The position numbers and the translations under genes were made by a program. Positions 1 to 64,000 of a stretch of DNA of 64,000 bases are shown in pieces. Source of the DNA: an uncultured Eubacteriales bacterium (lineage in GTDB: Bacteria > Bacillota > Clostridia > TANB77 > CAG-508); NCBI GenBank assembly GCA_949288095.1, contig CASEIX010000012.1, forward strand, positions 5,570 to 69,569. The letters run 5' to 3'. The notes under the pieces were generated by a model. The model ran no database searches and was not told the DNA's origin. It saw nothing but the letters and a program-made list of their open reading frames with translations. Position 1 is the first letter of the stretch, and the number at the start of each line of letters is the position of its first letter.

Positions 1-148
1 CTTTTTCTAATAATTCAATTACTTCACTTCTTGTCATTGGATTATCCTTATTTAAAAATCCATCAAAATGGATTGCTACATAATATATAGCTAATATTAC
101 AATTAGTATCGCAATAATGATTCCTATTACTTTTAATATTTTCTTCAT
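1..148 (-). CDS. N-terminal part of a membrane-anchored hypothetical protein; the gene runs off the window start
   Basis: ATG at 148 with GGAGGGG at 155-161; reads MKKILKVIGIIIAILIVILAIYYVAIHFDG... (one TM helix); frame stays open to position 1. Confidence 0.4.
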   Translation of the reverse strand, partial: MKKILKVIGIIIAILIVILAIYYVAIHFDGFLNKDNPMTRSEVIELLEK

Positions 149-388
149 ATTCATCCCCTCCTTTTCTTATGTACCATATATGTAAACCGTTCTTTACCTA
201 TATGTATATATTATACCATATTTTTCATATATAAGCAATCTTCACTAATAAATCAATATCATTTTTTCACTATATTTATTTTCTTATTATTAAAAATTTT
301 ATATGATTAAATTCTTTAATTTTCGCTAAAAATTACTATTGTTACATTGTAATCCACATTGTGATAAATATGTTTTTTCAATTTATGC

Positions 389-1816
389 TTATTTTTGATT
401 TAACAACTTTGTTTTTAAATTATATAATTTATGAGATAAATCCACATAATATTTTTGAGGATTTTCCAGTCTTTTGATTTCTTCCCATATGGTTCCTAAT
501 TGTTCTTTTGTGTACTTTACAATTTCATTTATAGTTGGTTCTTTATATACTAGTTTTCCATTTTCAAATATTTTTTCTTGCAATTCTTTTACATAGTAAT
601 GATGTAATTTCTTTCTCTTCCAAGTATTATATTGGTCAAATATTTCATATTCTCCTTCTGGTTCTTTTTCATTTTTTAGCATAATCACATCTGCTAATGC
701 ATAGTTCGTATCTTTAGAATAAAAACGATATACCTTTTTAAAACTTGGATTTGTGATTTTTTCTACATTTTCACTAATCTTTATTTTTGGTATGATTTTT
801 CCATCTTTTTCTAATGCAGCTAATTTATATACACCACCAAATATAGCATCACTTTTTGCTGTGATTAAATTTTCACCTACACCAAATAAATCAATTTTTG
901 CATCTTGTTCTATTAAAGAACTAATTAAATTTTCATCTAATGCATTGGTTGCACATATTTTACAATCTGGATATCCTGCTTCATCTAAGATGACTCTTAC
1001 CTTTTTAGATAAATATGCTAAATCTCCACTATCTAATCTAACTGCAATCGGTCTAATTCCTTGTGGTTTTAAAACTTCATCAAATACTTTTATCGCATTT
1101 GGTAATCCACTTTGTAAGGTATGATAGGTATCAATTAAATATGTGCCATTGTTAGGATATAGTTCTGCATATGCTTTAAAAGCTTCATATTCATTATCAA
1201 AACTTTGTATCCAACTATGTGCCATCGTTCCACTTGCTGGAACATGGAATTTTTCACTTGCTGCTGTACAAGAAGTTCCTACTGCTCCCCCTATAATCGC
1301 TGCTCTTGCTCCATAAATAGCTGCTGATACTCCATGAGCTCTTCTTGCTCCAAATTCCATGACCGGTCTTCCTTGTGCCGCTCTTACAATTCTTGCTGTC
1401 TTTGTTGCAATTAAACTTTGATGATTAATAATGAGTAATAACATAGTTTCTATCAATTGTGCTTCACTAATTGGTGCTCTTACGGTAATCAATGGTTCAT
1501 TTGGAAATACAACTGTTCCTTCTGGTATTGCCCAAATATCTCCTGTAAATTTAAAGTTTTTTAAATAGTTTAAATATTCTTCTGAAAACATATTTTGTTT
1601 TCTTAAATATTCTATATCTTCTTCATCAAATTTTAAATTTTGTATGAATTCTATAATTTGTTCCAATCCTGCTACAATGGCATATCCTCCACCATCTGGA
1701 ACCTTTCTAAAAAATACATCAAAATAGGCAATATCATTCTTATTTTTTGAAAAATATCCATTTGACATTGTAAATTCATAAAAATCTGCTACTAATTCTA
1801 ATTTTTCTTGATTCAT
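389..1816 (-). CDS. pncB: nicotinate phosphoribosyltransferase
   Basis: 475 aa; N-terminus LVADFYEFTMSNGYF and overall length typical of Firmicutes NAPRTase; AGGAAGA RBS. Confidence 0.9.
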   Translation of the reverse strand: MNQEKLELVADFYEFTMSNGYFSKNKNDIAYFDVFFRKVPDGGGYAIVAGLEQIIEFIQNLKFDEEDIEYLRKQNMFSEEYLNYLKNFKFTGDIWAIPEGTVVFPNEPLITVRAPISEAQLIETMLLLIINHQSLIATKTARIVRAAQGRPVMEFGARRAHGVSAAIYGARAAIIGGAVGTSCTAASEKFHVPASGTMAHSWIQSFDNEYEAFKAYAELYPNNGTYLIDTYHTLQSGLPNAIKVFDEVLKPQGIRPIAVRLDSGDLAYLSKKVRVILDEAGYPDCKICATNALDENLISSLIEQDAKIDLFGVGENLITAKSDAIFGGVYKLAALEKDGKIIPKIKISENVEKITNPSFKKVYRFYSKDTNYALADVIMLKNEKEPEGEYEIFDQYNTWKRKKLHHYYVKELQEKIFENGKLVYKEPTINEIVKYTKEQLGTIWEEIKRLENPQKYYVDLSHKLYNLKTKLLNQK

Positions 1817-1904
1817 AATTATCTCTTCCTTTCATTTATTACTATTTTATATGTTTTTTATTTATAGTCAATATATTGTTTTAATTTTTCTATTAAACCT
1901 ATTT

Positions 1905-2684
1905 TCATTTACTATCTTTTACAACTTCATCTGACCCTTTTTTATATAAAGCTCTTCTTATCATAAATAATATGAAACCTATAATTACTTCTGTTATAAT
2001 ACATCCTATCAACATATTAAGGTTGATATTGTCAATCCAGCCTCCAGATAAATACTGTTCTATATATGTTGATAATACTCTAATTCCTATGAATGCAATA
2101 ATAGATATGATGGCTGTGATAAACATACTGATTTGAATAGTTTTTAATACCTGTTGTTTTTCTAAGAATATTAATCCTATGATATCTAGTAAGCATAATA
2201 TGATAAAGGTTATCCTAAATTCAAAACTTGTGAATTGTCCATATATATTTAATACTTCTGTTGCAGTTCCTTCTACTCCCATTTCTAATCTATCTTCTAT
2301 CTCTTCACTTTTTTCACTCACATAGCTTCTTATATCATCTTTTATGTCTTCTGGTATCTCATTTTGTAAATCTTCCTCTTCTAAAATCTGATTGATTTCT
2401 TCTGTTATATCTATATTTTCACTTTTACCAGTTAAAACATCTAAATATTTACCTGTAATTTCTTCCATATATGGACTACCTTCTATCTTTTCTGCTATTT
2501 CGTAAAAGGTATTACTATCTACTTCATTGATAATCTCATCTAACATATATCCACTAACTCTTTTTGTCAGGATATCATTGGAAATCGTTTTTACTGCCAC
2601 ATTTTCTATAATAAAACTCATCGTTATGATAAATAAAAATATAGGTAACAATATTTTCAATATAATTTTTATGAATGTTTTCAT
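1905..2684 (-). CDS. multi-pass membrane protein, function unknown
   Basis: 259 aa; N-terminal TM, acidic middle, about 3 C-terminal TM helices; GGAGG RBS before ATG. Confidence 0.6.
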   Translation of the reverse strand: MKTFIKIILKILLPIFLFIITMSFIIENVAVKTISNDILTKRVSGYMLDEIINEVDSNTFYEIAEKIEGSPYMEEITGKYLDVLTGKSENIDITEEINQILEEEDLQNEIPEDIKDDIRSYVSEKSEEIEDRLEMGVEGTATEVLNIYGQFTSFEFRITFIILCLLDIIGLIFLEKQQVLKTIQISMFITAIISIIAFIGIRVLSTYIEQYLSGGWIDNINLNMLIGCIITEVIIGFILFMIRRALYKKGSDEVVKDSK

Positions 2685-2790
2685 TTTTTCCTCCTACATA
2701 TGTGATTTCAAAACTTTTATATATCATACTACAAAAAAGAAAATTATTCCATACATACCTGTAATAAAATAATTTTCTTTTACTTATTCT

Positions 2791-3465
2791 TTATTTATTA
2801 GAGTTATTTTTACCTTTCTGTCTTATAACTTTTACAATTGTAAAACTTATGATAGCTAATAAGATGATTGAACAACCTATCACAATTCCATTGCTCATTT
2901 TCTCTATTTCTTGATTTGCTAATAAATTCTCTGTTTCCTCTCCTTGTATTTGTGTACTTTCCACTTCTTCTTGTGGATGTGTCTTTTTATATTCTTCAAA
3001 TCGTTTTTCAAATTCGTCATATCCTTCTGGTGTTTCTCTAATATATTCTACCTGATATTCTCCATTTTCTACTTTTATTTTAATATAACATATATTGGTT
3101 TTTACGTACCAAATGAATTCATGTCCTTCCCATAATCCAATTTCTGGTTCTCCATAATTCCATTCTGTATTTTCAATAGAAACAGGTGTTACAACAAATT
3201 CAATATCTGCTATATATTCATTATCACTAATTGTTCTAATACCAAGTTTATTTAATTTATAATCTGTAATTCTTCTATTTTCTGGTATTTCTTCACTTTT
3301 ATAACTTTCTATCCAATCTTCAAAAATACCTTCTATAAATTCACTCCTCTCATCTGAGTCAGTACTTTCTGTTGCTAGTACTGTATTAGAAAAATACATT
3401 ATACCAATGATAATAATACAAAAAATGCTGAATACTTTATATTGTATTTTCATACGATTATTCAT
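2791..3465 (-). CDS. hypothetical secreted/membrane-anchored protein, last gene of an ECF sigma operon
   Basis: 224 aa; N-terminal signal/TM and C-terminal TM; start overlaps the upstream gene stop by 8 nt. Confidence 0.55.
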   Translation of the reverse strand: MNNRMKIQYKVFSIFCIIIIGIMYFSNTVLATESTDSDERSEFIEGIFEDWIESYKSEEIPENRRITDYKLNKLGIRTISDNEYIADIEFVVTPVSIENTEWNYGEPEIGLWEGHEFIWYVKTNICYIKIKVENGEYQVEYIRETPEGYDEFEKRFEEYKKTHPQEEVESTQIQGEETENLLANQEIEKMSNGIVIGCSIILLAIISFTIVKVIRQKGKNNSNK

Positions 3466-4744
3466 CCCCTTTCTTTAGGACTACTTCTTCTGTTTGACCT
3501 CTATATTCAAAATGAACAATTATTTTTTCTGCTTCATTATATTTTGTTAAATCAAACATACCTGAAAATGTTAACATGCCTTCTTCACTTAATGACTTCG
3601 AACCATTTTCACTTGGTCCTTGTACTAATGTAAATTTTTCACCGTTTTCATTTGTTAAATATATCACAATATCTGTTAATCCATATGTTTTTCGATAATA
3701 CTCTTTATAAGCATCTGTTTGGCATTCTTTCCAACTAATATATCCTAAAATATCTACATTTTTAAGTGGATCATCATTTGATAAACTATCATAAAAATCG
3801 TGTTCCAAAAATGATGGATATTTGGGTTTTGGTTCTGTTTTTATTCTGGCCGTTATTTCCATTCCTGTATCATATAATGTTGCTGACTCTACTTGATAAT
3901 CTTCATTGGTTGTGTCTATCTGTGTATAAACAACTGATTGTCTGTTATACATTTTTTCTGGAACTTCTACATCAAAATGCCAATCTCCTGTAAGGGTAAT
4001 TTCCTCTTCTCCCATAGAAGTTCCTTCCTCTTTGGAAATATTAATTTTCGTCATATCAATTGTTAATGTTTTACTTTTTGGATAGTGACTGTTTCCTCCT
4101 GTATAAATATTATAAACAACTTTTACATGATTTCCTTCTCTCTCAACAGGAATAATATTGACACCACTTCCAATATACATATTCTTATCTATTGCCTCAT
4201 TATAATCTAAACCTAAATTATTTTCTTGGCTAAATTCATTATATCTAACTCCTGTTGGGCAATATAAAACAATATTATTTTCATCTGATATCACTAAGTC
4301 TGGAAAATTAAACTCCCATACTTCATCTGCTGTTATAATTTCCTTTGCTTTTTCAGATAGTTCTACATCAAATGTAATGCTTAAATTAAAATCATCCATG
4401 ACAAATTCAGATACTTTTACCTTTGTTTCCACATCTTCTATCATTTCACCTGTTTCTGTGTTTTCTACAGTTGTATTCGCATTTTCATATTCCATATCCG
4501 TATTTTCGATATATCCCTCATTCATTGCTGTTTCCATTCCTTTACCTGTCATAAAGAAATTATCATATATTTTCGTAGAAATATCTTTTGCAAAAACAAT
4601 TCCTGTTACAGATAAACAACAAATCATAACTGTCAATGTACTTTGTACTATCTTTTTTATTTTCTCATGCTTTTTATGGACTGTTCTAAAATTTTCAATA
4701 GCTATATTTTCTTGAAGATTCTCAAAAATTTTTTCCTTTCCCAT
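3458..4744 (-). CDS. putative anti-sigma factor (single TM, DUF4179-like architecture)
   Basis: 428 aa; short cytoplasmic N-terminus, TM at about residue 35-55, large extracytoplasmic domain; starts 2 nt after the sigma gene stop. Confidence 0.55.
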   Translation of the reverse strand: MGKEKIFENLQENIAIENFRTVHKKHEKIKKIVQSTLTVMICCLSVTGIVFAKDISTKIYDNFFMTGKGMETAMNEGYIENTDMEYENANTTVENTETGEMIEDVETKVKVSEFVMDDFNLSITFDVELSEKAKEIITADEVWEFNFPDLVISDENNIVLYCPTGVRYNEFSQENNLGLDYNEAIDKNMYIGSGVNIIPVEREGNHVKVVYNIYTGGNSHYPKSKTLTIDMTKINISKEEGTSMGEEEITLTGDWHFDVEVPEKMYNRQSVVYTQIDTTNEDYQVESATLYDTGMEITARIKTEPKPKYPSFLEHDFYDSLSNDDPLKNVDILGYISWKECQTDAYKEYYRKTYGLTDIVIYLTNENGEKFTLVQGPSENGSKSLSEEGMLTFSGMFDLTKYNEAEKIIVHFEYRGQTEEVVLKKGDE

Positions 4745-4746
4745 TT

Positions 4747-5283
4747 TTAGAAACCTCCTACTTTTAAAATTTCTCTTATCTTTTTTCTAGTTCGATGTAA
4801 TTTTGTTTTTACATTACTACTACTTATGTTCATCTCTTGTGCAATTTGTTTTACCTTTTTTCCTTCATAATAAAATTTTTTAAATATTTCATATTCTGTA
4901 TCACCTAATGCTTTTAAATTTTTTGTAATACAGTCATTCATTTCTTTTTGCTCTACAATTTCATCTACATTAAAATGACTAATCATCTCGTTTTCATATT
5001 GAGAAAATTTTATCATTTTACTAAGTTCTCTATATTTTCTATAAATTAATCTTTTTGTAATCCCTGCTATATATGGACTAAATACCGCTTTTCTATCTAA
5101 TCTATCTTTGTTTTTCCATAAAATTAAAAATACATCTGCTATCATTTCTTCTTCATCTTCTAGCTTGATAGTATGTTTATTTTTTATAATTGTACTTACA
5201 TAGTGATAATACTCATCAAATACTCTTGGCATATCTAGTTGATTATCCACTATATAACTTTCTATTGTATTTTCTTTTTTCAT
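4747..5283 (-). CDS. ECF-type RNA polymerase sigma-70 family factor
   Basis: 178 aa; region 2 and region 4 layout with C-terminal HTH (QIAQEMNISSSNVKTKLHRTRKKI). Confidence 0.85.
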   Translation of the reverse strand: MKKENTIESYIVDNQLDMPRVFDEYYHYVSTIIKNKHTIKLEDEEEMIADVFLILWKNKDRLDRKAVFSPYIAGITKRLIYRKYRELSKMIKFSQYENEMISHFNVDEIVEQKEMNDCITKNLKALGDTEYEIFKKFYYEGKKVKQIAQEMNISSSNVKTKLHRTRKKIREILKVGGF

Positions 5284-5352
5284 TTTTTTCTCCTTTGATA
5301 CATACTTTCCATCTATATATTTATCATTTTTAGAAAAAGGTTACAACTTTTT

Positions 5353-5387
5353 GTCCTTTCGGGGACATTTCTGTTTGGGACATTTTT
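5353..5387. repeat. GGGAC-rich repeat, copy 1 (related to 39047-39079)
   Basis: gtcctttcggggacatttctgtttgggacattttt aligns by eye at roughly 28 of 38 positions with gtcttttcgggacgtgtcgaattggacactttt. Confidence 0.5.
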
Positions 5388-5410
5388 GAGAAACTATATA
5401 AAACAAGCAT

Positions 5411-5450
5411 AAAATAAACCCAAATGATTAGACAAACATTTAATCATTTG
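5411..5450 (-). terminator. rho-independent terminator after the zf-HC2 anti-sigma gene
   Basis: stem CAAATGATTA/TAATCATTTG, followed on the minus strand by a T-rich tract. Confidence 0.6.
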
Positions 5451-5468
5451 AGTTTATTTTTTATTCTT

Positions 5469-6374
5469 TTATTCTTCATCATTTCCTATCAAAGTATATT
5501 CTGTTTCATCTGGTTCTTTCATATCTTCATCTGTAACCGTTCCAAAAGAATATTCATATTCAATTACTGTTGCTTGATATGTACTTTGATATTGTTCCTG
5601 TACCAATCCTCTTTGTACTAATTTTAACAATAATCCTGTATCTTTATCTACATACCATCTTAGCTTTGATTCTTCATTCTCAAATATATTACTTATCATA
5701 TAACATTCTTTTCCATCAAGTTCTATTGTTTCTATTTTGGATTTTATGCTCATACTAAACAAATCTGTTATGGAATTATAATATATATCTGTTAGTATCG
5801 GTGATACATACCCCTCTTCTAGGGAATCCAAAATAGTTAAAGTTTTTCCATAAGGTGCATCTGTAAATATTCTACTTTGATCTGGATACCTATATTCTGT
5901 GGTTGTTGTTGCTCCTAATCCTGAAGTTGTTGTAATTACTTTTACTATATCATCTTTATAATAATATTCAAAAGTCAATGGTGAAGTAATAGAACTATAA
6001 TGTGAAATCTTTGTATACATGTTATCACTCTTTTGATTAGATACTTCTGCTTTATTCTTTAGAGATGCTATGATTACCATATTTCTTCCTGGAAAAACAA
6101 CAAATAGTACTACAAGAATACATATAATGGATAATAGAGTAATTTTTAGTGTTTTTAATCTACGATTATATTTTTTGATATATTCTACTTTCTTTTTCTC
6201 TAATTTTTTCTCTTGTAGTTGAATATCTTTTTGCATATTATCTAAGACCTTTTTACAGTCTTTACAAGTGTTTACATGTTCTTCAATATATGTATTTGTT
6301 TCTTCACTTGTTAGTTTATCAATATAGTTTGGTAATAAATCTTGAACAATTTTACAATCCTTTTTTTCTTTCAT
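5469..6374 (-). CDS. anti-sigma factor with N-terminal zinc-finger (zf-HC2-like), single TM
   Basis: H-x3-C-x2-C motif (HVNTCKDCKK), TM around residue 85-105; ATG at 6374 lies 9 nt after GGAGGG; overlaps the sigma gene end. Confidence 0.75.
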   Translation of the reverse strand: MKEKKDCKIVQDLLPNYIDKLTSEETNTYIEEHVNTCKDCKKVLDNMQKDIQLQEKKLEKKKVEYIKKYNRRLKTLKITLLSIICILVVLFVVFPGRNMVIIASLKNKAEVSNQKSDNMYTKISHYSSITSPLTFEYYYKDDIVKVITTTSGLGATTTTEYRYPDQSRIFTDAPYGKTLTILDSLEEGYVSPILTDIYYNSITDLFSMSIKSKIETIELDGKECYMISNIFENEESKLRWYVDKDTGLLLKLVQRGLVQEQYQSTYQATVIEYEYSFGTVTDEDMKEPDETEYTLIGNDEE

Positions 6375-6855
6375 TTTCATCACCCTCCTTCAACTTCTGT
6401 TTTCCTCTATAAAAAGTGACTCTTGCCCAGTTTTCTGTTTGATTTAAAATGGCTCCTATTTCTTTAAATGACAATTCTCCTGTAATTTTTAAATAAATGA
6501 CTTCTCTTGTTTTTTCATCTAGCTTTTGTAACTTTTTATATAATGTTATTTTTTCTTCATTCTGAATTATTTTTTCTTCTGTTATATCTGAATCTTGTAT
6601 TTCGAAAAAAGTATCTTCACTTGGTTTTAGATTTTTCTTATTTTTTCTACATTCGTCATACCATAAATTTTTAGCAATTTGGCATAACCATACAGATATT
6701 TTACAGTCACCTTTAAAAGTATGTATCTTTTTTACTGCTTTGTAAAAGGTTTCTTGTGTTAGTTCTTCAGAGATATCACTATTATGAGTTAAACAGAATA
6801 AATATTTATATACTGTTTCAAAATATTGTTCATAGATTTGTTCCATATCCTGCAT
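6352..6855 (-). CDS. ECF-type RNA polymerase sigma factor
   Basis: sigma-70 region 2 (ELTQETFYKA) and region 4 HTH (EIGAILNQTENWARVTFYRGKQKL); ATG at 6855 has an AGGAGG RBS. Confidence 0.85.
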   Translation of the reverse strand: MQDMEQIYEQYFETVYKYLFCLTHNSDISEELTQETFYKAVKKIHTFKGDCKISVWLCQIAKNLWYDECRKNKKNLKPSEDTFFEIQDSDITEEKIIQNEEKITLYKKLQKLDEKTREVIYLKITGELSFKEIGAILNQTENWARVTFYRGKQKLKEGDENERKKGL

Positions 6856-7043
6856 AACTTTATCCTCCTTTGTATATATGACGTACAACTTTTATTTTTG
6901 TTACAAGTTTTGTCCATTTTTATACCATTAATAAAATCTTGTTTACAATATATCATATAAATTCAAGATTAACAATTCTTCTGTGTAAGGTTATTTTTGC
7001 TTTAATATGGAACTATTTTTAACAAAATAATTAAGAATTTTAC

Positions 7044-7072
7044 TTGACTTACGCAAACATTTGTTTTATAAT
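7044..7072 (+). promoter_or_regulatory. sigma-A promoter of the KilA-N gene with an AAACA-TT-TGTTT dyad in the spacer
   Basis: TTGACT (7044-7049), 17-nt spacer, TATAAT (7067-7072); dyad at 7055-7066; 21 of 22 nt identical to 52154-52175. Confidence 0.7.
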
Positions 7073-7096
7073 GTGGATAGATTGGGAGTGATATTT

Positions 7097-7969
7097 ATGA
7101 AAAAAGAACTAATATCAACACAAATGCATGTAAATAACAGATTAGTTAGAGTGATGAGAGTAGATGCTATAGATTATATATCTCTAACAGATTTAGCAAA
7201 ATATCAGAATGAGAACGATCCTTCGGGAGTTATACGAAATTGGATGTCTAATAAAAATTCTTTTGATTTTTATAATCTCTGGGAAGAATTACATAACGAA
7301 AATTTTAATTCCGTGGAATCACACAGAATTAAAATTGATGAAGTTGGATATAATCGTTTTACTATGACACCAAATCGTTGGAAGAAAGAATTCAATGCTA
7401 TTGGAATTATTCCAAGCAGTGGAAAATATAGTATAGGGACATTTGCACATCCTGATATTGCTTTTGAATTTGCAAGCTGGCTAAATGTAGAATTCAAACT
7501 ATATTTAATCATGGAATTTCAACGACTAAAACAAAATGAAAGTTATCAGAAGAAAATTAATTGGTCAGTTAGAAGAGAACTTGCAAAAACAAATTATAAA
7601 ATACATACTGATAGTATAAAAGAAAATATAATTCCTACTCTAACTGAAAAGCAAAAGTTATATGTATATGCAAATGAAGCAGATATTTTAAATGTTGCTT
7701 TATTTGGAATGACCGCAAAGGAATGGAAAAACAAAAATCCTTCTCTAGATGGTAATATGCGAGATTATGCAAATATTCTACAACTAGTAATTTTAAGCAA
7801 TCTAGAAAACTTAAATAGTGAAATGATAGCTCAGGGAATTCCCCAAAATGTAAGACTTGAAAAATTAAATGCAATAGCTAAAAAACAGTATATTATTTTG
7901 CAAGACAGTACAGGAATTAAAAAAATTGAAATGATAGAGAATGATAGCAATAGTAAATTATTAAATTGA
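7097..7969 (+). CDS. KilA-N domain-containing protein
   Basis: N-terminus VRVMRVDAIDYISLTDLAKY...IRNWMSNKNSFDFYNLWE matches the KilA-N DNA-binding domain pattern; GGGAG RBS before ATG 7097. Confidence 0.8.
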   Translation: MKKELISTQMHVNNRLVRVMRVDAIDYISLTDLAKYQNENDPSGVIRNWMSNKNSFDFYNLWEELHNENFNSVESHRIKIDEVGYNRFTMTPNRWKKEFNAIGIIPSSGKYSIGTFAHPDIAFEFASWLNVEFKLYLIMEFQRLKQNESYQKKINWSVRRELAKTNYKIHTDSIKENIIPTLTEKQKLYVYANEADILNVALFGMTAKEWKNKNPSLDGNMRDYANILQLVILSNLENLNSEMIAQGIPQNVRLEKLNAIAKKQYIILQDSTGIKKIEMIENDSNSKLLN

Positions 7970-8010
7970 TACTATTAAAATGGCAAAATACTCATTTTAA
8001 ATAAAATAAA

Positions 8011-8051
8011 CCCTTTTATGACAAAATAGAAAAGTCATAAAAAGGTTTTTT
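8011..8051. terminator. bidirectional terminator between the KilA-N gene and carB
   Basis: stem CCnTTTTATGAC/GTCATAAAAnGG, flanked by a T-run on the plus strand and an A-rich tract on the other side. Confidence 0.7.
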
Positions 8052-8090
8052 AAATTTGATATAAATTATCCTATATCCTTACTTTTTTCT

Positions 8091-11000
8091 TTATTCATCA
8101 ATTGTTGATATGCCAAGTGTAATTTCTTCTAACACATCCAATACTGCTCTTACAGTATCTAATGCTGTAAACATTGGTACATTATTTTGTGTTGCACATC
8201 TTCTGATATATGTTCCATCTGTTTCTTGGTCTATGGAATCAATGTTTCTTGTGTTAATGACATAGCTAACATATCCTTTTCTTAAAGATTCTAAGATTTC
8301 TTCACTACCTTCACTAAGTTTCTTTTTCACTCTTGTTCTAATACCATGTTCTTTTAAGAATTTAGCAGTTCCTTTTGTTGCTTCTATATTAAATCCTAGG
8401 TTATAAAATCTTCTAATTAGTGGTAATGCTTCTTCTTTATCTTTATCTGCGATTGTTACAAATATCGTTCCATAATTTGCAAGTTTCATTCCTGATGATT
8501 GTAATGCTTTATATAATGCTCTAGTTAATTTTTTATCATATCCAATAGCTTCTCCTGTTGATTTCATTTCAGGAGAAAGTGTTGCATCTAATCCTGATAA
8601 TTTTGAGAATGAGAATGCTGGTGCTTTTACATACCATTTTTCTTTCTCTTTTGGATATACTTGCGTTATTCCTTGTTCTTTTAGAGATTTTCCAAGCATA
8701 GCTAATGTTCCAATATCTGCTAAAGAATATCCAGTAGATTTTGAAATAAATGGAACGGTTCTTGATGATCTTGGATTTACTTCAATAACATACACATCTT
8801 CATTTTTATCTACAATAAATTGAATATTATATAATCCGACAATACCAATACCTAATCCTAATTTTACTGTATAATCTATGATTGTATCTTTTGCTTTTTG
8901 GCTAACACTAAAGGTTGGATATACACTGATACTATCTCCTGAGTGAATTCCTGTTTTTTCAACATGTTCCATAATTCCAGGTATGAAGACATCTTTTCCA
9001 TCACATACTGCATCTACTTCTAGTTCTTTTCCTGTGATATATTTATCTACTAATACAGGTTGTTCTGTATTGATTTCAACAGCTGTTTTCAAATATTTTT
9101 CTAATGCTTTTTGATTAGAAACAATTTGCATAGCTCTTCCACCTAATACATAACTTGGTCTTACTAGAACTGGATATCCAATTTCTTTCGCAACTTTGAT
9201 TCCATCTTCTATATTCGTTACTGCTTCTCCTTTAGGTTGTAATAGTTTTAACTCTTTCATCACTCTTTCAAATGCATCTCTATTTTCTGCTTTTTCAATG
9301 GCATTAACATCTGTACCAATGATTTTAACACCTAATTTTGAAAGTGGTCCTGCAAGGTTAATGGCTGTTTGTCCACCTAAAGCTGCTACAACACCTTCTG
9401 GTTTTTCTAATTCTACAATATTCATAACATCTTCTACAGTTAATGGTTCAAAATATAGTTTATCACTGGTTGTGTAATCTGTTGAAACGGTTTCTGGGTT
9501 GTTATTAATAATGATTGCTTCATATCCAGCTTCTTTAATTGTTTTTACTGCATGTACTGTAGAATAGTCAAATTCTACACCTTGTCCAATTCTAATTGGT
9601 CCTGCACCTAGTACAATGATTTTTTTCTTGTCACTTATGATAGATTCATTTTCTTCTTCATATGTTGAATAGAAATATGGTACATAACTTTCAAACTCAC
9701 TACTACATGTATCTATCATTTTATATACAGGATAAATGCTGTTTTTCTTTCTTAATTCATAAATATCATTTTCTTTTTTCTTCCATACTTTTGCAATATA
9801 TTTATCACTAAATCCCATTTTCTTAACAGTTTTTAATGTATCAATATCTCCTACATTTTTCTTTAAGACTTTTTCCGTTTCAACAATATTTTTAATTTTT
9901 TCTAAGAAAAACATATCAATTTTTGTTGTATCATAAATTAATCCTAAATCGACATCTCTTCTTATTAATTCTGCAATCGCATAGATTCTATCATCTGTTC
10001 CATCTTTTATATATGTCATCATGTCTTCTGTTTCCATTGTGTCAAATTTTTTATGATGAATATGACATACACCTGTTTCTAATGACCTTATTGCTTTTAA
10101 TAAACTTTCTTCAAAGGTTCTTCCAACACTCATGACTTCTCCTGTTGCCTTCATTTGTGTACTTAGTTTATTTGAAGCTAGTGTAAATTTATCAAATGGG
10201 AATCTTGGTATTTTGCAAACAATATAGTCTAATGCTGGTTCAAAACTTGCTGGTGTATTGGCTAATGGAATTTCTTCTAATCTCATACCAACTGCTATTT
10301 TTGCTGAAACTCTAGCAATTGGATATCCACTTGCTTTTGAAGCTAATGCTGATGAACGAGATACCCTTGGATTTACTTCAATGACATAATAGTTAAAAGA
10401 ATGTGGATCTAAAGCAAATTGAACATTACATCCTCCCTCTATTTTTAAAGCTCTAATGATTTTTAAAGCACTATCTCTTAATAGTTGATATTCTTTATTA
10501 GTTAAAGTTTGGCTTGGTGCGACAACAATAGAATCTCCTGTATGAACACCTACTGGGTCTAAGTTTTCCATATTACAAATGGTAATGGCTGTGTCATTAT
10601 GATCTCTCATTACCTCATATTCGATTTCTTTATATCCTTTAATACTTTTTTCTACTAATACTTGATTTACAGGAGAAAGTTTTAAGGCATGTTTTAATAA
10701 TGGTTTTAATTCTTTTTCATTATCTGCAAATCCTCCACCAGTTCCTCCTAAAGTGAAAGCTGGTCTTAAAACAACTGGGTATCCAATCTTATTTGCAGCT
10801 GCAATTCCTTCTTCTTCTGATTCTGCAATAATAGACTCTAAGACAGGCTCTCCTAATTCTTCACATAATTCTTTGAATTTTTCTCTGTCTTCTGCCTTTT
10901 CAATACTTTCACTACTTGTTCCTAATAGCTCTACTTGACATTCTTGTAAAATTCCTTTTCTATATAATTGCATAGCAATATTTAATCCAGTTTGTCCTCC

Positions 11001-11270
11001 AATTCCTGGTAAAATAGCATCTGGTCTTTCATATCTGATAATTTTAGCAACATATTCTAATGTTAATGGCTCCATATATACTTTATCAGCAATCGCTGTG
11101 TCTGTCATAATGGTTGCTGGATTGGAATTTACTAATATAACTTTATATCCTTCTTCTTTTAACGCTAAACAAGCTTGTGTTCCAGCATAATCAAATTCTG
11201 CTGCTTGTCCAATAACAATTGGTCCAGAACCAATAACTAGTACAGTTTTTATATCTTTTCTTTTTGGCAT
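8091..11270 (-). CDS. carB: carbamoyl-phosphate synthase large subunit
   Basis: about 1059 aa; duplicated ATP-grasp halves and MGS-like C-terminus; canonical start [28 protein letters not shown] at 11270. Confidence 0.97.
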
Positions 11271-11326
11271 TTTATTCATTCCTTTCTTTTAAAAACAATT
11301 TCTATTTCCAATTTTTTACTAAATTC

Positions 11327-11437
11327 GAAAAAGAATTAGTATATTGCTAGGCAAACGAGATTTGAATTTATGAGGCGTACGATTTGTACGTCGATTAAAA
11401 TTCAAATCGAAGTTTAACGACGCAAGATGTGATTATT
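11327..11437. repeat. intergenic repeat module A, copy 1 (long imperfect hairpin)
   Basis: about 80% identical by eye to 43329-43440; stem GATTTGAATTT/AAATTCAAATC with apical CGTAC-loop-GTACG. Confidence 0.8.
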
Positions 11438-11582
11438 GTATAGAAAAAATCTTCTTCTATCTTGACTCTATCTGGATTTTTTCGTATACAAAAAGGTTAA
11501 GTTTCCTATATTTGTGAAGTACTGCAAAGCAGTCTTCACATCTGTGCGTCGAAATCTTTGATTTCGTTAACGCACGCTTTCC
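11435..11582. repeat. intergenic repeat module B, copy 1 (three hairpins)
   Basis: about 85% identical by eye to 41454-41600; abuts the carA stop codon; hairpins GTGCGT..ACGCAC, GTGAAG..CTTCAC, TATAGAAAAAATC..GATTTTTTCGTATA. Confidence 0.8.
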
Positions 11583-12671
11583 TTATTTTTCGAATTTTCC
11601 CATAATTTTGATAAACTTATCAAACAAATACCCACTATCTTGTGGTCCTGGTGCACTTTCAGGGTGATATTGCACACTAAACACTTTATCTTTCTTACAT
11701 TCAACACCTTCAATCGTATTATCCAAAATATTTTTATGTGTTGGTACTAAATCTGTTTTTTCTAAAGATTTTTCATCTACTGCATAACTATGGTTTTGAC
11801 TTGTAATTTCTATTTTATCTGTTTCTAAATTTAATACTGGATGGTTTCCACCTCTATGTCCAAATTTTAATTTATATGTTTTTGCACCATATGCTAAACT
11901 AATCATTTGATGTCCTAAGCAAATTCCAAAGATTGGATATTTTCCTCTTAATTCTTTTACAAGTTTAATAACTTCTTTTACATCTTCTGGATCACCTGGT
12001 CCATTTGATAAAAAGACTCCATCTGGCTTTAGACTTTCAATTTCTTTTGCTGTTGTATTATATGGTACAATTGTTACATTACAACCTCTTTTATTTAAAC
12101 TTCTGATAATATTTAACTTAATACCACAATCTACAGCTACCACATTATATTTGTAATTTGCTGTTCTAGAATACCATTTCTTTTTACAACTTACTTTTGA
12201 TACAGCATCTTTTGGAATATCATATGCATTCAATTTTTTTAATGCTTCTTCTTTACTAGTTGTAATGTCTGTGATAATAACCTTTCTACTTCCTTTATTT
12301 CTGATACTTCTTGTTAATTTTCTTGTATCAACACCTGAAATTCCTGGTATATCATTTTCTTCTAAATATTCTGATAATGTTTTAGTGTAACGGAAATTAC
12401 TTGGTAAATCATTATATTCTCTTACCACCATTCCACCAATCGTTGGTTGTTTGGTTTCATAATCTTCATCTGTGATTCCATAGTTTCCGATTAATGGATA
12501 TGTCATCACTACCATTTGATAAGTATATGATGGGTCTGAAACGATTTCTTGATATCCTACCATTGAGGTGTTAAATACAATTTCACAAATGGCTTCTTTG
12601 TCTGCCCCAAATCCATATCCTAAATATTCTTCTCCATCTTCTAGTACAATTTTTTTGTTGAATTCTTTCAT
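11583..12671 (-). CDS. carA: carbamoyl-phosphate synthase small (glutaminase) subunit
   Basis: GATase active site GICLGHQ, and HPE near the C-terminus; ATG 12671 preceded by GGAGG. Confidence 0.95.
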   Translation of the reverse strand: MKEFNKKIVLEDGEEYLGYGFGADKEAICEIVFNTSMVGYQEIVSDPSYTYQMVVMTYPLIGNYGITDEDYETKQPTIGGMVVREYNDLPSNFRYTKTLSEYLEENDIPGISGVDTRKLTRSIRNKGSRKVIITDITTSKEEALKKLNAYDIPKDAVSKVSCKKKWYSRTANYKYNVVAVDCGIKLNIIRSLNKRGCNVTIVPYNTTAKEIESLKPDGVFLSNGPGDPEDVKEVIKLVKELRGKYPIFGICLGHQMISLAYGAKTYKLKFGHRGGNHPVLNLETDKIEITSQNHSYAVDEKSLEKTDLVPTHKNILDNTIEGVECKKDKVFSVQYHPESAPGPQDSGYLFDKFIKIMGKFEK

Positions 12672-12748
12672 ATTAACCTCCATTCATATATGTTAAATTT
12701 GTATATATTGTAAATGACAAAAAAAAATAAGGAACAAAAAATCCTTAC

Positions 12749-12832
12749 TTAAAATGCAAATGAAAATAAAGCAACTATTAAGAAAACAGCTGAAATGTTT
12801 ATGCAATTAGTTTTTTTCAAATAGTTTTTCAT
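12749..12832 (-). CDS. possible 27-aa hydrophobic peptide (MKNYLKKTNCINISAVFLIVALFSFAF) immediately upstream of carA
   Basis: GGGAG RBS 6 nt before the ATG; stop followed by a TAAGGA/TCCTTA hairpin and a T9 run (12719-12747). Below the ORF-track size cutoff; found by hand translation. Confidence 0.3.
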   Translation of the reverse strand: MKNYLKKTNCINISAVFLIVALFSFAF

Positions 12833-13009
12833 TTTCTTGCTCCCTTTTATATTTTATATCTTTACTATTATACCAGAAACTATATATAGATTGCAACATT
12901 TTTTGTTATTTTTTTACATCTGACTGTTTACTATATTTGACACAATTTTTTAATCAGCATATAATATTGTTGTTGTCTATTAATAATATTTTCAGAAAAG
13001 GAGTTGTTT

Positions 13010-13336
13010 ATGAAAAATTTACTTATCATCACAATTGCTTTACTAGCACTCGTTGTTATCTTAGTTGCTTTGCTAATTTTCAAAGTTACACGGCTTTCAA
13101 AACAGGTCAGCCTGTTATCTCAGCCAATCATACATATAGATGTAGAAGCAGCTAACGTCATTGCCGAGCAATTGGCTAGTATGACACTTGTTGAAACGAA
13201 CAAGTATGATGCCATTTCTGCACAGTCGATTTTCCGTTGGTTTTATGCCGATCATATGTCACACCGGTCGTACTCTTGGAGTCTAATTCAATATGACCCC
13301 TTATTTGCGCCAGAATATCCGCACTCTGAGTATTAA
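13010..13336 (+). CDS. hypothetical membrane-anchored protein; 3' part doubtful
   Basis: AAGGAG RBS then ATG 13010 and an N-terminal TM (LLIITIALLALVVILVALLIF); the 3' 160 nt overlap the convergent ORF 13176-13760. Confidence 0.25.
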   Translation: MKNLLIITIALLALVVILVALLIFKVTRLSKQVSLLSQPIIHIDVEAANVIAEQLASMTLVETNKYDAISAQSIFRWFYADHMSHRSYSWSLIQYDPLFAPEYPHSEY

Positions 13337-13760
13337 TTTTAATGTCACTTTCTCTGTCTATGTCTGGTGTACTAATTTCCACCAGACCATTATTGGTCTT
13401 TATTCTCAGTTCTTCTGGCAGGACATTTTTTATCTTGACATCAGCAGAGCCCGTCCCTATTGAAAGGGATGGAATTGTTGTCGGAATCGCTATCTTCAAT
13501 TCGACTTTTCCTACCACTTTTGTCTCTTGGAATGTAATTATCGACTCATTTTCTCTTTTTTTACTCTTAAGGGTTACTTCGGAACCAGCCTCCCCTTGAA
13601 GCCACATCCGTATCTTATTTGATTGTATTGGCTGTATAGATACCTTTACTTCCTTAGAGATAATAACGAGTCTTTCAACTCCTTTCCCGGAAATCGACCT
13701 TTTGTAGTCTATCCGGTTTTCTTTGTTTTCCAAACTTTCTTTTCCCATAATGTCTTTCAT
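13176..13760 (-). CDS. DUF4097-like (putative adhesin beta-repeat) protein; possibly decayed at its 3' end
   Basis: repetitive beta-strand pattern (VKIKNVLPEELRIKTNNGLVEISTP...DIKINTQSADI) typical of DUF4097; clearly more GC-rich codons than neighbours. Confidence 0.5.
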   Translation of the reverse strand: MKDIMGKESLENKENRIDYKRSISGKGVERLVIISKEVKVSIQPIQSNKIRMWLQGEAGSEVTLKSKKRENESIITFQETKVVGKVELKIAIPTTIPSLSIGTGSADVKIKNVLPEELRIKTNNGLVEISTPDIDRESDIKINTQSADILAQIRGHIELDSKSTTGVTYDRHKTNGKSTVQKWHHTCSFQQVSY

Positions 13761-13875
13761 CCTTTCTTTTATTTAAAATATTTTGGAATCTTTTACTAAA
13801 GGTCATTGCCCATAGCATTGGGTAACATTATACCATAAAATACATTTAAATTCAAGTTTACAGGCTCTTCTGATT

Positions 13876-14205
13876 TTATTCCTCATCTTCTCCATAAATT
13901 TTATCTACTATTGGAAATGCTTTCCAAGCCAAAGGCCAACCACAATAAAATGCTAATTGTGTAATTACTTCTACTATTTCTGTTTTGGTAATTCCATGTG
14001 CTTTTCCCATAGCAATATGAGATTCAAATGGTCCTTCTACAATTCCTTTTCCAAATAAAGCTGCAATGGTTATCATACTTCTATCTCTTGGATTTAATTT
14101 ATCCTCTCTTGACCAGATTTCTCCAAATAATACATCATCATTTAATTCTGCAAATTTTGGAGCTAACTTTCCTAAATTATCTCTCCCTGCTGTTTGTTTT
14201 TCCAT
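13876..14205 (-). CDS. carboxymuconolactone decarboxylase (CMD/AhpD-like) family protein
   Basis: 109 aa; LNPRDRSMITIAAL...ITKTEIVEVITQLAFYCGWP pattern typical of the CMD family. Confidence 0.8.
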   Translation of the reverse strand: MEKQTAGRDNLGKLAPKFAELNDDVLFGEIWSREDKLNPRDRSMITIAALFGKGIVEGPFESHIAMGKAHGITKTEIVEVITQLAFYCGWPLAWKAFPIVDKIYGEDEE

Positions 14206-14233
14206 AATACATTCCTCCTTAAAATTTATATTT

Positions 14234-14701
14234 TTAATTATTAAAAGCTAATTCTCTAACAATTTTACTTTTTTCACTAGCTGCACCTATTGATAATCCT
14301 TTTAAATCCATTTCCATTAGTTTAGAAAGTCTACCAATAAGGTAAGTAATATTGTCATAACATTCTTGACTTGGACTAGAACCTTGTGCAAAAACATATA
14401 ATTTTTTACCTCTTAATTTTTCAGCCTCTGGTAATAAATATAGTCTATCAATAAATGTTTTTAATATACCTCCTACTGTATACCAATAGATTGGTGCTCC
14501 AATGACTAAAATATCTGCCTTTTCAATTTCCTTGAATATATCTTTTATTTGGTCATCTTCATATACTTGTCCATACTGATATACTTTATAATCGGCCATT
14601 TGTAAAACTTCATGTTCTCTATCTCTTAAAATTTCTTCTCCAATATGAAATGTGTTACCATTTCTATTGGGGCTACTGTTCATAAACAAAATCTTTTCCA
14701 T
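14234..14701 (-). CDS. flavodoxin-like fold NAD(P)H-dependent FMN reductase family protein
   Basis: 155 aa; N-terminus ILFMNSSPNRNGNT and ADILVIGAPIYW motifs. Confidence 0.75.
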   Translation of the reverse strand: MEKILFMNSSPNRNGNTFHIGEEILRDREHEVLQMADYKVYQYGQVYEDDQIKDIFKEIEKADILVIGAPIYWYTVGGILKTFIDRLYLLPEAEKLRGKKLYVFAQGSSPSQECYDNITYLIGRLSKLMEMDLKGLSIGAASEKSKIVRELAFNN

Positions 14702-14746
14702 CTTATTTTCTCCTTTCTTTTATTTTTTGTTTTCATTTAACAATAT

Positions 14747-15844
14747 TTATCTCTCCTCAAAATAATCTGCTATTTCTTTCATTCTATTCATTTGGTCAAC
14801 TTTAAATGGACATCTTGTATTGCAATGACCACATTGAATACAGTCTTTTGCTGTTTTTTCTAAGTTTTTATAATGGTCTTTTGCTAATATATCTCCTGCT
14901 TTTGACAAATCATAATATTTATTGATTAAACCAATATCTAATCCCATAGGACAAGGTTCACAGTGGTTGCAATATACACATTTTCCACTTGCCTCTGGTG
15001 GTGTAAATTCACTGATAATGGAATAATCTTTTTCCTCATCAGTTGCTTTATTAAAATATAAAATTTCTTCTAAATCTTCTTTTCCTCTGATTCCTGGAAG
15101 TACTGTCAAAACGCCTGGTTTGTCTAAGGCATATTGTATACATTGTATTTTTGTAAGTGCTTTTCCAAATGGAGAAGTTCTTTCATCTAATAATTGTCCA
15201 CTAGAAAATGCTTTCATAACAGATATACCAACACCTTCTGCTTCACATCTTCTATATAATTCCATTCTTTCATTAACACTACCATTGGCGTATGCACCTT
15301 GTTCATAATCATATGCTGGATTAATACTAAACATCACCATGTCAATTAATCCTGTATCTAATGCTTTATGTACTAATTCTGGTGTATGAGAAGAAATTCC
15401 AATATGTTTTACAATTCCTTTTTCTTTTAGTTCTTTAATATACTCTAATATACCATTTTTTTGATATGCATTCCAGTCACTTTCTTCATCTATGCAATGA
15501 ATAAATCCATAATCAATATATTCTGTTCTTAATTGTTCTAATTGCCATGCAATTGATTTTTTTATTTTTTCTAAATTTGTTGTCCAGCCATAACTTCCCG
15601 TTTCATAATTTGCTCCAAAATGAATTTGGTACATAACTTTATCTCTGACATTCTCAAAAGCTTTCCCATAATATGGAAAACATTCTGCATCTCCACCTGC
15701 TAGATCAAAATAATTGATTCCATTATCAAATGCCATTTTTAAAGTTTCAATTCCTTCTTTTTCTCCTGCTTGAGAGATAGAACTAGCACCTAATCCTATA
15801 ATACTAATTTTATCTCCTGTTCTACGATTGATTCGATATTCCAT
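14747..15844 (-). CDS. aldo/keto reductase with C-terminal 2x[4Fe-4S] ferredoxin-type domain
   Basis: AKR N-terminus (RRTGDKISIIGLGAS), cysteine clusters CVYCNHCEPCP and CIQCGHCNTRCP; ATG 15844 preceded by GGAGG. The longer ORF-track start lacks an RBS. Confidence 0.85.
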   Translation of the reverse strand: MEYRINRRTGDKISIIGLGASSISQAGEKEGIETLKMAFDNGINYFDLAGGDAECFPYYGKAFENVRDKVMYQIHFGANYETGSYGWTTNLEKIKKSIAWQLEQLRTEYIDYGFIHCIDEESDWNAYQKNGILEYIKELKEKGIVKHIGISSHTPELVHKALDTGLIDMVMFSINPAYDYEQGAYANGSVNERMELYRRCEAEGVGISVMKAFSSGQLLDERTSPFGKALTKIQCIQYALDKPGVLTVLPGIRGKEDLEEILYFNKATDEEKDYSIISEFTPPEASGKCVYCNHCEPCPMGLDIGLINKYYDLSKAGDILAKDHYKNLEKTAKDCIQCGHCNTRCPFKVDQMNRMKEIADYFEER

Positions 15845-16158
15845 TTCTAATCCTCCTTGCTTTTTATCGTTTTTTCTTATTTTTATTATATAGAAAAAAT
15901 CTATTTTCATCTTTGTACAATTCAAAAATTCCCCATACATAACTAGGGTTAGCTTTCTTATATTGGTAAAATAATGTAAAACATTCTTCACATCTATACA
16001 TAGAAGTTTTCCATTTCGTTGTTCATATTTATCTTATATCACTTAGAGTTTACTTTAAGTCAATACTTTTTTATAAAATATATAATTTATTTTTTATTGA
16101 TATATATAATATGGTATTATAAAAAAAGTACCAATTATATTTGGTACTTTTTCATCTT

Positions 16159-16506
16159 CTACATTTGTAAATTTAATTCAAATCTCTCTATAAATCCTAT
16201 CCATTCTCCTTTTTCGTTTCTTACACCTTGCATATAAACTCTTTGATTTCTGGATGTCACACATACAAACACTTCTTTCCCATTACGTTTAATGCCTTCA
16301 TATCCTTTTTTAATTCGTTCGATGGATTTTTCACTACTATGACAATCAAATAGACTTTTTCCTATTAAATTTTTATAGCCTCTTTCTTCATAATAATGAT
16401 ATTGGGCATTTTTATTCATATATCGAATTATATAGTCATTATCCACGAAAACAATTGGATATGGATAACTATTTAAGATTCCTTTTAGCATCTCTAATTC
16501 TTCCAT
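16159..16506 (-). CDS. small PAS-domain protein
   Basis: 115 aa; PAS-like pattern (YPIVFVDNDYIIRYMNKNA...GKSLFDCH...). Confidence 0.6.
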   Translation of the reverse strand: MEELEMLKGILNSYPYPIVFVDNDYIIRYMNKNAQYHYYEERGYKNLIGKSLFDCHSSEKSIERIKKGYEGIKRNGKEVFVCVTSRNQRVYMQGVRNEKGEWIGFIERFELNLQM

Positions 16507-16539
16507 GTATTATTGACAACTTCCTTTCTGCTTTTCTTA

Positions 16540-17112
16540 CTATTTATTCATAAATTTCTTTCCACTATTCCATGCTTGTCCTACTTTTTCTCCAATCTTG
16601 TAATATCCATTTTGATATTGGTCAAATACAAATGCATTGATTTTGGTAGGATCTACTTTTCCATTCTCATCTAAAACTTTTTCGTCTGCTACCACATTTA
16701 CAATTTCTCCTAAAACTCTGAAACCATAAGATTCATGTTGCAATTCTGACACTTTACATTCTAATGTAATTGGATATTCTTCAATAATTGGTGCATCTAC
16801 TCTTGTACTTTTTGTAGCATGCATTCCTGTTCTTTCAAATTTATCTTCCATTGTGTTTCCAGATACTGTTCCAAAAAAGTCTGATTCTTCTAGATGGTCT
16901 ACATCTGCTATACTTAATGTAAAGGCTTTTCTTTCTTTAATATTTTTAGCTGTTTTGTGGCTTTCACTTATATTTAAAGCTACCATATTGTTGTTACAAA
17001 TGCCTCCCCAAGCCATGTTCATTACATCTACCTTATCATTTTCTCCATATGTTGCAATCATCAATACTGGCATAGGAAATACATAAGGTTTTACTCCTAA
17101 ATCTTTTTTCAT
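16540..17112 (-). CDS. flavin reductase family (FMN-binding split-barrel) protein
   Basis: 190 aa; PMPVLMIATYGENDKVDVMNMAWGG typical of the flavin reductase-like domain. Confidence 0.8.
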   Translation of the reverse strand: MKKDLGVKPYVFPMPVLMIATYGENDKVDVMNMAWGGICNNNMVALNISESHKTAKNIKERKAFTLSIADVDHLEESDFFGTVSGNTMEDKFERTGMHATKSTRVDAPIIEEYPITLECKVSELQHESYGFRVLGEIVNVVADEKVLDENGKVDPTKINAFVFDQYQNGYYKIGEKVGQAWNSGKKFMNK

Positions 17113-17224
17113 AGAAAATTCCTCCCATCTTGAGCAACTTATGCTCTATAAAAATTAACAATTCCCTTTTATTATTTGCTTATATCTTATCATGTATTCT
17201 TTTATCTTACAATAAAAATACACT

Positions 17225-17707
17225 TTATATTACATATTTTTCTCCTATATTTCTTTTCAAAATATCTATTGCTTGATTATGTCTTTCCATTCCACATGTA
17301 GAACCACATAAATTTTCTAGTACATAAATATCATACCCTAATTCAAATAAATCCAATGCTGTTTTTAACACACAACAATCTGTATTGATTCCGCACAAAT
17401 AGATTTTTGTTATTTCATTTTTATGAATATATTCTACCATTTCTTTTGTAACAGCTGAATATATGGATTTGTCAAATACTTGATAACCTTTTGTATCTAA
17501 TACAATCATTTTATCTTCATCTGAAAGACATCCTCTCCAGTTTAATTTTTTCACATATAAACTTTCTTCGTAATTTACGAATCTTGTAAAAGCAACATCA
17601 TCATATTGATTACTTGCAATTGTTTCTTCTATTTTACTAGGTAATTTTTCTGTACTTTGATTTATAAAAGCTTTTTGTAAATCGATTACTAATAAAAGTG
17701 ATTTCAT
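17225..17707 (-). CDS. isochorismatase-family cysteine hydrolase
   Basis: LLVIDLQKAF (Asp) and LCGINTDCCV (Cys) motifs; ATG 17707 preceded by GGAGG. Confidence 0.8.
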   Translation of the reverse strand: MKSLLLVIDLQKAFINQSTEKLPSKIEETIASNQYDDVAFTRFVNYEESLYVKKLNWRGCLSDEDKMIVLDTKGYQVFDKSIYSAVTKEMVEYIHKNEITKIYLCGINTDCCVLKTALDLFELGYDIYVLENLCGSTCGMERHNQAIDILKRNIGEKYVI

Positions 17708-17743
17708 ATAAAGACCTCCTGTCATTATTTTTTTAACATCTTC

Positions 17744-18559
17744 TTATTTTCTTTTTCTAATTGTTTTAAACTCTTTTCCGGTGTTGGTAAATCTTCTGGC
17801 ATTGTTCCGTCCTGCCTCTTTAATAGCTTTTCTGACTATTTTTCCAATTTTATTATGAGTATCACAAGCTTTCTTCTCAGTATCAACTTTATCTCTTTTT
17901 AATCTTGATTCAGTTTGTGTAATACGAAAGAGATTTGCTGCAAGTTCCTCACTCCCCATATTATCTAAAATGTCTTCTCTATATCTCAATCCTTTTCTTT
18001 TAGCAATATCATCAGCTGTTTCTCCATTGTATAAACCTTTATATCCAGAATTATGAAATTTATCAAAATTTTTAACGCCTGCGTTTTTGGCTGTTTGATT
18101 AAGCGAATAATTCCCTTTTCTTGTCAAATCTCTTTGATAAAATCTTTTTTCATCTTCTGTTAATAAACTATATTCTTTTTCACTTATCTCTTGTTTTCTC
18201 GTTTGAATTGCAAAATATGTTTGTGCTAAAGCGATTACTTTTTTTCTTGTATCACCATTTTGTGCTATTAAATAACATGCATAACGAGTTAGCTTATAAT
18301 CCTCAATAAATTCTTCTTTGCCTTTACCAGAAATTATTGGCTTCCTGACATCAAGAAAGCAATCTTTTACCGAAATTTCACTATTTTCACACGCTATTAT
18401 AGCTTTTTCAATAACCTTCTTGAAATTTTCCCATTTTACATATTGTAAAACAGTCATAAGTTCTCTTGCATACCAATATTCAATTTCATTTTCATCAATG
18501 TGTTTGATATCTTCAAAAGTACGATTATCATATGTTTCTTTTCTTTCCAATTGATTCAT
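17744..18559 (-). CDS. dinD: DNA damage-inducible protein D
   Basis: FEDIKHIDENEIEYWYARELMTVLQYVKWENFKKVIEKA matches the DinD N-terminal pattern; ATG 18559 follows AGGAG. The longer ORF-track start runs into the tRNA gene. Confidence 0.85.
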   Translation of the reverse strand: MNQLERKETYDNRTFEDIKHIDENEIEYWYARELMTVLQYVKWENFKKVIEKAIIACENSEISVKDCFLDVRKPIISGKGKEEFIEDYKLTRYACYLIAQNGDTRKKVIALAQTYFAIQTRKQEISEKEYSLLTEDEKRFYQRDLTRKGNYSLNQTAKNAGVKNFDKFHNSGYKGLYNGETADDIAKRKGLRYREDILDNMGSEELAANLFRITQTESRLKRDKVDTEKKACDTHNKIGKIVRKAIKEAGRNNARRFTNTGKEFKTIRKRK

Positions 18560-18625
18560 ATTTATCATCTCCTTTTTGATTGTTGGTATTATATTATAGC
18601 TCTTTACAAATCGCAATACTTTTAT

Positions 18626-18638
18626 GAAAATTTGTTCG
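18626..18638. promoter_or_regulatory. Cheo-box-like (LexA-type) dyad upstream of dinD
   Basis: GAAAATTTGTTCG compared with the Firmicutes LexA consensus GAAC-N4-GTTC (one mismatch); lies in the spacer of a weak TTGTAA/TCATAA promoter on the minus strand. Confidence 0.3.
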
Positions 18639-18681
18639 ATATTTTTACAAGAAAAATACTTCACTTTTGTGAAGTATAAAC

Positions 18682-18764
18682 TGGTACCGATGGTGGGACT
18701 CGAACCCACATGGTTTCCCGCTGGATTTTGAGTCCAGTGCGTCTACCAATTCCGCCACATCGGC
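18682..18764 (-). tRNA. tRNA-Leu (anticodon CAA), CCA encoded
   Basis: acceptor stem GCCGATG/CATCGGT, anticodon loop CTCAAAA, long variable arm, T-arm GTGGG-TTCGAGT-CCCAC, 83 nt; folded by hand. Confidence 0.9.
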
Positions 18765-18844
18765 ATAAAAAATATGTACTAATATATATTAGCACATATC
18801 TAAAAAAAAGTCTAGAAAAATTTTAACTTTTTTAAAAGTTTCAT

Positions 18845-20098
18845 TTATACAATTTTAATCGTTTGCCCTGGATAAATTAAATTTGGATTTTGAATATCAT
18901 TATATTGTAAAATTTCATTTAAAGTAATCCCAAATCTTCTAGCAATTCTATTTAATGTATCTCCTTCCTTTACAACATAATATACTTGAATGGTATTATC
19001 TACTGGAGACAACTCTGTCACATCACTTTCTGTAATTCTTAATTTTTGCCCTGGATAAATTAGATTTGGATTTTCTATATCATTTAATTCCACAATATGT
19101 TCTACACTCACATGGTATTCTCTTGCGATTTGAGATAAAGTATTTCCTCTTTGAACTGTATAAATAATACTTCCGGTTCCTCTTTCTTCATTGCCCGGTA
19201 TGCTCGAATTAGTAAGAATTCTTAGTTTCTCTCCTGGATAAATCAAATCTGGATTTTGTATATTGTTAATATCCACTAGTTCTTGTACTGTTGTGCCATA
19301 TCTTCTTGCAATGGCACTTAAGGTATCTCCACTTTCTACAGTATATTCCACACTTTCTGTATTGCTTGGAGTTGTATTTCCGCTATTATCCGTAATTTCA
19401 GAAGTTTCATCTAAAAAGATTTCTTCTGTATACAAATCTCTATCCACATTACCATTAATCCCATTTACTCTACCTCTATCTGTGTATTGGATACCAATAT
19501 ATGTATTCCAACTGGTTTCTATATTAATGAGATTATTCCTATTTTCATAATAAGCAATCCATAAATCATAATCTTCTGCCAGACTTGTATCAAATGTACT
19601 TCTAGCATTTGATAAATCACTATATAAAATAACCTCTTTATTCGTTAATTCTTCTACACGTTCCATAAAGGTTCTAGCAATATTATTGATTTCTTCTCTT
19701 CCTGCACCTCCAAAAGTTTCATAATCTAATACCAATTTACAATCTGGTGCTTTTCCAGAAATGACAGATACAAAATAGTTTGCTTCTTCTCTCGCTTGTT
19801 CTGTACTTGTAGCTGTTAAGTAATGATAAAATCCTACGTGCAATCCATTTGCTTTTGCGTTTTCATAATTAATATCAAAATAGGCATCTTTTATATTGGT
19901 TCCTTGACTTGCCTTTATATATACGACCTGTATCCCAGCCTCTCTTACTTCTGCATAATTGATATATCCTTGCCAATTACTAACATCAATTCCTTGATAA
20001 CTTAAATTGGATGCAGGTGTTAATGCATATGTATGATTTATCTGTATACAAAAGACAAAAACAAATATGATAACTCCTGATATGAATTTTTTTAACAT
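18845..20098 (-). CDS. GH25 muramidase (lysozyme) with three C-terminal LysM domains
   Basis: signal peptide; [11 protein letters not shown]25 motif; three repeats of YTV..GDTLS.IA...L...N.I.NP.LIYPGQ.L.I. Confidence 0.9.
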
Positions 20099-20267
20099 AC
20101 CTTCCTCCTTTTTTCTACTATACTATGTTTTAGAGAAAGTTTTGTTAAAAAAAGAAAGCAACATGATTAAATTTTTTCTATATAACATTATTTTTATTAA
20201 ATGAAAAAATAATGCTTCTAATTCTAGAAAAAAGGCATATAATTTTTTAATTATATACCTTTTTTTA

Positions 20268-22664
20268 CTATTTTGCATCAGCATTTTCTTCTTCATCTTG
20301 CTTTATTTCTTTTTCTTCTTGCTTAGTATTTTCTTCTTTTAAAATGACATCATATTCAAAAACTTGAAATGTTTTTACATTCACTTTTGAAAAATCATCT
20401 TTCTCATCTTCTATTTGCGTCATCTTAAATGATGTTCTATTGGTTAATTTTAAATCTACCTTTGATAAATCTACTAATATTTTACTTGATATATCTTGTC
20501 CAATTGGTAAAGTTTTATTTTGATTATCATAGAAAATAATATTGGTATAACTTATTCCATTCATTCCTCTTTTTATATTAATTTTATATAAGTTAAATCT
20601 ATTTCCTTTATCTTTCATGTTTTCATAAATTTCATTTTCAGGATTAATATTAAAAATATTAATATTCTTAGAATCTAACTTTTCATTATCCAATATTTTA
20701 TATACTGGTAAATCATCAATAATAACAACTTTATCTAATGCCTTTTTTATATTATCTACAACTGTTTCTAAAGCCAATTTATATCCTATTTGTTTTGTAT
20801 TTTTATTTATTTCAAGGATATTAAATTTATCTTTTGCAATTTCTCTATGGTTTTTATTTGCTATTTTTGAAACTTTTCTTGCATCTTGTGACATTCCACC
20901 AAATATATCAAATTCTTCTATTTCATGTAATACATTTTCCTCTTGTGCTTCTTTTTTCAATTCTTTTAAATTGTTTTCAATTTCTTTTGGTAATACCTCA
21001 TTATTTTTTACTTTATTTAATAATGGTAAAATATTAGTTGTCGTTAGATATATACTATCTGTTTCACTTTTGGTTAAGGCTTTTCTTTCTACCTGGTCCA
21101 TGGTATTTCCAAAATCTTCTAAATCTTGATGATAATCAAATACTTTCGTTACTTTTTTAATGATATTAACTTCTTCCTCTTCTCCTTCTGCTAAAGAAGC
21201 AACTTCATCTTTATTACTATATTTCCAGAATTCAAATATACTTCTTTTATGATTATCAATTTCCTGTATAAAATTTGCTGCATTTTCTATTTTCTTTTGC
21301 ATATTTTTATTTTTTAATTTTAATGCATTGACATCCATCAATATATTTTTTAATTCTGTTTCATCTAATTCATATGCTTTATATAACTCTATTAATTCTT
21401 CTATTGTATAATTTTCCTTTTTGGTTGATGTTCTTTTGGTATCTTTTGCTTTTTCTTGCTTGGTGTTAGAAGTATTATTTTCTTTTATATTTTCTTCGTC
21501 TTTTTCTTCTAATACATTATCTTTCATTGTTTGTTTTTTGTTCTTTTTACTATATTTAAAATAATATTTAAATTTACCAAAAAATGTTTTTTTACATTCT
21601 AAGAAAGTAGATATTTGCTTTTCCTTTGCTAAATATTCTATTTCTTGCGAAGCAGCAATAATTTTTAAATTGTCTAATTTCTTTTTGTTTTCTTCTAATA
21701 GTTCACCAATTAATTCTTGTTTTTCTATTCCTACTTCATACTCATCATTTATCCATTCAGCAATATTCTCATATTCTAGTTTATAGTCATTATTATAAAA
21801 TTCTAGTTCTCCACCTTTTGTAATATTAGTTGTAAATTCAAAATAATGTGGCAATTCTGTTTGTAAAATAAACATTGCTTTTAATAATTTATAAAATTGG
21901 GTTGCTTCTACTAAACTACTAATTTTAATTTTATATGGACTTCTAATTTTTCCATATACTTCTGTTTCTCCCACAATATGAATAGATAGCTTCCCACTTT
22001 TGTCATATACTTCATAAATTAATGGCCAATCTTTTGTAAATAACCATAAATAATTTTCTAAGTCTTCAAATTCTGACTTTTTATAATATGTGTTACTATA
22101 AGTGACATTTCGAACTGGTACAAATATTTTTCCTGTTTTCTTTTTTTCTAATTGTTTCTTTAATAAAAAGAAAAATGTTGAATAATCTGTATCTTCTGTT
22201 GGAACCAACATAAAATATTGGTCTGTATCTTCTGAATAATAAATTTGCCATAAATAATTTCCTTCAAATTTTACTTTGAATGGAATCTTTTTATTTAATT
22301 TTGTTTGTTCTTCTTGCACTTTTTCTACTTCTTCTATTCTTAGTTCTTTTAACATATGTAAAAAAGTTGTATGTTTTATAAAATTTTTTTCATCTTCTGC
22401 ATCTAAATATTCAGATATTGGACTTGCTTTTTTATATTTTTCTTGTATGTCATCTAATCTATTAGTTGGTGTTAATAAAATTTGTATATCCTTAATTGGT
22501 ATATATCGATATTGTCTATATTGTTTTTCGTCATAAAATTTAGGTACTCTAAATTTTAATGGTTCATAATTTTCAAATTGGTTTTTGGCATCTTCTAAAT
22601 TTAATCCTAAATAGTCCAATTTTTCTTTGATTTCATCTATTTTTTCTCCTGTTTTCTTTGGCAA
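20268..22664 (-). CDS. large (798 aa) hypothetical protein, no recognisable domain
   Basis: long uninterrupted ORF starting 14 nt after the deacetylase stop; K/E-rich coiled-coil centre between two globular halves. Confidence 0.7.
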   Translation of the reverse strand: MPKKTGEKIDEIKEKLDYLGLNLEDAKNQFENYEPLKFRVPKFYDEKQYRQYRYIPIKDIQILLTPTNRLDDIQEKYKKASPISEYLDAEDEKNFIKHTTFLHMLKELRIEEVEKVQEEQTKLNKKIPFKVKFEGNYLWQIYYSEDTDQYFMLVPTEDTDYSTFFFLLKKQLEKKKTGKIFVPVRNVTYSNTYYKKSEFEDLENYLWLFTKDWPLIYEVYDKSGKLSIHIVGETEVYGKIRSPYKIKISSLVEATQFYKLLKAMFILQTELPHYFEFTTNITKGGELEFYNNDYKLEYENIAEWINDEYEVGIEKQELIGELLEENKKKLDNLKIIAASQEIEYLAKEKQISTFLECKKTFFGKFKYYFKYSKKNKKQTMKDNVLEEKDEENIKENNTSNTKQEKAKDTKRTSTKKENYTIEELIELYKAYELDETELKNILMDVNALKLKNKNMQKKIENAANFIQEIDNHKRSIFEFWKYSNKDEVASLAEGEEEEVNIIKKVTKVFDYHQDLEDFGNTMDQVERKALTKSETDSIYLTTTNILPLLNKVKNNEVLPKEIENNLKELKKEAQEENVLHEIEEFDIFGGMSQDARKVSKIANKNHREIAKDKFNILEINKNTKQIGYKLALETVVDNIKKALDKVVIIDDLPVYKILDNEKLDSKNINIFNINPENEIYENMKDKGNRFNLYKINIKRGMNGISYTNIIFYDNQNKTLPIGQDISSKILVDLSKVDLKLTNRTSFKMTQIEDEKDDFSKVNVKTFQVFEYDVILKEENTKQEEKEIKQDEEENADAK

Positions 22665-22678
22665 AACAATTCTCCTCT

Positions 22679-23581
22679 CTATTTAATGATTTCATAAAAA
22701 TTCTTAAATTCATATCCTTGCCCTTGTAAATAATCAATAATACTTGATAAAGCTTCTACAGTTACTTTTTTAGCTTGTGCATCATGCATTAATATTACCA
22801 CACTTTGCTTATTTCCTACAGTTTCTTGTATTCGTTGCATTTCATATTCGATGGTAGGACTTGTCGTTTCAGAGTCTCCATTTAGTGCATTCCAGTCGAC
22901 ATGTACAATATTATTTTGTAATAATAAATCATTTGCCTGATTTTTTATATCTGCATATTTTCCTCCTACCAATCCACCTGGGAATCGGAATACATGTGAA
23001 TTATATTCTTGTTCTCCAATAGCATCTCTAACCAATTGATTACATTTGTTATATTCATCTAATACTGCTTGTGGTGTTTGATAAATGGTTTCATATACAT
23101 GTGAATATCCATGATTAGCAATAAAATGTCCTTCATCATACATTCTCTTTACGACTTCCGGCTTTTTCTCAACATTTGAACCTAATACAAAAAAAGTTGC
23201 TTTAATTCCTTTTTCATTTAGTATATCCAAAATTCGATTCGTATTGTTAGATGGTCCATCATCAAATGTTAAAAAAGCACGTTTGGTATCAGAACTATAT
23301 ATATGATTCATATTTTCTATTCCAGCTTCTGTTAACTTTGGTAATTTTTCTTGTCTTTTTCTCTCTAGTTCTTCCTGCTCTTTTATAAGTGCTTCCTGGT
23401 ATTGTTGATAGGCTAATTCATATTCTGCATTTGACTTCATGATTTTAGCACAATTTATCCATGTAACAATAATTCCTATAACCATTAGCACCATAATAAC
23501 TACCATTAATGTCTTTTCTTTTGTAGTAAATCTAAATTTTGCAGGTACTAAAGCCATATTTTTCTCTTCCTTCATTTTCAT
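22679..23581 (-). CDS. polysaccharide deacetylase (NodB/CE4 family), membrane anchored
   Basis: TFDDGP and HGYSH motifs; N-terminal TM. Confidence 0.85.
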   Translation of the reverse strand: MKMKEEKNMALVPAKFRFTTKEKTLMVVIMVLMVIGIIVTWINCAKIMKSNAEYELAYQQYQEALIKEQEELERKRQEKLPKLTEAGIENMNHIYSSDTKRAFLTFDDGPSNNTNRILDILNEKGIKATFFVLGSNVEKKPEVVKRMYDEGHFIANHGYSHVYETIYQTPQAVLDEYNKCNQLVRDAIGEQEYNSHVFRFPGGLVGGKYADIKNQANDLLLQNNIVHVDWNALNGDSETTSPTIEYEMQRIQETVGNKQSVVILMHDAQAKKVTVEALSSIIDYLQGQGYEFKNFYEIIK

Positions 23582-23729
23582 TTTCCTATAATTTTGTATT
23601 TTATTTTAAATTTTTTCTATTTTTCGTTTATATTATATACTATTTTGTCAAAAAATTGTATAGGAATAGAAAAAAACTTTGATAAATTTACATGATTTAT
23701 CAAAGTTTTTCATTTATCTCCATTTTATG

Positions 23730-25313
23730 TTACTTTTTCATAACAGATTTTAAGTATTCTACTTCCTCATCTACTTTTAATCTCATGAAAATAGGTTCTC
23801 CTTTTTCAATTACCTTCATATCTTTTAAAGTATCATATGCATAGATGTCATTCCATCTAACACTATCAACATCTGTTATACCAATTTGTCTTAAAATATT
23901 ATTGGCTGTATCTGTCATAAATGGCTTAATTAAAATTGCAATTTTTCTTAAATTTTCAATTAAATGATACATTGCAGATTTTAATTCCTCTGTTTTTTCT
24001 TCTTTGGCTAAGGTCCAAGGCATTGTTTCATCAATATATTTATTGGTTCTTGCAATTAAATCCCATATTTCTTGTAAAGCACTTGCGATTTCGTATTCAT
24101 TTAATTTTTCCTCGAACTTTTTGATTTTTTCTGTAGAATAGTCTTCTAATTCTTTATCTACTGCATTTGGTGTTCCATTATACTCTGGAACATGTCCTTC
24201 AAAATATTTATTTACCATTGATACAGTTCTATTAACTAAATTACTTAAATCATTGCATAAATCAAAGTTATATCTTTCAACAAATGCTTCTGGTGAAAAG
24301 ATTCCATCTTGACCTACTGGCATTTCTCTAAGTAAGAAATATCTAGTTGGATCTAGTCCATATCTATCAATTAAGGTTTCTGGATAAATTACATTTCCTT
24401 TTGATTTTGACATTTTACCGTCTTTCATCATAATCCAGTTGTGAACCAAAATGGTTTTTGGTAATGGTAAATCTAATGCCATTAAGAATATTGGCCAATA
24501 AATTAAATGGAATCTAGCAATATCTTTTCCAACAATTTGTAAATCTGCTGGCCAGTATTTTTGGAATAATGTATCATCATCTGACATATATCCTAAGGCT
24601 GTTAAATAGTTTGTTAAGGCATCTAACCATACATAAATCACATGTTTTGGATCTTTTAATACTTTAATTCCCCAATCAAAACTTGTTCTTGTAACACATA
24701 AATCCTCTAGTCCTGGTTTGATAAAGTTATTTATCATTTCATTTTTTCGAAATGCTGGTTTAATAAAATCAGGATGTTCATCATAATATTTTACTAATCT
24801 GTCTACATATTTCTTCATGTTAAAGAAATATGCTTCTTCTTTCATTAATTTGACTTCTCTGCCACAATCTGGACATTTTCCATCTACTAATTGCGTTTCT
24901 GTAAAATAGGTCTCACATGGTACACAATACCAACCTTCATATTCTCCTTTATAAATGTCTCCTTGTTCCATAAATCTGTCAAATATTTTTTGAACAATTT
25001 TGGTATGTCTTTCTTCTGTTGTTTGAATGAAGTCATCATAATGGACACCCATTTTGGCCCATAATTCTTTTGCTTGTTCAGCCATTTCATCCACATATTC
25101 TTTTGGTTCTTTACCATTTTTTTCAGCTATTCCTTGAATTTTTTGTCCATGCTCATCTGTTCCTGTAAGCATATATGCATCTTCACCTTTTAATTGATGA
25201 TATCTTTTCAAAGAGTCTGCTAATACGGTTGTATAGGCTGTTCCTATATGAAATTTTCCACTTGGATAATAAATTGGTGTTGTTACATAAAATTTATTGT
25301 TCAAAATCTTCAT
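23730..25313 (-). CDS. metG: methionine--tRNA ligase (short form)
   Basis: HIGTAY (HIGH), zinc knuckle CVPCETY...CPDCG, KMSKS. Confidence 0.95.
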   Translation of the reverse strand: MKILNNKFYVTTPIYYPSGKFHIGTAYTTVLADSLKRYHQLKGEDAYMLTGTDEHGQKIQGIAEKNGKEPKEYVDEMAEQAKELWAKMGVHYDDFIQTTEERHTKIVQKIFDRFMEQGDIYKGEYEGWYCVPCETYFTETQLVDGKCPDCGREVKLMKEEAYFFNMKKYVDRLVKYYDEHPDFIKPAFRKNEMINNFIKPGLEDLCVTRTSFDWGIKVLKDPKHVIYVWLDALTNYLTALGYMSDDDTLFQKYWPADLQIVGKDIARFHLIYWPIFLMALDLPLPKTILVHNWIMMKDGKMSKSKGNVIYPETLIDRYGLDPTRYFLLREMPVGQDGIFSPEAFVERYNFDLCNDLSNLVNRTVSMVNKYFEGHVPEYNGTPNAVDKELEDYSTEKIKKFEEKLNEYEIASALQEIWDLIARTNKYIDETMPWTLAKEEKTEELKSAMYHLIENLRKIAILIKPFMTDTANNILRQIGITDVDSVRWNDIYAYDTLKDMKVIEKGEPIFMRLKVDEEVEYLKSVMKK

Positions 25314-25440
25314 CTCCCTTATTTTTCTAATACATGCAATTTTAATTCTATTTTCATTTTTGCATACTTTTTTTCTTTTATTGTTTACAAAATTTACAAA
25401 TATATTATCATAAATTTAGGAAAAAGTCTATATTGGTTAC

Positions 25441-25476
25441 ATAAAAATATGATGTGCTCACTTTTACACATCATAT
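25441..25476 (-). terminator. rho-independent terminator after the prepilin-type protein gene
   Basis: stem ATATGATGTG/CACATCATAT followed by a T-tract on the minus strand. Confidence 0.7.
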
Positions 25477-25487
25477 TTCTTATATTT

Positions 25488-26798
25488 TTATTTTAAATTC
25501 CACATTGTTTCTCCATTGTATTCTGTACTTGAACTTGTATCTATGACATTAGATTTTAAAGTTACTATAGGTCGAACTGCACAAGCATCGTTCGTAAACT
25601 CGCGCAAGTTCGAACTAAGACCCCAGCAAAAGTAGTTAGAGTTCGTGTAGCTGCCAACCACACGGCGCACATAGAAGCTGCTGCTGCTTGAACTAGCATC
25701 GATACAACAAGAGGCTAACCAATAATTTCCATTAAATAACATACTTTGTACATCTGTATTTTCTATTTTAGTCTTACTGTAGAGATAATAAGTATATTGT
25801 AAATTTTTTACTCCTGCCAAGCTTGAATTTCCATTTGATGTAGTTATTGTTGGATAATATACATTTGTTGTTGGATTTGTTCTACTTCCATAATTGCTAT
25901 CTAATGTTGTATAGTCTGCTTCTGTAATTCCTGCTTGTTTATTTATATCTTCTATGGTTATACTTCTTGCTCCTGAATCTGTTATTTCTCCTGTTAAATC
26001 TCCATCTAGTGGTCCTCCATAGCTATATTTTGTTACTTGTGATGTATCTGCTCCATATCCATATCCATATATTTTACATATTTCATTTAATTCTTGTTCT
26101 GCATATAAATATCCTATTGCTCCATTCATTGTAAAGTTTTCACCTACATCTGTTGTTATAGGATTTTCTGATATTAATGTTACTGTTCCATTCCCTATAT
26201 CTAATACTCTCCATTTTGTACTTGTTGTTGCAGTGAATTTTTGTCCTCCACCTTCTTCTGTACTTGTATATCCATTCCCATGTTCTGTTCCAGTTCCTGT
26301 TGGTGATGTATATGTTAATTTACTTGCCTCTACTTGGGTTCCACTTTTATCTGATACTGTTGGGTTATAATTTATATAGTCTCCTACTCCAACATATTTT
26401 GATATATCTACATATTCACTTACATTTCCATTTTCATCTATTACATAGCTTCTTCCACTATCTGTATAAGTTACTACAAATGGTGCTGTTTCTGTTTCTG
26501 ATAATGTATAATCTGTTCCTTCTGTTCCTATATAATTAGTAAGTTCTTTATTTAAGTTTGTCCTTGTGATTTCTCCTCCGTTATTTTCTGCTATCGCTCC
26601 TGTTGCTGATAATTTTACTTTTTCTTGTTCATCTCCTATTTCTGTTTGTTCACTTGCTTGGCTCGCCTTTGTTAAAATCCCATTATCTCCTGTTAATGTT
26701 GCTATTGTTACACCTGCTAATATTAACAATACAATAATAGTGATTACCAATGCTATTAATGTGATTCCATTATTTGTTTGTTTTCCTTTGTTTCTCAT
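25488..26798 (-). CDS. prepilin-type N-terminal domain protein with C-terminal lectin-like (DUF1566-like) end
   Basis: MRNKGKQTNNG/ITLIALVITIIVLLILAGV pseudopilin leader and hydrophobic helix; C-terminus NYWLAS...AVRPIV; ATG 26798 follows GGGAG. Confidence 0.75.
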   Translation of the reverse strand: MRNKGKQTNNGITLIALVITIIVLLILAGVTIATLTGDNGILTKASQASEQTEIGDEQEKVKLSATGAIAENNGGEITRTNLNKELTNYIGTEGTDYTLSETETAPFVVTYTDSGRSYVIDENGNVSEYVDISKYVGVGDYINYNPTVSDKSGTQVEASKLTYTSPTGTGTEHGNGYTSTEEGGGQKFTATTSTKWRVLDIGNGTVTLISENPITTDVGENFTMNGAIGYLYAEQELNEICKIYGYGYGADTSQVTKYSYGGPLDGDLTGEITDSGARSITIEDINKQAGITEADYTTLDSNYGSRTNPTTNVYYPTITTSNGNSSLAGVKNLQYTYYLYSKTKIENTDVQSMLFNGNYWLASCCIDASSSSSSFYVRRVVGSYTNSNYFCWGLSSNLREFTNDACAVRPIVTLKSNVIDTSSSTEYNGETMWNLK

Positions 26799-26932
26799 AA
26801 AAATCTCCCTTCTTTTGTTATTAATATTTTTCGTAAATAGTATTTGCACTTTTCTGTTTCCTAAACATCTATATTATATATTTTTAATCTATTTATTGAT
26901 TACTATTTACAATTCAGCTCTCCGATACTTTT

Positions 26933-26961
26933 ATTGTACTTATTTTGTCGAAATAAGTCAA
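26933..26961 (-). promoter_or_regulatory. sigma-A promoter of the prepilin-type protein gene
   Basis: minus strand TTGACT, 17-nt spacer, TACAAT. Confidence 0.55.
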
Positions 26962-26999
26962 TATATTATCGTATTTTACTTCTTGTTTCTTACTTAGAT

Positions 27000-27015
27000 T
27001 TCAATACTCTAAGAA
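27000..27015. repeat. left arm of a 16-bp perfect inverted repeat (TTCAATACTCTAAGAA)
   Basis: exact reverse complement of 27181-27196; 21 of 23 match if extended outward. Confidence 0.8.
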
Positions 27016-27135
27016 TTTATATTAGTGTAGAAACTATTGATATATAGATTTTTTTGGTTTTTAACATTATCCAAAATTTATTAAATCTTTTAAAATTTTC
27101 GGATATATTTTTTATACTTTTTTAATATATTTTTA

Positions 27136-27164
27136 TTGACTTTGCTACTTTTTATTGCTAAAAT
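27136..27164 (+). promoter_or_regulatory. sigma-A-like promoter inside the inverted-repeat-bounded segment
   Basis: TTGACT, 17-nt spacer, TAAAAT; currently reads away from the prepilin-type gene, into a hairpin plus T-run at 27174-27219. Confidence 0.45.
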
Positions 27165-27180
27165 TGAGATGTAAAAAATC

Positions 27181-27196
27181 TTCTTAGAGTATTGAA
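27181..27196. repeat. right arm of the 16-bp inverted repeat
   Basis: TTCTTAGAGTATTGAA; also part of the local hairpin AAAATCTTCTTA/TAAGAAGATTTT. Confidence 0.8.
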
Positions 27197-27298
27197 CTTT
27201 AAGAAGATTTTATTTTTTTACAAACAAAAACAGTATAGATTCTATTCTCTATAATGCTTATTTTTATACTACATCTTTTTTTGCAAATTAAACTATTA

Positions 27299-27547
27299 CT
27301 ATATATTTTTAGATTTTAGAACTTTCTTTATATATTTAAAAATGATAAAAATTATAATATTTATAGCTAAACATATCAGTAATTCTAAAAGTTTATATGA
27401 TAAATTAAAATTAACTATCTTTAGAATGATTGATAAAATTAATCCAATTGTGCAAAATATTAAAAAGTTACTATATTTAAAATGTTGTTTTGTACAAGTT
27501 TTTAATATTATTTTTGCTAGACCTACTGATGCAATGGAAAATACCAT
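27299..27547 (-). CDS. small hydrophobic protein (82 aa); possibly the 3' part of a frameshifted gene
   Basis: three predicted TM segments and no RBS of its own; the upstream overlapping frame has GAGGAG then ATG at 27638. Confidence 0.3.
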   Translation of the reverse strand: MVFSIASVGLAKIILKTCTKQHFKYSNFLIFCTIGLILSIILKIVNFNLSYKLLELLICLAINIIIFIIFKYIKKVLKSKNI

Positions 27548-27725
27548 AAGGAATAAATATCCGTTTATTCCGAATTTCTGCTACATACCCAAAGAAAGTA
27601 CTGGTCTCTCTCATTATACTAATTATATTCTTTCTCATTATAATTATTTCTCCTCTTAAAATATTAATATCTTTAATTCTATTATAGTATTCATTTAAAA
27701 TCAATATTAATTCTGCTATTAAGAC

Positions 27726-27757
27726 AAAAAAATAGATATGTTATCATAACATATCTA
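27726..27757 (-). terminator. terminator after the PBP gene
   Basis: palindrome TAGATATGT..ACATATCTA followed by T7 on the minus strand. Confidence 0.65.
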
Positions 27758-27850
27758 CTATTAAATAAATTAATATAGTGGAAATAGTCGGTTCTGATAC
27801 TTTACCTCTTAATATCACTATTATATAAAATTTCGTTTTTATTTAAATCC

Positions 27851-29869
27851 TTATTCAAATAAAGTTCTAATCATTTTGATTAAATAATGGCTTCCTCCCT
27901 CAGTATTATCTTGAACATTTTCTACCATACTGATAACTAATATATCATTCTCTCCTTGATCTGTTGTAAAACAATCAAACCATCCTAATGTTCCACTTTC
28001 ATTATCTTCTTTATCTGTTTTTAATTCTGCTGTTCCTGTTTTTCCTGCAATAGTAACACCATTTACTTTCATGTCATTTGCTGAACCACGTTCCACTACT
28101 TGAATTAAATCTTCTTTTATTGTATTTGCTGCTTCTTCTGAGAAAGCATTTTCAATTAAATATTCTGGCGTCTTATCTTCTTTGTATTCAATGTATGGTT
28201 TTACCATATTTCCATTGTTATAGAAACTTGAGTACATAGATGCCATATGAATTGGGTTTATCAATAAATTTCCTTGACCAAATCCAGTATCTGCTAATTT
28301 TCCATCTGAATTAATTCCATCTTCATTTGCATATTGTGATGTTGCAAGTGATAATGGGAATTCTAACTGTTTATTAAATCCGATTTTATCTAGGCTTTCT
28401 GTAAATTTACTTGTTCCAATTCTTAAAGCTGTTTGTGCAAAATAGATATTGTCTGAATACATTAATCCATTTAATAAATTCTTAGGTCCATTATATGCTG
28501 TTAATGTTGTTACTCTATAATCTCCCCATGAAGAATCTTTTTGCCAACTGGTTCCTGTATATCCAAAGTCTTCATCTGCTGTAATACTTCCTGTTGTTAA
28601 TCCAATCGCACCTGTAATTGCCTTAAAGGTTGAACCTGGACAATACTTTTGAATAAATCTATTATATAAAGGTTTTGCTTCATCATTATTCAAGGCATTC
28701 CATTGATCTGTTGTCATTCCTAATGTAAAATCATTTGAATCAAATGTTGGTGTACTAACTAAAGCTAATAATTCTCCTGTACCTGGTTTCATCACAACAA
28801 ATAATCCTTTGTCATTTTTTAGTTGTTCATATAGTTTTGTTTGAATATCACTATCAATTGTAAGGGTAATATCTTCTCCATCTTTTTGTGCTTGCTGTGC
28901 TAAAGTTTGTACCTCATTTCCATCTGCATCTTCTATATAAATTCTAACACCATCTGTTCCTCTTAATCTATCTTCATAGGCTGCTTCTAATCCAGATTTT
29001 CCAATTAAACTTGTAGAACTATATCCTTTATCTGCATATTTTTCCAATTCTTCTGCATTGATTGCTTGCACATATCCAATTAAATGTCCTGCTTCTTCGC
29101 CTAATGGATAGACTCTTCCTTCTGCATCATTTATCATAATTCCTGGAATTTGTAATAATTGTTCTTTTAATTCCGTGTCATCTTTTGCTACCTTTCTAAT
29201 TGGTACAAATGTATCATCTTTTACATAAGAAGCTGATAAATAATTGTTAATCGTTTCTACTGACACACCTGTTAATTCTGATATTTTACTAATATTTTCT
29301 TCTCGATTATCACCTAATTTTCCTGGCACAATCCCTACTTGTGATATAGTGCCATCATAGGCAAGTTTATTTCCGTTTCTATCTAAGATACTTCCTCTTT
29401 TTCCACTTAATGTTTCTACTCTTACTTTGTAATCTCTTCGTAACTCAGGAAAAATTAAACTTGATGACCATTCTAGTTTATATGTTTTATCCTCTTTTAC
29501 TAAATATGCTTCATTATCAAAACTAATATTTCCTGCTGAAGTTACCATTTCTTCACTATATGATACTTTTTTCTTGTTATTTTCATTGGTTACTTCTTTT
29601 ATATTTATTTTAATATTGCTACTGTCAATTCCTTCATAAATATTTTCGTTTCGTGTTACAAAATCTTCTTGACTAATACTTTCTTTTGATGAACTACTTA
29701 AATATGTATACATCTCTTCATATTTTTTGTCATTAATAGCTGAAAAATATGAATTTAAAACCTCTTCTGGTTTTTCTTTTGGCATGTTCATGATGATGAT
29801 TCCTGCTACGATCGCCACAATTAGTATGACTGCAATGATGATTCCGATAATTACTTTTTTATTTTTCAT
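27851..29869 (-). CDS. class B penicillin-binding protein with NTF2-like MecA_N N-terminal domain
   Basis: STFK, SDN and KTGT motifs; N-terminus YFSAINDKKYEEMYTYLSSSSKESISQEDF typical of the MecA_N domain. Confidence 0.9.
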   Translation of the reverse strand: MKNKKVIIGIIIAVILIVAIVAGIIIMNMPKEKPEEVLNSYFSAINDKKYEEMYTYLSSSSKESISQEDFVTRNENIYEGIDSSNIKINIKEVTNENNKKKVSYSEEMVTSAGNISFDNEAYLVKEDKTYKLEWSSSLIFPELRRDYKVRVETLSGKRGSILDRNGNKLAYDGTISQVGIVPGKLGDNREENISKISELTGVSVETINNYLSASYVKDDTFVPIRKVAKDDTELKEQLLQIPGIMINDAEGRVYPLGEEAGHLIGYVQAINAEELEKYADKGYSSTSLIGKSGLEAAYEDRLRGTDGVRIYIEDADGNEVQTLAQQAQKDGEDITLTIDSDIQTKLYEQLKNDKGLFVVMKPGTGELLALVSTPTFDSNDFTLGMTTDQWNALNNDEAKPLYNRFIQKYCPGSTFKAITGAIGLTTGSITADEDFGYTGTSWQKDSSWGDYRVTTLTAYNGPKNLLNGLMYSDNIYFAQTALRIGTSKFTESLDKIGFNKQLEFPLSLATSQYANEDGINSDGKLADTGFGQGNLLINPIHMASMYSSFYNNGNMVKPYIEYKEDKTPEYLIENAFSEEAANTIKEDLIQVVERGSANDMKVNGVTIAGKTGTAELKTDKEDNESGTLGWFDCFTTDQGENDILVISMVENVQDNTEGGSHYLIKMIRTLFE

Positions 29870-30040
29870 ATTGATTCCTCCTCTTAGGATATCTTTTTAC
29901 TAAAATAGGTTTTTTAAGAATTTACATTGTTTAATGTTGTCCTCCATGCACTAATATATACTAATTCTTCTTCCCATTTCGACATTATTATACCACTTCT
30001 TTCACTTTTTTACAGTAATTTTTTCTAGTTTTATATATTT

Positions 30041-31780
30041 TTAATCATTTAGCGTTTCCATTGCATGTTCATCATAATATGTCGCAAAATCATAATTATG
30101 TCCATACCCTGTGCTTGGATTTATTTCTGCTTTTGAAGATTTAGCACCTGCTAAAATACCTTGATAAGTTGTTTTATTTGTATTAACAACAATACCTCCA
30201 TCAAAACTACATCCTTCTATATTTCCTAATATATGATTTCCAGCAATTCCTCCAATATATAATACATCTTGTTCATATTGGATTGCCGGTTGAATGGTAA
30301 TGCTACCAGTAGATGTACAATTTTTTATTGTTCCTTCTGCACCATTAGGATCTCCATTTATTCCTACAATACCTGCTACAACATTACAACCTGTTAAGTT
30401 TCCTTCATTTACACAATTTTCTATTGTTACATAATAATTATATATAGCAATACCGGCTACCATACCATTTTCTGATGTGATGTTTCCACTATTTTTACAA
30501 TTTATGATATTACTTTGATTATATGTTACCATTCCACTTCCTACATTGGTTGCCGTAATATTTCCCGTATTCGTACAATTTGATAAGGTTCCTACATATT
30601 CCATACAAATACCATTTACATTAGAGCCTGTTAGATTTCCTTCATTTGTACAGTTTTCTATAATTCCACCTGCTCTATATGCCGTTATTCCTCCAATAGT
30701 TCCTGATGTACAAGTAATATTGACTCTATTTACACAATTACGAATAGATCCATCATATAAATTACCTACAATTCCTCCTATAAAGTTTATACTATTATCT
30801 GATTGTATATTAATATTTCCACTAGTTGTACAATTATCAATTGTACCATAATTTATTTTTGCAAATATACCTTCTTGATAATTGATTTCTTCATTATCTG
30901 CTATGATATTTACATTTATATTTTCTACATTTAAATTTTTAATGGTTCCTCGATTCATATAAAACATAGAAAAATGAGTAATTTGTTCTATTTCATTAAC
31001 ACCAGGATTTATAATCGAATGACCATTTCCATCTAATTCTCCAGTAAATATTATCGAATTTAATCTTATAGGTCCTCCTCTGAAATCAAGGTCATTGGCT
31101 AATTTATATTTTCCTGAAGGATTACTAGCAATTTTTCTAAAATCATCGATTGTATAGATTCTTGTATATCCATCATTTATATCCTCTTGTACTTGCGTGT
31201 CTTCTACTATTGCATCATTTATAGAAAATCCTGATTTTCCTAACATTTCTTCTAATTCTTCCATGGTATATCGTTTCATAAATTGTGTTACGTATTTAAA
31301 TAATCTGGCACATCTGTTATCATCTAGCAATTTATATACAACAGGTCTAGGAATCGTTCCATCATCCACAGCTATATTGCCATACTTTTCTTTGTCATAA
31401 TCTAAAATAATATAGTTCTTACCTGATGACATAATTCTATCCATAGAATCTACATTGAAATCATCTGTTAGTGGTGTCATTAAGCTATAACTCATTCTAT
31501 CTTCTGCTACTTCTAACAAATGGGCATAATTTTCGTCATTTTTATCGATAACATAGAAATAATCTTTCATTTTCGGTTTATAGATAATTCTATCTGGATT
31601 GCCTGTATAGTAGCTTAAACTTTCCCCTAATTTTAGATATTCATTTCCATATTCTGCTTCTTCTTGGTCTATCACTTTTTTTTGATAATCTCTATCTAAT
31701 TTGATTAATATAGCAATTCCAGCTAAAACGATTAAGATAACAACCAATGGTATGATAATATATCTCTTTTTAAATTTCAT
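30041..31780 (-). CDS. membrane-anchored beta-helix repeat protein (GLUG-motif-like)
   Basis: N-terminal TM; more than 8 repeats of the GGI.G......I.NC.N.GNI type. Confidence 0.6.
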   Translation of the reverse strand: MKFKKRYIIIPLVVILIVLAGIAILIKLDRDYQKKVIDQEEAEYGNEYLKLGESLSYYTGNPDRIIYKPKMKDYFYVIDKNDENYAHLLEVAEDRMSYSLMTPLTDDFNVDSMDRIMSSGKNYIILDYDKEKYGNIAVDDGTIPRPVVYKLLDDNRCARLFKYVTQFMKRYTMEELEEMLGKSGFSINDAIVEDTQVQEDINDGYTRIYTIDDFRKIASNPSGKYKLANDLDFRGGPIRLNSIIFTGELDGNGHSIINPGVNEIEQITHFSMFYMNRGTIKNLNVENINVNIIADNEEINYQEGIFAKINYGTIDNCTTSGNINIQSDNSINFIGGIVGNLYDGSIRNCVNRVNITCTSGTIGGITAYRAGGIIENCTNEGNLTGSNVNGICMEYVGTLSNCTNTGNITATNVGSGMVTYNQSNIINCKNSGNITSENGMVAGIAIYNYYVTIENCVNEGNLTGCNVVAGIVGINGDPNGAEGTIKNCTSTGSITIQPAIQYEQDVLYIGGIAGNHILGNIEGCSFDGGIVVNTNKTTYQGILAGAKSSKAEINPSTGYGHNYDFATYYDEHAMETLND

Positions 31781-31930
31781 TTTTATCTTTCATATAATAT
31801 AGTATTATATGCCTTTCTCATTTATTATCTTTTATTTTTTGTTTTATCACTTTTAAACTTTCATCTATTTTTAATCTAATCACTCTAGTTTTTGGCTATT
31901 ATGATTCCAAATTTTCTTTCAATCTGTATT

Positions 31931-33502
31931 TCACGATTCCAAATCTTCTTTAAATGGAAAATTATCTGGATTATATGTATATGTTCTTAAATCTACACCA
32001 TATTCTTTTTCCAATTCTTCTCTTGTATATTTTTTCTCATAAATCATACTTGAATCATAATCACTTTCATTGACAATCACTTCTACAGCATGTAAATTAT
32101 CAATTAAGCTTAATAATGTGACTGCATTTTTCTTAAATAATTCTTCTTTCTTTTCTAAAGGTAATTCTTTAAATGCTTCAAATTCTCTATTCTTTTCTTC
32201 TACTATGTAATTGGTATAATAATGAATTTCTAGATAATATTGTTCTGGATTTTCTTCTTCGCTTCTTGTAAAAATAGATTGTGCATAATTTCCTAAGCTT
32301 AGTTTTTGGACAAGATTTTTAACACTGTTAAAATCTCCTACATATTGCATTTTATAAGGAATCATATCTTCATAATCATATGCAAAATAGTTTTCTTCTA
32401 CTTTTGCAATATTACCTATAAAAAAGATTCCACCAATTATGACAATGAGTGTTAGTGATATCATAGTAATTCGAATTGGTTTTGCTTTAAATTTAGGGAA
32501 GAATTTTATCATGTAAATTCTTCTTTCTGTATCATTTTCTACTCCTGCTAAATTTAATACTTCCTGTTCATAACTTTTGTATAATCTATCTCTTAAGGCA
32601 TTAATAATTGTCATCGCATATTCTTTGTTTTCTTCTGGTTTCAAATGTTTTAATACATTGGCATCTGCTTTTAATTCCATATCTTGTCTCATTCTTTTAA
32701 ATAAAATATATAAAAATGGATTAAACCAATAAATTGTTCTTAATATATTTAATACAAAATTCATTACCAAGTCTTTTCCTTTGTAATGTGATAATTCATG
32801 CATAAATATATATTTGATTTCTTTATCCGTTTTCTCATTTACATTATCCTCATCCAAAAATATTTTGGTATCTATTATTCCATATATAGCAGGTGATAAA
32901 ATTCCTTTTTGGTTAATTAATACAATATCTTTTTTTATATTTAATTCTTTTTTCGTTTCTTCAAAAATTTCTAAAATCCTTTTATTTGTCAATAAATCAC
33001 TTACTCTTAATCGATTTATTTTTCTTCTTAACCATAAATATCTTATCATTAAAATGCCTATCATCCCTATCCAAAGACAAGGAAGCACTATATCAAATGC
33101 AATATATTTCGCATAAGCCATGTAGAGATTTCCTCTTACTACTTTATATTCTTCAAATGTGGTATCTTGTCTTTGAATATATGTATTATATTCTGCTTGT
33201 CTTTCATCTACTTCTTGTTTAAAAGATATTTCTTGAATTGGATTTAGGATTTTCATAAAAATATTATTGCTTTCATATACTCCATTGATATTCAATGGTA
33301 CAATTAAGGAAATTATGAAAATTCCCCACATGATGACTTTCCATTTTGGTGAAATCTTTTTATCAAATATTTCTTGAATTAAATATATGGTAAATCCTAC
33401 AATCACTGCAAATATGGACATATATAAAATCATATAAAATGCTTCTCTGATTTGGATTCTATCAATCACAATATTAACATATCTAAATAATGTTTCTATC
33501 AT
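31931..33502 (-). CDS. BlaR1/MecR1-family M56 metallopeptidase signal transducer without a PBP-like sensor domain
   Basis: multi-TM N-terminus, HELSHY zinc motif; the C-terminal about 170 aa show no SxxK or KTG motifs. Confidence 0.8.
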   Translation of the reverse strand: MIETLFRYVNIVIDRIQIREAFYMILYMSIFAVIVGFTIYLIQEIFDKKISPKWKVIMWGIFIISLIVPLNINGVYESNNIFMKILNPIQEISFKQEVDERQAEYNTYIQRQDTTFEEYKVVRGNLYMAYAKYIAFDIVLPCLWIGMIGILMIRYLWLRRKINRLRVSDLLTNKRILEIFEETKKELNIKKDIVLINQKGILSPAIYGIIDTKIFLDEDNVNEKTDKEIKYIFMHELSHYKGKDLVMNFVLNILRTIYWFNPFLYILFKRMRQDMELKADANVLKHLKPEENKEYAMTIINALRDRLYKSYEQEVLNLAGVENDTERRIYMIKFFPKFKAKPIRITMISLTLIVIIGGIFFIGNIAKVEENYFAYDYEDMIPYKMQYVGDFNSVKNLVQKLSLGNYAQSIFTRSEEENPEQYYLEIHYYTNYIVEEKNREFEAFKELPLEKKEELFKKNAVTLLSLIDNLHAVEVIVNESDYDSSMIYEKKYTREELEKEYGVDLRTYTYNPDNFPFKEDLES

Positions 33503-33508
33503 ATTTAT

Positions 33509-33883
33509 TTATTCCCTTTCATCGATGATGTTTAATAATTTTTCTATTTCTTCTTTCGTTATTTTTTTATCTTCTACAAAGTTTAATAACATATTATTGA
33601 CATTTCCATCATACATCTTCTCTAAAAAAGTTTCATTTGCACTTTTTAAATATTTCTTTTCTGAAATTAATGGTTTGTATTCATTCTCCTTTTTATTTTT
33701 TTCAACAGACTTCACGATATTTTTATCTATTAATCTATATAACAATGTTTTGATTGTACTTTTATTCTTTGGTTCCTCTTTACTTAATTCTTCAACCAGT
33801 TCATTTAAGGTTAGACTTTTCTTTTCCCATAATACTTTCATAATTTCTAATTCTGCATCTGTAATTTGATCTGTTATTTTCAT
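33509..33883 (-). CDS. BlaI/MecI/CopY-family transcriptional repressor
   Basis: winged-helix N-terminus ITDAELEIMKVLWEK...TIKTLLYRLIDK; ATG 33883 follows AGGAGG. Confidence 0.9.
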   Translation of the reverse strand: MKITDQITDAELEIMKVLWEKKSLTLNELVEELSKEEPKNKSTIKTLLYRLIDKNIVKSVEKNKKENEYKPLISEKKYLKSANETFLEKMYDGNVNNMLLNFVEDKKITKEEIEKLLNIIDERE

Positions 33884-33921
33884 TCTTGTTTTTCCTCCTT
33901 TTTTCTTGCATAGCAAAAAGA

Positions 33922-33957
33922 TTACATTTGTAAACCAATTATAGTTTACATCTGTAA
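33922..33957. promoter_or_regulatory. two BlaI/MecI-type operator dyads upstream of the repressor gene
   Basis: TTACATTTGTAA (33922-33933) and TTACATCTGTAA (33946-33957), both TTACA-NN-TGTAA palindromes. Confidence 0.7.
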
Positions 33958-34041
33958 TCTTTATTTGTCAATCTATTTTGCTAATTTAATTTTTGCTGAG
34001 TGCATTTTTTAGCTCTCATTTTGTTTTACGATTATTTTCTA

Positions 34042-34926
34042 TTATCTATTTTTATTGATAAATGCAATAATTTGTTTTGCTAATTCCTCTTCTTTTCCTT
34101 CATAACTATGATTTGCACCATCAATATAATAGATATCTTTATTTGGATTGGTAATACACTTGTTCATAAGATCTACTAATTCTTCTGGCATTTGAACAAT
34201 CATTTCATTGACATTTCCCCAACGCATAAACAATGGTACATCTATATTATTTAATACTTTTAATTCTTTGTCTTCACCAAAATTTGCAAAATTAATATCT
34301 TGATAATCTCTTGCATATCTAAAAAATGTTTTGACACTAATTGGATGTATAAAAGCTTCTTGTGGCATCATTTCATCTTTTTGTCCATTTTTTTCTTTTT
34401 CTTCTGCATATTCTAAGTATTTATCAAAATTATCTCTCAAATATACTTTTAATGCTCTTGGAATATCTATCAAAGAATTTAATATAATTCCTTTTATGTC
34501 ATTTACCATATCGTCTTGTTCATCTTTTAATTCATTATATGTGTAAACAATTTTCGTACATCCTAAACTATGTCCTTGTAAATATATATTTTTATATCCT
34601 AATTCTTTTAACTTTATGATAGCTCCTGTAATATCTTCATAACCTTCTAACACATCTTCAAAGCTTGTTCCACCTAATTCTTTTTCTCTTTTGCCTTCTG
34701 TATATCTTCTTATATATTTCACTAATTCACTTCCACGGTTATTAAAGCAAAAATAGTCTATGTTATTTTCATTAGCAAATTTTGCCATTGTGGTTTCTCT
34801 TTTTTTCATACAGTTACTACCCATCCCATGAATAGACAAGATAATGTCCTCTGTTTTATTTTTACTTGTATATAATAATCCATCTAATTTAATTCCATCT
34901 GTTGCTAAAAAATATATGACTTCCAT
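34042..34926 (-). CDS. alpha/beta hydrolase
   Basis: nucleophile elbow GHSLGC; C-terminal DGANH; ATG 34926 follows AAGGAAGG. Confidence 0.75.
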   Translation of the reverse strand: MEVIYFLATDGIKLDGLLYTSKNKTEDIILSIHGMGSNCMKKRETTMAKFANENNIDYFCFNNRGSELVKYIRRYTEGKREKELGGTSFEDVLEGYEDITGAIIKLKELGYKNIYLQGHSLGCTKIVYTYNELKDEQDDMVNDIKGIILNSLIDIPRALKVYLRDNFDKYLEYAEEKEKNGQKDEMMPQEAFIHPISVKTFFRYARDYQDINFANFGEDKELKVLNNIDVPLFMRWGNVNEMIVQMPEELVDLMNKCITNPNKDIYYIDGANHSYEGKEEELAKQIIAFINKNR

Positions 34927-34981
34927 TTTTATAATCCTTCCTTTCTTAATGCACATCCTAATTGGAAAACTCCAAACACCT

Positions 34982-35293
34982 CTATTTCAATACATCTAAT
35001 ATTTCTTGTTTATCTGTTACCCCTACAAATGTTTTTATTGGATTACCTTTTTCAAATACCATAATGGTTGGTATACTCATGACATCATATTTAATAGCCA
35101 ATTCTTGGTTATTATCTACATTCACTTTTCCGACTTTTACTGTTCCATCTAATTCTTTTGCAATATCATCAATGACTGGTGACATCATTCTACATGGTCC
35201 ACACCAATCTGCATAAAAATCTACTAAAACCTTTCCTTCTACTTTTAATACTTCTTCCTCAAAATTTTTTTCTTCAAAAGTTAACATACTCAT
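34982..35293 (-). CDS. trxA: thioredoxin
   Basis: 103 aa with WCGPC active site. Confidence 0.93.
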   Translation of the reverse strand: MSMLTFEEKNFEEEVLKVEGKVLVDFYADWCGPCRMMSPVIDDIAKELDGTVKVGKVNVDNNQELAIKYDVMSIPTIMVFEKGNPIKTFVGVTDKQEILDVLK

Positions 35294-35360
35294 ATCTTTT
35301 TCCTCCTTTATTTTTTTGTTTACAAAAATTTAATTTTATTTTGTTGTCATTCTGGCAAAA

Positions 35361-36230
35361 TTATGCATTTTCTTTTCTAATATACTGAATTGCTTGCAAT
35401 CCTGCTTTTGTTCCTTCATATACAGATTTTGAGATTTGTAATAATCCACCTACACAATCACCACATGCATAAATCCCTGGAATATTGGTTTCCATATTTT
35501 CATTTACAACAATTCTATCTTTCTTGGTTATAATTCCTAATTTTTTGGCAAATTCATTTCCACCTGCTACACCAAGAGCTACAAATATACCATCTGTTTT
35601 TGTTTTTGTGTTGTCGTCAAATTCTACTTCTTCTACCTTTTTATCTCCTCTAACTTCACGGATTTTTCTTGTATCAATTTTCACATTATCTGCTCTGATT
35701 TCAGGTGCTTCCTTTCCATCTGTTAATATCGTAATACTGTTGACTATATTGATTAGTTCATTTGCTTCTGAAATCGCATATTTTCCATTTCCTAAAATAG
35801 ACACATCTTTATTTCTATAAAAGAAACCATCACATACTGCACAATAACTAACACCTTTTCCTTCAAATTCTTTAATCCCCTTTATTTGGGGTGTATTTTT
35901 CTTGTTCCCTGTTGCAAATATCACAGTTCTAGTTTTATATTTTTCCTTTTCTGTCATAACCACATACTGATTTTTTTCGTCAAATTGTATATTGGTAACT
36001 TCTTCTTTTTTTACATCAATTCCTAAGTTTTTTGCCTGTTCTATTCCTGTTTTATATAATTCTTTTCCAGATATTCCATTTTCAAAACCATAATAGTTTT
36101 CTATCCATTCCGTCTTTTCTAGTGCTGATTGGTCCTTATATAGGATTAATACTTTTAGGTTTGCTCGTTTTGTATATAACCCTGCTGAAATCCCTGCAGG
36201 TCCTGCCCCTATGATAATTACATCATACAT
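35361..36230 (-). CDS. trxB: thioredoxin-disulfide reductase-like FAD-dependent oxidoreductase
   Basis: GAGPAG FAD motif, redox-active CAVCDG, second Rossmann motif. Confidence 0.85.
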   Translation of the reverse strand: MYDVIIIGAGPAGISAGLYTKRANLKVLILYKDQSALEKTEWIENYYGFENGISGKELYKTGIEQAKNLGIDVKKEEVTNIQFDEKNQYVVMTEKEKYKTRTVIFATGNKKNTPQIKGIKEFEGKGVSYCAVCDGFFYRNKDVSILGNGKYAISEANELINIVNSITILTDGKEAPEIRADNVKIDTRKIREVRGDKKVEEVEFDDNTKTKTDGIFVALGVAGGNEFAKKLGIITKKDRIVVNENMETNIPGIYACGDCVGGLLQISKSVYEGTKAGLQAIQYIRKENA

Positions 36231-36380
36231 ATATTTTGCACCTTCCTTATATCACGGATTATATCATTTAAGTTTCTAATGTGCAAGTCATTGTATATTG
36301 GTAATCCTATATGTATTATTTTTCTTTATCATATTTTCATCTTAACTTTTTTATGGTATACTAATTCTAGGTGAATCAAA

Positions 36381-36941
36381 TTGAAATTATTATTTAAAAA
36401 TACAACTACATATTCCAAACATATATATGATGATTTTTTAAAATTTCACACGAAAAAATTCTCATTTAAATATCATCTATTTTCACTTGTTATATCTATG
36501 CTAATTCTTTTTTTGATTATGCTATATGTTCAAAATCATTATTATGGATTAGCGGTTATTTTTTGTGCTTGTTTGACTTCTTTTATTTTATATAGATATT
36601 TTCATCCGATTGAAGAAGTAAATAAAGAATATCACAGTAACAAAATTACCAAAGAGCAAAGTTTTACATTTTCATTTTACAACAATTATTTTAAAGTATT
36701 CACTAAAAGAGAATATTCTGTTATTTATTATCGCGAACTTTATAAAATATTTGAAACAGATACTTTCTTTTATCTATATTTAGATAATAGACATTCTCTT
36801 TTATTAGATAAATCTGGATTTAAAAAAGGAACTCCTATCACTTTTAGAGATTTTATTAAGAAAAAATGTCCTTTCAAATATAAATTAGATAAAATAGATA
36901 ACCAAAAAAAGGAAACAAAAAAACGAAAACACAGTTTATGA
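36381..36941 (+). CDS. YcxB-like membrane protein (hypothetical)
   Basis: 186 aa; two central TM helices then a soluble C-terminal half, resembling the YcxB family layout. Confidence 0.45.
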   Translation: MKLLFKNTTTYSKHIYDDFLKFHTKKFSFKYHLFSLVISMLILFLIMLYVQNHYYGLAVIFCACLTSFILYRYFHPIEEVNKEYHSNKITKEQSFTFSFYNNYFKVFTKREYSVIYYRELYKIFETDTFFYLYLDNRHSLLLDKSGFKKGTPITFRDFIKKKCPFKYKLDKIDNQKKETKKRKHSL

Positions 36942-36965
36942 TTTTCATAAAAACTGTGTTTTTTA
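36926..36965. terminator. bidirectional terminator between the YcxB-like gene and hisS
   Basis: stem AAAACACAGTTT/AAACTGTGTTTT with a T-run; encloses the plus-strand stop codon. Confidence 0.65.
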
Positions 36966-36973
36966 TATCTGTA

Positions 36974-38296
36974 TTATTTTTTCTTTTCTATTACTTCTTT
37001 TATTTTTTCCTCATCCATAGGTAACTTTTCTTCATTTCCTGTTTTCATGTCTTTTAATGTAATTTCTTTTGCCTTAATTTCATCCTCACCTAATACAATC
37101 ACATATGGAATCTCTAATTTATCTGCATATTTAAATTTTGCTTTTAATTTTTTGTTGTTTAAGTAAATCTCTGTATTAATGCCAATATTTCTTAATTTAG
37201 TTGCTAGTTTTATTGGTTCTTCTAAATTTTCCACCATAGGAATAATTAAAATATCTGCCACAGATTTTCTATCTGCTTTGACAATGTTTAATTCATTTAA
37301 TTTATAAAATAATCTTGTTAATCCTATAGAAACGCCAACACCTGGTAGACTTTTCTCTGTATAATATTCTGCCAAGTTCTCATATCTTCCTCCAGAACAT
37401 ACACTTCCAATTTCTCTGTAATCATTTAAAAATGTTTCATAAACCGTTCCTGTATAATAGTCTAATCCTCTTGCAATAGTTAAGTCTACTTTAAAGTTCG
37501 CATCTGGAACACCAAATACTCTTACATTTTTGACAACTGTTTTTAATTCTTCTACCCCTCTTAAATACGTTTCATTTTGGATTCCTAAGTTTTCTAGTTT
37601 TTCTATTTTTTCATCAGAAGTTCCTTCGATTTCTATAAAGTTAATAATATTGTTTATTTGTTTTTCTTGTAATCCTAATTTTTTAAACTCTTCTATAACA
37701 GCTTCTTTTCCTATTTTTTCAATTTTATCAATAATTCTTAATATCTCTACTGCATTTTCCTTTTGTTCAACACTTTCAAATAGCCCATTTAAAATTCTTC
37801 TGTTATTTATTTTTATCGTAAAATCTTCAAATCCTAATTCTCTAAACATAGTATAAATGATTGCAGGAATTTCGGCATCATTGATTAAGTCTAATTCTCC
37901 ATCTCCAATAATATCGATATCACATTGATAAAATTCTCTATATCTTCCTTTTTGCGCTCTTTCTCCTCTATACACTTTTCCAATTTGATATCTTCTAAAT
38001 GGAAAACTTAAATTTCCATAATTTTTTGCCACATATTTTGCAAGTGGTACAGTTAGATCAAAACGTAATGCTAAATCTGTATCCCCTTTTTGGAAACGAT
38101 AAATTTGTTTTTCTGTTTCTCCTCCAGCTTTTGCAAGTAATACTTCTGCAAGTTCGATTACTGGTGTATCTAATGGTAAAAATCCAAACTTTTTATATGT
38201 TTTCTCTATTTTTTCTTTCATTTGATTAAATAAAATTTGTTCATTTGGTAATAATTCCATAAATCCAGCCAATGTTCTTGGTTCTACTTTTTCCAT
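36974..38296 (-). CDS. hisS: histidine--tRNA ligase
   Basis: class II motifs (YRGERAQKGRYREFYQCD; GGRYENL), 440 aa. Confidence 0.93.
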   Translation of the reverse strand: MEKVEPRTLAGFMELLPNEQILFNQMKEKIEKTYKKFGFLPLDTPVIELAEVLLAKAGGETEKQIYRFQKGDTDLALRFDLTVPLAKYVAKNYGNLSFPFRRYQIGKVYRGERAQKGRYREFYQCDIDIIGDGELDLINDAEIPAIIYTMFRELGFEDFTIKINNRRILNGLFESVEQKENAVEILRIIDKIEKIGKEAVIEEFKKLGLQEKQINNIINFIEIEGTSDEKIEKLENLGIQNETYLRGVEELKTVVKNVRVFGVPDANFKVDLTIARGLDYYTGTVYETFLNDYREIGSVCSGGRYENLAEYYTEKSLPGVGVSIGLTRLFYKLNELNIVKADRKSVADILIIPMVENLEEPIKLATKLRNIGINTEIYLNNKKLKAKFKYADKLEIPYVIVLGEDEIKAKEITLKDMKTGNEEKLPMDEEKIKEVIEKKK

Positions 38297-38385
38297 ATAT
38301 TCTCTCTCCTATTTTCTTAATATACGCTAAATATATCTATTTAGCTTTTTTCTGCTTTCTAGTATACTACATAATTTGTTAACTT

Positions 38386-39033
38386 TCAATACAATTTTGG
38401 TCTCAATTCCAAATATATAGGCTTTTCTTCCTTTATCATTGTCGCTTTTCCATGTCCTGGATAAACAATGGTATCATCTGGAAGTTTTAACAATTTATTG
38501 GTTATGGAATCCATAATATCTTCTATACTTCCTGTTGGTAAATCTGTTCTTCCCCATGTACCACGAAACATCGTATCTCCTGAAAACACACATCCTTCTT
38601 TTTCACAATATAGACTAGTTGAGCCTTTTGTATGTCCTGGAGTATGGATAACTTTCAATTCTAATTCTCCTAAATGTATTAAATCATTATCATCAATTCT
38701 TGAATCTGCTTCTAATTCTATTGGTGGTAAATCAATTATTGCCGAAAGATTAATACTCAAATTATTCAATCCCTCACTATCAAATCGATGAATTAGTACC
38801 TTTCCACCACATTGATTTTTTAGTTCTGTTACTCCTGCTATATGATCTCCATGGCAATGTGTAAGATAAATATATTTTAGGTTTCCATTTAAAATATGAA
38901 GCATTTCTACAATTTTATCAACATCCCCTGCTGGATCTATTACCAGAGTTTCCTTACTTTCTTCATCAAAGATAATATAGCAATTCGTTGGATCTCCTAT
39001 CCATGTATTAATCTTTCGTTTTTTTAAAATCAT
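38386..39033 (-). CDS. MBL-fold metallo-hydrolase
   Basis: THCHGDH motif; ATG 39033 follows GGAGG. The longer ORF-track start lies inside the structured repeat. Confidence 0.85.
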   Translation of the reverse strand: MILKKRKINTWIGDPTNCYIIFDEESKETLVIDPAGDVDKIVEMLHILNGNLKYIYLTHCHGDHIAGVTELKNQCGGKVLIHRFDSEGLNNLSINLSAIIDLPPIELEADSRIDDNDLIHLGELELKVIHTPGHTKGSTSLYCEKEGCVFSGDTMFRGTWGRTDLPTGSIEDIMDSITNKLLKLPDDTIVYPGHGKATMIKEEKPIYLELRPKLY

Positions 39034-39046
39034 GCTTCCTCCTTTA

Positions 39047-39208
39047 GTCTTTTCGGGACGTGTCGAATTGGACACTTTTCATCCAAAAGGGACACATCCC
39101 ATAATTCAATTCTATTATTTTTAAAATTCAAGTCTGTCCCTTTTGTTTCATTTTGAAACATTGGGGACGGGTTAAATCGTTTCAAAATGGAACGATTTGG
39201 CACGTCCC
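39047..39208. repeat. GGGAC-rich structured intergenic element, copy 2 (extended)
   Basis: outer inverted repeat GGGACGTG (39055-39062) / CACGTCCC (39201-39208); internal hairpins at 39089-39100, 39136-39168 and 39174-39198; the first 33 nt are related to 5353-5387. Confidence 0.65.
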
Positions 39209-39215
39209 TATCGTA

Positions 39216-41414
39216 TCATTTCTTTCTTTTTACATCATAAACACTGTTTACTTTTCTAACAACTTTTTGTGCTTTATTTAGTTCATTTAAGTTTTCTACT
39301 TCAAGAGTGATGTCAATAATTGCAATTCTTTCTTTTGTTGTTTTTGTATTAACTCCTAAGATATTTACTTTTGTGGTTCCTAATTCTTTTAAGATGTCTA
39401 CTAATAGTCCTGTTCTATCATTTGAGAAGATTTCGATTTCTGCTTGATATTCTGATTTTTCTTCTTCATACCATTCGACATCTATCATTCTGTTTTCTTC
39501 TGATATTAAGTCTTTTACATTATGACAGTCTTTTCTGTGAACAGATACACCTCTTCCTTTTGTGATATATCCTACGATTTCATCTCCTGGAAGTGGATTA
39601 CAACATTTTGAAAGTTTTACTAAACAGTTGTCTATTCCTTTTACGATAACCCCTGAACTTGATGGCTTTGGTTTCTTCTGTTTTGCTTTTTTTAGTTCTT
39701 CTAATTTCTTCTCAATATCTTCTTCTTCATGTTCTTTTCTGTATTCTTGAAGCATTCTAGCAATCACTTTTACTGATGAATTTGCTCCAAATCCAACAGC
39801 AGCATACATCTCATCTAAGTTCTTATATTTATACTTTTCAAGCATTGGATCAATATACTCTGTTTTAAATAAATCAGCATGTGTAAATCCTATTCTTTTT
39901 AATTCTTTTTCAATTAAGTCTTTTCCTTTTTCAATATTTTCTTCTTTTTGTGCTTTCTTAAACCAGCTTTTGATTTTATTTCTTGCTGCTGAACTTTTTA
40001 CAAATTTTAGCCAGTCTCTACTTGGTCCTTTGGAATTATCTGATGTGATAATTTCTACAATATCCCCACTTTGTAATGGTGTGATAATAGGCATCATTTT
40101 ACTATTTATTTTACATCCTGTCATCTTGTTTCCAATTTCGGCATGTATTGTATAAGCAAAGTCAATTGGTGTTGCTCCTCTTGGCAATACTTTGATTGCT
40201 CCTTTTGGTGTAAATACATATACTTCATCTTCAAATAATTCGGTTTTTAATGTATTTAAAAATTCTTGTGGATCTTCTAATTCTTTTTGCCACTCCAAGG
40301 TTTCTCTAAGCCATGCTAATTTGTCTTCTTCTACTTTTACAGATTGTTTTTTTCCAAAATAGCTTGCTTCTTTATATGCCCAGTGTGCAGCAATACCAAA
40401 TTCAGCCACTTTATGCATTTCCCATGTTCTAATTTGTACTTCAAATGGTGTCCCTTTTTCTCCTAACAATGTTGTATGAATAGATTGATACATATTTGGC
40501 TTTGGGACAGCTATGTAGTCTTTAAACCTTCCTGGCATTGGATTATATAATTCATGAACAACACCTAATGCCGCATAACAATCTTTTACTGAGTTGACTA
40601 ATATTCTTAGAGCAAATAAATCATAGATTTGATCTAATGTTTTATTATCTCGTTTCATTTTACGATAAATACTATATAAATGTTTTGCTCTTCCAGTTAC
40701 TTCTGCATCAATTCTTTGCTTTTTTAATGCAACACGAATATCTGCCATAATTTTTTCAATGAATTGTGTTCTTTCTTCTCTCTTTTTATTAATTCCTTCT
40801 ACTAATTCATGATATTCTTCTGGCTCTAAATATTTAAATGCTAAATCTTCTAATTCCCATTTTAAAGAATAAATACCTAACCTATTCGCAAGTGGTGCAT
40901 ATAAATCTCTCGTTTCTTTCGCATTGGCAATTTGTCTGTCTCTTTTTAAATATTTTAAAGTTCTCATATTATGGAGCCTATCAGCTAATTTAATTAGAAT
41001 CACTCTAATATCTTTTCCCATTGCTAAAAACATTTTTCGATAGTCTTCTACTTGTTGTTCTTCTACTGAAGCAAACTGTATATTACTTAATTTCGTTACA
41101 CCTGCTACCATGTCTGCGATTTCGTTTCCAAATTGAGTTCTTAACTCTTTATCTGTTACATCTGTATCTTCCACAATATCATGAAGAAGTGCTGCACAAA
41201 TGGTACTATCATCTAATCCAATATCTGCTAAAATATACGCAACATTAAGAGGGTGAATAATGTATGGTTCACCTGAGCTTCTTTTTTGTCCTTTATGTTT
41301 TTCACTAGCCAATCGATAGGCTCTCATAATCAATTTAATATCTACTCTTCTAGAATGTTCTTTTCTTTTATTAATAACATCCTTAATTGTAATTTCTTTT
41401 TTTTCTTCTTGCAT
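39216..41414 (-). CDS. relA: bifunctional (p)ppGpp synthetase/hydrolase
   Basis: HD hydrolase motif (HDIVEDT), synthetase domain, TGS and ACT regions, 732 aa. Confidence 0.95.
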   Translation of the reverse strand: MQEEKKEITIKDVINKRKEHSRRVDIKLIMRAYRLASEKHKGQKRSSGEPYIIHPLNVAYILADIGLDDSTICAALLHDIVEDTDVTDKELRTQFGNEIADMVAGVTKLSNIQFASVEEQQVEDYRKMFLAMGKDIRVILIKLADRLHNMRTLKYLKRDRQIANAKETRDLYAPLANRLGIYSLKWELEDLAFKYLEPEEYHELVEGINKKREERTQFIEKIMADIRVALKKQRIDAEVTGRAKHLYSIYRKMKRDNKTLDQIYDLFALRILVNSVKDCYAALGVVHELYNPMPGRFKDYIAVPKPNMYQSIHTTLLGEKGTPFEVQIRTWEMHKVAEFGIAAHWAYKEASYFGKKQSVKVEEDKLAWLRETLEWQKELEDPQEFLNTLKTELFEDEVYVFTPKGAIKVLPRGATPIDFAYTIHAEIGNKMTGCKINSKMMPIITPLQSGDIVEIITSDNSKGPSRDWLKFVKSSAARNKIKSWFKKAQKEENIEKGKDLIEKELKRIGFTHADLFKTEYIDPMLEKYKYKNLDEMYAAVGFGANSSVKVIARMLQEYRKEHEEEDIEKKLEELKKAKQKKPKPSSSGVIVKGIDNCLVKLSKCCNPLPGDEIVGYITKGRGVSVHRKDCHNVKDLISEENRMIDVEWYEEEKSEYQAEIEIFSNDRTGLLVDILKELGTTKVNILGVNTKTTKERIAIIDITLEVENLNELNKAQKVVRKVNSVYDVKRKK

Positions 41415-41453
41415 ATATCCACTTCCCTTTTTTTCTTATTTTAATAGTTATTT

Positions 41454-41600
41454 ATTGTATAGAAAAAATCTGCTTTTATCTTGGCTTTATATGGATTTTT
41501 TCGTATACAACAAGGTTAAGCTTCTTATATTCGTGAAGTACTGCGTAGCAGTCTTCACCTCTATGCATAGAAATCTTTGATTTCGTTATGCATGCTTTCC
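41454..41600. repeat. intergenic repeat module B, copy 2
   Basis: aligns over its full length with 11435-11582; abuts the recJ stop codon; outer stem of hairpin 1 changed to ATGCAT/ATGCAT. Confidence 0.8.
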
Positions 41601-43292
41601 TTATATTGCTCTCATAATATCTTTCATATTAATTTGCAAAGTATCTACCCCATTAAAGGTATTCACTTCTAATACACCTACAACATCTATTTTATCACCA
41701 ATTCGATAATCTTCTACTAATGCACCCATATTAAATCCAATGGCATTTACAACTGTATTTCCTTCTTTTAAAGTTAATTTTAAATGTTTACCTTCTGACA
41801 AAGCTCTAATAGAATCAATCTTTAAATTCTTGAAAGCAAATACAGGCATTTTATTGCCTTCTCCAAATGGTTCTAATTCTTTTAAACTTTCTACCATTTC
41901 TTTATTAATACTACTAAAGTCAATTTTAGCATCTATGTTAATAATTGGAACAATTTCTTCTATATTTGCTTCTTTTGCAATTTCCTCAAATTCTTTCTTG
42001 AAGGCTTCAAATTTTTCTTTTTTGATAGTGATTCCAATCGCCATGCTATGTCCACCAAATTTTTCAATTGTATCTGTACATTTTGATAAAGCCTCATGTA
42101 AATCAAATCCTGGAATACTTCTTCCTGACCCTGTTCCAATGCCATCTTCTTCAAAGCTTAATAAGATACTTGGTTTAAAATACATTTCTGTAATTTTAGA
42201 AGAAACAATACCGATAACACCGTGATGCCAATTATGTCCTCCGACAGTAATGGTTGCATTTTCTGCCAATTGTTCTTCTTCTATTTGCTTAATAGCACTT
42301 TCAAAAATTTTCTTTTCCGTATCTTGTCTTAATCTATTGTATTCATTTAATTTGTTTGTAAGCTGAGAAACTTCATTGATATTTTTAGATAAAAATAGTT
42401 GCAAAGCATCTTCTGCTTTTCCCATTCTTCCACAAGCATTAATTCTTGGTGCAATTCCAAAAGAAATACTATTAGAATCAATTTTGGTATATCCTGATGA
42501 TTGAATAATAGACCTTAAACCTATATTTTTTGTTTGTTTGATTAATAACAATCCTAGTTTGGCAATGACTCTATTTTCATCTACCAATGGAACAATATCT
42601 GATATGGTTCCAATACAAACAATATCTAAATATTTTAAATATTCTTCTTCTTTTAATCCTAATTTGATTCCCAAAGCTTGTATCACTTTAAACACAACAC
42701 CAACACCTGCTAATTCGCGAAACGGATATGTACTATCTTTTCGTTTATTATCAATAACTGCTAATGCATTTGGTAATTCATTTCCAGGCTCATGGTGATC
42801 TGTTACAATCGTTTCGATTCCTAATCTGTTAGCATATTCTATTTCTTCAATTGCAGATATCCCACAATCTACAGTTATCATTAATTCACATCCATCACTG
42901 TGAATTTTATCAATCGCATTTTTATTTAATCCATATCCCTCATTTAATCTGTTGGGAATGTATTGAGATACTTCTAATCCTCTATCTTGTAAAAAACTTT
43001 TTAATATAGTAATACTGGTAATTCCATCTACATCATAATCTCCATAAATGGTTACTTTTTCTTGTTTTTCTATTGCTTGTACAATTCTATTGATTGCTTT
43101 TTCCATATCTGTGATTAAATATGGATCATGAAAATCATTTCTTGTTGGGTTTAAAAATAATCTAATATCTTCTTCTTTTACAATATTTCTATTAGCCAGT
43201 ATAGTTGCTAATAGTTTATTTACATGATATTTATTCGATATTTCTTCTACTTTTTCTTCATCTACTTCATATATTTGCCATTTTTTGTTCAT
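41601..43292 (-). CDS. recJ: single-stranded-DNA-specific exonuclease RecJ
   Basis: DHH motifs (DYDVDGITS; VTDHHE) and DHHA1 region; N-terminus MNKKWQIYE. Confidence 0.93.
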   Translation of the reverse strand: MNKKWQIYEVDEEKVEEISNKYHVNKLLATILANRNIVKEEDIRLFLNPTRNDFHDPYLITDMEKAINRIVQAIEKQEKVTIYGDYDVDGITSITILKSFLQDRGLEVSQYIPNRLNEGYGLNKNAIDKIHSDGCELMITVDCGISAIEEIEYANRLGIETIVTDHHEPGNELPNALAVIDNKRKDSTYPFRELAGVGVVFKVIQALGIKLGLKEEEYLKYLDIVCIGTISDIVPLVDENRVIAKLGLLLIKQTKNIGLRSIIQSSGYTKIDSNSISFGIAPRINACGRMGKAEDALQLFLSKNINEVSQLTNKLNEYNRLRQDTEKKIFESAIKQIEEEQLAENATITVGGHNWHHGVIGIVSSKITEMYFKPSILLSFEEDGIGTGSGRSIPGFDLHEALSKCTDTIEKFGGHSMAIGITIKKEKFEAFKKEFEEIAKEANIEEIVPIINIDAKIDFSSINKEMVESLKELEPFGEGNKMPVFAFKNLKIDSIRALSEGKHLKLTLKEGNTVVNAIGFNMGALVEDYRIGDKIDVVGVLEVNTFNGVDTLQINMKDIMRAI

Positions 43293-43328
43293 TTTTACTA
43301 TCAATCCTCTCAAGTCACAAATCTGGTT

Positions 43329-43440
43329 GAAAAAGAATTAAATTTTGGCTAGGCAAACAAGTTTGAAATTCATGAGGCGTACTAACTGTACGTTGATTGA
43401 ATTTCAAATGAAGTTTAACGATGCCAAAATTGTAATTATT
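43329..43440. repeat. intergenic repeat module A, copy 2
   Basis: aligns with 11327-11437; stem TTTGAAATTC/GAATTTCAAA carries a compensated 1-nt insertion relative to copy 1. Confidence 0.8.
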
Positions 43441-43649
43441 TTTCAACCCCCTCTCCTAATTCTAACTTTTTTACTATTGTATACCATTTTCTCCATTTTT
43501 AAAAGGGGGTAATGTTAATTTATGAAATTAATCCTTCTATTTTATTAGATGTTTTATGAAAACTTATATAAATTATCTTAATCAGCATATTGAAAAGGAT
43601 TACATAATGTGATATACTTTTTATGATTTTTTTGAAAGGAAAATAAGTT

Positions 43650-45029
43650 ATGGAACAAGAACGTATTATTAAATTGGAAGATTTTTTTGATTTTGATTCA
43701 AAAGAACCTATAAACCGATTAGCCTATACAGAAGAAGATATGAAATATAAAATAAAAATAATTGAAAAAATGAAAGCATTAGGTATGCAAATAACACTTG
43801 ATAAAGCTGGAAATATTTGTGGCACGATTTCTGTTGGAAACCACCCACAAAAAACAATTGCCATTGGTTCCCATACAGATTCTGTTTATAACGGCGGACA
43901 ATATGATGGACCAGTTGGTGTAATTGTTGGACTACAGGTTGCTGAAAATTTAATAAAAAGTAAAAAATGTACAGGAATTATTAAAGTTCCTATTTATGCT
44001 TGCGAAGAATCTAGTCGATTTGGTAATGCTTGTTTAGGAAGCAAATATTTGAAAGGTACGATTACTTCTGAAGATTTTTCTTCAATTTTGGACCAAAATG
44101 CCTTAAAGAAAGGACAAACCATCACCTTACAAGAAGCCATTGATTTTGCAAATTCCTATCTAAAAGAACATGTTGATGGTATTCAAGAAGTTGATAAAAT
44201 ATTTGATTCTGTTGATTATTCTTTAGAAGCACATATTGAACAATACGATATCTTAAAAAAAGCTTATAAAAAGAATAAACAAGATACCATTGGTATCATC
44301 AATTCTATCGGTTCAGCAGTGAGAATTAAATATGATGTAGACGGACAAGCAAACCATACAGGTTCTACACCTATGAAAAAAAGAAAAAATGCAGTTGATG
44401 CTACTGCTTTTATTGGTAAAAAAGTTAGAAAACTTGGAAAACGTTATGAAAAACAAGGTCTTGGTAGAGCAAGTCAAGTTGAAATTAATACGCCTGGACA
44501 CAATGGAAGTTTTAATCAAATACCAAATCAAGCAAATGGCTTAATTGATTTTCGTCTTCTTGGAGAAAATACGCCAGAAGCTGTATTAGAAGATTTTGAA
44601 AATATTAGAAAACAAGTAGAAGCAAAAACCAAAACAAAAATCACGTCAACAGTTGTATCACAAGGAACTCCTGTTATTACAAGCCATTTTCTAAACCAAA
44701 AACTTAACCAAATTTGTAACCAAAAAGAAATCCAATCAATTGAAATGCCTTCATACCCTGGTCAAGATACAGGTTATGTACCAGCTACAGAAAAAACAAT
44801 GGTATTTATCCCTTCTACAGGTGGAAGTCATAATCCTGATGAGCATACCAAAAAGAAATTTATTAAACCTGCAACAACACTTTTTACGCAATTATCTAAA
44901 GAACTATTGATGGAAAGATTTAGAGATGCCCAAAAAGTTTCTAACACACCTAAACCTGCTCATACATCTTCACACATTCCAACCTATAGACCCCCTAGTC
45001 GTGATACTGATGAAAATGTATTAGGTTGA
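43650..45029 (+). CDS. M20-family amidohydrolase (allantoate amidohydrolase / N-carbamoyl-amino-acid hydrolase type)
   Basis: IGSHTDSVYNGGQYDGPVGV motif; about 45-aa proline-rich C-terminal tail. Confidence 0.8.
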   Translation: MEQERIIKLEDFFDFDSKEPINRLAYTEEDMKYKIKIIEKMKALGMQITLDKAGNICGTISVGNHPQKTIAIGSHTDSVYNGGQYDGPVGVIVGLQVAENLIKSKKCTGIIKVPIYACEESSRFGNACLGSKYLKGTITSEDFSSILDQNALKKGQTITLQEAIDFANSYLKEHVDGIQEVDKIFDSVDYSLEAHIEQYDILKKAYKKNKQDTIGIINSIGSAVRIKYDVDGQANHTGSTPMKKRKNAVDATAFIGKKVRKLGKRYEKQGLGRASQVEINTPGHNGSFNQIPNQANGLIDFRLLGENTPEAVLEDFENIRKQVEAKTKTKITSTVVSQGTPVITSHFLNQKLNQICNQKEIQSIEMPSYPGQDTGYVPATEKTMVFIPSTGGSHNPDEHTKKKFIKPATTLFTQLSKELLMERFRDAQKVSNTPKPAHTSSHIPTYRPPSRDTDENVLG

Positions 45030-45069
45030 TTTTAGTTTATAAAATATTCTTTGTAGAAGTTTGAAATAA

Positions 45070-45098
45070 TTGACAAAATCATAGAATTATGTTAATAT
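45070..45098 (+). promoter_or_regulatory. near-consensus sigma-A promoter of the GC-rich small gene
   Basis: TTGACA, 17-nt spacer, TAATAT with an upstream TG (extended -10). Confidence 0.7.
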
Positions 45099-45154
45099 AT
45101 AGTTATGCTCTGGAAATCCAGAGTAAATAAAAATTTTTTCAGGAGGGATTCTAC

Positions 45155-45358
45155 ATGAGAGAATCAGAGAAGCGGATCTTCGAAGACAGCAAATTAGTAC
45201 AGGACTTTTTAAAGAAAGTTCCGGACGAGCTTGGACGCGAGGTGACAAGCGGCGTAGACAGTAAGGGCAATTTTGTTATAACTATCAAAACGTCGACAGG
45301 CACAGTCACGCGGAAGCAGCATAAAAGTCCGGGGTGTTACCGCCGTGTTGGAGACTGA
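45155..45358 (+). CDS. orphan 67-aa protein, compositionally foreign
   Basis: AGGAGGG RBS 7 nt before the ATG; hand count 98 G+C of 204 nt; promoter and terminator bracket the ORF tightly. Confidence 0.5.
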   Translation: MRESEKRIFEDSKLVQDFLKKVPDELGREVTSGVDSKGNFVITIKTSTGTVTRKQHKSPGCYRRVGD

Positions 45359-45384
45359 AAAAAGAGAAGGAACTCTTCCTTCAA

Positions 45385-45423
45385 GGGGTTGTCTGTGTCA
45401 CAGCAGACAGCCCCGATTTTTTT
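45385..45423 (+). terminator. strong rho-independent terminator of the small gene
   Basis: 11-bp GC-rich stem GGGGTTGTCTG/CAGACAGCCCC then T7; preceded by a second hairpin GAAGGAA/TTCCTTC (45366-45382). Confidence 0.85.
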
Positions 45424-45494
45424 ATGATAATTAACTTTTTAGTTTTATAAATTCATATACACATATAATAAATATAAACTCTTATATCTCATGT

Positions 45495-45529
45495 AAAAAA
45501 TCCAACTCTCATTTCGAGTTGGATTTTTT
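45495..45529. terminator. bidirectional terminator
   Basis: AAAAAATCCAACTC / GAGTTGGATTTTTT. Confidence 0.8.
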
Positions 45530-45555
45530 GAATTTCTTAATACATCATAAATATA

Positions 45556-46464
45556 TTAAGAGCTTTGATTTACTTTTAATTTTTTTCTAACAAGTACAAA
45601 TATTACTCCTGCTATGATTGTTATTGCTACAAAAACTTTTATCATAATATTATTTTCTTTTTGTGATACTTCATTAGAATTTATATCTTCTATATTCTCT
45701 CCAAATTCATCTTCATATGTTCCTTGTATACTTTCAATAACTTCCTCTTCTTTGTTTTCTTCTGTCATATTTTCTATTTCGTCTAAAGATGCTATCTCAG
45801 TAGTATCTTCAGCATTTTCTAAATCTTGTCTTATATTTTCTTGATTGTCATTTGAAGAATCTACTATGCTTTGATTTCCACTTGAAGAATTATTTACATT
45901 TCCTGTATTTTTATCTTCCTCTGACACAACTGTTTCTTCTTTATTCTCTTCTTCTACTTGTGGTGGTAGCACTTCTTCTTTGTCTTCTTCCTCTATTTCT
46001 GGAGGTGTTATTTCTTCATCTTCTTTATCTCCATCATCTGTTTCTGGTGGTAAAATCTCATCCTCTTCTTTGTCACCATCATCTACTTCAGGAGGTGTTT
46101 CTTCTTCCTCATCATCTGGCTCTGTTGTAGGTGGAGCTGTTTCTCCATCTTCCTTATCTTCTTCATCTGGTTCTGGAGGCATAACTTCCTCATCCTCCGT
46201 TGGTGGCACTGGATTTTCTTCATCTGGATTGTCTGGAGTCTCTGGTTTATCTTCTTCCTCCTCTTCACCTTCTACTGGTGGTATTGGATTTGGTTTATCT
46301 TCTTCTTCTCCTTCTTCTCCTTCTTCTGGAATTTCTGGAATCTCTGGTTTTTCACCTTCTCCTGGAACTTCTGAAATCTCTACATCCTCTTCATCAGCAA
46401 TTATGGTAATTTCTATTGTTTTTGTTCCTATATTATTATCCGAATCCAAAACCTCATAAGTCAC
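45556..46464 (-). pseudogene. C-terminal fragment of the M60-like peptidase gene (Ig-like strand, acidic P/E/D linker, TM anchor), separated by a frameshift
   Basis: starts VTYEVLDSDNNIGTKTIEITI, which continues the Ig-like domain interrupted at 46454; no RBS; C-terminal TM IMIKVFVAITIIAGVIFVLV. Confidence 0.7.
45954..46392. repeat. low-complexity, degenerate tandem repeats encoding the E/D/P-rich linker
   Basis: reiterated PPE..DDGDKE(D)EEI.PPE units. Confidence 0.6.
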
Positions 46465-49114
46465 AAAATACTATTGGTGTTCCTTTTTCAAATTCTAAAG
46501 TTTGTGCAATGACTGTAATGTTTGGAATACCACCTTGTTGTATCTGATGAATCAATGATGTATATGGTATTTTATCTTGTTCTCTTAATTGATTGTATGC
46601 ATCTATAATTTGTGTTTTTTCTTCATAATTGATTCTTTTATTTTGCAATTCTTCCTCTGTTACTTTTTGTTTATATGCCTCAATCATACCAACTAGATGT
46701 ACTTTTAATTGTGCATATGCCACATCTTCTGCATTTTCTGTACTCATATCTTCACGCATGATTTCATTTTCAATCACAGTATATCTAGTTATGGTATCGA
46801 TTGCCTTATATTCTGGAATAATTGTATTTGTTAATGTATTATATGCCACAACTTTATTTGCAAATCGATTTGGATAACAAATTTCTATCACATATCCCGG
46901 TTCTAAAGTAATTTCATGTGTTCCTTTGTTAAAGTCAAAATATCCACCTGTTACCACATCTTCTGTTACGATATCCCCATTGGTATCATAAATTTTTACA
47001 TATTCACTACCACCCATTTTTGATTGGTTTGGATAGTGAATTTCTGCTTTTGTATAATGTTCTTTAAAAGTCATTTGGTAAGCAATCGTATCATAGTTAT
47101 ATCCTAAAACACGGAACATTAAATAATTGTCATAATCTGTATTTTCTAATTTTTCATAACTATATATCTCTGCATTTTCCATATCTTCTTTGATTTGCAC
47201 ATAGGCATATTGATAAGAATATCCGTTGATGACTGGCATTTGTAAAAAGTATGTTCCTACTGGAAGTGTTTCTTCTATTTGGCTATTTTCTATTTTTATC
47301 GGTTTTATAACTTCTTTTCCATCTTTTATTTGAATCACTTTTCCTTGTATTTGGCTTATATCATCTATTTCAATTTGTAAATTCATATTCCCTTGTGTTG
47401 TATATTTTTGTAATATTTCATTTGATACTAGACCATATTTTCTATCCATCCCTTCCCCACTGATAACTGTTTGTAATGTATCATCATTTACCATATCTTT
47501 TAAAATGTTCATGAATGGATAATGGTTTTCATATATGTTTGCTTTTGTTTCATCAGATATTTGTAATCCCCAAGCTTCCATATATGGTATGATATTTACC
47601 TTGTAAAGTTCTGCAATTCCTTCTATATAAGCATCTTGGTTTGTCATGGTTCTTCCCTTGTATAATTGGTCACGATACCATGAATATAGCTTTCCATAGG
47701 TTGTTCCTTTTTCAAAGGTATTTAACAAATTAATAATCACATATAATCTTGTTGGATTATCTACTTCTGAAAAGGTTTTGCCACTTAGTCTTTGTGCATT
47801 TTGATTTTCTTCAATGGCTGAAAGTTCTCCTAACCAATTTCCTGAATGGAAATAGATACTTTTGTCTATTTGAATATAATGTCCAATAATATTGTTTGAT
47901 ACTTCTCCTAATTGCATTTCTCCTTTTCCTAAACTTCCTTGATATCCATGTCCTAATTCATGTAATCCTCCCCAGTTCATTTCAAAGAAAGATGCCATAC
48001 TTGCATTATTAACGCCTACATGATCTCCTGCATAATAGGCTGCCCCTATACCATGTCTATTGGCTTTCACAACATACTTGGTTCTGACATTTTGGTCTGT
48101 TATCTTTTCAGGATTAAATTCTAAGCCTACATATTCATCCATTTTTTCTACTACTTTTTGATAATATTCTAAAAATTGATTTAATGATGTAAATCCATTT
48201 CTATAATAATTGGTCATATAGTTCATATCTAAAAAAGGAACAACTAATAACATGGTTTCACTTTCAATAACGCCATATCGATTTCCACTTTTTAGCCAAT
48301 CACTTCTAAAAGCTTGTTCATCATCTAAATAGTGATAATAATTTAATGGTTCTATGGTTTCATCATATTGTAATTCCATTACATAACTTTTATTAATCAC
48401 TGTATTTTCTTTTGATAATACCTTTGTTCTTAGCAATGGCACACTTTCATATCCTATACCATCTTTTCTATTTTCTAATGTTACCCATTCTCCAGTTGTT
48501 GGAATTGTCATTGAACTTTCTGTATATTCATCATTATTAAAGAAATTGACTGCTAATGCACTTTCTGATGATACAATACGTGCTTTGATACTCTGGTTAT
48601 TAGAAAGATATACGCCTAATATTTGTCTATCTCCATAATTACATCTTGAAAATTCTGCTAAATCCATATTCCAAACAGATGGTGTTGTATAAATTGTTCT
48701 TTCTACTTTTATTTTGGTATCTTCCTCTTCTGTTACAATAACTGGAACCACTAAAGTAGTTGTATTTTTATGTGAGTCTGTTACTGTATAGGTAATTTTA
48801 TGTTTTCCTACTTCATCTAATTTCACTTCCTCAGAATGTGTAATATATGGTGTTAAATCTCCATCTTCAAAATCTTTTGCAAAAATTCTAAATCTTGCAT
48901 CTAATACATCAAATTCATCAATGATTCCCTTTTGTAAAGTAATTTTTGTCGCACCATAAAACATTGGTGCATTTTGTGTACTCCAATAACTTTCTGGATG
49001 TTTCTTTTCTTCTGTTTGATTTGTTGTTACGGCAAAAGAGATATTTCCAAATACTTGTAATACTATATTTAAAATGAGAGTTATCGTAATTAGAATCGAA
49101 ACTTTTTTCTTCAT
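46454..49114 (-). CDS. secreted M60-like (enhancin-type) zinc metallopeptidase, N-terminal 886 aa (frameshifted gene)
   Basis: signal peptide; Ig-like domain; HELGHGYQ followed by a downstream Glu (GEVSNN); ATG 49114 lies 10 nt after AAGGAG. Confidence 0.8.
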   Translation of the reverse strand: MKKKVSILITITLILNIVLQVFGNISFAVTTNQTEEKKHPESYWSTQNAPMFYGATKITLQKGIIDEFDVLDARFRIFAKDFEDGDLTPYITHSEEVKLDEVGKHKITYTVTDSHKNTTTLVVPVIVTEEEDTKIKVERTIYTTPSVWNMDLAEFSRCNYGDRQILGVYLSNNQSIKARIVSSESALAVNFFNNDEYTESSMTIPTTGEWVTLENRKDGIGYESVPLLRTKVLSKENTVINKSYVMELQYDETIEPLNYYHYLDDEQAFRSDWLKSGNRYGVIESETMLLVVPFLDMNYMTNYYRNGFTSLNQFLEYYQKVVEKMDEYVGLEFNPEKITDQNVRTKYVVKANRHGIGAAYYAGDHVGVNNASMASFFEMNWGGLHELGHGYQGSLGKGEMQLGEVSNNIIGHYIQIDKSIYFHSGNWLGELSAIEENQNAQRLSGKTFSEVDNPTRLYVIINLLNTFEKGTTYGKLYSWYRDQLYKGRTMTNQDAYIEGIAELYKVNIIPYMEAWGLQISDETKANIYENHYPFMNILKDMVNDDTLQTVISGEGMDRKYGLVSNEILQKYTTQGNMNLQIEIDDISQIQGKVIQIKDGKEVIKPIKIENSQIEETLPVGTYFLQMPVINGYSYQYAYVQIKEDMENAEIYSYEKLENTDYDNYLMFRVLGYNYDTIAYQMTFKEHYTKAEIHYPNQSKMGGSEYVKIYDTNGDIVTEDVVTGGYFDFNKGTHEITLEPGYVIEICYPNRFANKVVAYNTLTNTIIPEYKAIDTITRYTVIENEIMREDMSTENAEDVAYAQLKVHLVGMIEAYKQKVTEEELQNKRINYEEKTQIIDAYNQLREQDKIPYTSLIHQIQQGGIPNITVIAQTLEFEKGTPIVFCDL

Positions 49115-49200
49115 CTTATTCAAACTCCTTTCTTCTTTTGTTTACATAACAATATCATTGTAGCATGGTTTATTCTCCCTTTCAACCAGTAATTATTGGT

Positions 49201-49237
49201 AAAAGCCTAGGAAAATTTCATTTTTTCCTAGGCTTTT
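49201..49237. terminator. bidirectional terminator
   Basis: AAAAGCCTAGGAAAA / TTTTCCTAGGCTTTT. Confidence 0.8.
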
Positions 49238-49252
49238 CTTATTCACAAAAAT

Positions 49253-50506
49253 TTATATGCATTGAATTGGTATAGCCATATTTTTTTCGTCAAATGGGAT
49301 TATTTTATCCACCATACAAATAACGCCACCTTCTCCTATTTCTTTTTCTCCTTTATTTAATATCTTAAAATTTTTAATCATATTTTTATCTGGGTTTTTG
49401 GATTTTTTTATTTCTACTGGATAAACCTTGTTATTCATAGTGATAATTAAATCAATTTCTACTTGATTACTATCTCTATAAAAATTTAAATATAATCTGG
49501 GATCTTTATTGTCATTTACAAAAGATTTTACAATCTCCATAACAACATAAGTTTCAAACATATTTCCATTTATCGCACTCTTTTCTAATGTTTTGGCATC
49601 TGAATAACCTGCTAAATAACAAGCAAGACCTGTATCTGTAAAATACATCTTTGGTGTTTTAATTGCTCTTGTTGTTGGATTATTGGAATATGGTTGTAAT
49701 AGAAAAATTAATCCAGAAGTTCTTAAATAAGAAAGCCAATTTTTTGCAGTTTTATTATCGATTTCTGCATCACGTGCTATATTATCATAATTCAACTCTT
49801 GCCCTGTTCTTGCAGCAACTGCTGACATAAATGTCAAAAATTTCGTTTCTTCTTTAATGGTAACCATATCTCTAATATCTCTTTCTAGATATGTTCTTAG
49901 ATAACTACTATAAAATTTTTCTGTACTAATATTTTCATTTTGATATAATGCTGGAAAAGAGCCTCTAACAATTTTTTCAAAAACCTCTAATGTTTCTGGT
50001 CTTTTATTGTTTTCTCTTTCTTTACATCTATCTTTTGTTGGTAAAAAATAATCTTGCTCTTCTCCTATAAGTTCACTATATGACAAACCATACATATCAA
50101 TAATACCAACTCTTCCAGCCAAACTTTCACTTACATTTTGCATCATAGTAAACATTTGTGAACCTGTTAAATAGTATAGTCCATTACTATTTGTATTATT
50201 TTCAAAAGCCTCTAATCTAGCTTGGTCCACTTTAATTTTAATATATGGCAATAATTCTGTTGCATATTGAATTTCATCGATAATTAATGGTGGTTTATGA
50301 TTTTCTAAAAATAGTGATGGATCTTCTTTTGCATTTTTTCTTTCCAAAGGATCATCTAGACTTACATAGTTCACTTGATGATTAGAAATTTTTTCTAAAA
50401 CTGTTGTTTTTCCTACCTGCCTAGGACCACAAAGTAAAATAACAGGAAAAGATTTACTATTTTCAATAATATCTTTTTCTAACAATCTTTTTATATAATC
50501 ATTCAT
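49253..50506 (-). CDS. AAA-family ATPase with DUF4143-like C-terminal domain
   Basis: Walker A GPRQVGKTT, Walker B LIIDEIQ, 417 aa with the typical AAA_14 plus DUF4143 layout. Confidence 0.85.
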   Translation of the reverse strand: MNDYIKRLLEKDIIENSKSFPVILLCGPRQVGKTTVLEKISNHQVNYVSLDDPLERKNAKEDPSLFLENHKPPLIIDEIQYATELLPYIKIKVDQARLEAFENNTNSNGLYYLTGSQMFTMMQNVSESLAGRVGIIDMYGLSYSELIGEEQDYFLPTKDRCKERENNKRPETLEVFEKIVRGSFPALYQNENISTEKFYSSYLRTYLERDIRDMVTIKEETKFLTFMSAVAARTGQELNYDNIARDAEIDNKTAKNWLSYLRTSGLIFLLQPYSNNPTTRAIKTPKMYFTDTGLACYLAGYSDAKTLEKSAINGNMFETYVVMEIVKSFVNDNKDPRLYLNFYRDSNQVEIDLIITMNNKVYPVEIKKSKNPDKNMIKNFKILNKGEKEIGEGGVICMVDKIIPFDEKNMAIPIQCI

Positions 50507-50752
50507 AGAGCGTACCTCCTATGCATATTTGGATTCCAATTCCATTATTGCATAAAATGTATTAAAAGTCAAGATATTTACATATTTATTTTTTCTACCT
50601 CTTCTATAATCTCCTTTATCATACATACAATAATCATTTTCTTTTTTGTACTCAATTTATCTTCACCTCTTTTTATTATATTTATCATAGACATTTTTTG
50701 ACACTTATCACGATTTTTCGACAGTTTCATAAGATACTATGAGGTGATAAAA

Positions 50753-52030
50753 ATGTTTTTTATATCTATGATAATTGCACTAATATGTCTTATCTGTTCA
50801 ATATGTATCAACATCAATTGGATATATGATATTTCATGTTATTTAAGCTATTTCTTAGCAATCTATCTCGTAACTTTTATAGCCATTATTCCAGGATTTC
50901 ATTATATATTCAACTTCTTTAGCTTATTACTTCATAAAAAAGATAAGAAGAAATCCTATAACAAAAAAGAAGAAGATGTTACGATATTATTACCAGTATA
51001 CAATGCCAAAAAATCAATAGAAGAAACACTTGACTCTATTAAAAAGCAAAAATATTGTGGAAATATTTATGTGAAAATCATTGACGATGGTTCAACTGAT
51101 GGAACTTTAGAATTATTAAAATCAATGGATTTAGATTCTAATATAACATTGATAGAAACCAAACACCAAGGAAAAGCAAATGCACTTAACCAAGGTTTAA
51201 AAACTGTATGTACGGATTATACCATTACAATTGATAGTGATACCGTTTTGCATCCTTTAGCTGTTAGAAATATCATGCATCAGTTAGTAAATTCTAATAA
51301 AAAAACAGCTGCAACGGCAGGTTGCCTATTTGTTAAAAATGCCAAAAAGAGTTTTATGGCAAAAGTTCAAGAATGGGATTATACTCTAGGTATTTTTGGA
51401 GTAAAACTAATGCAGGGCAATTACCATTCCACATTAGTTGCACAAGGTGCTTTTAGTGCTTATAAAACAAAAATGCTAAAAGAAATTAGTGGTTGGCAAC
51501 ATTGTGTAGGAGAAGATATTGTTGTTACTTGGCAATTGCTAAGTAAAGGTTATGAAACCAATTTTGCAAAAAATGCCATTGCGTATACAGTTGTTCCTGA
51601 AAAATATAAGGAATTGGGCAAACAAAGAAAAAGATGGGCTAGAGGTATGATAGAAGCTTTTAAAAAGAATAAAATATTAACTTCTAAGAAAATGTCATTG
51701 AAGTCTAAATTCTTAGCATGCTTTAATGTCTTTTTCCCTTTTATTGATTTAGCACTTCTGATTTTTGTACCACTTAGCTTAATTTTCTTAGCGTTTGGAA
51801 ATCCTTTACTTCTTAGTTGGATTTCTCTATTGGTTATTCCTTTTGGACTATTATTATGCTTATTAATCGAAATCAAGAGAAAAAATATGCTAAAAGAAAT
51901 TGATTGTAAATTAGAAAAAAGAAGTTGTTTGGCATTTATTGTCTATATTTTAGTATATGCTTTTATCTTAGCACCATATTGTCTAATGGGTTATATTTCA
52001 GAATTGATCAATTTGAAAAAGAAATGGTAA
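50753..52030 (+). CDS. processive family-2 glycosyltransferase (PgaC/IcaA-like)
   Basis: DDGSTDGT, DSDT and QRKRWARG (QxxRW) motifs; TM helices at both ends. Confidence 0.85.
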   Translation: MFFISMIIALICLICSICININWIYDISCYLSYFLAIYLVTFIAIIPGFHYIFNFFSLLLHKKDKKKSYNKKEEDVTILLPVYNAKKSIEETLDSIKKQKYCGNIYVKIIDDGSTDGTLELLKSMDLDSNITLIETKHQGKANALNQGLKTVCTDYTITIDSDTVLHPLAVRNIMHQLVNSNKKTAATAGCLFVKNAKKSFMAKVQEWDYTLGIFGVKLMQGNYHSTLVAQGAFSAYKTKMLKEISGWQHCVGEDIVVTWQLLSKGYETNFAKNAIAYTVVPEKYKELGKQRKRWARGMIEAFKKNKILTSKKMSLKSKFLACFNVFFPFIDLALLIFVPLSLIFLAFGNPLLLSWISLLVIPFGLLLCLLIEIKRKNMLKEIDCKLEKRSCLAFIVYILVYAFILAPYCLMGYISELINLKKKW

Positions 52031-52038
52031 CTGTAAAA

Positions 52039-52064
52039 AGGAAGGAATTTCTCCTTCCTTTTCT
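52039..52064 (+). terminator. terminator after the glycosyltransferase gene
   Basis: AGGAAGGA / TCCTTCCT then a T-run. Confidence 0.75.
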
Positions 52065-52144
52065 GTTGCTGTACTTATCAACAAAGTACAAATTTAATTA
52101 TATCTTTTACAATTAAATTATTTTTCATAAAATTTAAAATTATA

Positions 52145-52173
52145 TTGGCATTTGCAAACATTTGTTTTGTAAT
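52145..52173 (+). promoter_or_regulatory. promoter of the RNase H-like/Panacea cassette with the same dyad as the KilA-N promoter
   Basis: TTGGCA, 17-nt spacer, TGTAAT; dyad AAACATTTGTTT at 52156-52167. Confidence 0.65.
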
Positions 52174-52192
52174 GTATGAGGAGTTGATACTT

Positions 52193-52651
52193 ATGAAATA
52201 TATAATATTTGTAGATGGAAGTTTTTTAGAAAAAACAAATTTTGCATCCTGTGCCGTTCTTATTTTTAATAATAATAAATTAGTTGACAAAATACTTGTA
52301 ACTGATATAGATAAAATGAAAAATTCTATTGAAGTTGAATTATTAGCTCTAAAAGTTGCTTTAAAACGTATGATTAGAATAATGCAAAAATTGGAAGTGA
52401 AAAAGATTTTAATTTTTTCAGATTGTCAATCAATCGTAGATGTTATAAATACTCAAAAGAAAAACAAAACATTTATAAAGTTAAATTCAAATTTATATCA
52501 TTATGTGCATTCTACAAATAGTTTGCTTTTAAATAAAGAAGGATTAAATTTTAGAATCGAATATCTACCTAGAAAATTTAATATCGCACATAAATATTGT
52601 ACTGAATTACTAAAAAAATATAAAAAATCACACAAAATTGAAATTATGTGA
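52193..52651 (+). CDS. RNase H-fold (RNase HI / RVT_3-like) protein, 152 aa
   Basis: IFVDGS (Asp), SIEVELLALKVAL (Glu), ILIFSDCQSIV (Asp), NIAHKY; GAGGAG RBS. Confidence 0.65.
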   Translation: MKYIIFVDGSFLEKTNFASCAVLIFNNNKLVDKILVTDIDKMKNSIEVELLALKVALKRMIRIMQKLEVKKILIFSDCQSIVDVINTQKKNKTFIKLNSNLYHYVHSTNSLLLNKEGLNFRIEYLPRKFNIAHKYCTELLKKYKKSHKIEIM

Positions 52652-52730
52652 TAAAATATAGAAATTCACATGAAAAATACAAACAAGATTATATTAAGTG
52701 GGAAAAAGAAAATAAAGGAGGTAATAAGTA

Positions 52731-53483
52731 ATGGTTACACATTTTATATTTTTAAGTAGTTCATATTCCTTAGGTACAAGAATTGCTATGGATTATATAG
52801 TAACAGATGATAGTGTTCAAGAAAAATTGAAAAAAGATTTAGAAAAAATTCTTAAAGAATGTGGAAAAGATGTATCTATTTCAACACATATGATACAAGC
52901 AGATGATACAACTTGGAAATCAGTATGTGTAGCAGATCATTTCTTTAAAGATGTAAAGGTTATTGATTCAATAGATAAATTTATTAGACTGATTAAAAAA
53001 GATAGAAAATTAAAAGGCATAGATGTTGCAAAATATATTTTATCCAAAACACCTTGCACTCAATTGAAACTCCAAAAATTAGTATATTTATGTTTTGCAG
53101 ATTATTTATGTGATACTGGAAAAGAATTATTTACAGATAAAATATATGCATTTAAGTATGGTCCAGTAGTAGATACTGTTTATAAAAGATATAAAGAATA
53201 TGGATATAAGCCTATTGATGAAGAGAAAAAAGATATTGATAGTAAGAATATATCTGAAATGCCAGCTAAAAGTAGAATTTTGTTTGCAGAATGCGGAACA
53301 GAAAAATTAATTAGTATAGAAAAAACATTAAAAAAATATGGTAGTTTATCTGCTGCAGATTTAGTAGATTTAACACATAAAGATAATGCACCTTGGTCAA
53401 AAAGCTTTAAAGGTCTTGGAAAATTATATTCTGCTATGAAATTAGATACAATTAAAGAGTATCATCAATATGAAGAATTATAG
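52731..53483 (+). CDS. Panacea (DUF4065) domain protein, antitoxin-like, with about 85-aa N-terminal extension
   Basis: GIDVAKYILSK..TQLKLQKLVYLCFADYL...AFKYGPVVDTVYKRYKEYG matches the DUF4065/SocA/GepA pattern; AAGGAGG RBS. Confidence 0.75.
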   Translation: MVTHFIFLSSSYSLGTRIAMDYIVTDDSVQEKLKKDLEKILKECGKDVSISTHMIQADDTTWKSVCVADHFFKDVKVIDSIDKFIRLIKKDRKLKGIDVAKYILSKTPCTQLKLQKLVYLCFADYLCDTGKELFTDKIYAFKYGPVVDTVYKRYKEYGYKPIDEEKKDIDSKNISEMPAKSRILFAECGTEKLISIEKTLKKYGSLSAADLVDLTHKDNAPWSKSFKGLGKLYSAMKLDTIKEYHQYEEL

Positions 53484-53516
53484 TATTTTTATATTAAACT
53501 TCTTAATATAATATAT

Positions 53517-53547
53517 AAAACTCCCCATACAATGCTAACATGGGGAG
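53517..53547. terminator. terminator shared by the cassette and feoB
   Basis: CTCCCCAT / ATGGGGAG with a T-run on the minus strand. Confidence 0.7.
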
Positions 53548-53569
53548 TATATTTATATCACAAATTATA

Positions 53570-55702
53570 TTAAACCACAAAAACATGGTAAACCAAAGTC
53601 GTTAACATACACAAAACAATTCCACAAACTGTTGGAATTAAGAAACTAATTGCTGTCCATTTCCAACTTCCCGTTTCTTTTTTTATCGTAAGTAAGGTTG
53701 TCGCACAAGGAAAATGAAATATCGTAAATAACATCACATTTATCGCAGTTAATATCGTCCAGCCATTTTGTCTCAAAATTTCTCCTATTACAAATGTATC
53801 TTCCATATTAACCAATGAGGTTCCTTGCATATAACACATAAGGGTAATCGGAAGTACAATTTCATTGGCGGGTATTCCTAATATAAACGCAGTTAAAATA
53901 TATCCATCTAATCCCATAAGATTTGCTAATGGATCTAAAAAGTTTGCAATAATGGTTAATAAACTTTCTCCTTGTATACCAATATTGGCAAATAACCAGA
54001 TAACAAGACCAGCCGGTAGCGCAACTGCAATTGCTCTTCCTAATATAAAGATGGTTCTATCAAAAATAGATCTAACCAATACTTTTAAAAATTGTGGCTT
54101 TCGATAAGGTGGTAATTCTAATACAAAAGAAGATGGCATTCCTTTTAAAATCGTTTTCGATAAAATTTTAGATATCACCAATGTCATAATAATTCCAAGA
54201 ATAATCACACCCATAACGGCTATTGTCGATACAATAGAAGCACCTATTCCCCCTATTGTTCCTGCAATAAATATCGTCGCAACCGTAATTAAAAATGGAA
54301 ATCTTCCATTACATGGAACCAAATTATTGGTTAATATAGCAATCAATCTTTCTCTTGGTGAATCAATAATTCTACATCCTGTAACCCCACAACTATTACA
54401 ACCAAATCCCATACACATGGTAATCATTTGTTTTCCACTACAACATGCTTTTTTAAAAAAGCCATCCATATTAAATGCAATTCTCGGCAAGTACCCTAAA
54501 TCTTCTAATATGGTAAACAATGGAAAAAAGATAGCCATAGGTGGTAACATAACCGATATAACCCATGTTAAAGTTTGATAAACACCTAAAATTAACATAT
54601 TAGATAACCATTCTGGGCAATGTATATATGTAGCAAATTCTATCAATTTTTCTTGTATACTTCCAAATACACTAAATAAAAACTGTGATGGATAATTTGC
54701 TCCTACAATCGTAATCCAAAATATAAGTAGTAAAAACAAAATCATAATAGGAATTCCATATTTTTTAGAAGTCAATATTTTATCAATTTTTCTATCTCTA
54801 CTAGCATAATCTTTATTTTCAAATTGACATACCTTTTTCCCTATTTCTTCTGCATCTTTTACAATTGTTGATACAATCTTTTCTTTAAATTCTTCTTGAT
54901 AAATACCTTTCTCTTCCAATACCTCTAACGCTTCTTGTTTTACTTTCTCTATCTCTATATGATTTATTAATTTTATATGTAACTGTTTTTCTATTTCTCT
55001 TAAAATACGTTCTTCCCCATCTAACACTTTTATGCTTATCCATCTTGCTAGTTTTTCTTCAATTTTATATTGTTCCATAATGCTTTCTTTTACTTGCTTA
55101 ATTGCCCTTTCTATGTTCTCCTGATATTGAATTTGATAGATTTGATCTATTTTTTCTTTTCCCTCACAAACAGTTTTCATGACTTTTAATAAATTATTTA
55201 ATGTCTTTTTCTTTCTAGCTGTAACTCCTACAACTGGTACTTTTAATATGCTAGATAATGCTTCTAAATCAATCTTTATTTTCTTCTTTTTCGCTTCATC
55301 TAATAAATTAACACAAACAATTAGATTATCTGTAATTTCTGTAATTTGTAATACTAAATTTAAGTTTCTTTCTAAAGAAGTGGCATCTATTACGACAACT
55401 GTTGCATCTGGATTTCCAAAACAAATATAGTTTCTAGCAATTTCCTCTTCTTGTGAATGAGACATAATCGAATATGTACCAGGAATATCCACAATTTTAT
55501 ATTGTTCTCCCCTATATTCAAAATATCCTATTGCATTTGCAACTGTTTTACCCGTCCAATTACCAGTATGTTGATTCATTCCTGTTAAATTATTAAATAT
55601 AGTTGATTTTCCAACATTGGGATTTCCTGCTAGTGCAATTGTATAAGTATTTTTTCGTTTTATCTGGTTTTGCTGAATAGATAACTTTTCTTTTTTACTC
55701 AT
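53570..55702 (-). CDS. feoB: ferrous iron transporter B
   Basis: N-terminal G-domain GNPNVGKST, followed by a polytopic membrane domain, 710 aa. Confidence 0.95.
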   Translation of the reverse strand: MSKKEKLSIQQNQIKRKNTYTIALAGNPNVGKSTIFNNLTGMNQHTGNWTGKTVANAIGYFEYRGEQYKIVDIPGTYSIMSHSQEEEIARNYICFGNPDATVVVIDATSLERNLNLVLQITEITDNLIVCVNLLDEAKKKKIKIDLEALSSILKVPVVGVTARKKKTLNNLLKVMKTVCEGKEKIDQIYQIQYQENIERAIKQVKESIMEQYKIEEKLARWISIKVLDGEERILREIEKQLHIKLINHIEIEKVKQEALEVLEEKGIYQEEFKEKIVSTIVKDAEEIGKKVCQFENKDYASRDRKIDKILTSKKYGIPIMILFLLLIFWITIVGANYPSQFLFSVFGSIQEKLIEFATYIHCPEWLSNMLILGVYQTLTWVISVMLPPMAIFFPLFTILEDLGYLPRIAFNMDGFFKKACCSGKQMITMCMGFGCNSCGVTGCRIIDSPRERLIAILTNNLVPCNGRFPFLITVATIFIAGTIGGIGASIVSTIAVMGVIILGIIMTLVISKILSKTILKGMPSSFVLELPPYRKPQFLKVLVRSIFDRTIFILGRAIAVALPAGLVIWLFANIGIQGESLLTIIANFLDPLANLMGLDGYILTAFILGIPANEIVLPITLMCYMQGTSLVNMEDTFVIGEILRQNGWTILTAINVMLFTIFHFPCATTLLTIKKETGSWKWTAISFLIPTVCGIVLCMLTTLVYHVFVV

Positions 55703-55711
55703 AAAATCCTC

Positions 55712-55939
55712 CTATTTTAATTTTATATTTTCCGCATCTTCTTTTCGAATAGCGATTAAACTCCCTCTAAACTCAAAAGCTCTGGGATCTCCTGATGGAC
55801 TTATTAAAACTGGTTTTATATTTGTTCCTTCAATTAATCCTAAATCTAATAGCCTTCTTTTAATGGTGTCTTCTCCTACAATTTTATGAACAATCCCTAT
55901 TTCTTCCAGTTCTAATTCGTTTACTGTTTTTTCTTTCAT
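55712..55939 (-). CDS. feoA: ferrous iron transport protein A
   Basis: 75-aa SH3-like FeoA pattern (RRLLDLGLIEGT), directly upstream of feoB. Confidence 0.85.
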   Translation of the reverse strand: MKEKTVNELELEEIGIVHKIVGEDTIKRRLLDLGLIEGTNIKPVLISPSGDPRAFEFRGSLIAIRKEDAENIKLK

Positions 55940-56150
55940 CTACATATAGCACCTCCATATTATGTTTAGTATATAGTATTCTTTTTCTTGATTTTATGTT
56001 CAAATACATGACCTGTATGCTCGGTTGTCAAATTGCACTTATTTGTCTTTTGTGGTAAAATTTTGTTGTAAAAGTATATTTATGAAAAATGTATATAATT
56101 ATATTATTTTTATTGCTAATGGCTCATATACTTTTACAGGAGGAATTTAT

Positions 56151-57143
56151 ATGAAAAATAAATTTAAAGTAGCAATCGTTGGTGCTAGTGGTGTTGTTGG
56201 AAGAACTGCTTTGAAAGTACTAGAAGAAAAAAACTTTTCAAATGTTGAATTTACTTTATTTTCTTCTAAAAAATCAGCTGGAAAGAAAATCGAATTTTTA
56301 GGAAATAACTATATTCTTCAAGAATTAACAGAAAATTCTTTTAACAAACCATTTGATTATGCCATCTTTTGTGCAGGAGGAACTGTTTCTAAAAAATTTA
56401 TACCAATCGCTGTGAATCATCATTGTGTTTGTATTGATAATAGCAGTATGTATAGAATGGATAAAGATGTTCCCTTAGTCGTTCCAGAAGTTAACATGAA
56501 AGAAGCTTTCAAAAACAAAGGAATTATAGCAAACCCTAATTGCTCTACAATTCAGGCAGTAGTTCCTTTAAAACCTTTAGATGATACCTATCACATAAAA
56601 CGAATTGTATATTCTACTTATCAAGCCGTTTCAGGCGCTGGAAGAGATGGAATTCAAGATTTAGAAAACGGTGCAAATGGATTTGCTCCAAAAAAATTTC
56701 CTTACCCTATCTTTAATAACTGTTTACCACAAATTGATGTATTTATGGATGATGGTTATACAAAAGAAGAACATAAAATGATAGATGAAACAAGAAAAAT
56801 CTTAAATAGACCTGATTTACCTATTACAGCAACAACTGTGCGTGTTCCTGTTTTAAACTGTCACAGTGAATCTATTAATATTGAATTTGAAAAAGATTTT
56901 GATTTATATGATGTAAAACAATTATTACAAAACTATCCAGGTGTCATAGTAGTTGATGATATAGAAAAAAATTACTATCCAATTGCTACAAAAGCTGACG
57001 GATATGATGAGGTTTTTGTAGGAAGAATTCGAAGAGATAATAGTGTAAAATATGGACTTAATTTATGGGTTGTTGCAGATAACTTAAGAAAAGGCGCTGC
57101 AAGTAATGCTATCGAAATCTTAGAAAATATGATGATGGCCTAA
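56151..57143 (+). CDS. asd: aspartate-semialdehyde dehydrogenase
   Basis: VAIVGASGVVG and active-site NPNCSTIQ; ATG 56151 follows AGGAGG. Confidence 0.93.
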   Translation: MKNKFKVAIVGASGVVGRTALKVLEEKNFSNVEFTLFSSKKSAGKKIEFLGNNYILQELTENSFNKPFDYAIFCAGGTVSKKFIPIAVNHHCVCIDNSSMYRMDKDVPLVVPEVNMKEAFKNKGIIANPNCSTIQAVVPLKPLDDTYHIKRIVYSTYQAVSGAGRDGIQDLENGANGFAPKKFPYPIFNNCLPQIDVFMDDGYTKEEHKMIDETRKILNRPDLPITATTVRVPVLNCHSESINIEFEKDFDLYDVKQLLQNYPGVIVVDDIEKNYYPIATKADGYDEVFVGRIRRDNSVKYGLNLWVVADNLRKGAASNAIEILENMMMA

Positions 57144-57166
57144 TTTTACATATACAAATAACCAAA

Positions 57167-57206
57167 AAAAGATATATTACTATTTTTATTTAGCAATATA
57201 TCTTTT
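57167..57206. terminator. bidirectional AT-rich terminator
   Basis: AAAAGATATATT / AATATATCTTTT. Confidence 0.55.
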
Positions 57207-57213
57207 ATTTTAC

Positions 57214-57552
57214 TTATACATTTTTCCATAGCCAATCTAAACTATTGTCTATACTTTTCTTTTCCATTTTCTTTGCTTCTATATCATCTACCCATAGATA
57301 TGCAAAGAATGAAATAAAGATAAATACAAAATCAATGGCTACGCATCTTCCTAAAACTGGTAACATATCTCTATATTCTTGTGGTAATGTTATTAGCTGA
57401 GCTGCATGTATAACTAATATAATTAAATAAGCAAACAATACAATTCCTGTTATATAACTCTTCTTTAATTCTTGTGCTAAAAATATCAAAAGTATCGTTG
57501 CAGCAAGCATTAATAATAGGTTTAATATGTTTGATATATCAAAAATAAACAT
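57214..57552 (-). CDS. small membrane protein (3 TM)
   Basis: 112-aa hydrophobic ORF in its own intergenic slot. Confidence 0.5.
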   Translation of the reverse strand: MFIFDISNILNLLLMLAATILLIFLAQELKKSYITGIVLFAYLIILVIHAAQLITLPQEYRDMLPVLGRCVAIDFVFIFISFFAYLWVDDIEAKKMEKKSIDNSLDWLWKNV

Positions 57553-57654
57553 AGCATAACGCCCCCTTATAAGTATAAGTTAATGTTATCATTTTACTTT
57601 TAATATATCAATGCTTTTTTATTTACATTTATATTACAAATTCATTACAATATC

Positions 57655-59019
57655 TTATTTTAATTTTTTCTCTATTAATTTAACAATTTCTTCTGCTCTC
57701 TTCGTTATATATTCTTGGTCTTCCCCTTCAATCATAACTCTAACTAGTGGTTCTGTTCCTGATGGTCTAATAACCACTCTTCCATTTCCAGCAAATTCTT
57801 TTTCTACATCCTCAATTGCTTTTTTGATATCTGCATCTTTGTCATAATCATATTTTTTATCTGCATTTACTTTTGCATTAATTAATACTTGTGGATATAA
57901 TTTAATGATACTTGCTAGTTCTGATGCTGTTTTATTTTCTTCTAATATGGTTTGAATCAACATTAAAGAAGTTAAGATACCATCTCCAGTAGGATTATAA
58001 TCTAACAAAATGACATGTCCTGATTGCTCTCCTCCTAAGTTATATCCTTCTTTTAACATTTCTTCTAATACATATCTATCTCCTACTTTTGTTTGTACCA
58101 ATTTTAATTCATTATTTTCAGCATATTTATTTAATCCTAAATTACTCATGATAGTAGCTACAATTGTATCTTTGTTTAATTTGCCTTTTTTTCTTAAGCT
58201 TGAAGAAATAATAGCTAATAATTTATCTCCATCAATTTCATTTCCCTTTTCATCAATTGCTAAACATCTATCTCCATCACCATCATAGGCAATTCCTAAA
58301 CTTAATTTGTTTTCTACAACAAATTTCTTTAGATTATCTAAATGTGTAGAGCCACAATTTTCATTAATGTTAATACCATCTGGTGTATTATTGATAATTC
58401 TATAATTGATTCCTAAATCCTTAAATACTTTTTCTGCTACAACAGATGTTGCTCCATTAGCTGTATCAATTCCTACAACAAAGTCATCTCTTAAATGTTT
58501 TTCAATTGTGTCATCGAAATGTTTTCTAAAGAAATATATGTATTCATTCATTAAATCAAAACAATATTCAGCTACACCAATCTTTTCATTTTTTGCTGTT
58601 AATTCTTCTAATTTTCCTGATTCCATAACTTCTTCTATTTCTTCTTCTAATGTATCTGGTATTTTCATTCCTTTATTACTAAAGAATTTAATTCCGTTAA
58701 ATTCAAAAGTATTGTGTGATGCAGATATCACAACACTAGCATCTGCTTTCAATTTTCTTGTTAAATAAGCAACTGCTGGGGTTGGAATCACTCCTAATAG
58801 TTTTACCTTTGCTCCATAGCTTAAAAATCCTGCTGTCATAGCACTTTCAATTAATGTTCCAGAAATACGTGTATCCCTTCCGATTAAAATAGTTGGTGTA
58901 TGATCTGTATGTTTAGATAATACATATGCTCCTGCTTTTGCAACCTTGTACACCAATTGAGGTGTTAATTCTGTATTGGCAATTCTTCTAATACCATCTG
59001 TTCCAAAATACTTTCTCAT
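57655..59019 (-). CDS. glmM: phosphoglucosamine mutase
   Basis: phosphoserine loop SASHN, metal site DGDGDR, 454 aa. Confidence 0.95.
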   Translation of the reverse strand: MRKYFGTDGIRRIANTELTPQLVYKVAKAGAYVLSKHTDHTPTILIGRDTRISGTLIESAMTAGFLSYGAKVKLLGVIPTPAVAYLTRKLKADASVVISASHNTFEFNGIKFFSNKGMKIPDTLEEEIEEVMESGKLEELTAKNEKIGVAEYCFDLMNEYIYFFRKHFDDTIEKHLRDDFVVGIDTANGATSVVAEKVFKDLGINYRIINNTPDGININENCGSTHLDNLKKFVVENKLSLGIAYDGDGDRCLAIDEKGNEIDGDKLLAIISSSLRKKGKLNKDTIVATIMSNLGLNKYAENNELKLVQTKVGDRYVLEEMLKEGYNLGGEQSGHVILLDYNPTGDGILTSLMLIQTILEENKTASELASIIKLYPQVLINAKVNADKKYDYDKDADIKKAIEDVEKEFAGNGRVVIRPSGTEPLVRVMIEGEDQEYITKRAEEIVKLIEKKLK

Positions 59020-59189
59020 TTCTTTACTTCCTTTCCATAAAATTAAATGTACATTTAATTTTATCTTTCCTATTTAATGTTTAATAAATAATATTATGAT
59101 ATCTTTTGTAATCTATTTTATTTGATATCATTTCATTTCATTTCTCTTTATATTATTCAATTTTTTTTATCATGCTATTGTTCAGGATT

Positions 59190-59972
59190 TTATTTTTTAA
59201 AATTCATAATGATTTTTTCTTTTAGTGTCAATTTAAAATCATATGGTTCATCAATCTCAATCTTTTTATTTTTTAATACCAATTTAGGATTTGTAGTTGT
59301 TAATTCATGTAATTTTTCTTCCCCAATAATATCTGCAATTTCATCTAAAATTCTTGGTATCTTTGGATAAATTGTATTTTGTCTATGTACATCTGATCCT
59401 AAGAAATGTATCATATTATTTTCAAAAAATTTTCTAACAATCATTTGTGCCTTTTCTCCATATTGCCCTATAATACTTCCATAATTTGCTTGCATTAATA
59501 CACCTTTTTCAATTAAGTCATAAATTAAATCTGGCTCCTTTTGCACAAAACTATATCTTTCTGGATGTGCTAATATAGGAACCAACTTGTATTGTAACAT
59601 ATCGTAAACAACATCATACAAATTCATTGGTTCTGCATTTAATGGTAACTCAAATAACACATAACTTGTATCATTAATGGTTGATGCTTTTCTTTTTTCT
59701 AATAGTTCTATAATATTATCTGTAAAATATATTTCATTTCCTAAATATAAATTCGTATGAATATTTTTTGTTTTTAAATTTTCTAATATCGCTTTTACCC
59801 ATACTTCTCTTTCTGGTACATCTGTCTCATAATAATTTTCCATATAATGTGATGTAGATATCACTGCTTCAAATCCTGCTTTTTCAGCTTCTTTTATTAA
59901 ATTAAATGTTTCTTCTATACTTCTTGAACCATCATCAATATTTGGTAATATATGTGAATGAAAATCTATCAT
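59190..59972 (-). CDS. cpsB: PHP-family tyrosine-protein phosphatase (CpsB/YwqE type)
   Basis: MIDFHSHILPNIDDGS N-terminus, 260 aa. Confidence 0.9.
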   Translation of the reverse strand: MIDFHSHILPNIDDGSRSIEETFNLIKEAEKAGFEAVISTSHYMENYYETDVPEREVWVKAILENLKTKNIHTNLYLGNEIYFTDNIIELLEKRKASTINDTSYVLFELPLNAEPMNLYDVVYDMLQYKLVPILAHPERYSFVQKEPDLIYDLIEKGVLMQANYGSIIGQYGEKAQMIVRKFFENNMIHFLGSDVHRQNTIYPKIPRILDEIADIIGEEKLHELTTTNPKLVLKNKKIEIDEPYDFKLTLKEKIIMNFKK

Positions 59973-60123
59973 TTTTCTTTTGCTCCTTTTTTTGTTTACT
60001 TATTTTATTGCACTTTATTAGTATACATTTAACTTTAAAATTTTTCAATATTTATTTCAAATTTTGTTGCATTTTGATGATTTTTGTCATTACTCTTTTT
60101 ATTTAAACAATAAAATGCATATT

Positions 60124-61314
60124 TTAAGACAAATTCATTTTTGAAAAATATTCCTTTAAAAGATTTTTATGTTTGAAATAAGAAAATAAAATATAATAAA
60201 AAAATGAATACTCAATACTTACCATTTCATCTGTATCAGTTAATGTTTTTATCTTAATAATATAATCAATTGGTATGCAACATTCATCTGCCTTAAATGA
60301 TTTTATTTTTTTTCCTCTTTTTTTAGGATTCTTTATTCTTTCTCTATATTCTTCTTCTGTATAATAGATAAACTCGTGGTCAAAATGTGTAACATAATAT
60401 TTATCATTTTGTTTTTCATATTCTAAATGTACAACTTGAGTTATAATTTTACAATCACATACAATTTTATCTTCATACATTTCTTCAAAAATCACACTTC
60501 TTTGTCCATCCTCACTTTCTCCAATATTTACAAGCAAGCAATCATTATATTTTTTATCATATAGTCTACTAATTAAATTTTTTTCAAGATTATTTATATC
60601 AAATACTTTTCCATAATCTAATTCCTCAAATATTGAATACCTTTTCCCTTTATATATCTGGCTGTTAGAAACCTTAAAAGATAAATTACCTATTTTTTTT
60701 TCTTCATATAGTTTTTCTAATTCTCTCACTAGTTGATTTGGTACATTTTTTATAGCCATTGTGTAATCAATCTTTTTATCATAAATGTAAGATGGATTTC
60801 CAACTGTGCATAATTTTCTATCCTCATTAATTTCTATTAATTTATATTTTTTATATTGTTTCTCCTTTGCTATTTCATTATTATAAATTTCTAAAATTCT
60901 GTCATCTTGATGGTCATATAGCAAATCTCTATTATTTCTATATAAAGTATAATACATATTTAAAATTTTCATACTTAATATATCTTGTTCAGAATATTCT
61001 ATTGATGAATATTCTTTTATTTTTCTTATTTCTTCATACATATCATAATTTCCATCTAATATATCCTCTATCTGTTTTTCTAATAATTCTATTTTTTTTT
61101 CTCTTATAACATCTGTTTCTTTATTTTTTAATTCTTTTAATTCCCAATCCATATATTCCAAAATTATTTCCATTTTTTCATCTTCACTTAGCCCAGAAAT
61201 TATTTTTCTTACTTTTTTTGTTCTTTCATAATCAGATTGCTTTGTAAAATTAAATCCATATGTATTTTCCTTAAAAAATCGTTCCATTTCGTCCTTAATA
61301 TCCATTTCTATCAT
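60124..61314 (-). CDS. hypothetical cytoplasmic protein (396 aa), no recognisable domain
   Basis: long ORF, extremely AT-rich; the start may instead be the ATG at 61305; several A9 runs in frame. Confidence 0.6.
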   Translation of the reverse strand: MIEMDIKDEMERFFKENTYGFNFTKQSDYERTKKVRKIISGLSEDEKMEIILEYMDWELKELKNKETDVIREKKIELLEKQIEDILDGNYDMYEEIRKIKEYSSIEYSEQDILSMKILNMYYTLYRNNRDLLYDHQDDRILEIYNNEIAKEKQYKKYKLIEINEDRKLCTVGNPSYIYDKKIDYTMAIKNVPNQLVRELEKLYEEKKIGNLSFKVSNSQIYKGKRYSIFEELDYGKVFDINNLEKNLISRLYDKKYNDCLLVNIGESEDGQRSVIFEEMYEDKIVCDCKIITQVVHLEYEKQNDKYYVTHFDHEFIYYTEEEYRERIKNPKKRGKKIKSFKADECCIPIDYIIKIKTLTDTDEMVSIEYSFFYYILFSYFKHKNLLKEYFSKMNLS

Positions 61315-61395
61315 CCTTTCTTTAATTGTTCACATATTATAACATCAATTACAATAAAAAAAAAGTATCTATTTATAATTATTCATATGAATAAA

Positions 61396-61425
61396 TAAAA
61401 AAGAGACTTATAAAAGTCCCTCTTT
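61396..61425 (-). terminator. terminator after the tyrosine kinase gene
   Basis: minus strand AAAGAGGGACTT / AAGTCTCTTT then a T-run. Confidence 0.65.
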
Positions 61426-61430
61426 ATGCA

Positions 61431-62429
61431 TTATTTATTTAAATTCTTTTTTTCTTCATCTAAATAGGCATTAATTTGATTTAATATGTCTGTTGTTTTT
61501 TCCACAGAAACTTTTTCTGAATTGTCTATTTTAATTTTATTTTGTAATGCCTTTGGTTTCTCATTATCATTTATTCTTTGGGTTCTCTCTTGTTGCATTC
61601 TATTTAATTGAGGATTTTCTGGTCTAACTCTTCGTTTCATATCTTCTCTTTTGCTTTGCACACTAATTGGTCTATTAGTTGGTCTACCATTTGGAGAAGG
61701 TCTTGTATTTCTTGGTCTTGAAGATGATATAGAAGTAGAACCATAATAATATGATTGTTCATATTTTTTAGCAGATACTGGTATTTTATTTAATACAATT
61801 CCTGCAATTTTTCCACCGACATTTTGAATATTGGTAACAATTTTTTGTAAATCATCTTTCTTCGTTTGTTTATGTGCTGTTACAATGACAGTTGAATCTA
61901 CTATTCTTGAAAGAATAATAGAATCTGTTACCAATTCACAAGGTGTACCATCAACAATAACGATATCACATAACTTTTTTAATTTATCTAATAAACTAAC
62001 CATCTTTGTTGAAATTAACAATTCTGAAGGATTTGGTGGTATATTCCCTGCTGGTATTATATATAAATTGGGAACTTGTGTTTCTTGAATATAATCAGCT
62101 AAATCTTCTGATATCTCATCACCTGTACTACTATCAAATCCTGATAGATAATTAGAAAGTCCTGGTCTTGGAGAAACTTCAAAAATCGTATATTGTCTTC
62201 CCTTTCTCATATCCGCATCTACTAAAACTACTTTTTTTCCTGCTTGTGCAAATGTAACCGCTAAATTTGCTGTTACCCAGCTTTTTCCTTCCCCTGGTAG
62301 TGTAGATGTTACTAATAATGTTTTTAATTTATTATTTGTATTCATAAATTGAATATTGGTTCTTAATGTTCTAAAAACTTCAGAAACAGGAGATTTTGGA
62401 TCTCTATGTGCAATTAATTCTTTTTTCAT
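61431..62429 (-). CDS. cpsD: CpsD/CapB-family BY-kinase (tyrosine autokinase) with long C-terminal tail
   Basis: Walker A GEGKS, A' DADMRK, Walker B VDGTP, Tyr cluster YEQSYYYG. Confidence 0.9.
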   Translation of the reverse strand: MKKELIAHRDPKSPVSEVFRTLRTNIQFMNTNNKLKTLLVTSTLPGEGKSWVTANLAVTFAQAGKKVVLVDADMRKGRQYTIFEVSPRPGLSNYLSGFDSSTGDEISEDLADYIQETQVPNLYIIPAGNIPPNPSELLISTKMVSLLDKLKKLCDIVIVDGTPCELVTDSIILSRIVDSTVIVTAHKQTKKDDLQKIVTNIQNVGGKIAGIVLNKIPVSAKKYEQSYYYGSTSISSSRPRNTRPSPNGRPTNRPISVQSKREDMKRRVRPENPQLNRMQQERTQRINDNEKPKALQNKIKIDNSEKVSVEKTTDILNQINAYLDEEKKNLNK

Positions 62430-63157
62430 TATCTTCTACCTCCTTTTCCTTTTTTTAGTTTTTCCATATCCATATCATACATTGGTATTGATGCTAATAC
62501 TGGTATTTTTATGCTCTTTTCAATATCTTCTTGTGTTTTAACTGTTGTATCTAACATATTAACAATTAATACATACATTGCAGATATTACTGCTCCAATA
62601 AAGGCAAAAATAACAATATTTTTTGGATGATTTACATTAGAAGGTTCTGTTGCCACTTTAGCTTCATCCCAAATATATACATTGTTTATGTTATAAACAT
62701 CTCCTGCTATTTTTTCTTTAAAAACATTTGCAATTTCATTGGCTATTCTAGCTGCATATTCTGGATTTTCATTAGAAACAGTTATTTCAATTAACTCTGT
62801 ATCTTCAACAGAAGTAACTTCTACATGTTTCTTTAATTGCTCTTCATCTACATTAATTCCTAAGTTGGAAATAACTTGTCCTAATATATTTTCACTTTTA
62901 ACTAGCACACTATATGTTGAAACTAATTTTGAGTTAATTGTTAAATCTGTTGCTGTAATCGTTTCAGCTGTTTGATTTTGCTCTGGGCTATTTGATGTTC
63001 CGGCTAATACCAGAGTTGTTGATGAACTATACATTGGTGTTACAAATCCTACTGAATATATAATTCCTATTACCATAAATATTAATATAATTAATATAAT
63101 TTGAATTTTTTTGTTCCAAAATATTTGAAATAATTCTTTTAAGTCTATTTCTTCCAT
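62429..63157 (-). CDS. cpsC: Wzz/CpsC-type chain-length determinant (kinase modulator)
   Basis: two TM helices flanking a periplasmic-type domain; stop overlaps the cpsD start (TAATG). Confidence 0.85.
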   Translation of the reverse strand: MEEIDLKELFQIFWNKKIQIILIILIFMVIGIIYSVGFVTPMYSSSTTLVLAGTSNSPEQNQTAETITATDLTINSKLVSTYSVLVKSENILGQVISNLGINVDEEQLKKHVEVTSVEDTELIEITVSNENPEYAARIANEIANVFKEKIAGDVYNINNVYIWDEAKVATEPSNVNHPKNIVIFAFIGAVISAMYVLIVNMLDTTVKTQEDIEKSIKIPVLASIPMYDMDMEKLKKGKGGRR

Positions 63158-63401
63158 ATTTCCTCCTTCTATTTTTCATTTTTGTCTTTTGATTTCATAC
63201 CTTATTAGTATACAATCTTATCTGTTTTTTTGCAATATTTTTGAGTAAAAAAGATAAGATGTTTTTTATATCTTATCTTCAAACATGCTATATAATTCAA
63301 TTTTATCATTTTTATACTTTTGTGTCATTTTTTGTCAGTATACTTTATTAATCTATTTTACTTTATAAAGAAACTCTTTTATGTCGAAATAACTTATATA
63401 T

Positions 63402-64000
63402 TCAAAATAAATTCTTTAAAAAGGTAAAATCATATTTATATTGTAATTTTTGTACAATTACAGAAAAAATCATACAACTAACAAAAGACACAAAAAATCC
63501 ATCTAATCCTTTTGCATTATCAAAACCAACAAGTAGTGAATATATAAAGAAAAAAATCATATGCATAAAATACATTATTGTACTACTTTTTCTAAGGAAA
63601 TAATATATTTTTCTATCTTTTAAATCTATATCTCTTACTATTAAAAATATAGTAGTTCCCAATATTGCTTCGCATACATCATTATAATAATATGATGAAA
63701 AAATAAGTACAACTATAAACAATATAATTAGCACACTTTTAGTTAATTTCTCTTTATGGTTAGAAAAATACATTCCTATAGACATATAAAATATTCCTGT
63801 GAATATTCTTCCACTGCTAAAGGTTAAATTTATTAAAAAAGCAATATTATAACTTATACCTTCTAAATTCGAAATATTATCAGACAAATAATTCATAATA
63901 CAGGCAAAAATAAAAATAACTGTAGCAATTATTAGGATATTTTTTTCTTTTATATTTTTCTTTTTCAATACTAAAAGAAATACTGCTGAATATATTGTTG
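63402..64000 (-). CDS. polytopic membrane protein, C-terminal part (possibly acyltransferase-3 family); gene continues past the window end
   Basis: frame is open from 63968 up to position 64000 with no in-frame stop; five or more TM segments. Confidence 0.4.
   Translation of the reverse strand, partial: TIYSAVFLLVLKKKNIKEKNILIIATVIFIFACIMNYLSDNISNLEGISYNIAFLINLTFSSGRIFTGIFYMSIGMYFSNHKEKLTKSVLIILFIVVLIFSSYYYNDVCEAILGTTIFLIVRDIDLKDRKIYYFLRKSSTIMYFMHMIFFFIYSLLVGFDNAKGLDGFFVSFVSCMIFSVIVQKLQYKYDFTFLKNLF

Follow-up and report, generated by a model that had tools for sequence, protein, structure and literature searches.

A G+C-rich patch in a Clostridia surface protein gene is very probably the remote or orphan variable region of a diversity-generating retroelement target

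A 64,000-nucleotide stretch of a contig from an uncultured Eubacteriales bacterium, referred to here as the window, contains a gene for a predicted surface protein that changes composition abruptly near its 3' end. This raises the question of whether the patch was written by a diversity-generating retroelement (DGR), as a first-pass annotation had proposed, or was acquired in another way. Recounting reproduced exactly the G+C contents reported earlier, namely 75 of 150 nt (0.50) at positions 25571-25720 and 17 of 60 nt at 25501-25560. Segments of 150 nt across the window have a mean G+C of 0.281 (sd 0.050), placing the patch at z = 4.35, and only 0.06% of all such segments reach a G+C of at least 0.50. 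The codon usage of the patch also differs from that of the gene in which it resides. Codons ending in C make up 18 of 49 in the patch but 22 of the gene's other 387 codons (odds ratio 9.6; Fisher p = 7e-9); the bias described previously thus stands, with the count corrected from 19 to 18. The ratio of AAC to AAT is 4:0 in the patch and 5:27 elsewhere in the gene, that of TAC to TAT is 2:1 and 2:25, respectively, and arginine is encoded by CGN in four of four cases inside the patch and by AGR in six of six outside it. The peptide previously assigned to the patch, ASCCIDASS...ACAVRP, is correct on translation. G+C contents that approach that of the patch are found in a conserved part of the NAPRTase gene, in a small ORF at ~45.2 kb and in the gene for an acidic repeat protein, none of which resembles a variable region (VR).

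The enclosing ORF extends over 25488..26849 of the minus strand, with the patch in its C-terminal part. The ATG at 26798 was taken as the start codon because homologues begin there. The exact 436-residue protein with this start is on record (ENA ERZ16268289 scaffold_252; NCBI P0121), and a look-up of the 453-residue form with a GTG start found no record. With no cassette beside it, the gene lies between a PBP gene and metG, the latter being the next gene after a possible terminator, at which the terminator scan made no call because the inverted repeat has too few G-C pairs. The features of the locus are collected in Table 1.

Table 1. Features of the target gene and its 3' flank, in positions of the window
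Feature	Position	Strand	Basis
Target gene, predicted surface protein, 436 aa	25488..26798, stop codon included	minus	ORF list, translation, homologue starts
Target gene layout: pilin-like N-terminal hydrophobic segment, central region, C-terminal VR-bearing domain		minus	
Prepilin-like N-terminal hydrophobic helix, residues 9-31, NGITLIALVITIIVLLILAGVTI; putative class III signal or membrane anchor	26706..26774	minus	Pfam, PDB profile, PHROG, AF2
VR, 151 nt, homologous to DGR template repeats (TRs)	25569..25719	minus	TR/VR alignment; blastn with L030 TR
Hypervariable core, residues 367-406; alternating codons from TR AAY, ACN and TAT codons	25581..25700	minus	Column entropy, residue spectrum
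3' constant VR end, GCAGTTCGACCT, encodes AVRP; presumed IMH-like element	25569..25580	minus	TR and VR alignments
Conserved C-terminal tail after the VR, IVTLKSNVIDTSSSTEYNGETMWNLK, not templated by TR	25491..25568	minus	Alignments; TR homology stops before tail
Possible terminator: inverted repeat ATGATGTG...CACATCAT then T-run, after stop codon	25445..25479	minus	Read from sequence

More than 7,888 homologues of the protein, none of them named, were found, the family of >7,800 being clusters at 90% identity. In these proteins the flanks of the patch stretch are conserved and its alternating codons are hypervariable: at every second position or so of residues 367-406 the column entropy is above 3 bits, against less than 1.5 bits in the flanks. 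Variation confined in this way to particular codons of the patch, which had been named as a check on the DGR reading, is therefore what the family displays. At the variable columns ~95-98% of the residues come from the NNY set, those reachable by mutating the adenines of AAY codons, and partly variable columns give exactly T/A/P/S, as from ACN, or Y/C/F/S, as from TAT. Within the low-GC clade every homologue has a G+C-rich stretch in which the non-adenine positions are invariant and the AAY codons are randomised.

Template repeats for these VRs, together with the enzymes expected to use them, were found in relatives. A TR 24-mer predicted from three VRs and used as a search probe matched no viral, one genome and two metagenome contigs, all three of which carry real cassettes; as the 24-mer had no match in IMG/VR, there is no evidence for a phage-borne DGR. 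A VR pattern allowing A everywhere (M/R/W IUPAC coding) matched only poly-A/poly-T runs in IMG/VR and was abandoned in favour of anchored patterns, and the pattern TTCNNTGTGCGCNNTGTGNNTGNC gave six unrelated chance matches in that database. In locus L030, from a Clostridia MAG, the TR lies directly downstream of a homologue and adjoins genes for the accessory protein Avd (bAvd, E = 1.5e-8), two MutS-like proteins (MutS_I) and a reverse transcriptase (RT; an RVT_1 fragment). This TR is non-coding, and when compared with its own VR all 25 of the 25 mismatches fall at TR adenines and none elsewhere (p = 2e-14). Aligned with this heterologous TR, the window VR departs from it at 26 of the 52 adenines and at 11 of the 99 remaining sites (p = 3e-7), and blastn with the TR matches window positions 25570-25719 at 76% identity (E = 5.5e-25). 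The 11 mismatches outside adenines could reflect divergence of TRs between lineages or decay of the VR. Homology to the TR ends at GCAGTTCG(C/A)CC(C/T), and 26 codons separate the end of the VR from the stop codon. As the TR/VR homology ends with the 3' constant segment, the latter is presumed to be an IMH-like element, a role assigned by analogy with the Bordetella phage BPP-1 model. The window copy of this segment differs from the TR and from most VRs by two substitutions (GTTCGCCCC to GTTCGACCT).

Cassettes of the same type accompany other members of the family. RTs adjoin homologous targets in loci L030-L032 and L036-L038. Locus L031 encodes an intact 322-residue RT with a GxxxSQ motif and an Avd protein recognized by both NCBIfam (DivGenRetAVD, E = 4.9e-12) and PHROG ('Avd protein of DGR', E = 1.7e-15). 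In the related cassettes the RT gene is convergent to Avd-TR, and there are often two genes for small MutS-domain-I proteins (MSL), of which one precedes Avd and the other RT; P0305 is an RT with a fused MutS_I domain. Some cassettes are active, as the same RT protein in three samples adjoins VRs that differ at variable codons. Others are decaying, exemplified by the internally deleted RT of L030 and the MSL remnants in L001, a cluster of four paralogues sharing their N-terminus. Mob_Pre is encoded near the L030 cassette, and a serine recombinase and Mob_Pre near that of L038.

The window locus itself lacks such machinery. Neither the window nor L028 and L039, together ~73 of the 82 kb of the contig, contains an RT, Avd or MutS-like gene or a TR, as judged by blastn, an adenine-tolerant sliding scan, tblastn using RT, Avd and MutS-like queries from related cassettes, and Pfam tables. 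The adenine-tolerant scan of these three sequences found only the VR itself, and recovered the true TR in the L030 positive control. The earlier statement that the window holds no RT, Avd or template repeat is borne out by the blastn, tblastn and adenine-tolerant searches, and the parts that would make this a complete DGR locus, an RT as well as a TR with Avd or a different accessory gene, were each absent from the window and a further ~9 kb. In an 'empty site' comparison by blastn the flanks of L030, L031, L032 and L036 shared nothing with those of the window gene. The intergenic region downstream of the gene matches that of the sister locus L042, which has no cassette, over its entire length and, aligned with cassette-linked loci, reveals no cassette remnants, in contrast to L001, which retains some. 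With no cassette component in the ~73 kb of contig sequence covered, the VR is therefore a remote or orphan target, in line with the first-pass view of it as remote, orphan or fossil.

These data support the view that the patch is very probably the VR of a remote or orphan DGR target gene, and that the present allele is old, inherited unchanged and decaying. According to this reading, a cassette comprising RT, Avd, one or two MSL proteins and a 151-nt TR would make an RNA copy of the TR, which the RT would copy with errors opposite adenines only. The resulting cDNA would then take the place of the matching 151 nt towards the 3' end of the target, as in the BPP-1 paradigm. The target would consist of a pilin-like N-terminal anchor and a C-terminal domain, rich in β-hairpins, whose exposed residues are randomised, and is thus presumably a ligand-binding adhesin. 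The foreign composition would be the footprint of the TR, which has a G+C content of 44% and AAC/AAT, AGC, GTG and CGC codons, about half of the TR adenines having been replaced in the window VR. Ordinary point mutation would since have eroded the VR, including its G/C-rich 3' end, where homing would start.

The age of the allele is indicated by comparison with other strains. The exact window protein is present on three contigs from at least two samples. P0001 has an identical VR and differs at five residues elsewhere, while P0122 differs at one residue in the VR and 23 elsewhere. The allele is common to the P0002 and P0007 lineages and to lineages 11-20% divergent in protein sequence, with synonymous drift at C, G and T positions of the TR. 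Nucleotide divergence from the P0007 lineage is 13.3% in the part of the gene before the VR and 15.6% in the VR itself, and the VR differences include seven synonymous codons (for example AGC to AGT), changes that a DGR cannot make. Between the window protein, P0001 and P0122 the VR varied by at most one residue, short of the differences between closely related strains by which an active target is recognized. The allele thus appears frozen across strains, a stasis seen in assembled consensus sequences, in which low-frequency variants within a population would be hidden. Were the VR instead an active remote target, rewritten in trans by a cassette elsewhere in the genome or on a visiting mobile element, the assemblies would have sampled a single dominant allele. 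RTs of the cassette type are indeed abundant, with 2,164 matches at E <= 1e-20, and remote targeting is on record for other DGRs (PMC5758913). In addition, the sister strain with P0003 (L042) has an orthologous metG-linked locus, likewise cassette-less, with a different VR. Of the 151 nt of this VR 50 differ from the window sequence, and 34 of these differences fall on TR adenines; outside the VR the gene is 4.2% divergent. Compared with the L030 TR, the P0003 VR has only five non-adenine mismatches. A rewritten VR at a cassette-less locus makes action in trans plausible, but the P0003 VR could also have arrived by homologous recombination. Present activity at the window locus is unlikely, given an allele retained while the remainder of the gene diverged and a G/C-rich 3' end that is itself mutated. 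P0006, considered as a further metG-linked orthologue, belongs to a different, coaE/purL-linked locus without a cassette.

The abrupt compositional boundary could also be read as a recombination mosaic, in which the patch was imported from a higher-GC homologue without reverse transcription. The gene does have mosaic divergence, as it differs from L042 at 0-1 positions in the first 400 nt and then at 4-7 per 100 nt. The boundaries of the patch, however, coincide with those of TR homology, the donor-like sequence is a non-coding repeat beside an RT rather than a gene, and there is no near-identical coding homologue from a high-GC genome among the >7,800 homologues. The occurrence of the G+C-rich stretch throughout the low-GC clade, with invariant non-adenine positions, likewise counts against import. 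As a TR of 44% G+C combined with adenine replacement yields the composition of the patch, a higher-GC donor is not needed, and this alternative, which the first-pass annotation had set beside its own proposal, is very improbable. Diversifying selection or gene conversion among paralogues, acting without a DGR, is similarly improbable. Surface proteins are often under diversifying selection, and paralogue clusters such as the four genes of L001 exist, but selection leaves unexplained why third-position C/T is invariant in the variable codons of homologues while first and second positions are randomised, why K, E, Q, M and W are nearly absent from the variable columns, and why TR/VR mismatches beside an RT and Avd are confined to adenines. 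The same observations, codon-restricted hypervariability, the adenine-only L030 TR/VR pair and the alignment of the patch with that TR, uphold the assignment of the patch as a DGR variable region.

The nature of the protein itself is less clear cut. Its N-terminus, KG↓ITLIALVITIIVLLILAG, resembles the methylation motif G↓F/M-T-L-I-E, but Ala replaces Glu at +5 after the Gly. The Pfam N_methyl match of the window protein is below threshold (E = 0.054; 13.5 versus a gathering score of 21.2 bits), as are the matches of 45 of 49 family members, the best having E = 4.7e-4. A family profile searched against the PDB gave weak matches, to type IV pilin N-termini only (E = 0.065-0.5), a PHROG 'pilin' match had E = 0.019, and residues 10-36 form a long helix in the AF2 prediction. 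No pilus assembly genes (prepilin peptidase, ATPase, platform) were present in the Pfam tables, which cover ~42 kb of the contig, ~33 kb of that in the window; positions 1-15,400 and 36,800-52,400, about half of the window, were sampled by few ORFs or fell outside annotation. The label 'prepilin-type' given previously is not confirmed by these sub-threshold matches, and the N-terminus is described here as pilin-like. Similarly, the DUF1566 or C-type-lectin scaffold suggested for the C-terminus was not recovered by HMM search, as the window protein and 49 members had no Pfam match to DUF1566, FGE-sulfatase, Mtd or lectin models at E up to 5. No domain from Pfam, NCBIfam or PHROGs was assigned to the VR-bearing region, and none of the 49 members matched DUF6273 in Pfam. 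AF2 modelled the full-length protein poorly (pLDDT 62), and a Foldseek search with that model was uninformative; only the C-terminal 251 residues were modelled well. The best Foldseek matches of this C-terminal model are DUF6273 proteins (BFVD probability 0.96-0.98, E = 5e-3 to 8e-3), and the best in the PDB is 9qa6, whose N-terminal domain is DUF6273. TM-scores against the DUF6273-type matches are only 0.32-0.40, and the predicted fold of the VR-bearing domain has only a weak structural resemblance to DUF6273 proteins.

DGR targets, MSL genes and remote targets are already known, and the window gene adds another member; MSL accessory genes and remote targets are established DGR features (PMC5758913). 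Like the prototype DGR of Bordetella phage BPP-1 (Mtd, bAvd, bRT, TR/VR), the family displays adenine-specific flow of information from TR to VR, a VR at the C-terminal end of a presumed ligand-binding protein with a constant, G/C-rich 3' end that may act as an IMH, and related cassettes with Avd and an RT containing GxxxSQ. Unlike in BPP-1, no cassette adjoins the window target, the related cassettes add MutS-domain-I proteins and have RT convergent to Avd-TR, and the target is chromosomal with a pilin-like N-terminus rather than a phage tail fibre, and matches no Mtd or C-type-lectin model. The small MutS_I-like proteins with Avd recall 'Architecture D' DGRs, including that of Legionella (Wu et al. 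2018, PMC5758913), from which the present cassettes differ in often having two MSL genes and, in P0305, a fused RT; the host is also a low-GC gut Clostridia lineage, and HMMs do not place the VR in the DUF1566/CLec2 class. The Treponema denticola DGR has seven remote targets (PMC5758913), and here, likewise, no cassette lies close to the target and a single VR type recurs among several paralogous targets. In contrast to that system, the window allele looks frozen, no servicing cassette is known in the same genome and cassette decay is visible in relatives. Targets of the DUF6273 type are found in gut Firmicutes phages (Faecalibacterium prophages, tentaclins; PMC11792537, PMC10743442). As in the window protein, their VR maps to the C-terminal part of the domain, with β-hairpins predicted there, whereas the window gene lacks a Pfam DUF6273 match, is chromosomal, encodes a protein with a pilin-like anchor rather than a structural protein of a phage, and has a predicted TR that is absent from IMG/VR. 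In Bacteroides, DGRs act on adhesins at the tip of type V pili (bioRxiv 10.1101/2024.11.15.621889), which parallels the concept of a DGR-diversified, pilus-associated adhesin in a gut commensal. The phylum and pilus type are different, however, and the pilin-like character of the window protein is weakly supported, with no pilus genes in its annotated neighbourhood.

The locus illustrates that a local anomaly in composition can, in a low-GC genome, reveal a DGR target even where the retroelement is missing; contig-based surveys miss such targets by design (Roux et al. 2021, PMC8144416). It also provides a diversification mechanism for surface proteins of gut Clostridia that form a very large, unnamed family described by no Pfam or NCBIfam model. 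The window gene merits annotation as a variable protein targeted by a DGR, its VR being orphan or remote. Stages of a target life cycle can be discerned within this one family, from active through decaying cassettes to stand-alone VRs that are rewritten (P0003) or frozen (the window). A broader scheme, although quite doubtful at present, is that most chromosomal members are stand-alone 'docking' VRs rewritten episodically in trans by a smaller number of RT-Avd-MSL cassettes, the window gene being one dormant site and the scaffold perhaps DUF6273-like or a new fold. If this were true, resident adhesins would be diversified anew by a visiting element that afterwards decays or departs.

The patch at 25571-25720 of the window is compositionally and in its codon usage a real anomaly, far beyond chance. 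Its G+C content of 75 in 150 nt, against 17 of 60 in the adjacent 25501-25560, is exactly as counted in the first-pass annotation and lies 4.35 s.d. over the mean of 150-nt windows (mean 0.281, s.d. 0.050; whole-window G+C, 28.1%), of which 0.06% attain 0.50. The host gene is on the minus strand within a mechanical ORF at 25488..26849, and its start is placed at ATG 26798, giving 436 aa, because homologues begin there. Translation returned the same patch peptide as quoted previously. The enrichment in C-ending codons also stood, although the count was 18 rather than 19 of 49, whereas outside the patch the gene has 22 among 387 (Fisher p = 7e-9). For Asn, Tyr, Arg and Gly, usage shifts to C-ending or CGN codons in the patch from the A/T-ending ones found in the remaining gene.

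A protein search with the target returned >7,888 homologues, all from metagenomes or MAGs and none of them named. In alignments of 49 homologues, repeated with 108, the flanks of the variable stretch are 80-100% conserved, and across residues 367-406 invariant columns alternate with extremely variable ones (entropy >3 bits), the consensus being YWLASRCIxTxSSxSxFxVRxVxxSxxxAxxLCxGxSSxLxExxxSxxAVRPIV. The expectation that variation among homologues would be codon-restricted was borne out in both alignments, columns 367-406 alone being affected. NNY codons specify fifteen amino acids, and these make up 95-98% of residues in the variable columns, N, Y, D and S being the most common and K, E, Q, M and W almost missing. 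Some columns of intermediate variability contain exactly T/A/P/S, as expected for first-base mutation of ACN, while others contain Y/C/F/S, as expected for second-base mutation of TAT. In the DNA of three independent variable regions (VRs) codon positions 1 and 2 differ and the third-position C or T is constant. This is the pattern that a diversity-generating retroelement (DGR), which mutates adenines specifically, leaves behind.

A 24-mer of the template repeat (TR), AACTTCAATGTGCGCAATGTGAAT, was predicted from the three VRs. It had no exact match in IMG/VR, one in GTDB species-representative genomes and two in the metagenome-contig collection, and a DGR cassette was present at 3/3 matches. 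In L030, a cassette-bearing locus (see table), downstream of the target homologue C-terminus and on its strand come, in this order, a 169-aa MutS-domain-I protein (PF01624, E = 1.6e-10), a 114-aa bAvd-like protein (PF22296, E = 1.5e-8) and the TR, with a second MutS_I protein and the reverse transcriptase (RT) gene convergent on the opposite side. L031 is organised likewise; its Avd is recognised by NCBIfam DivGenRetAVD at E = 4.9e-12 and by PHROG 'Avd protein of DGR' at E = 1.7e-15, and its 322-aa RT is intact and carries a GxxxSQ motif. Compared with this enzyme the L030 RT, which lies in two frames, has lost ~100 residues including the active-site region. The loss seems recent because the L030 TR/VR pair remains perfectly adenine-specific, differing at 25 of 151 positions, 25/25 of them TR adenines (p = 2e-14). 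DGR 'Architecture D' is defined by MutS-like (MSL) accessory genes (Wu et al. 2018, PMC5758913), and P0305, a 457-aa RT of the present family fused to a MutS_I domain (PF00078 and PF01624), resembles the three RT-MutS_I fusions of that study. In cassette-linked targets a conserved G+C-rich hairpin, TTGCCAAGCGGGCCTTGTGTCCGCAAGGCAA, sits between the target's stop codon and the MSL gene, close to the stop. It is absent from the window; terminator and homing aid are candidate roles.

The window patch aligned with the heterologous L030 TR over 25570-25719 (76% identity, E = 5.5e-25), mismatching at 26 of 52 adenines against 11 of 99 other positions (p = 3e-7). This concentration at adenines upholds the earlier reading of the patch as a DGR VR. 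As the L030 TR is 44% G+C, replacement of half of its adenines explains both the 50% G+C and the NNC codons of the patch.

Neither blastn with permissive scoring nor a sliding scan tolerating any mismatch at candidate A located a TR in the window, although the scan, as a positive control, recovered the L030 TR from its VR with 25 mismatches at adenines and 0 elsewhere. In tblastn the window likewise gave no match to the RT, the Avd or either MSL protein, in agreement with the first-pass annotation, which had reported no RT, Avd or TR there. The source scaffold (ENA ERZ16268289 scaffold_252, 81.9 kb) continues ~9 kb past the window end with a polysaccharide-synthesis cluster and no DGR parts. 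With no cassette parts in the window or these adjoining ~9 kb, the gene, which is followed by a 174-nt spacer and metG, is a remote or orphan DGR target. At L001, the P0022 homologue locus, the first ~27 MSL codons are retained directly after the P0022 stop, with a frameshifted MSL copy close by; these pieces are clear remnants of lost DGR cassettes. The same locus carries four paralogues with a common pilin-like N-terminus, two of which have VR-type C-termini.

Several comparisons bear on whether the window VR is still being diversified. The exact target protein is encoded on three contigs, which represent at least two samples; P0001 differs from it by five residues outside an identical VR, and P0122 by 23 outside and one within. 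The window allele is recognisable in P0002 (89% identical) and the P0007 cluster (80% identical), which have in common an unusual Trp codon, TGG, that an AAT template is unable to yield. Nucleotide divergence between the window and P0007 genes is 15.6% in the VR and 13.3% in the upstream part, and seven synonymous VR changes (for example AGC>AGT, GGT>GGG and CGA>CGC) fall at TR C, G or T; changes in the window sub-lineage comprise CGC>TGT, GCG>TCT and terminal GTTCGCCCC>GTTCGACCT. The shared allele and its synonymous drift at non-adenine sites indicate that the VR was already changing by ordinary mutation before these lineages diverged and has continued to do so, and thus the consensus assemblies point to a VR that is no longer diversified, at least in its own lineage. 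At L036-L038, where the cassette is adjacent, the RT protein is the same and VRs differ at variable codons between samples; this RT, P0190, is one identical protein that neighbours three different target-gene architectures at these loci, and the collection holds it in 66 blocks. In the P0089 cluster (P0123-P0136) two to four residue differences are restricted to the VR, with 0-1 elsewhere, which could reflect DGR activity that is partial or at a low level, or point mutations under selection.

The cassette-less sister locus L042, from the window's study, encodes P0003 in the same gene order (target, metG, deacetylase, 792-aa gene, GH25-LysM, Bro-N), with an equally short spacer after the target, and its alignment with the window is continuous through the intergenic region. 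The two target genes differ at 4.2% of nucleotides outside the VR and 33% (50/151) inside, 34 of the 50 differences being at TR-adenine positions; non-adenine mismatches to the L030 TR number 5 in the P0003 VR and 10-11, depending on the alignment, in the window VR. On the simplest interpretation, L042 was rewritten in trans by a DGR in the P0003 lineage after its split from the window lineage. The P0003 VR could also have been brought in by homologous recombination, which fits the visible mosaicism of the P0003/window gene. A second kind of locus, coaE/purL-linked as in L001, is seen at L043 in a MAG from the window's study, where the VR is different and there is no DGR cassette. Since this stand-alone target represents another locus kind, one genome may carry more than one such member of the family.

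The target N-terminus, KGITLIALVITIIVLLILAGVTIATLTG, is similar to a prepilin signal, as the earlier 'prepilin-type' label implied, but has Ala at +5; N_methyl, pilin-PDB and PHROG-pilin scores were all sub-threshold and no pilus genes were seen in the annotated neighbourhood; a pilin-like anchor is plausible, not established. The C-terminal 251 residues were predicted well (pLDDT 83, pTM 0.82), the VR forming successive beta-hairpins in the model. The proposed DUF1566/lectin-like scaffold was not recovered: a Pfam scan of 49 family members gave no model hit, DUF1566 included, and Foldseek with the C-terminal model found no significant PDB match, and neither Mtd nor TvpA. By analogy with BPP-1 and other DGR models, the constant 3' end of the VR may serve as IMH and the target may function as an adhesin.

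The DGR mechanism, Avd and MSL accessory genes and remote targets are all already established (PMC5758913), and remote targets are explicitly invisible to metagenome surveys (PMC8144416). What is added is a large, unannotated family of DGR targets from low-GC gut Clostridia, a member that lacks a cassette yet still shows its DGR origin through composition alone, and active, decaying and frozen states of targets side by side in one family.

Features of the window and of related loci from other genomes and metagenome contigs
Sequence	Feature	Position	Strand	Remark
L030	Contig CALXKC010000009.1			Uncultured Clostridia MAG; cassette beside C-terminus of target homologue
L030	RT	5614-6302	+	
L030	Hairpin	7497-7440		
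L001	Hairpin	11309-11375		
L032	Hairpin	~1875-1820		
L001	Retained MSL codons	11328-11407		
L001	Frameshifted MSL copy	5140-5413		
L001	Region with four paralogues and MSL remnants	1649-11407		
L036-L038	P0190 RT with adjacent target	10001-13901		
L036-L038	P0190-adjacent targets			440-aa gene; 560-aa gene with Big_2 domains; 406-aa gene beside serine recombinase and Mob_Pre
L043	coaE/purL-linked family locus	738-2033		GCA_949284125.1, CASDUW010000006.1
Window	PBP with MecA_N domain	27851-29869	-	Beta-lactam cluster
Window	GLUG-repeat protein	30041-31780	-	Beta-lactam cluster
Window	BlaR1 / Peptidase_M56	31931-33502	-	Beta-lactam cluster
Window	BlaI	33509-33883	-	Beta-lactam cluster
Window	67-aa ORF with hairpin and T-run	45155-45424	+	
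Window	G+C-rich hairpin	45386-45415		
Window	Acidic repeat protein	45556-46464	-	
Window	Acidic repeat protein and Peptidase_M60 protein	45556-49123	-	

Directly upstream of the target gene is a mecA-like beta-lactam sensing/resistance cluster (27851-33883). Elsewhere in the window a 67-aa ORF of ~50% G+C, amid 28% G+C sequence, is followed by a G+C-rich hairpin and T-run, and the region has no Rfam match. Another G+C-rich spot codes for an acidic protein with Pro/Glu-rich repeats and a membrane anchor at its C-terminus. Its gene shares 11 nt with the end of the gene upstream, which encodes an 889-aa, enhancin-like Peptidase_M60 protein with a surface Ig-like domain.
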